25,019 bases of DNA from a virus (Duplodnaviria > Caudoviricetes): the IMG/VR virus record IMGVR_UViG_3300012948_000019, positions 1-25,019 of that record; one strand, given 5' to 3'. The first letter of the stretch is position 1, and the number at the start of each line of letters is the position of its first letter. Shown piece by piece: positions 1 through 25,019 of the stretch. The notes below the pieces were generated by a model. The model had not been told where the DNA came from and ran no database searches. It saw only the letters and a program-made list of their open reading frames with translations. A program made the position numbers and the translations under genes.

Positions 1-132
1 GAGGGCGGGGCGACGGCGCAGAAAGCCGGCCCGGAGCCGACCAAGCAGAGTCGTACCCCGCCGACGCCGGAGCAATTCCGGCAGATGTCGCTCGAGGAGA
101 AACGCAAGGCGCTCGAGGGCGCCGCGCTCTAA
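1..132 (+). CDS. C-terminal end of probable capsid scaffolding protein (partial, starts before the window)
   Basis: Frame 1 is open from base 1 to TAA at 130-132 (...PTPEQFRQMSLEEKRKALEGAAL*). It lies immediately upstream of the capsid gene and ends in a charged helix typical of scaffolds. Confidence 0.6.
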   Translation, partial: EGGATAQKAGPEPTKQSRTPPTPEQFRQMSLEEKRKALEGAAL

Positions 133-147
133 TAGGAGGACGCCGCC

Positions 148-1473
148 ATGCCGGGCAGTACCTATAACTACAGCGACCCGGGGCTCTCGACCTCGACGAC
201 GCTGGTCAATGATCTTGCGCCGCTCTGGCTGCAGGATGAGCTCCTCGCCATTGCGCAGAAGCTCACCGTCTTTGCCGACATCGGCGACCAGCCGAACATG
301 CCGGACGGCGAGGGCAAGACCTACAGCGCGCAGCGCTACGAGCGGCTCCCGCTGCCGGGTGCGCCGCTCACTGAGGGCATCACGCCCGACTCGACCGCAC
401 TCGTCGTCAACAAGGTGACGGCGATTCTCGAGCAGTGGGGCATGGTCGTCTCCTTGACCGACGTCGCGCTGATGACGACGAAACACCCGGCGCTGACGGC
501 GGCGACCGACCGGCTCGGGAACGCGTCGGCGGAGCTCCAAGACCGCGAGATCCAAAAGGTGCTGATGGGCTCGGGGGTCGTCGTCTTCCCGGGCGGCAAG
601 ACGTCGCGGACGACGCTCGCTGCCGGGGACGTGCCGACCACGGATTTCGTTTCGGGCATCGTCGCGACGCTCCGCCAGCTCGGCGCGCCCTCCTTCCCGG
701 GCGCGATGTACGCGGGGGTCCTCGACCCGTACACCGAGCAAGATCTCGCCAAAGACTCGACCTTCGTCTCGTCGCACCAGTACGCCGAGACGACGGCGCT
801 GATGAACGCGGAGGTCGGCCGCTGGCGCGGCGTGCGCTGGAAGCGCTCGAACCTCCTCCCGATTATTTCGCTCTTGGCGACCGGTGCCGGGGGCGTGAGC
901 GCCGCGGCCATCACGTCGCTGCCGACGGGGGATACCGGGTTCACGGCCGGCTCGTCGGTGAAAGTCACGGCGGCACTCGCCGATCTGATTACCGGGCTCG
1001 ATAGCAAGCAGATTGCGACCGCCACCGTGACCAACGCCTCGGCCTTTGATGTGCAGTTCACGATTTCCGCGACCGCGCCCGAGGGCCGGTATAACCTCTA
1101 CGTGTCGGCTGAGGGCGGCACCATCCCGTTCTATCAGGGCATCGTGTCGAAGCCCGTCGGGGCGCAACTCTTGGTAAACGTCGCCAAGGTGAGCGGCGGT
1201 GTCTCCATTGGCTTCTCGTCGACCGGCGCACCCGCCGGCGCTGATCCGCCCTCGTCCGCGTTCAACGTACATATCGGCTACATCTTCGGGAAAAGCGCCT
1301 TTGCGGTGCCGGCGCTCGGTGCCCGCACCATCACGACCTTGACACCCGCGACCGCGAGCGACTCCGACCCACTCAAGCAGCGCCGCAAAGCGGGCTTCAA
1401 GTTCATGACCAAGACGTGCATTCTGAACACGGACTTCTTCCGGCGTTTCGAGTGCTCGAGCGCGTTCGGTTGA
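148..1473 (+). CDS. Major capsid protein, N4-gp56-like (HK97 fold), 441 aa
   Basis: AGGAGG RBS at 135-140. Motifs MPDGEGKT..RYERL, LTEGITP, LEQWG..V.LTD, AEVGRWRGVRW and C-terminal SDSDPLKQRRKAGFK match the pattern of N4-gp56-type capsid proteins. Confidence 0.88.
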   Translation: MPGSTYNYSDPGLSTSTTLVNDLAPLWLQDELLAIAQKLTVFADIGDQPNMPDGEGKTYSAQRYERLPLPGAPLTEGITPDSTALVVNKVTAILEQWGMVVSLTDVALMTTKHPALTAATDRLGNASAELQDREIQKVLMGSGVVVFPGGKTSRTTLAAGDVPTTDFVSGIVATLRQLGAPSFPGAMYAGVLDPYTEQDLAKDSTFVSSHQYAETTALMNAEVGRWRGVRWKRSNLLPIISLLATGAGGVSAAAITSLPTGDTGFTAGSSVKVTAALADLITGLDSKQIATATVTNASAFDVQFTISATAPEGRYNLYVSAEGGTIPFYQGIVSKPVGAQLLVNVAKVSGGVSIGFSSTGAPAGADPPSSAFNVHIGYIFGKSAFAVPALGARTITTLTPATASDSDPLKQRRKAGFKFMTKTCILNTDFFRRFECSSAFG

Positions 1474-1478
1474 TTCCG

Positions 1479-1987
1479 ATGGGACGCCCTCCCGGCCGCC
1501 CGCGGGCGGTCCATGATCCGGTCGTCGGCACGGGTGACGACCTTCTTGAGCCTGAGACGCCGCTTGAGCCCGAGGAGGTCGCTGCTGCCGCGCTCGACGA
1601 CCGCGCCCATTTGACCCCGGAGGTCGTGCGCGCACTCAACGACACATGGCGCGACGTCGTGCAGTACGACGACGAGGGGAGCAAGCAGCTCGCGCGGCGC
1701 ATCGTTGGCCGACTCCGTCGGGCCACGCACTTGGAGCTCCATCCCGGCTGCGAGCGGGTCACCGTTACGTACCCATGCTCGCCAACAAGACCTATGCGCG
1801 GATCAACGAGCGCGTGTACTTCGGGCGGGTCGAGGTCTGGGACTGCGAGGCGCGCACCTTGGCAAGCCTCGTCTACGAGGCCCGCAAGGTCGAGGCGCAG
1901 CGCATGGACGACAAGCAGAGCGAGCATCCGACCATGGATCTCGATTCGCCGTTTGCCGAGCGGGCGCGGGCGATTCAACGGGCATGA
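1479..1987 (+). pseudogene. Post-capsid virion-associated protein (~169 aa) interrupted by an apparent -1 frameshift near 1764-1770
   Basis: The frame from ATG 1479 is protein-like up to ERVTV. The -1 frame then continues VPMLANKTYARINERVYFGRVEV... to TGA 1985-1987, which overlaps the next ATG. Confidence 0.6.
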
Positions 1988-2337
1988 TGGCGAAAGGCCC
2001 CGCGACGCGTCATGGCGGCACCCCGCCGTTTTCCGGCCAGCTCGTCAAGGCGACGGGCGAGAACGAGCACGTGACAATCGCCTTCACGGCCCGCACGCCC
2101 GACGAGCTCGAGGCCGCCCTCGCCGCGGCGGGCGCTGCGGCCCTCAAGCGCTTGCAGGCCAATAACGCCGCCGTCTTGAGCGCCGGCGCGCATTTCGAGC
2201 AACGCCAACGCCAAGTGTACCACCACGCGGTCGGGCAGCTCCGCCAAGAGCTCGGGCTGCCCGACCCGCCCGCGGAGGAGGACGCGACTCGTGCCGACAA
2301 TCCCGCCGGGGCGGTACACGCGGCAGAAAATCCGTGA
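1984..2337 (+). CDS. Hypothetical virion-operon protein, 117 aa
   Basis: ATGA overlap with the upstream stop. Ala-rich helical sequence that fills the gap before the adaptor gene. Confidence 0.7.
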   Translation: MMAKGPATRHGGTPPFSGQLVKATGENEHVTIAFTARTPDELEAALAAAGAAALKRLQANNAAVLSAGAHFEQRQRQVYHHAVGQLRQELGLPDPPAEEDATRADNPAGAVHAAENP

Positions 2338-2983
2338 CCTCGCGCTAAACCGCGCGGGCAACCGCGCGCTCGACGCCGACGCCGCCGACTTTCTCGCGCA
2401 GCACCTCTTCGAGCTCTACACGCTCGCCGACTGGCCGTTTCTCTACGTCTCGGCCCCGCTCACGCTCTCGGGCCCCATGGTCACCTTGCCGGCCGACTTC
2501 GTCACGGCGACCGATGACCACGGCTTTCAGATCATCGCGATTGATGGCAGCCCGCAAGCAAACCTGTTTGCGCTCGAGCTGTCGCCCGAGGAGCTCGCCA
2601 CGATCGCCCCGCCGGCCGGCTCAAGTGCCGGCGGCGTGCCGCTCTACTGGGCGGTGTCGCGAAGCGATACGACGGCACGCGTCGCCCCCGACCCGACGGG
2701 CCGGCGGATTGATGTCGTCTTGCGCTACAAGCGCTTGCCGCCCGAGCCGCTCCCCGCCGACGAGCCCGCCGATATCCCCGTGTTCCCGTATCATAACTAC
2801 CTCGTGCAGGCGGTCTATGTGTTTGCGCTCGAGCACGAGCGCGACGCCCGGGCACAAGCCGAGGCCGCCAGTCGTGATAATCTCTTGGCACTCATCCGCC
2901 GCGGCGCGGCCCCGCTGCGCTCGCAACGCGCCGACATTCCACTTGACCCGGCCGTGTTTCGCCGGCCGTACCGAGGCGACTAG
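2291..2983 (+). CDS. Putative head-tail adaptor (T7 gp11 / P22 gp4-like position), 230 aa
   Basis: GGAGG RBS and GTG start. Motifs ADWPFL, LPADF and P.YW...P.P, plus size and position just before the large nozzle-like gene. Confidence 0.65.
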   Translation: MPTIPPGRYTRQKIRDLALNRAGNRALDADAADFLAQHLFELYTLADWPFLYVSAPLTLSGPMVTLPADFVTATDDHGFQIIAIDGSPQANLFALELSPEELATIAPPAGSSAGGVPLYWAVSRSDTTARVAPDPTGRRIDVVLRYKRLPPEPLPADEPADIPVFPYHNYLVQAVYVFALEHERDARAQAEAASRDNLLALIRRGAAPLRSQRADIPLDPAVFRRPYRGD

Positions 2984-5008
2984 ATGCCGGGCGCCCCCGA
3001 CCGCGAGACGCCGCTGCCCGTCCGACGCTTCCAGGGCACCATGCTCGCCATGGACCCCGCATTCACGCCCCCGGGCTTTCTCACGCACGCCGAGAATTGG
3101 GTGCCCGATCTCACCTATGTGCTGAGCAAGCGCCGCGGCAGTCTCTCCTGGGTGCGGCTCCCGCAGCCGGGGCGTTGCGACCCGCTCGTCTACACCACGG
3201 CAACCGATGGCCATCGCTATCTCTACGCGGTGGCTGCAGACCAGCTCTACGTGTCGCAGGATGATAGCCCGTTTAGTCCCGTCACAAACGGCCTCTTTCC
3301 GGGCACCCGGGCGGCCCGCGCGGCAGGCACCGACAACCGCTACGGGGCCGCCGTCGTCGCCGATACGCTCTACGTCGGCAGCGACGTCGATCCGATCAAG
3401 GAGGTGCCCCTTGGTGGCGCGGCCACCGATTTGGTGCCGCTCGTGAGTCTGGATGATACCGGACAGGCAACGACGCTCACCGCTGATGATGCCACGCGCG
3501 TGCTCGCCGGGACGTATAGCTATCGGTGGGGCCTCTACGATCACGCGGCGAGCGTCTGGACGAAGATCGGGCCCGTGCGCACGGTGACGACGGGCGGCAC
3601 GGGCCGGCAGCGCATCGCGTTCACGGCACCGAGCGGGGCCCTCTCGGGGCAACTGCTGTATCACCTCTTCTTGGCGGGGGTTGACCAAGAGATTGAAGGC
3701 GCACACGACCAGACGCCCGCCGGGCTCCCTGCCGGGGGGCAATTCGCCTTGTGGGATGACCCGGCCGTGGAATCCGTCGGCGTGCCGACGCCGTCGAGCG
3801 TGGTCCGGCGCGGCTCGCATCTCATCGCACATCGCGGCCGCTTGTGGGGTGCCGGCGGCCTCGATGCGACGCGCCGACGGGCCTGGGCGACGAGTGTGCT
3901 CGTCCCCGGGCTCGAGCAGACCCTCTATGAGCAAGGACTCTTCTTTCCTGCGGCGGCGGTGAGTCCGGACCTCGGCGCGCCGGTGACCGGCTTTGCCGTC
4001 GCGAGTTTGAGCTCGACCAACCGGAGCCCGACGTCGCCGCTCGGGATCTTCACCGCCACAAGTACGTGGCTCTATTTCGGCGACCCGCTCGACGACCCCC
4101 AGAGCGAGCTCGTACAGGTCTCGGGCGAGATCGGCTGCCCGGGCGACCGGACCATCGTGGCGACCCCGGTCGGCGTCCTCTTCTGCGGCAAGCGCAGCGT
4201 CTATCTCTTGACCCCGCAACAAGCCGAGCCACGCGACGTGGGCTGGCCAATCGAGCCGGCGGTGCGGGCACAACCCGTGCCGTTCCGCACGCGGGCCTGG
4301 GCCATCTTTCATCGCGGGTTTTATAAGCTGGCGCTCGTGCCCGCCGGCGGGAGCGACCCGAGCGAGGAATGGTGGCTCGACCTCCGCCACGGCTTGACCG
4401 ATCCCCCGCAATGGTGGGGGCCGCATACGACGCCGGCGTATACGGCGGCCGCCCGCGCGACCGATCATCCAGATGAGGAGGACCGAGCCTGGGCCGCGCA
4501 AGACGGCTCGAGCACGTTTTTTGTGCTCCTCGACCAGCCCGACGAGTACATGGATCCGATCGGGCCGCGGAGCGGTGGGCAATGGAACGTGGCGCAATGG
4601 AACACGGGCCAGTGGGCCACCGAAGTCTCTGCGGCGATTGTCTCGCGGCTGCGCACGGCACTCCTCGATGCGCAGCAACCGTTGACGCCGAAACTCGCCA
4701 AGCGGGCCCGGATCATCGCGCAGACGGTCGATACGACCTCGCTCGGCATCGTCGTGCATTCAGACTATGGCTATGCCGCGTCGGGGACGCTCGTCTTCCC
4801 CACCCCGCCGGGGGACGCGTGGGACACGAGTGATTGGAACGTGAGCGACTTTGCCATGCGCTGGACCGTGCTCAGCGAATTTGAATGCCCCGTGCCAGAG
4901 CCCCGGGGCCGGGCCTTTACGGCGACCTTGACGCACGTCGATGCGCTCCCCTGCGATCTCCGAGACTTTGAGTTGCGTGTCCAGCCCTCGGCCCGGGAGA
5001 CGCGATAA
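2984..5008 (+). CDS. Putative tail nozzle / stabilisation protein (T7 gp12 / P22 gp10-like), 674 aa
   Basis: Abuts the upstream TAG. N-terminal ENW..D....LSKRRG, HRGRLW, IGC, a beta-rich composition and Trp repeats (WNVAQWNTGQW, WDTSDWNVSDF) are consistent with podoviral nozzle proteins. Confidence 0.7.
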   Translation: MPGAPDRETPLPVRRFQGTMLAMDPAFTPPGFLTHAENWVPDLTYVLSKRRGSLSWVRLPQPGRCDPLVYTTATDGHRYLYAVAADQLYVSQDDSPFSPVTNGLFPGTRAARAAGTDNRYGAAVVADTLYVGSDVDPIKEVPLGGAATDLVPLVSLDDTGQATTLTADDATRVLAGTYSYRWGLYDHAASVWTKIGPVRTVTTGGTGRQRIAFTAPSGALSGQLLYHLFLAGVDQEIEGAHDQTPAGLPAGGQFALWDDPAVESVGVPTPSSVVRRGSHLIAHRGRLWGAGGLDATRRRAWATSVLVPGLEQTLYEQGLFFPAAAVSPDLGAPVTGFAVASLSSTNRSPTSPLGIFTATSTWLYFGDPLDDPQSELVQVSGEIGCPGDRTIVATPVGVLFCGKRSVYLLTPQQAEPRDVGWPIEPAVRAQPVPFRTRAWAIFHRGFYKLALVPAGGSDPSEEWWLDLRHGLTDPPQWWGPHTTPAYTAAARATDHPDEEDRAWAAQDGSSTFFVLLDQPDEYMDPIGPRSGGQWNVAQWNTGQWATEVSAAIVSRLRTALLDAQQPLTPKLAKRARIIAQTVDTTSLGIVVHSDYGYAASGTLVFPTPPGDAWDTSDWNVSDFAMRWTVLSEFECPVPEPRGRAFTATLTHVDALPCDLRDFELRVQPSARETR

Positions 5009-5944
5009 ATGGCGAAGATTCCGCGGCCGCCGAAGCAGGGCAATACGACGAGCTATGTCGCCAAGGTGGCGGCGGGCTATACGAAGATCCTCGCCGGCGA
5101 GGTCGATGCCGATTTGGATACGATTTACGACGCATGGAACAACGGCACCGATACCGCGAATCTGAAAGATGGCTCGGTCACGAGCGCAAAACTCGCCGCC
5201 GATGCGGTTGGCCCGCGCGAGCTCGCCGACGGTGCGGTGTTCACGGCCCATCTACAAGACCTCGCGGTGACGACACCGAAACTCGCGGACGGTGCCGTGA
5301 CAGACGCCAAAGTGAGCAACGTGGCGTGGGGGAAGGTGACCGGCGCGCCGACGACCTATCCGCCGTCGGGCCCGGCGGGCGGCAGCTTAAGCGGGAGCTA
5401 TCCGAATCCCGGCATTGCGGCGGGCGCCATCACCGCGGCGGCGCTGGCAGCGGATACCATCACGGCCGCGCAGATTGCCCCGCTGGCCGTCGGCACGTCA
5501 GAGCTCGCGGACGTCGCCGTCACACGTGCGAAACTCGCCCCGGGTGCCATCCAAGGAAACACGCAATATGTGACCATGCCGACGACCTTTAGCTACAATG
5601 CGACCGGCGTCTGGAATCCCGTGGTCGCGCTCGCCGCGCTCAACACGCGCGCAGCCGGCTTGGTCTTTCTCGCGACCAATCACGGGCTCTGCTACCTCAT
5701 CAACGACGGCGGGCTCATTCAGGTGCGCTGGACACGCAACGGGACGCATATCTGCAGCACGAGCGTCAAGGGCGCGGGCAACGTGGCCGTGGCGTCGGCC
5801 TTGCCCAATCTCTCCTGGTATGACGCCGTACCCGCGGCCGGAGCCTACACCTATCAGCTCGAGGTGAAAATTGCCGGCAGCGGCGGGACGATTTTCGTGA
5901 GCGGTGATGCGGGATGCGGCATCGCGGCGTGGGAGATTGGATAA
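5009..5944 (+). CDS. Tail fibre / receptor-binding protein 1, 311 aa
   Basis: Repeats of the VTxAKLA(D) type, a GGSLSGSYPNP motif and a beta-rich C-terminal domain. The N-terminus is paralogous to that of the next gene. Confidence 0.72.
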   Translation: MAKIPRPPKQGNTTSYVAKVAAGYTKILAGEVDADLDTIYDAWNNGTDTANLKDGSVTSAKLAADAVGPRELADGAVFTAHLQDLAVTTPKLADGAVTDAKVSNVAWGKVTGAPTTYPPSGPAGGSLSGSYPNPGIAAGAITAAALAADTITAAQIAPLAVGTSELADVAVTRAKLAPGAIQGNTQYVTMPTTFSYNATGVWNPVVALAALNTRAAGLVFLATNHGLCYLINDGGLIQVRWTRNGTHICSTSVKGAGNVAVASALPNLSWYDAVPAAGAYTYQLEVKIAGSGGTIFVSGDAGCGIAAWEIG

Positions 5945-7129
5945 ATGGCGCTCACACGGCCACTCAAAGAGGGCAGCGTCACCACGTATCAGGCAAAGGT
6001 CGGGCTCGGCTTCAAGGATATTCTCGCGAGCGAGGCCGACGCCGATCACGACACCATCTACGCGGCATGGAATGGCGCGCTCGGCGGGGACCTGAGCGGG
6101 AACCTGCCGAATCCGACGGTGGTCGCGGCGGCGAAGTCCAAGTGGACGGTGTCGGGCACGACGCTCACGCCGACCGATGCGACGAAGACGGTCAGCGTGC
6201 CCGGTGGGGCGGCAGCGACGGGGACGGCGTCTGTGATTCTCGGGAGCAATACCGCGAAAGCGCGGGTGCAAACACTGAACACGGTTGCCAGCCAGAACAC
6301 TTGGTTGTCAATGTCGGTTAATCGCGACGTGGCCGCTGGAACGCAGGATGATGCGACTAAGGTCTCGTGGTCGAGCGTAATCAATATCAGCCTCGATAAT
6401 CTCGCCGTGTCGCGACAACCTGCGGGTGGTGCCAACGTCGCTCTGCTTACGCTCGACAACGCGGGCAATCTGACGCTTCCGGGCGTCGATAACGGCATCG
6501 CGCGGCTTGCGCTGAAGGGGATCGGGACGGCCGCTACGGGGGGGCAAGTCGATCTCTATGAGGCGCGGGGCACGGCAGGCTCGCCCGCGGCGACGACGCT
6601 GAATGATGTGTTGGGGCAGGTGACGGGATGGGGCTACGGCACGAGCTACGCGGCCAGTCCACTCTTGCGATTCGTCGCAAACGAAACGTGGACGGCGACG
6701 GCGCATGGGGCGAGCGCGTATATTTACACGACGCCGCTCGGGTCCACCTCCGCCACGAGTAGCCTCTGGTTTGACTACAATGGCAATATCACCATCTCGG
6801 GCGCGGTGGCGATCAAGGCCAGTGGCACCGCGTGGCAAAACCCCTCCGACATTCGCTTGAAGAAAAATGTCGCGAGGTACACGCGCGGCCTCTCCGAGAT
6901 TCTCCAACTTGAGCCGATCAGCTACACGCTTAAGCAAAACGACATTGATACCTGCGGTTTCGATGCCGAGAAAGTTCGCGCCGTATTCCCCGAATGCGTC
7001 ACCGAGACGCGCATGAAACTGGACCCGGCCGACGAAGAAGAGACGGAGGGCGTGCTCACCTTCGATATGCACCCGATCCTCGTCGCGCTCGTGAACGCGG
7101 TGCGGGAACTGGCGGAGAAGGTCCCGTGA
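5945..7129 (+). CDS. Tail fibre protein 2 with C-terminal intramolecular chaperone (peptidase S74-like) domain, 394 aa
   Basis: PSDIRLKKNV autocleavage motif, followed by GL..I..L.PISY, GF.AE.V..VFPE.V and a terminal LVNAVREL helix. Confidence 0.85.
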   Translation: MALTRPLKEGSVTTYQAKVGLGFKDILASEADADHDTIYAAWNGALGGDLSGNLPNPTVVAAAKSKWTVSGTTLTPTDATKTVSVPGGAAATGTASVILGSNTAKARVQTLNTVASQNTWLSMSVNRDVAAGTQDDATKVSWSSVINISLDNLAVSRQPAGGANVALLTLDNAGNLTLPGVDNGIARLALKGIGTAATGGQVDLYEARGTAGSPAATTLNDVLGQVTGWGYGTSYAASPLLRFVANETWTATAHGASAYIYTTPLGSTSATSSLWFDYNGNITISGAVAIKASGTAWQNPSDIRLKKNVARYTRGLSEILQLEPISYTLKQNDIDTCGFDAEKVRAVFPECVTETRMKLDPADEEETEGVLTFDMHPILVALVNAVRELAEKVP

Positions 7130-7332
7130 TGTCGCAGGTGATTGAGGCGAAGATCCAACAGCATCGCGCGGAGCTCACGCGGCAACGCGGCCGCTTGGCC
7201 GAGCTCCGTCGCGGCGTCGCCGAGGCGCGGGCCATGTGCGCCCGGCTCGAGGGCGCCGTGCTCGCACTCGAGGAGCTCGGTGCCGCCCCCGCCACCGACA
7301 CGGATGGCGCCGGTGAGGACGCCACGTCATGA
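7129..7332 (+). CDS. Small coiled-coil protein, 67 aa (possible tail-fibre assembly factor)
   Basis: ATG 7129 overlaps the fibre stop, and its own stop overlaps the next ATG. Heptad pattern MSQVIEAKIQQHRAELTRQRGRLAEL. Confidence 0.65.
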   Translation: MSQVIEAKIQQHRAELTRQRGRLAELRRGVAEARAMCARLEGAVLALEELGAAPATDTDGAGEDATS

Positions 7333-7949
7333 CGGTCCGTCCCGCCGTCTTTGCCGACGTGCCCAGCCTCCGCCGCCTCTATGCGGCGCTGCAAGCCGAG
7401 CTCGCGCTGGCGTACCCAGTGCCCTATCCCGGGCATGCCTCCGAGGATCTTGACAGCTTCACCCTCTTGGCCGCCCGCCGCCTCGAGCAGGATCCAACGT
7501 TGCTTTTCTACGTCGCCGTGGACGACCAGACGGGCGAGCTCCTCGGCTTTCTCGGCGGCGAGATCTCGGAACGCGCCATCGGCGAGCCGCGTGTCTTTGG
7601 GGCCGCGCATTGGCTCTACATCGTGCCCGATGCGCGGGGCCGCGGCCTCGCCCGCGCGCTTGCCGCGCGCGGCGTCGCCGACTTGGAGGCGCTCGGCGTG
7701 ACGCACGTCGAGATTGGCGCCATTGCCGGTGATACGCAATGGGCGACTCGCGGCTGGCTCCCCTATCTCGTCCACCACGTGTTACCGCTCGCGGCCGTTC
7801 GGGCCGGCGTCGCCGAGCGCCCTGCCGTCGCTCAACCCACCTCGGCGGCCCCGACGGCGCCGGCCCCAGTCGAACCGCCACCGCGGAAGCGCCGTCGGCG
7901 GCGGCGCACGGTGCCGCGGCCGAAGCTGGTTGCCGGGGGCCGCGCATGA
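7329..7949 (+). CDS. GNAT-family acyltransferase 1, 206 aa, with Pro/Arg-rich C-terminal tail
   Basis: Acyl-CoA-binding motif A (LYIVPDARGRGLARAL), N-terminal VRPAVFAD and C-terminal W..RGW. Confidence 0.85.
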   Translation: MTVRPAVFADVPSLRRLYAALQAELALAYPVPYPGHASEDLDSFTLLAARRLEQDPTLLFYVAVDDQTGELLGFLGGEISERAIGEPRVFGAAHWLYIVPDARGRGLARALAARGVADLEALGVTHVEIGAIAGDTQWATRGWLPYLVHHVLPLAAVRAGVAERPAVAQPTSAAPTAPAPVEPPPRKRRRRRRTVPRPKLVAGGRA

Positions 7950-8464
7950 CGCTCGTCGTGCGCACCGCGGAGCCGGGCGACCGCCACGGGCTCGAGCTCC
8001 TCTTGGCCGCCCTCATGCGGGAGCATCAACGCACCTATCCCGGTGCCTATCCGGTCATGCCGCCCGAGGAGGCCGCCGCGCTCTATGCCGCCTCCTACGC
8101 AGCGCGGTTGTTTGAAGATCCACGTCTCGTCGCCGTGCTGGCCGCCGACCGCGCGCCCGTGGGGTGTCTGGTGGGGGAAGTGAGCACGCGCACCGTCGGT
8201 CAGCCGGCGACGGTTTGCTTCGTCGAATGGTTCTATGTCACGCCGGAATCGCGCGGGCTCGGCATTGGACGGGCCCTTGTCCGTGCCGGGTTAACGGTCC
8301 TTCGGGAGCACGGCGTGACCCACGTTGAGTGCCGCAGCGTGCCCGGCGACCGGCAATGGCAACGGCGCGGCTGGCAGGAAACGGCGCGCTCCTACGTTGC
8401 CCCCATGGCGCAGGTCACGGCCTGGGCCGGCCCTGATGAGGAGAGCGGTAATGGTTCCGCATGA
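7946..8464 (+). CDS. GNAT-family acyltransferase 2, 172 aa
   Basis: ATG 7946 (ATGA overlap). Motif A reads FYVTPESRGLGIGRAL. Paralogous to GNAT 1 (GVTHVE...GD.QW..RGW in both). Confidence 0.85.
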   Translation: MTLVVRTAEPGDRHGLELLLAALMREHQRTYPGAYPVMPPEEAAALYAASYAARLFEDPRLVAVLAADRAPVGCLVGEVSTRTVGQPATVCFVEWFYVTPESRGLGIGRALVRAGLTVLREHGVTHVECRSVPGDRQWQRRGWQETARSYVAPMAQVTAWAGPDEESGNGSA

Positions 8465-9779
8465 TAGCCGCCGCTACCATCGCGTGCGGCCGCCGACGTT
8501 CACACGGGCGTATGGCAGCCAGTCCTCAACGCCTCAGGTGGTCTCGCCCTATGGCGGCTTTCCGCAACAGCTTGCCGGCCGCATCAGTCGCCAAGAGCTC
8601 TCGCCGCTCCTCCTCGGGCTCGGCACGGGACAGGGGCAGCGGTATCAACGGCTGATGGCCGACATTCAAAGCGGCCGCGCGCCGGGGCCGCTCGGCGCAG
8701 CGATCCAGCAAATCCAGCAATTTGCGCCGGGGGTGATCGGCGGCGCGCAGGGGATCGGGCAGCAGCTCTCGCAACAAGGTCAGCAAGCCGTCCAGGGCTT
8801 GCAGCAAGCGATTTCTGCGGCGCAGGCGGGCATGCCGCAGTATCAACAAGGCGTCAACCAAGCCTTTCAGGCCGATATCGGCGCGCTCGGGCAAGCGCAA
8901 AACCTCTATGGCCAAGCCGCCGGCATGCTCCCCGCGCTGCAGAATATCGCTGGGCAAGGCACGCAAGGTGCGCAGCAAGCCTTAGCCGCAGCGCAGGGCT
9001 ACATGACCGGGCCGCAGATGCAGGCCGCGCAAGCGCAGCTCGCCCGGGCGCAGGGGCTCTTGCAGGGCGGGGCCGCCGAGACCGGAGCCGGGCAGGCGTT
9101 AAGCCTCGCGCAACGCTACGCGCAGCAAGCCGCCTCCCCGATTGCGCAGGAGGATCTCTACCAGATGGCCGCCCGCCGGGCGCTTGCGCAGGTCCGCCCG
9201 GGGCTCGCCGCCCGGGGCCTCGAGGCCGGCGGCGCTGGGGCGCAAGCCGAGGCCGACGTGTCCCGCGATCTTGCGTACCAGTTTGCTCAGAATCAAGCGG
9301 CGCAGCGGCAAGCGACGTTGCAGGGGTTGACGGGGGCTGCGGGCGGGCTCGGCAACATCCAATCACAAGCGCAACAGAACGTCGGGGCCGCGGCTTCGGG
9401 CTTGGGAAATTTACAGCAGCAAGGCTTGCAAGGTCTCACCGGCGCGAGCCAAGGGGTGCAGCAAGCGGCCACCGGGCAGGCCGCCCTCGGCCAGTCTATG
9501 ATCCCGTATTTGCAGGCGATTCAGCAGGGGGCACAGAACGTCGGGGGTGCCGCGCAGCAAGGCGCCGGGATGCTCATGACGGGCCCCGAGCTCGCCGGCC
9601 AGCAAGCCGCCGCCGTCAACCAACTCGGGCAAGCCCTCATGCAACAATACAATCTTCCGATGCAATCAGCGGGCAACCTGATGAATTTGCTCACGGCCGG
9701 CATGACACCGGGGCTGCAGATGCTCCAGGCGACCGCGCCGACGACGGCGCAATCGAGCAAACAATCGAACATCCTATGA
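8451..9779 (+). CDS. Putative internal virion / DNA-ejection protein A, Gln/Gly/Ala-rich, 442 aa
   Basis: GAGGAG RBS at 8438-8443 and ATG 8451. Low-charge helical Q/A/G composition. Position after tail genes and GNATs matches podoviral ejection proteins. Confidence 0.7.
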   Translation: MVPHDSRRYHRVRPPTFTRAYGSQSSTPQVVSPYGGFPQQLAGRISRQELSPLLLGLGTGQGQRYQRLMADIQSGRAPGPLGAAIQQIQQFAPGVIGGAQGIGQQLSQQGQQAVQGLQQAISAAQAGMPQYQQGVNQAFQADIGALGQAQNLYGQAAGMLPALQNIAGQGTQGAQQALAAAQGYMTGPQMQAAQAQLARAQGLLQGGAAETGAGQALSLAQRYAQQAASPIAQEDLYQMAARRALAQVRPGLAARGLEAGGAGAQAEADVSRDLAYQFAQNQAAQRQATLQGLTGAAGGLGNIQSQAQQNVGAAASGLGNLQQQGLQGLTGASQGVQQAATGQAALGQSMIPYLQAIQQGAQNVGGAAQQGAGMLMTGPELAGQQAAAVNQLGQALMQQYNLPMQSAGNLMNLLTAGMTPGLQMLQATAPTTAQSSKQSNIL

Positions 9780-10387
9780 CACACGATAGCCGTCGCTACC
9801 ATCGTCGTCGTGGTCCCACGGTCGCGCGCGCATACGGCATGCTCGGTGCCCTTGGCGGAGCTGCCGAGGGTGCCGGCTCGGCACTTGGGAGCGCCGCGAG
9901 CGCCGTCGGGAGCGGGCTCGAGACTGCGGCGGGCGCGGCCCTCGGGGGCGCTGGCAAGAGCGCGCTCTCGGGGCTCGAGAGTGTGGGCACGGGCTTAAAG
10001 TCGCTCTTTAGCGCGGTCCCGACCGAGGCGGAGCGGATTGCCGCGCTCGGGCAACCTGTGCCTGCGGGGGTCGAGTTGGCGGGCCCGAGCTCGACGTTTA
10101 CGGGCCCGGGGTTTCTCAACAGCATGGTGCAGGGCTTTGTGCACGGGCCACAACAATTCGCCAACGCGAGCGCGGGGACGAGTCTCGGGCAAGGCATCGG
10201 TGGGCTCTTGCAAGCGCTCGACCAGCTGAACGCGCAGCGGCAGGGCGGCATGTCGCTCGCGCCGATTGTCGGCGGCGTGAGCGGTGTCCAGCCGTTGCGG
10301 GGCCCGAAGTATCTTCCCGACCAGACGCCGCCGATGGGGCCCGGGCCGATCATGGGCATGATTGGGCAGCTCTTTAAGGGCTTCTGA
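9776..10387 (+). CDS. Putative ejection protein B, Gly/Ala-rich, 203 aa
   Basis: ATGA overlap. Glycine-zipper-like amphipathic segments. Shares its N-terminal leader with protein A. Confidence 0.7.
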   Translation: MTHDSRRYHRRRGPTVARAYGMLGALGGAAEGAGSALGSAASAVGSGLETAAGAALGGAGKSALSGLESVGTGLKSLFSAVPTEAERIAALGQPVPAGVELAGPSSTFTGPGFLNSMVQGFVHGPQQFANASAGTSLGQGIGGLLQALDQLNAQRQGGMSLAPIVGGVSGVQPLRGPKYLPDQTPPMGPGPIMGMIGQLFKGF

Positions 10388-12465
10388 TGGACGGCTTCAG
10401 CTCCGTCGAGAATATCGCGGGCCGCGGCGTTGGGCTCTTGTCGGCGCTCGCCAGCATCAAGGGGGGCGGGCTCGCCAACTACATGCTCGCGCGGCAGCGC
10501 ATGATGACCGACCCGGCGTACCGCGCCAGTTTCATCGACGCCCCCTTTACCGCGGGCTTTTTTGGCCTCGGACAAGGCGCCCCACCGACGGCGGCGGCAC
10601 AAGCGCAAGTCGCGCAACCCGCCGGCGGCGGCGGGCCACCGCCGGCGGCCGCACCGCAAGATGTCCGCTATTTGCCGACGGGCGGCACATGGTATCCCGG
10701 CGTGGCCCCGCTCGATTACGCCCAGCAAGTGAAAGCCGAGCAGGATCGCGCGACGATGATCGGGCTCACGAGCAACGATCCCGCGATCCGCACGCAATCG
10801 AAGCTCTCGATTGGCGTGCCGCTCTCCCAGGAGGAAATGGGGCAAGCCGTTGGTGCCGGCCGCGAGCTGGTGCGGCAAGCGGGCCCGGGCTCGCAAGTCC
10901 AGTACAAGCTCCCGGGCGGCGCGGTCACGGTCGGCTCGCCGTACATCAGCGGCAACTATCTCGACCAGAATGCGGCGGCGGTCGTTGCCCAGCGGACTGG
11001 TGGGGTGGTCGTGCCGAGCCCGAGCGGCGGCTTTGAGGTTAAAGCGCCCGAGCGCCCCGTCCAGGGCGAATACACTGACCCGAATCAGGCGGCGGCCGTG
11101 CGGCAGCCGGGCGAGGTCACGAAACCGACCGGGCGCACCGTCAACGGCGTGCCGACATACTACAACGTGAAGCAAGAGCCCGTGGGCGTGGCACCCTTGC
11201 CGACCGCGCCAGCCGCGCGGCCTGCGCCACCAGCCCCGGTGCGTCCGGCAGTGCCGGTCACGCCACCACCACCGGCCGCCGAACCACCGGCACCCGCACC
11301 GGCCCCGGCAGCCGCGCCACCTCCGCCACCGCCACCACCACCACCCGCGTCGCAAGCAGCTCCCGCACCGCCTCCACCGCCACCGCATGAGATCGTGCGC
11401 CAACGCCCGGACGGATCGTTCGAGCCCGTCGCGCCGCCCCCACCGCCCGCACCGGCACCGCGCGCAGAGGCCGCACCAATCACCGCGCCGCCGCTGCTTG
11501 CCGCCGCCGGGCCGTCACCGTTCCAGATGCCGTGGCAAGGAGCGCCCGCACCGGCCGTGGCCGCCCCCGCGCCCATCATGGTCGCACGCGCCGAGCCGCC
11601 ACCCTACCAGCTCGTTCCGGGCGCCGAGCTCGGCGGCATTGTGAGCGGGGCGCCGCCCGCACCTGCCGAGCAACGGTTACCCGCCGTGCCCGCAACCGCG
11701 GTGCCGTGGACGCCGACGCCGGCGGGACAACCAGCAGCGCAACCCGCGGCGACGCCACCGGGGATGCCGGTCGGCACGGAAACCTTCACGCAAACGCAGC
11801 CCATCGAACCGAGGCTCGGCGGGGGCACCAAAACGTTTGCAGGCGAGACACCCGGGAAGCGTGAAGCCGACCTCGAGATGGCACGGCGACGGGCCGAGGT
11901 TGAGAAAGACGTGGCGTCAAAATTCGGCTCGATTCCTCAAACGAAGGAACTTGACGAGGCATATCGGGTGCGGAGTGACATAAACGACCTCCTCAACGGG
12001 TACACGCCAAAGGAACGTGCCGGGTACGTCGGCTACGTGGAGCCGTATCTGCGCCGGTTCTGGTCGGGGAACGACCCACGTTATCAACGCTTCCTTGATT
12101 TGAATACACGCATTCATGCCGCGTTGGGTGGCGAGAAGAGTGAGCTGCCGTTGCCGACCGGCTACGAATCAACGCCCGCACAATACGAGAGTGCATTACG
12201 TTCGTCGGCCGATACGGTCGACAAAATCATTTCCGTGCAAGCCGCGCTCGCGAATATGCACCCGGCCGATTTGACGCCAGACCAGCAACGGAAGTTTATC
12301 AACGAACGCATGTCCGATCCGAGCACGGTACATTTTGGCCCGTACCCGTGGGACGAAAAAACCGGCGCACCGATCTCGAGCCAAGCGACACCAACGAGCT
12401 CGACGACGACGACCACGAGCCCGTTTCTCGTCGACCGACGCTATACGATCCAGCCCGCGCAGTAG
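10387..12465 (+). CDS. Putative ejection protein C with long Pro/Ala-rich central region, 692 aa
   Basis: TGATG overlap. Long ORF in the virion operon with a helical, charged C-terminal domain. Confidence 0.68.
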   Translation: MDGFSSVENIAGRGVGLLSALASIKGGGLANYMLARQRMMTDPAYRASFIDAPFTAGFFGLGQGAPPTAAAQAQVAQPAGGGGPPPAAAPQDVRYLPTGGTWYPGVAPLDYAQQVKAEQDRATMIGLTSNDPAIRTQSKLSIGVPLSQEEMGQAVGAGRELVRQAGPGSQVQYKLPGGAVTVGSPYISGNYLDQNAAAVVAQRTGGVVVPSPSGGFEVKAPERPVQGEYTDPNQAAAVRQPGEVTKPTGRTVNGVPTYYNVKQEPVGVAPLPTAPAARPAPPAPVRPAVPVTPPPPAAEPPAPAPAPAAAPPPPPPPPPPASQAAPAPPPPPPHEIVRQRPDGSFEPVAPPPPPAPAPRAEAAPITAPPLLAAAGPSPFQMPWQGAPAPAVAAPAPIMVARAEPPPYQLVPGAELGGIVSGAPPAPAEQRLPAVPATAVPWTPTPAGQPAAQPAATPPGMPVGTETFTQTQPIEPRLGGGTKTFAGETPGKREADLEMARRRAEVEKDVASKFGSIPQTKELDEAYRVRSDINDLLNGYTPKERAGYVGYVEPYLRRFWSGNDPRYQRFLDLNTRIHAALGGEKSELPLPTGYESTPAQYESALRSSADTVDKIISVQAALANMHPADLTPDQQRKFINERMSDPSTVHFGPYPWDEKTGAPISSQATPTSSTTTTTSPFLVDRRYTIQPAQ

Positions 12466-12468
12466 CGT

Positions 12469-14118
12469 ATGGCCGAGGAGCAGCAATTCTACCGGCAATA
12501 TTTGCAATCAACCGCACCTGACGGCTCGCAAACGATCCGCGAAGTCGTGTCGCCGACACTCCTCGACCACGACGCCGCTGCGGCGGCGGAGCAACAGGCA
12601 GGCCACACGTTTACGGGGTTCATCTCCCCCGACAAAATGCCGCCCGCGCAACCGGCCCCACCGACACCACCTCCAGCTGCGCCCGCCGTCTCTGCGGTTC
12701 CCGCCTCTGGGCCACCCCCAACGACGCAGCGCTGGACCCCGTCCGGTCAAGAGGTCGCCGTGCCCTCGCCGGGGGCAACCCCGTGGCTGAACATGATTCC
12801 CCCGGCGATGGCGGTTGCGGGGCCGCTGGCGCTCTCGATTGCGCAACCGGAGATTGGCCTGCCCCTCTGGCTACTGTCCGCGACGAGCGCCGGCCTTGGT
12901 ATGGGCGGCGGCGAAGCAATCCGCGAGAAACTCGCCGGCGAGGAGATCTCGCCGGCGAATATCGCCGAGCAAGGAGCCCTCGGCGCGGCGACGGATGTCG
13001 GCATGGGGGTGCTCACCAAATTCGCCGCCCCGGTCGTGAAGTACGCCGCGGGGCGCCTCTTTCCCACGCTTACGGCTGTCGAGCAGGCCGGGCCCGTCCT
13101 CGCGACGGGCGGGCAAGCAGCCGAGACTGCCGCCCCGAGGGTCTCCGACTTGGCGTCGCAAGCCGCGAAGGGTGTTCGAGCGAGCACAGACCAGGCATTC
13201 GACGCTGCTCGCAGCGCCGGGCAAGGGCTCCAAGTGTCGACGGCGGGGCTCGACCCACACGTCGCGGCGGCCACAGATGCCGTTACACGGGCTGGCGCAA
13301 CGCCCGAGCAAGTCGCGCAGTTTAACAGCGTGGTCAGGCCCCTGACGGGCGGCGCCCCAGCCGACTATCGGCAGCTTATGAGTACCCAGCGGCAGGTCGA
13401 GAACTGGGTCAGCGGCATGCGCTCGAATGGCGTCGCCGCGAGCGAGATCGCCCCGGTCGAGCAATTGCACCAAGCGCTCGGTGGTCAGCTCGACGCCGCG
13501 GCGGCGGGTACCCCGGCCGCCCCCATGCACGCGCAATATGTGAGCGCGCAGGGTCAGCAGCTCCCGACACGCTATGCGCTCTCGAGCGTCGCGGGCGATG
13601 CGACGAACCTCGCCGCAGAAACCCCCGCGACCATTCAAGCGATTGCGAAGCAAGCGAGCGAGGCTGAACGGCCTGCGCTTGCTGCTGCATGGGTCGATTC
13701 AGCCCGCCGCTCCGCGGCGCAAAGTGCCAACCCCGTCACGGCCATGCGTGCGCAGTACGAGGCGCTGGGGTCTGAGACGCAAACGGCGCTCTTTGGGTCG
13801 CACAAGGCTGCGTTCGAGGACGTTTTACGGGCGGGCGATATCTCCCTTGGCCGCGCGGCGCTGCCGGGGGTTGCTGGTACCGCGGCGACCGCGGCGAAGT
13901 ATGCGGGGCTCCCTCACGTCCCGGGCCTTGGGTATACCGTCGCCGCCGGCGACCTCATGGCGCCCTTTGTGGCGCGGCAAGCACTCGTCAGCCCCCGATT
14001 CGCGGCGTTTGGCGGCGGCTTATCACGTACGATGGGCGTGGCGGCGCCGGCGGCGGCGCGGCTGGGGGGTCAATCGTACGCTGAGCGGGCGTGGCAAGCG
14101 GGCTTGCCGTCGTTCTAA
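12469..14118 (+). CDS. Putative ejection protein D, Ala-rich, 549 aa
   Basis: Last gene of the + strand operon. Contains hydrophobic Gly/Ala stretches (PLALSIAQPEIGLPLWLLSATSAGLGMGGG). Its stop overlaps the stop of the convergent gene. Confidence 0.68.
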   Translation: MAEEQQFYRQYLQSTAPDGSQTIREVVSPTLLDHDAAAAAEQQAGHTFTGFISPDKMPPAQPAPPTPPPAAPAVSAVPASGPPPTTQRWTPSGQEVAVPSPGATPWLNMIPPAMAVAGPLALSIAQPEIGLPLWLLSATSAGLGMGGGEAIREKLAGEEISPANIAEQGALGAATDVGMGVLTKFAAPVVKYAAGRLFPTLTAVEQAGPVLATGGQAAETAAPRVSDLASQAAKGVRASTDQAFDAARSAGQGLQVSTAGLDPHVAAATDAVTRAGATPEQVAQFNSVVRPLTGGAPADYRQLMSTQRQVENWVSGMRSNGVAASEIAPVEQLHQALGGQLDAAAAGTPAAPMHAQYVSAQGQQLPTRYALSSVAGDATNLAAETPATIQAIAKQASEAERPALAAAWVDSARRSAAQSANPVTAMRAQYEALGSETQTALFGSHKAAFEDVLRAGDISLGRAALPGVAGTAATAAKYAGLPHVPGLGYTVAAGDLMAPFVARQALVSPRFAAFGGGLSRTMGVAAPAAARLGGQSYAERAWQAGLPSF

Positions 14119-14324
14119 GCAAGCCCCCGCCCAGTGCGAGAACGCGCATCGTGAGGCGGTGGGTTGCGCTTCAAGCGTGCCAAGACACGCGCCGCCTCCT
14201 CCGGGCTCATGGGGGCAGGAGGGGGAAAGAGGCCATCTAGGAAGCCCACCAAGAGCCGCGTCGCTCCCGCGACTAGGAGCAGTGCACCAAGCCAGTTCGC
14301 ACAGAGAGCACGTAAGAGCGTCAT
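14115..14324 (-). CDS. Small predicted membrane protein, 69 aa
   Basis: Hydrophobic N-terminal half (WLGALLLVAGATRLLVGFL). Preceded by the shared TAGAAGGT-ATG motif. Confidence 0.6.
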   Translation of the reverse strand: MTLLRALCANWLGALLLVAGATRLLVGFLDGLFPPPAPMSPEEAARVLARLKRNPPPHDARSRTGRGLA

Positions 14325-14356
14325 ACCTTCTAGACGCTACCTGTAACGCTAACAGG

Positions 14357-14575
14357 TCATCCGTGGACCAATCGGCCGAGGATTCCCGTCGCAATGACGA
14401 GGGTCCAAGTAATCCCGAAGCCCCACAGCATATAGCGTTCGAGGGTCGCGAACCGCTCGTCAACCGCGCGGAATCGATCATCGACGCGCTTCTCGAACTG
14501 GTCAAAGCGCCCCTCAATTCGGCCGAGGGCTTGACTGATCGGGTCGATCGGATGCTCCGAGACCGGCGTGCTCAT
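14357..14575 (-). CDS. Small coiled-coil protein with C-terminal transmembrane helix, 72 aa
   Basis: Heptad-like RF repeats (IEGRFDQFEKRVDDRFRAVDERF), then MLWGFGITWTLVIATGILG. Preceded by TAGAGGGT-ATG. Confidence 0.75.
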   Translation of the reverse strand: MSTPVSEHPIDPISQALGRIEGRFDQFEKRVDDRFRAVDERFATLERYMLWGFGITWTLVIATGILGRLVHG

Positions 14576-14598
14576 ACCCTCTAGACCTACTTGTTACG

Positions 14599-14757
14599 CT
14601 AAACGTGTCGCGCGCGCCACCACGCCCGGAGCCCGGCGACGACCATGGCGACGAGGGTGCCGAGCACGGTGGCGACGGTGATGGCGGCATAGAGGGCGAC
14701 GAGGACCCCCACGCCAATCACGGCGACGAGGACCGCCCAATAGGCCAGCGCGACCAT
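14599..14757 (-). CDS. Very hydrophobic 52-aa membrane protein (not in the ORF track)
   Basis: Translated by hand: MVALAYWAVLVAVIGVGVLVALYAAITVATVLGTLVAMVVAGLRAWWRARHV*. About 40 apolar residues followed by a basic tail; it fills the intergenic gap. Confidence 0.7.
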   Translation of the reverse strand: MVALAYWAVLVAVIGVGVLVALYAAITVATVLGTLVAMVVAGLRAWWRARHV

Positions 14758-14777
14758 CCTAGCGTCTCGGCGAGCCT

Positions 14778-15575
14778 CTAGGGGCCTTTAGTAGCTACGC
14801 GGTGACGCTGCCTAGAGCGCGTTGACGCGAGGGTGCGGCATGGTCGGCAACCGCGGTCACCGGAGGGCGTCACATAGACGCTTTCGCTTGTGTAGACGTG
14901 GCCGCGGGGGCACTGCGTTTTCCTGCGCGCGAGCCGCCAGCGTTGCGCCGCGAGTTTCAATGCAGCGGCCTGCACGCTCTGGTGGGCCATCGCAGGATCC
15001 ATCAAGAACGAGCGCTCAATCCGGGCCCATTCCCAGATTCCGTCGTGATTCTCCGGAAAGTACAACGAGGTACCGTACTGGCGCACGACCCAGTGCGGCA
15101 CGCAAAAGATACGGTCTGGACTGACGACATAGCAGACATAGGCCGGCCGACGGTAACAGTGGCCCGAGCGGAAATAGCGGCCCCACGCGCTGAACTGATA
15201 CGCGGCCCCCGTCGCGTGACAGCAGATCGCCACCTCCGTCGGGCCGACATGGAGGACGCCAGTACAGTAGGTCGCCTGACCCTGAGTGACGACGATTTTG
15301 ACGGCGATGCGATGGGCGTTGCACCAGTCCGCGACGACTTGCTGTGCTGGGCGTAATCCACGCTCAAGATAGCGCTGGTGCAGTCGCCGCACGCGCCCCA
15401 ATTGTCTCGCACGCGACCGCAGGCCGATCGTTGCCGCACACATTCGCACCCATTCACGCGAGACGCCGAGGGCGTTGCCAATCGCCCGCAAGGGGGCACC
15501 GGCCTTGATGCACTCAGTGAGAAATTCAGTTTGATCCTGGCCTTTGATGAAGACCCGTGGCTGGTCAGGATCCAC
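14778..15575 (-). CDS. HTH plus C-terminal zinc-binding domain protein (homing-endonuclease-like architecture), ~265 aa
   Basis: GGAGG RBS before GTG 15575. Sigma-region-4-like HTH (LRAIGNALGVSREWVR) and C-terminal KTQCPRGH...RGCRPC, a motif seen at the end of phage HNH proteins. Confidence 0.6.
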   Translation of the reverse strand: MDPDQPRVFIKGQDQTEFLTECIKAGAPLRAIGNALGVSREWVRMCAATIGLRSRARQLGRVRRLHQRYLERGLRPAQQVVADWCNAHRIAVKIVVTQGQATYCTGVLHVGPTEVAICCHATGAAYQFSAWGRYFRSGHCYRRPAYVCYVVSPDRIFCVPHWVVRQYGTSLYFPENHDGIWEWARIERSFLMDPAMAHQSVQAAALKLAAQRWRLARRKTQCPRGHVYTSESVYVTPSGDRGCRPCRTLASTRSRQRHRVATKGP

Positions 15576-15705
15576 GCTCGCCTCCTTGCCGGATGCGCCA
15601 CGCCATGACTCGGCACTTGGGGGAGCAGTACCGGGCTGTCCGGCGCTGGGGGGTGAAAGGCCGGTGGCAGTGGGCACAGCGGCGGCCGGGCTTCTCTGCC
15701 GTCAC
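15565..15705 (-). CDS. Small zinc-finger protein, ~46 aa
   Basis: CAHC...F......ARYCSPKCR motif. GTG 15705 overlaps the upstream TGA. Confidence 0.65.
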   Translation of the reverse strand: MTAEKPGRRCAHCHRPFTPQRRTARYCSPKCRVMAWRIRQGGERGS

Positions 15706-16133
15706 GGATGCTCTCTGAGAATGCCCTCGCTTGGCGCAGAGGCCATACGACATGGGAGGCGACCCTCCTTCCAAGCCCGATACCCTTCCTCGTCATCTGG
15801 AATTCCGAGGTCCCGCCACTCGGGCAGTGCGTCGTGCAATTTGACCCGTATGCGCTCCCACCGATCGCGAGCATGTCGGAGCGTCGGCTCAGACCAACCT
15901 TCGCGGCCCCAGCCGCTCGGCGGCGGATAGGCCTCGTGCGGAGCGGTCGTGCGCCCGTCGGGCCACCGTCGTGCACCGACACGGCGGAGCTGGATAACCT
16001 CGTAGTGCGGCAGGTGGGGTCGGCCGTCGCCGATCCACGTCCGCTCGACGACGCACCAGAGGCCCGCACGAGCGAGAAGGACGTGCCGGTACTCGTCCCG
16101 CTCGAACGGGAAGCGGAGCGGCTCCTCGGCCAT
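15702..16133 (-). CDS. Hypothetical protein, 143 aa
   Basis: TGATG coupling to the upstream gene. Protein-like composition, including EAYPPPSGWGREGWS. Confidence 0.65.
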   Translation of the reverse strand: MAEEPLRFPFERDEYRHVLLARAGLWCVVERTWIGDGRPHLPHYEVIQLRRVGARRWPDGRTTAPHEAYPPPSGWGREGWSEPTLRHARDRWERIRVKLHDALPEWRDLGIPDDEEGYRAWKEGRLPCRMASAPSEGILREHP

Positions 16134-16327
16134 CAGGCCGACTCAGGGCTCGGAGCCTTGGCTGGACCCGGGCCTTGGCACCGCCGCAGATGGGCCTCGA
16201 GGGCATCCGCGATCCAGTCCTGCACCGTGACCTCCGCGGTAAAGGCCGCGAGCTTGACGGCATGGTGCAGGCGGGCCGGAATCCGGGCGGCGAGTTGGGC
16301 ATAGGTCGGGTCATTCGGGCGTCGCAT
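16133..16327 (-). CDS. Ribbon-helix-helix DNA-binding protein, 64 aa
   Basis: QLAARIPARLHHAVKLAA....VTVQDWIADAL gives a strand-helix-helix pattern. Confidence 0.72.
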   Translation of the reverse strand: MRRPNDPTYAQLAARIPARLHHAVKLAAFTAEVTVQDWIADALEAHLRRCQGPGPAKAPSPESA

Positions 16328-16847
16328 GGGGGGGTCCTTGGGTGCGGGTCGCCGCGACGTAGGCGGCGATCAGGAGGCCCTCTGCCGGGCCCTCGTTGGC
16401 GGCCGCGATCGGGCCGAGACTCGGGAATCGTTCCTGCGCCCGGAGCCGGGACGCGGCCTTGTTGGCCCCGATCAACCCGGCGTGCTGCTTCCAGACGAGT
16501 GGGGCGACGATCCGGTAGGGCACGCGGGCCGAGACAATGAGCCCGAGCCACAAGCCGAAGCCGAGGCCGGTGCGGAAGGTCGAGGCGACGCCTTGCCCCG
16601 GTCGGGCCCCCTGGGCCTCGAGGGCGACCTCGACCACATGCACCGCCGGCGCGCGGCCGTCGATCAGCCGGGCAAGCAGCGCCCGCATGCCAAGCGGGTC
16701 GTATTCGTTGCGGGTCTTGCGATTGCGCACGACGGGCATGGACGGCGTGCGGTGGAGCTCGACATGGAGCGGGCTCCCGTCGTCGTCGACATCGAGGACC
16801 CCGAGGCCGCCAGCTAAGCCTGGGTCAATCCCCACGGTCCGCCTCAT
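16311..16847 (-). CDS. RuvC-like Holliday junction resolvase, 178 aa
   Basis: ATG 16847 (ATGA overlap). Motifs VGIDPGLAGG, VALE, QGVASTF..G.GFG, P.VWK and AEGLLIA are typical of phage RuvC-like proteins. Confidence 0.85.
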   Translation of the reverse strand: MRRTVGIDPGLAGGLGVLDVDDDGSPLHVELHRTPSMPVVRNRKTRNEYDPLGMRALLARLIDGRAPAVHVVEVALEAQGARPGQGVASTFRTGLGFGLWLGLIVSARVPYRIVAPLVWKQHAGLIGANKAASRLRAQERFPSLGPIAAANEGPAEGLLIAAYVAATRTQGPPHATPE

Positions 16848-16996
16848 GGGCGGCCGTAGCGCGGGCAGATGAGCGCATGGCGCCACCACCGCCCGCACCG
16901 CCAGCAATAGAGCCCGAGGAGCACGGCCACGGCCCGCCACCGCGGCGGGCGGCGGAGCTCGGCCAAGACCATCGGCCGCGAGCCGTTGACCAGCAT
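16844..16996 (-). CDS. 50-aa protein with CxxC...HxxxC motif (not in the ORF track)
   Basis: MLVNGSRPMVLAELRRPPRWRAVAVLLGLYCWRCGRWWRHALICPRYGRP*. It abuts the upstream stop and overlaps the resolvase ATG. Confidence 0.55.
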   Translation of the reverse strand: MLVNGSRPMVLAELRRPPRWRAVAVLLGLYCWRCGRWWRHALICPRYGRP

Positions 16997-17605
16997 TCAG
17001 CCGTCCTCGCCCGGGTCGCGGTCGCGGCGCGCCTCGGCGATGCGGTCGGCGATCTCCGTAATCGCGGTGCGAAACGGGCCGGGGCGGGTCCGCGGCATCA
17101 CATCGCGTAAGATCGCTTCGACCTGCTCACGCGTGGCAATCGGGGCCTCCTCGGCATTGACCGCGCCATGCCACAGCCACCGCTGCCAACAGTCCTGCCG
17201 GTCCTGGGGCTTCGCGGCACGGAGGAGACCGAGATCGGCCAGCGCACCGTGCCACGTCACCTCGAACGTGGGCCATGCTGAGCCCGGCTTTCCCGAGCGC
17301 TCCCACGCATTCATGGCCGGATTCACACGCAGCCAGACGGCGGTCTTCTCGTCGTCCGTCAGCCCGTGCGGCTGCGTCTGTGTGCTGCTGACCCACTCCC
17401 GTATCTCTCGCGGGCTGGGAAAACGGCGCCCGGTCTCGGCCGTCTTCGCGAAGTTCGCCATGGCGCGCAGCAATGGCTCGCGCGGGAGATCGCTCAACTG
17501 GCGGAAATAGACCGCCGCGACGTCGTCCTCGAGCTTATGCCGACCGCACACGACGGCGATCTCGAAAAGCGCCCGACTGAATGCTTGGAGATCGGCATCG
17601 GTCAT
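16997..17605 (-). CDS. Replication accessory protein (helicase loader/inhibitor-like N-terminus), 202 aa
   Basis: ATGA overlap with the initiator gene. Motif YFRQLSDLP...AM....RFPSPREI. Occupies the lambda-P / SPP1-G39P position after the initiator. Confidence 0.62.
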   Translation of the reverse strand: MTDADLQAFSRALFEIAVVCGRHKLEDDVAAVYFRQLSDLPREPLLRAMANFAKTAETGRRFPSPREIREWVSSTQTQPHGLTDDEKTAVWLRVNPAMNAWERSGKPGSAWPTFEVTWHGALADLGLLRAAKPQDRQDCWQRWLWHGAVNAEEAPIATREQVEAILRDVMPRTRPGPFRTAITEIADRIAEARRDRDPGEDG

Positions 17606-18441
17606 AAGAGCCCTTTCTTCCGGATCCGGTCGGCCATGCCCTCGACGCCCGTTGAGGCTGGGGCAGTCGGCACCGCGTCTTCCCATTGCCGCTGGCGGAG
17701 AAACGTGGACGGATCTTCGATCCGTCCACCCGCCCATTGCTCGCTGGCCTTCCAGCACTCGACCCCGGCGACGATCGCCTCGAGGTGGCGCGCTCCGTCG
17801 ACGGCCTTCCATGCCCGGGCGGCGGCAGGCTTGTGGCGCTTCTTGGGATAGGTCGCCCAAAAGCGGACAAAGCCCAATTCAGTCGGGCGGGGCGACGCCC
17901 CGTCGCCCTGAGTGAGCGAAGCGAACGATAAATTTTCTTCCGGTACGGATCCGGATACGGGTACGGGAACGGGATAGGTCGGGACATTTTGAATGTCCCC
18001 CCCGATGTCCCCCGGGGACATACCTGGGGACACATCCGGGGACACATCCGGGGACAGACGCTGCTTCGCCTTCTTGGCCCGCGCATGTTCCCGATCGGCG
18101 AGGACTTTCGCGCGCGGCGGGTTGTAGACGAGATAGTCGTGTAGCTCCCAGTACGCGCCGCGGTCGTGCCACAGCCCGATCGTCGCCAGCGCGTCAGCGA
18201 CCTCGTCGGCATCTATCGGGTCGAACCGATCTTCCTCCGGGCCGCAGGCTGGCGGGGCTGGGATAGCTGTCCCAATGCTATCGAGCGGGAGAAGCGTGCG
18301 GATGCGGAGTTTGGGAATCAACCCATCCGTGAGATTCCGCGCACACCATGTAATCGCTGCGACGTGGAGCAGGAGGCCGACGGGTCCGGCCGCGATGATC
18401 TTCGGATTGTCGAGGATCGCGTCGTCAAGCCGAGCCCACAT
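17602..18441 (-). CDS. Phage replication initiator protein, 279 aa
   Basis: GGAGGAGG RBS before ATG 18441. N-terminal WARLDD....NPK and TDG.I, then W.LHDY..YN, a PVPVP linker and C-terminal F..FW..YPKK..K..A..AW...PSTFLRQ..WED. Contains iterons. Confidence 0.85.
   Translation of the reverse strand: MWARLDDAILDNPKIIAAGPVGLLLHVAAITWCARNLTDGLIPKLRIRTLLPLDSIGTAIPAPPACGPEEDRFDPIDADEVADALATIGLWHDRGAYWELHDYLVYNPPRAKVLADREHARAKKAKQRLSPDVSPDVSPGMSPGDIGGDIQNVPTYPVPVPVSGSVPEENLSFASLTQGDGASPRPTELGFVRFWATYPKKRHKPAAARAWKAVDGARHLEAIVAGVECWKASEQWAGGRIEDPSTFLRQRQWEDAVPTAPASTGVEGMADRIRKKGLL
17981..18056. repeat. Iteron array (probable replication origin) inside the initiator gene
   Basis: GGGGACA at 18014, 18026, 18038 and 18050 (exact 12-bp period). 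Inverted TGTCCCC at 17994 and 18006, and GGGACA at 17981. Confidence 0.75.
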
Positions 18442-18460
18442 GTCCCCGCACCTCCTCCGC

Positions 18461-18484
18461 GGCAAGATCCGCCGCAGATCCGCC
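18461..18484 (+). repeat. Putative integrase arm-type site pair (left arm of attP)
   Basis: GGCAAGATCCGCCGCAGATCCGCC contains AGATCCGCC twice at 11-bp spacing and is 23/24 identical to 18700-18723. Confidence 0.7.
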
Positions 18485-18555
18485 GGACGGACCGCCCGCC
18501 GGCGCACAGACCGACCAATGGTTGCCGCTAACGGAGCGAAATCGCTCGACGTCGG

Positions 18556-18608
18556 TGGCGCGCCCGGAGGGAGTCGAACCCCCGACCCTCAGGTTCGAAG
18601 CCTGATGC
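18556..18608 (-). tRNA. 3' fragment (53 nt) of tRNA-Arg(UCG) = attP core; not a complete tRNA
   Basis: The minus strand reads GCA-TCAGG-CTTCGAA-CCTGA-GGGTC-GGGGG-TTCGACT-CCCTC-CGGGCGC-G-CCA. Anticodon arm, T arm and CCA are present; the D arm and 5' acceptor strand are absent. It lies 27 bp from the integrase stop. Confidence 0.88.
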
Positions 18609-18635
18609 AGGCCGTCAGTAGCCGGCAGTGAGTGG

Positions 18636-19859
18636 CTACGATTGCCGCTTACTCGCAGACTTCCGGCCACCGCCCGCCCGTTGCTGCCGTCCCGGGCCGG
18701 GCAAGATCCGCCGGAGATCCGCCGCCTCGCTCGGCCCCCGCCCCACAAACGTCCGCTCCAGCGCCGCCGCCACCGCCGCATCATCCACGATGTGGTAGCG
18801 CTCGAGCATGCTGCGCGTCTTGTGCCCCGTAATGGCCATGCATGTCGAGTCATCCGTCCCCTGCCGCTTGAGGTTCCGCACCGCCGTCCGGCGGAGGTCG
18901 TACGGAATCGCCCCGATGCAGCCAACGGCCTGACACGCGCTGCGCCACGCCTTGCGGTAATCCACGATCCGCACCGGGTCGCCCGCCACGAGCCCCGGGT
19001 GGGGCTGACCGGCGTAGCGGCGCCAGAAGATCCACGGCACGAGCCGCCCGGTCTCCTGGGCGTAGGCCACGCGGCGTGCCCACGCCCGCTCGATGATGGC
19101 CGCGAGCGGGCCCGTGAGCGGCACCCACCGCGGCTTTCCCTTATTCGCCCGCTGGCCCCGCACAAGGCGCAGGGCACTCGTCTCGCGATCCACCGCCGGC
19201 CACTCGAGGTCACGAATCGCGCCGGGCCGCATGCCGAGCCAAGAAAACCACTCGAGGAAATCGGCCAGCACCGGATCGCCCGTGCGGATATGATCCAGCA
19301 ACGCCACCACGGTCGCGTCGGAGAAAAATCCCTCGCGGACGTTGTCCTCGCGCAGCTTTGGCGGAAAGGCCGGGACGTGCAGCACCGTCGGGGGCGTCAC
19401 CCGGGCCCCGAGGCGATAGGCCCGGCGCAGCGCCTCAAGGCGGCGATTGATCGTCGCGGCTGCCACCCTGCCCCGCCAGCTATCCACGGCGCGCTCGAGC
19501 GTCGCGGTCGAGACGTCGGCGGCGAGACACCCAGCCCCGAGCGCCGAGCGCCACGCCGCCCGGTGACCCGGCAGGTTCTTCCGCGTCGGCCGTTCCTCGA
19601 ACGTGTAACGTGCGTCCAAGTCGTCAAACAGCCGCTCGACGGTGACCTGCCGGGCGTGGGGGGCGGGTGGGCGGCCTGCGGCCAGCTCGCCCAACCGAGC
19701 TTTGAGAATGCGTAACGCGGCCTGCGCGTCACGCGTGCCGCTGTTCTCGCGATGCTGCACGCCGCGCACGAAGAATTCGACCACGTAGTTGCCATAGGGC
19801 ACACCGTGGCGACGGTGGCGGAAGATCCGGCCGAGCCCGTAACGCTGTCGCCGGCTCAT
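18636..19859 (-). CDS. int: Tyrosine integrase, 407 aa
   Basis: ATG 19859 (ATGA overlap). Motifs ATINRRL..LRR, GMRPG (Arg), NKGK (Lys), YDLRRT, TGHKT and RYHI (Tyr). Adjacent to the att core. Confidence 0.93.
   Translation of the reverse strand: MSRRQRYGLGRIFRHRRHGVPYGNYVVEFFVRGVQHRENSGTRDAQAALRILKARLGELAAGRPPAPHARQVTVERLFDDLDARYTFEERPTRKNLPGHRAAWRSALGAGCLAADVSTATLERAVDSWRGRVAAATINRRLEALRRAYRLGARVTPPTVLHVPAFPPKLREDNVREGFFSDATVVALLDHIRTGDPVLADFLEWFSWLGMRPGAIRDLEWPAVDRETSALRLVRGQRANKGKPRWVPLTGPLAAIIERAWARRVAYAQETGRLVPWIFWRRYAGQPHPGLVAGDPVRIVDYRKAWRSACQAVGCIGAIPYDLRRTAVRNLKRQGTDDSTCMAITGHKTRSMLERYHIVDDAAVAAALERTFVGRGPSEAADLRRILPGPGRQQRAGGGRKSASKRQS
18700..18723 (+). repeat. Putative integrase arm-type site pair (right arm of attP, inside the 3' end of int)
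   Basis: GGCAAGATCCGCCGGAGATCCGCC, a direct repeat of 18461-18484. Confidence 0.7.
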
Positions 19860-20188
19860 GTGATCGGCTCGTTGCGGTGAAAGGCCGCAATCTTCCGGCG
19901 GGAATACATCCATCTTCCACCGATGCGATGCGCGCACCGCAGTTGTTTCCCGTCGGGGCTGCGGAGCCACCGCTCGCTCTTGAGTTTCAAGAGCTCCATA
20001 GCCTCCGCCTTTGACACAGCGTCGGTCGGATCCGACTGCGTCGAGTGCGTATCCGTTTTGAGGCGCGCCCCGACGGCCATGGTCAACGCCGCGAGCTGCA
20101 TGACCGTGCCGGCGAGGACGTGGTGCGGTAAGCGCGACACGGCCTCGACCGTGGGAAGCGGGAAATCATCGTGCCGCGCCACTCGCAC
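19856..20188 (-). CDS. Excisionase-like (winged-HTH) protein, ~110 aa
   Basis: C-terminal VSKAEAMELL..SERWL...RIGGRWMYSR pattern. Translationally coupled to int. Start codon uncertain. Confidence 0.65.
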   Translation of the reverse strand: MRVARHDDFPLPTVEAVSRLPHHVLAGTVMQLAALTMAVGARLKTDTHSTQSDPTDAVSKAEAMELLKLKSERWLRSPDGKQLRCAHRIGGRWMYSRRKIAAFHRNEPIT

Positions 20189-20298
20189 GAATTGCTGGCC
20201 CCCTTTGCGCTCGGGTCCTTCGTCCGTCCCCTCCCCACCACCCCTGCGCTGAGTCTACTGGCAGACCTGCCATCTCTTACCGCGTCGGTGCGTCGGCG

Positions 20299-20327
20299 CT
20301 TGTACGGTGCTTGTCAAAAGCTGTCAA
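20299..20327 (-). promoter_or_regulatory. Candidate sigma70-type promoter for the xis-int-rep run
   Basis: Minus-strand TTGACA (20322-20327), 17-bp spacer, TACAAG (20299-20304). A second TTGACA lies at 20312-20317. Confidence 0.45.
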
Positions 20328-20412
20328 CCCGGATTACGCATGATACATGCCGAAAACGGTGCATAACGGGAAGATTGAACGCCGAAAACGGCTCCGCTAC
20401 GCGCACAAAACC

Positions 20413-20655
20413 ATGGGACGGCCACCACAGCCACCACGGAGCTACGTCACGCGGCACATGCGCTTCCGTCGTCCGCTCGACAACGCGCTTCGCAAGGCGG
20501 CGCTCGAGGAACGCCGGTCGTTTAACGATCTGGTCCAACTAATCTGCGAAGATTGGGTTGCGCTCCGCACCGGCGGCGAGCGATTAGCTCCGATCCTTAG
20601 CCGCGGGGCGCCCCGGCCCCGCGGGGAGTCCGGCAAGCCGCCGCGCAAGCCGTAG
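20413..20655 (+). CDS. Arc/RHH-type DNA-binding protein, ~80 aa
   Basis: HMRFRRPLDNALRKAALEERRSFNDLVQLICEDW is Arc-like. Start is ATG 20413 (alternative 20347). Confidence 0.72.
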   Translation: MGRPPQPPRSYVTRHMRFRRPLDNALRKAALEERRSFNDLVQLICEDWVALRTGGERLAPILSRGAPRPRGESGKPPRKP

Positions 20656-20859
20656 CTGCGCCTCAGGCGCGCCCGGATGCACGAGGGCGGCCCATTCGAG
20701 GACGATTTGTGCGTCCGGCACGCGGCCCTCCCGCCGCCAGCGGGCAAGGGATTGGAGGGAAATCCCGAGGGCCTGCGTGAGCGCCGACGGACCGCCGGCG
20801 GCATGCGTGCTGCGATAGACAATGTTACTCGGGAGCTGGCGGCGGCCGTCGCGTGGCAT
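20584..20859 (-). CDS. Cro-like HTH regulator, ~91 aa
   Basis: AAGGPSALTQALGISLQSLARWRREGRVP is a Cro-type HTH. Start is ATG 20859 (alternative 20895). Confidence 0.72.
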   Translation of the reverse strand: MPRDGRRQLPSNIVYRSTHAAGGPSALTQALGISLQSLARWRREGRVPDAQIVLEWAALVHPGAPEAQLRLARRLAGLPAGPGRPAAKDRS

Positions 20860-20914
20860 GCCGGAGGCTGTACCAGAGGCCGGCACGATACGCAAGGGCC
20901 TAATACTATCGGAC

Positions 20915-20943
20915 TTGACACTATTGGGGCCCGGCGGTAGTCT
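20915..20943 (+). promoter_or_regulatory. Sigma70-type promoter, probably leaderless
   Basis: TTGACA (20915-20920), 17-bp spacer, TAGTCT (20938-20943). The ATG follows 8 nt later. Confidence 0.7.
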
Positions 20944-20951
20944 TAGAGGGT

Positions 20952-21101
20952 ATGACGACGGTTGATTTCACGATGCTATGGCGCGTCGCGGCGGACTACG
21001 CGGCCCAGGAGCGCGGTCTCACGCTGGACCCGGAGGAGGTCGCCGAGGCCGCCCGCGAGCTCTCGTGGCGCCATCCCGAGGCGCGTGGGGGGCGGCGCTA
21101 A
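20952..21101 (+). CDS. 49-aa hypothetical protein (not in the ORF track)
   Basis: MTTVDFTMLWRVAADYAAQERGLTLDPEEVAEAARELSWRHPEARGGRR*. Directly follows the promoter and ends 4 bp from the convergent gene's stop. Confidence 0.65.
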   Translation: MTTVDFTMLWRVAADYAAQERGLTLDPEEVAEAARELSWRHPEARGGRR

Positions 21102-21105
21102 TGCG

Positions 21106-21546
21106 CTACGCCACGGAGAGCGCCGGCGCCGACCGCCCGCGGTACACATGCCCGCGGCTCTTGAGCGTCCCGAGCCACGGGGCCCCCACCGCGAGCGCCG
21201 CGCACACCCGGCGGCGCACAGCCCCGGCGTCCAAGTCGAGCACCGCGCACGCCGGCCGGAACGCCAGCGGCCAGTCTTCCCGGTCATCCATGATCCATTG
21301 CCACGCCAGGGCGTACGGTCTGGTCCCGCGTGGGTAGCGGTGGAGGTCGAGTAGCACGCCCATGAAGACCGCGAGGTACAGCCGCCGCTCCCCGGAAAGC
21401 TCCCGCCGGCGCGCGCGGAATTCCTCGAAGAGCACCTCGGCGTCGGTCGCATCGGGGCCCGGATCGGGTAACGCAAACGTGCGCTTGCCCCCCGAGCGCA
21501 ACGCGGCCGCTTGCACGCGTAACCCCGGGATAGCAAAGAGTGCCAA
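21106..21546 (-). CDS. Hypothetical protein (ERRL.LAV...W.....DWP..F...C..LDLD family), up to 146 aa
   Basis: Protein-like helical sequence. Start uncertain (GTG 21516 is possible). Confidence 0.65.
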   Translation of the reverse strand: MALFAIPGLRVQAAALRSGGKRTFALPDPGPDATDAEVLFEEFRARRRELSGERRLYLAVFMGVLLDLHRYPRGTRPYALAWQWIMDDREDWPLAFRPACAVLDLDAGAVRRRVCAALAVGAPWLGTLKSRGHVYRGRSAPALSVA

Positions 21547-21592
21547 GCTAACCCCGGAATATCACACGGTGCCCGAAAAGGAAGAGACAGCT

Positions 21593-22726
21593 ATGGAAGC
21601 CGAAAGCATTCCCGCCGAGGCCGTCGCCGCCGCCCCCGTCACCGCGCCCGCCCTCGTCCCCGACGTCGTCGCCGAGGGCTTGGTGCTCGGCAATCCCGAG
21701 GCGCTCGCCGCGCAGCTCGAGTCCTTTAGCAAGGCACGCGGCCTCTTCGTCGATTGGCTGTTTAACCGGCTCGTCGCCGGCATCGACTATATGGTGATCC
21801 ACCGCAAGGTCGGGCCGCGCAATGCGAAGACGCCGTGCCCGAATGCGACGAACGCCACGGGGGCGACGTGCCCGACGTGCGGCGGCAAGGCGACGCTCTG
21901 CAAGCCTGGGAGCGAGAAGATTTGCGGGTTACTCCAGCTTCGGCCGCGCTTCCGGCGTGACGTCGAAACTTGGGAGATGCTCGGCGGCGAGGCCGGGCTG
22001 ATGACACTCGTCTGCGAGCTCGTCACTACGGCGGGCGTCGTCGTCGCTGAGGGCCGCGGCGCACGCCACCGCGACCAGGATTTCGGCGACGTCAACAAGG
22101 CCGTCAAGATGTGCCAGAAGTCGGCGCAAACTGACGCCGTGCTGCGCTGCGCTGGGCTCTCCGAGATCTTCACGCAGGACCTCGAGGACATGCCCCAATT
22201 CATGCGCGACGCCGACGCCGACGAGCCGCGGCCCTTCGAGGCTCCGCGCCGGCAGAGCGAGCCTGCGGCGACGACGTCCGCAGCGCCCACGGGCCCACAA
22301 GGCGAGTTTGACCTGACTGACCAGCTCCGCCGCTCCGTCGCCGAGGTCGCCGCCCGCAAGGCGGGCGCGCCACGCCCGGCTCCTGCAGCCCAGGCACGCC
22401 CCACTGGCGACGAGCCGGCCCCGAGTGACGCTCTCAGTAAGCCGCGCATCGGGCGGCTGATGGCGCTCCTCCATGAGGCCGTCGAGAAGCAAGGCGTGCC
22501 CGACGACTCGCATGAGGACATGTTTACCCGCGCGCTCGACTGGCTCGCGGGTTGGGTTGCGACGACGCAGGGCCGTAGCAAGGTCACCCACTGCTCGTAC
22601 AAGCAGTACGACGCGCTCTGTGCGCAGATCCCGGTCGCCGTCGAGGCCGCGCTCGCGGGCGAGCGCCGCCCCGCGCCGCGCCTCGTGCGCCGCAGCTACG
22701 CCGCCCCGCGTCGGCCGCTGCGGTGA
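21593..22726 (+). CDS. Putative single-strand annealing / recombination protein, 377 aa
   Basis: AAGGAAG RBS and ATG 21593. Motifs LCKPGSEKI, EGRG and NKAVKMCQKSA..DAVL...LSEIFTQDLED. Coupled to an exonuclease gene. Confidence 0.62.
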   Translation: MEAESIPAEAVAAAPVTAPALVPDVVAEGLVLGNPEALAAQLESFSKARGLFVDWLFNRLVAGIDYMVIHRKVGPRNAKTPCPNATNATGATCPTCGGKATLCKPGSEKICGLLQLRPRFRRDVETWEMLGGEAGLMTLVCELVTTAGVVVAEGRGARHRDQDFGDVNKAVKMCQKSAQTDAVLRCAGLSEIFTQDLEDMPQFMRDADADEPRPFEAPRRQSEPAATTSAAPTGPQGEFDLTDQLRRSVAEVAARKAGAPRPAPAAQARPTGDEPAPSDALSKPRIGRLMALLHEAVEKQGVPDDSHEDMFTRALDWLAGWVATTQGRSKVTHCSYKQYDALCAQIPVAVEAALAGERRPAPRLVRRSYAAPRRPLR

Positions 22727-23409
22727 CGACCGTCTCGAGCGACTCCGAGCCCGCGCCAAGCGTGCTCGCGTTCGACCCGGCATCGCATACCTACCGGGTC
22801 GACGGCACCCTTGTGCCGAGCGTGACGCAGCTCCTCGAAGACGCCGGCCTCACGCCGGACTACTCAGTCGTTGCCCGCCCCGTGCTTGAGCATGCCCGCG
22901 CGAGGGGCATCCACATTGACGCGTGCTGTGATCTCCTTGATGCCGATGACCTCGATTGGCGAAGCGTGCACCCTGAGGCGATGCCTTACGTGGAAGCCTG
23001 GTTGGCCTTTCGGGAGCACGAGGGCTTTACGCCGGTCGCCTCGCAAGTCCCGCTCTACCACCCACGCTACGGCTATGCTGGCACGCTCGACGTCGTCGGC
23101 CTCTTGCCCGGCAACCGCCCCGTTGTCGTCGAGCGCAAGTCGACAGCCAAGATGGCCTCAACGTACGCTTTACAGACCGCCGGGTACGCGCTCGAGGGGA
23201 TGTACTTTGCGCCCCCGGGCGGCGGGGTGCTGACCCCCGTGCCGTGGGGGCCGCCGGCCCGGCTCGGCGTGCAGCTCCGCCGCGACGGCTCGTACCAGCT
23301 CGTGCCCTACGACGACCCCGAGGACATGGCGGCCTTCCTCGGCGTCGTGGCATTGGGTCGCTGGCGCGGCGCGCGGCGCGCCTTGCAACCGATCCGCCGG
23401 GCGCGGTAG
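22723..23409 (+). CDS. PD-(D/E)xK (Cas4/lambda-exo-like) nuclease, 228 aa
   Basis: FDPASHTY, PSVTQLL, RG..I, YAGTLD, VERKS and LQ..GY motifs. GTGA overlap. Confidence 0.8.
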   Translation: MTTVSSDSEPAPSVLAFDPASHTYRVDGTLVPSVTQLLEDAGLTPDYSVVARPVLEHARARGIHIDACCDLLDADDLDWRSVHPEAMPYVEAWLAFREHEGFTPVASQVPLYHPRYGYAGTLDVVGLLPGNRPVVVERKSTAKMASTYALQTAGYALEGMYFAPPGGGVLTPVPWGPPARLGVQLRRDGSYQLVPYDDPEDMAAFLGVVALGRWRGARRALQPIRRAR

Positions 23410-23421
23410 CGTAACACCGCC

Positions 23422-23685
23422 ATGAGCCCCGACCTCGACCGCCTCGAGCAGATCGAGGCCATCCTGCTCACGCAGGCTGGACGCCTCGACATGCTCACGG
23501 CCCAGGTCGCCAAGCTCGCCACCGCCGTCGAGGAGCTCCACGCCCAGGTCGACCGCTTCGTCGAACAGGTGATCCTCGGCTTTACCCAGCGCGACGCGCG
23601 CAGCCGCCGGACCGACGAGCTCCTCGCCCGCCTCGATCGCAAGCTCGAGGACCTGGCGCGCATCCTCACGCCTCCACCCAGCTAG
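23422..23685 (+). CDS. Small coiled-coil protein, 87 aa
   Basis: Heptad leucines (RLDMLTAQVAKLATAVEELHAQVDRF). Its stop overlaps the convergent stop at CTAG. Confidence 0.65.
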   Translation: MSPDLDRLEQIEAILLTQAGRLDMLTAQVAKLATAVEELHAQVDRFVEQVILGFTQRDARSRRTDELLARLDRKLEDLARILTPPPS

Positions 23686-24020
23686 GGCTCGTCCGCCGCG
23701 CGCCGCAGCCGCTCGAGCGCGTCGTCCTCGAGGTTCGCCAAGACCTCGGGCGGGAGAAACGCCGTCACCTCCAGGGCCCCCAAGTGCACCGAGAGGTACA
23801 CAAAGTCGGGCTCAGGCGGCGTCTCGCGGGTCGCCGGGGCCCCCTGCGCCGCGTCAAGGACCTTGACCGTCAGCGACAGCTCGACCTCAACCGTGTAGCG
23901 CATGCGGCGGGCGACGTCGCGCGGACGTCGCGGCGGGCCCGTATAGCAGAGTGCCCGCGCGCCGGCGACGAGCCGCCGCAGCTCGCGTAATTGGCCGTCG
24001 AGGGCGTCAATCGCCGACAT
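23682..24020 (-). CDS. Hypothetical protein, up to 112 aa
   Basis: Fills the gap in the minus-strand run. The C-terminal half is protein-like; start uncertain. Confidence 0.55.
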   Translation of the reverse strand: MSAIDALDGQLRELRRLVAGARALCYTGPPRRPRDVARRMRYTVEVELSLTVKVLDAAQGAPATRETPPEPDFVYLSVHLGALEVTAFLPPEVLANLEDDALERLRRAADEP

Positions 24021-24035
24021 ACGGGTCGGTGGCCA

Positions 24036-24392
24036 TTAGGTTGACCCCGCCGTCGGATAGGGCTCGTCCAGAATGTGCGCTTCGACGCACGCGTTGCGGT
24101 CGGGGAGCTTCGCACACCGAGTGCATAACCCGTAGCCGATCATCCAGTGCTTGCCCTGCGCCGCGGGAATCGCGTTCGCGTGCACCAGCATCGCCACGAG
24201 GCCGGCAGCAGTGTCACGAAAGCCGTGCCAGGGCGGAGCGATCGCGATCAGGTCGGGACGCAGTCGGGCGAGCTGCGAATCATCCGGCACGAAGACACCG
24301 AGCACGCGCGCCCGTCGTCGGCACAGCAGGCAGCGCGTCCTTGCCTCGGGATGGTCGAGAATGAATTGCACGCCGTCGGCAATCGTCGGCAT
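24036..24392 (-). CDS. Hypothetical zinc-binding protein (CLLC...CTRC), 118 aa
   Basis: GGGGAG RBS and two CxxC pairs. Confidence 0.65.
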   Translation of the reverse strand: MPTIADGVQFILDHPEARTRCLLCRRRARVLGVFVPDDSQLARLRPDLIAIAPPWHGFRDTAAGLVAMLVHANAIPAAQGKHWMIGYGLCTRCAKLPDRNACVEAHILDEPYPTAGST

Positions 24393-24406
24393 CGCCCCGC
24401 GCTCCC

Positions 24407-25018
24407 CTAGCCGAGCTGGTCATGGACCAAATCTTTAAAGAAACCTGGCCCCGCGCTCGAGACCGCCGTCAGCCGCCCGCCGCCCTCAATCGTCGGCCGC
24501 AACGCCACCCACGTTTCAAACGCGTGATCCCAGAACGCCACCTCGTCGGCCAAGACGCTGGTAAACGTGTGCTGCCGCGCTTGCTCCTCGCCTTCCCCGA
24601 GCGCCACGATCTCGGAGCCATTCGGGAACCGAAGAAAACCGATGGAATACTCGACCTCGCAGACCGGAAAGGTCGCCGGCAGATGCTCGTGAATGAACTT
24701 CGCCCGGCGCACGAGCTCCGCCGATCCCTCCGTCTCCGTTTTCCCCAATTTGCGGGCCATGAACGCGACCTTGCTATTGCCGCAAAACCGCGCGAGCCAG
24801 TAATTGACCGCCACGAAGAGCCAGGTGACGACCATCCGCCGGCTTTTCGCCACCGCCAGCAAGGGTTGCTCCTGCCAGCGCCGCACCAAGAGCTCGGCAT
24901 AGGCTTGGCTCGGGTAGCGCCGCACGCGCCCCGTCACCTCGTCCCGCGTCCACACGCAGTCCCGCACAAACGCCCACGGGTCCCCGTCCCGGCCGTAGGT
25001 CGCTAACGTCTTCCGTTG
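24407..25018 (-). CDS. terL: Terminase large subunit ATPase domain only (5' end lies beyond the window)
   Basis: The frame is open to the window edge. Adenine-binding YPSQ, Walker A-like KSRRMVVTW, FPNGSEI, Walker B VLADEVAFW and motif III VSSA are present. The stop comes 14 residues after motif III. Confidence 0.8.
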   Translation of the reverse strand, partial: QRKTLATYGRDGDPWAFVRDCVWTRDEVTGRVRRYPSQAYAELLVRRWQEQPLLAVAKSRRMVVTWLFVAVNYWLARFCGNSKVAFMARKLGKTETEGSAELVRRAKFIHEHLPATFPVCEVEYSIGFLRFPNGSEIVALGEGEEQARQHTFTSVLADEVAFWDHAFETWVALRPTIEGGGRLTAVSSAGPGFFKDLVHDQLG

Positions 25019-25019
25019 C

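Follow-up and report, generated by a model that had tools for sequence, protein, structure and literature searches.

A shared N-terminal leader on two likely ejection proteins encoded behind paired GNAT genes in an uncultured podovirus-type phage

Introduction

The phage P22 protein gp7 carries a 20-residue leader that is removed by the host enzyme OpdA (PMC8402733). According to the same paper, gp7 binds procapsids through residues 21-154, loss of the leader leaves about 60% of the burst, and the N-terminus of the mature protein is sequenceable. In phage T4 a capsid-targeting sequence (CTS) of 10 residues is found on the internal proteins IPI, IPII and IPIII, and is cut after L/I-x-E by gp21; the propeptides of IPII and IPIII are identical, and targeting and processing reside in separate residues (PMC9026906). 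Small GNAT genes may be located next to genes for internal virion proteins. In the T7-like phage vB_PaeM-G11, ORF39 encodes a GNAT and directly precedes gp14-16 (PMC10142737). Among 8 proteins compared with the GNAT profile of the present locus, VpV262 ORFS matches it (E 9e-12), and T7 gp13 does so weakly (E 0.054); ORFS also matches the GNAT fold, and sits before a small leaderless gene.

Leaders are known also from RiPP pathways, where they guide a modifying enzyme. N-myristoyltransferase (NMT) has a GNAT fold, is a double-GNAT enzyme, and accepts strictly an N-terminal Gly. In the literature consulted, which lies mostly outside subscription journals, no report was found of a leader shared by podovirus ejection proteins, or of the acylation of ejection proteins.

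Organization of the locus

The window, i.e. the whole analysed stretch of 25,019 nucleotides, derives from an uncultured, short-tailed phage and includes a podovirus-type virion module. No cultured relative of protein A or GNAT2 was found among 50,697 phage records. The clues to the host conflict: one GTDB match lies on a contig of 30 kb in a Gaiellales MAG, and one protein A homologue takes its name from a Steroidobacteraceae MAG; either may result from mis-binning. The relevant features are the following.

148..7129, + strand: podovirus-type virion module (Pfam and PHROG matches)
148, + strand: major capsid gene, within this module
2291, + strand: SU10-type adaptor gene, within this module
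2984, + strand: candidate nozzle gene, within this module
5009 and 5945, + strand: two fibre genes, within this module
7329..7949, + strand: GNAT1, 206 aa, single-domain acetyltransferase fold with a Pro/Arg-rich tail (Pfam PF00583, phrog_1249)
7946..8464, + strand: GNAT2, 172 aa, paralogue of GNAT1 (PF00583, model)
8438..8443, + strand: Shine-Dalgarno-like GAGGAG ahead of the protein A start (sequence)
8451..8513, + strand: leader of protein A, 21 aa, with a DSRRYHR core and the end R-A-Y (BLASTP, leader profile)
8451..9779, + strand: protein A, 442 aa, Gly/Ala/Gln-rich, likely small ejection protein (gene order)
9776..9835, + strand: leader of protein B, 20 aa (BLASTP, leader profile)
9776..10387, + strand: protein B, 203 aa, Gly/Ala-rich, likely ejection protein
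10387..12465, + strand: protein C, large, leaderless, likely ejection protein (domains of proteins at the orthologous position)
12469..14118, + strand: protein D, leaderless, last gene of the module

Genes overlap by ATGA at 7329, 7946 and 9776, and by TGATG at 10387. The start of protein A lies 14 nt inside GNAT2, and GAGGAG, or a near variant, precedes protein A in the 17 leader copies compared; the ATG of protein B overlaps the stop of protein A. A conserved Gly codon follows each leader, at 8514-8516 in protein A and 9836-9838 in protein B. Both GNATs match PF00583 (GNAT1, E 7.6e-8; GNAT2, E 1.2e-10) and are 37% identical over 160 aa, in agreement with the preliminary description, which had placed two paralogous GNATs immediately upstream of the leader-bearing genes.

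Proteins A and B are likely ejection proteins, on account of gene order and neighbours. Neither of them, nor any of 14 A orthologues, matches a Pfam or PHROG family. The protein A model is almost wholly helical and of low confidence (pLDDT 63, pTM 0.29), and a fold search with it returned nothing at E <=0.001; a lead from the Atlas is a cluster featuring P22_gp7 in 21% of its members (score 0.91). The N-terminal part of protein B is mildly hydrophobic, and its orthologues occur with and without leader. SLT or amidase domains were found in 6 of the 13 proteins of relatives that were scanned, five at the C position and one at the D position; the D-position protein of locus L110 bears an SLT domain.

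In both this phage and P22, adaptor/hub genes and then a small accessory gene come before the first ejection-type gene, which encodes protein A here and gp7 in P22; in the P22 record, gene 14 precedes gene 7. Both proteins have an N-terminal segment of about 20 residues, followed by a Gly/Lys-rich start of small residues. No homology was detected between protein A and gp7 (PF25688, phrog_598; hhalign probability 0.2%), and the two leaders have no visible likeness.

The shared leader

Alignment of proteins A and B by BLASTP yields a single significant segment, the N-terminal peptide (15/19 identical residues, E 4e-8 for the pair), which stops at the Gly, and E rises to 0.33 for the segment ranked next. 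The two proteins are hence alike only at their N-termini, as had been proposed. The peptide is Arg-rich and ends in R-x-Y-G. In 75 A leaders the length ranges from 19 to 26 aa, with net charges between +2 and +5; they end in Tyr (58) or Phe (17), and the third-last residue is Arg in 74. The core, DSRRYH, hardly varies and is separate from the R-x-Y-G end.

A leader profile identifies exactly two copies in the window, and two relatives whose genomes are complete and bear terminal repeats also have exactly two apiece; proteins C and D lack any match in all three. Searching proteins of 111-356 aa gave 29 matches: the query, 27 B orthologues or fragments, assigned by N- and C-terminal likeness, and one off-frame record. 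A weak search of proteins of 775-2210 aa gave none. Judged from these sequences, the leader is a portable, protein-level N-terminal module carried by two unrelated proteins.

Leader boundary and candidate processing

Three A orthologues lack the leader. All three start with Met-Gly at the glycine aligned to the leader end, and all have a Shine-Dalgarno-like sequence ahead of the ATG-GGC. This Gly is invariant in 15/15 diverse A orthologues, two leaderless ones among them (L202 is the third leaderless case). Of the 106 A homologues that could be scored, 101 continue with Gly behind the leader and 5 with Ser. At position 2 of the 20 leaderless B proteins, Gly (11) and Ala (7) prevail over Pro (1) and Ser (1). 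The boundary Y|G set in the preliminary description is therefore supported, because leaderless A orthologues begin with Met-Gly at the same glycine. An Arg, any residue and an aromatic one, then a small residue, looks like a cleavage motif.

About even chances are given to the favoured reading, namely that the leader is a portable pro-peptide which a host peptidase cleaves behind R-x-(Y/F), in the manner of P22 gp7, and that the GNATs occupy an older gene slot and act independently of it. The Gly would be the first residue of the mature virion protein. Until cut, the leader would hold the protein, once made, in an inert and soluble state, or deliver it to the procapsid. The DSRRYH core would dock the peptidase or an assembly partner. 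Against this reading, the conservation of the core exceeds what a cut site needs and would suit a binding tag. More tentatively, the cutter would be a host enzyme, since Pfam peptidase families were not found in the complete relative G001 (63 ORFs of at least 90 aa). The leader is dispensable in P22, and is likewise absent from some orthologues here. The two systems differ in that P22 has the leader on one protein and a cut boundary E|K in place of the proposed Y|G, and in that two GNAT genes are present here.

It is possible, but unlikely, that the leader is mainly a targeting tag of the T4 CTS type, which scaffold, portal or procapsid would bind, and which would carry both proteins into the head before being cut; in the complete relative G001 the scaffold lies at 20293-21039. 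As in T4, one short peptide is found on divergent proteins, at 31 loci on unrelated and here likely internal ones, and a core stands apart from the processing end. The CTS, however, has 10 residues and is cut by a phage protease; the peptide described here has 19-26 residues, is Arg-rich, ends in R-x-Y/F and lacks the L/I-x-E site. It belongs to a podovirus-type module, no prohead protease was found by Pfam in the same G001 ORFs, and targeting is here a prediction. Also arguing against a tag needed for entry into the head are the absence of the leader from B in 20 of the 51 loci in which B was seen, from A in three loci, and from the C and D proteins of the window and complete relatives. P22 gp7 itself docks on procapsids by a region beyond its leader, and much of the burst survives leader loss (PMC8402733).

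An improbable alternative is that the leader stays uncut, and serves as a basic arm binding DNA or an acidic surface inside the head, helping to order the ejection proteins. The positive net charge, carried by Arg and His, would fit such an arm, as would the lack of protease matches in G001, cleavage being a prediction from comparison; but leaderless orthologues start exactly at the same Gly, and the fixed R-x-aromatic | small pattern resembles a cut site.

The GNATs and the leader

Both GNATs feature a GNAT fold with an intact CoA-binding loop. In the 50-row alignments of GNAT1 and of GNAT2, R103 is invariant and G106 invariant or nearly so; among the 50 GNAT1 orthologues neither of these CoA-loop residues varies. 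The GNAT2 model (pLDDT 87) has a generic GNAT fold. Neither protein has an extra domain for leader recognition, as Pfam reports GNAT families only and the model is single-domain. Co-folding of GNAT1, GNAT2, CoA and residues 1-60 of protein A was uninformative for or against an interaction, scoring 0.01 in a run made without controls. The GNAT gene is single in six relatives, and here there are two separate single-domain genes. In vB_PaeM-G11 and VpV262, too, a small GNAT-fold gene stands directly before internal virion genes, but as a single copy followed by a leaderless gene, and not as tandem paralogues. P22 gp14, possibly a GNAT-like protein, went undetected by the GNAT profile (0.4%). The GNATs likely belong to an older slot ahead of podovirus ejection genes.

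Nearly all relatives have the leader on A, and one lineage has it on B. A GNAT lies upstream at all 20 leader-bearing loci with context that were searched for the leader, which favours the original proposal; copy numbers do not track each other. Leaders without a GNAT would be under-sampled, because most loci were retrieved through the GNAT. In the 38 two-GNAT relatives with full context and B seen, the leader is on both A and B in 21 and on A only in 17, and the proposed 2:2 pairing is contradicted by these 17. One-GNAT loci with a leaderless A occur (L110, L115, L202), and in the sister pairs L064/L202 (support 100) and L110/L112 (95) each member has one GNAT, and leader presence differs within the pair. 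As GNATs are kept in relatives with or without it, the leader likely does not guide the neighbouring GNATs.

Phages that have a leader on B and phages that lack it are found in both GNAT clades, and by this comparison the GNAT duplication predates the leader on B. The trees disagree on the direction of the change on B. Phages with a B leader form one clade in the GNAT trees (97, 88; FastTree, 15 two-GNAT phages), whereas a quick A tree roots inside them via long branches, and places L132, which has a B leader, among the leaderless. We infer that, once the GNATs had duplicated, B acquired its leader as a copy of that on A, and that this replaced a short hydrophobic start proper to B.

Whether the GNATs modify the ejection proteins is a separate matter. 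It is doubtful, though conceivable, that GNATs of the gp13/gp14 slot N-acylate a small N-terminal residue, which Met removal would expose in leaderless phages and leader cutting in the others. The leader would then be a timed cap and not an address label; the tandem pair might act as a two-domain acyltransferase.

Much less probable is the original proposal, by which the leader recruits the GNATs as in RiPP pathways, one for each protein, and the freed Gly is then acylated for membrane engagement. The constant upstream GNAT, the overlapping genes, the Gly prevailing after the leader and the CoA loop kept in both GNATs are consistent with it. It is opposed by GNAT numbers that do not follow leader numbers, as they would in RiPP pathways, by one-GNAT loci with and without leader, by a duplication that predates the B leader, and by the lack of an additional recognition domain. 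NMT is likewise a weak analogy. The GNAT fold is in common, and so is a candidate acceptor, an N-terminal Gly that processing would expose, but the GNATs described here are single-domain proteins of about 165 aa, the acceptor position is Ser in 5 A homologues and Ser, Ala or Pro in some orthologues, and the mature P22 gp7 N-terminus can be sequenced (PMC8402733). A solved NMT is missing among the fold matches listed for the GNATs. One viral match, at rank 10, bears an automatic NMT-domain name.

Translation start and selection on the peptide

Variation in the leader is concentrated at third codon positions: entropy at positions 1, 2 and 3 is 0.11, 0.16 and 1.05 bits over 31 loci. Ser is encoded by AGY as well as TCN, and the synonymous differences noted earlier between the two copies (CAT/CAC, CGC/CGT, TAT/TAC) are all present in the DNA. 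The earlier contention that selection acts on the peptide and not on a DNA repeat is thus upheld. Third-position identity of A and B copies is 0.506 within genomes and 0.494 between genomes (permutation p 0.31); ongoing gene conversion between the copies was rejected on these grounds.

The true starts of both proteins are placed by the sequence upstream of the leader motif, since in 6/31 loci protein B has Ala, Leu or Ile instead of the Met directly after YG, and in the window no Shine-Dalgarno-like sequence precedes this Met. The concern that translation might begin downstream of the motif is in this way removed. An explanation of the repeat as a DNA or RNA element, either a recent duplication or a translational-coupling signal, that encodes the peptide incidentally ahead of downstream starts, is hardly tenable: A and B copies are alike at the DNA level and the Met is found in 25/31 B loci, but third-position variation, the two Ser codon families, the absence of Met after the motif in protein A and in 6 B copies, and the lack of promoter or terminator matches in 6800-10600 all speak against it.

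Implications

If the leader is cleavable and transferable, it would reveal the way in which the ejection proteins of podoviruses are controlled or loaded, which is unexplained even in P22, and would provide a 20-residue candidate tag for packaging foreign proteins. N-acylation, if true, would assign a biochemical role to a virion-assembly gene that is widespread and unexplained, and would mean that lipid- or acetyl-capped ejection proteins exist in phages. The natural series of loci, with the leader on both proteins, on protein A alone or on neither, and with one or two GNATs, predicts mature N-termini exactly, and these make the function of the ejection-adjacent GNAT testable with short peptides.

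Organization of the virion module

The 25,019-base record, estimated to be about 65% complete, carries the following features:

before GNAT1: major capsid gene, SU10-type adaptor, candidate nozzle and two fibre genes (family matches)
7329-7949: GNAT1
7946-8464: GNAT2
8451-9779: A
9776-10387: B
after B: C and D
strand opposite to the virion module: integrase, resolvase, partial terminase

The phage is temperate, with a podovirus-type virion module; an SU10-type portal is present in G001, a complete relative with terminal repeats. A and B have no family matches. They are probably ejection proteins, as suggested by position, by a helical make-up rich in Gly, Ala and Gln, and by relatives, where 6 of 13 downstream proteins contain an SLT or amidase domain. 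An Atlas search led from A to a cluster of which 21% of members carry P22_gp7 (score 0.91), a lead unconfirmed by hhalign (0.2%).

A candidate split large terminase is found in the window (24407-25019, minus strand) and in G001 (6560-7279, minus, and 14193-15059, plus). The ATPase-like half (phrog_2) is a frame of its own (242-273 aa). Ahead of the portal lies a conserved gene of 289 aa that matches a large terminase in GenBank (27%, E 2e-10). The two terminase-like genes are separate in 5/5 near-complete relatives, and on opposite strands in 4. The terminase-like gene and the portal are separated by a gene with a PAPS-reductase domain (G001 15056-15766, plus). An HNH-like gene, recognized by visible motifs, is directly 3' of A at L035:4677-5144, where the contig stops, and at L095:7720, where B follows it.

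A leader shared by A and B

A and B have a single segment in common, 15/19 residues identical (E 4e-8), which ends at Gly. The leader core does not vary among the first 17 copies on A and 16 on B; codons differ, Ser being encoded by both AGY and TCN. Where both copies are present (31 loci), entropy averages 0.11, 0.16 and 1.05 bits at the first, second and third codon position, and third-position identity of the two copies is 0.506 within and 0.494 between genomes (p 0.31). Copies are thus not closer within genomes, and third positions vary, so that alikeness is kept by selection on the peptide and not by recent copying. The preliminary description, which had excluded a DNA repeat, was right on this point; that the leader is a nucleic-acid element is hardly credible. 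The internal Met of B is substituted in 6/31 loci, and the leader is therefore very likely translated; a true start at that Met, after RAYG, had been envisaged as fatal to the earlier reading.

Leader copies are exactly two in the window and in each of two complete relatives, and four in a 54-kb record with two modules; scoring found none in one divergent relative. The two whole-module copies of G003 (54,415 bases; 6413-7935 and 43585-44990) have different leaders, and this record may have arisen by the joining of two related phages during assembly. In the database protein P0075 (579 aa, one member) GNAT2 is fused in frame to leader-bearing A, perhaps through loss of a stop codon or misassembly.

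Leader end and conserved glycine

Of the 81 unique loci, 75 contributed scored A leaders; three divergent leaders from one-GNAT loci were set aside, and three others were off-pattern. The scored leaders are 19-26 residues long and carry a net charge of +2 to +5; they end in Tyr or Phe in 75/75 cases, with Arg third from the end in 74/75. Scoring was possible for 106 of 120 A homologues in the database, the other 14 being mostly truncated records, and the leader is followed by Gly in 101 and Ser in 5. Three distant leaderless orthologues (L110, L115, L202) start Met-Gly, with a Shine-Dalgarno-like sequence directly 5'. The first two place their start Gly opposite Gly22 of A in an alignment where this residue is unchanged in 15/15 rows, and L202 has the same start. 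These orthologues are the best evidence that mature A would start at Gly; the boundary proposed earlier is backed by them, while cleavage itself is predicted from this comparison.

The second residue of leaderless B proteins is Gly or Ala in 18/20 cases. Their starts (L066:8875, L115:7282, L103:7845) consist of Met, a small residue, Trp or Phe, and a hydrophobic run, and by eye resemble the T7 gp14 start; gp14 was not detected by the B profile.

Leader and GNAT number

Leaders and GNAT genes at 60 of the 81 unique A-bearing loci, those with full upstream context
two GNATs, leaders on A and B: 21
two GNATs, leader on A, leaderless B: 17
two GNATs, B not seen: 17
one GNAT, leader on A: 3
one GNAT, leaderless A and B: 2

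Beyond these, L202 has one GNAT and leaderless A. GNAT1 sequences group in one clade and GNAT2 sequences in another (FastTree, 36 GNATs); both clades hold B-leader phages as well as phages that lack the leader on B, and the duplication is consequently older than that split. B-leader phages are one group in both clades (support 97 and 88), and in two well-supported sister pairs with one GNAT per phage, only one sister has the leader on A. Leader and GNATs travel independently, and GNAT number is no guide to the leader. The suggested 2:2 pairing fails, as 17 two-GNAT loci have the leader on A alone versus 21 with both, and one-GNAT loci occur with and without it. Against independence, a GNAT is present in 20/20 loci found through the leader: the expected co-occurrence is seen, but numbers do not co-vary. 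As the majority of loci came from GNAT searches, the sample cannot show leaders in GNAT-less phages. In a quick tree of A the root falls among B-leader phages via long branches, and L132 has no firm place among leaderless ones; hence gain of the leader on B is only what we infer from the GNAT trees and from leaderless B proteins, which start alike in outgroups and in the two-GNAT clade.

The GNAT enzymes

GNAT2 is modelled with confidence as one GNAT domain (pLDDT 87). Among solved structures, the model best matches generic acetyltransferases, including N-terminal ones (TM about 0.5-0.66), and these matches do not discriminate among substrates. The CoA loop is kept in both paralogues (50 orthologues each), as is D-x-Q-W-x-x-R-G-W (window 8348-8374 and 7731-7757), invariant save for the final Trp in GNAT2. 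In place of this motif many GNATs carry a longer, Tyr-containing helix, and the motif may bear on acyl-chain choice. GNAT1 ends with a Pro-rich segment and a run of Arg (7880-7949); the basic tail, found in distant orthologues too, could bind nucleic acid. The GNAT profile scored weakly against T7 gp13 and did not detect P22 gp14, both of them putatively GNAT-like. Among the viral fold matches are GNATs of cultured podoviruses. The VpV262 GNAT gene, which matches the profile, is directly 5' of a leaderless 203-aa gene, followed by a 1,536-aa gene, and an annotated GNAT immediately 5' of gp14-16 is described for a T7-like phage in a passage of PMC10142737. A GNAT in this slot is therefore ordinary, and needs no leader.

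Nature of the leader

The leader is conserved, constant in its boundary, portable, and independent of GNAT number. We give even chances to its being a removable pro-peptide. Cleavage would occur at Y|G; no peptidase families were found in the 63 G001 ORFs outside the region common with the window, which points to a host enzyme. The leader would hold the protein back or hand it over, and on B may have arisen by copying from A.

A capsid-targeting tag is a rather unlikely alternative. T4 internal proteins carry a common 10-residue targeting propeptide cut by gp21 (excerpt of PMC9026906); procapsid binding of P22 gp7 resides in residues 21-154, and deletion of its leader still allows a burst of about 60% (excerpts of PMC8402733). 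An uncut arm, basic as the leaders are, is less probable still, the Met-Gly orthologues speaking for a start at Gly. Leader-directed acylation, the core of the preliminary description, is improbable; modification so directed finds no support, GNAT and leader numbers varying separately among loci. A distinct, unlikely idea is that the GNATs acylate an exposed small residue, with or without prior leader. The Gly kept with and without leader, and the small second residue of leaderless B, would fit it, and fit plain Met-removal rules as well. A gp7 amber fragment obtained from virion-like particles gave Lys-Gly-Gly-Lys-Gly as its N-terminal sequence (PMC8402733, same excerpts), and the readability of this end suggests that it is unblocked. 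The words 'acetyl' and 'oligopeptidase' are absent from the available part of an ejection-protein review (PMC8954989).

As a removable pro-peptide, the leader would work like that of P22 gp7, from which host OpdA removes 20 residues (P22 record note), but is no member by sequence; processed gp7 makes up the extracellular channel, and its C-terminal helices enter the outer membrane (10.64898/2026.09.03.749273, in part). One peptide on several proteins is common to T4 and the window phage, again with no membership by sequence. The leader is real and well conserved, and has known analogues.
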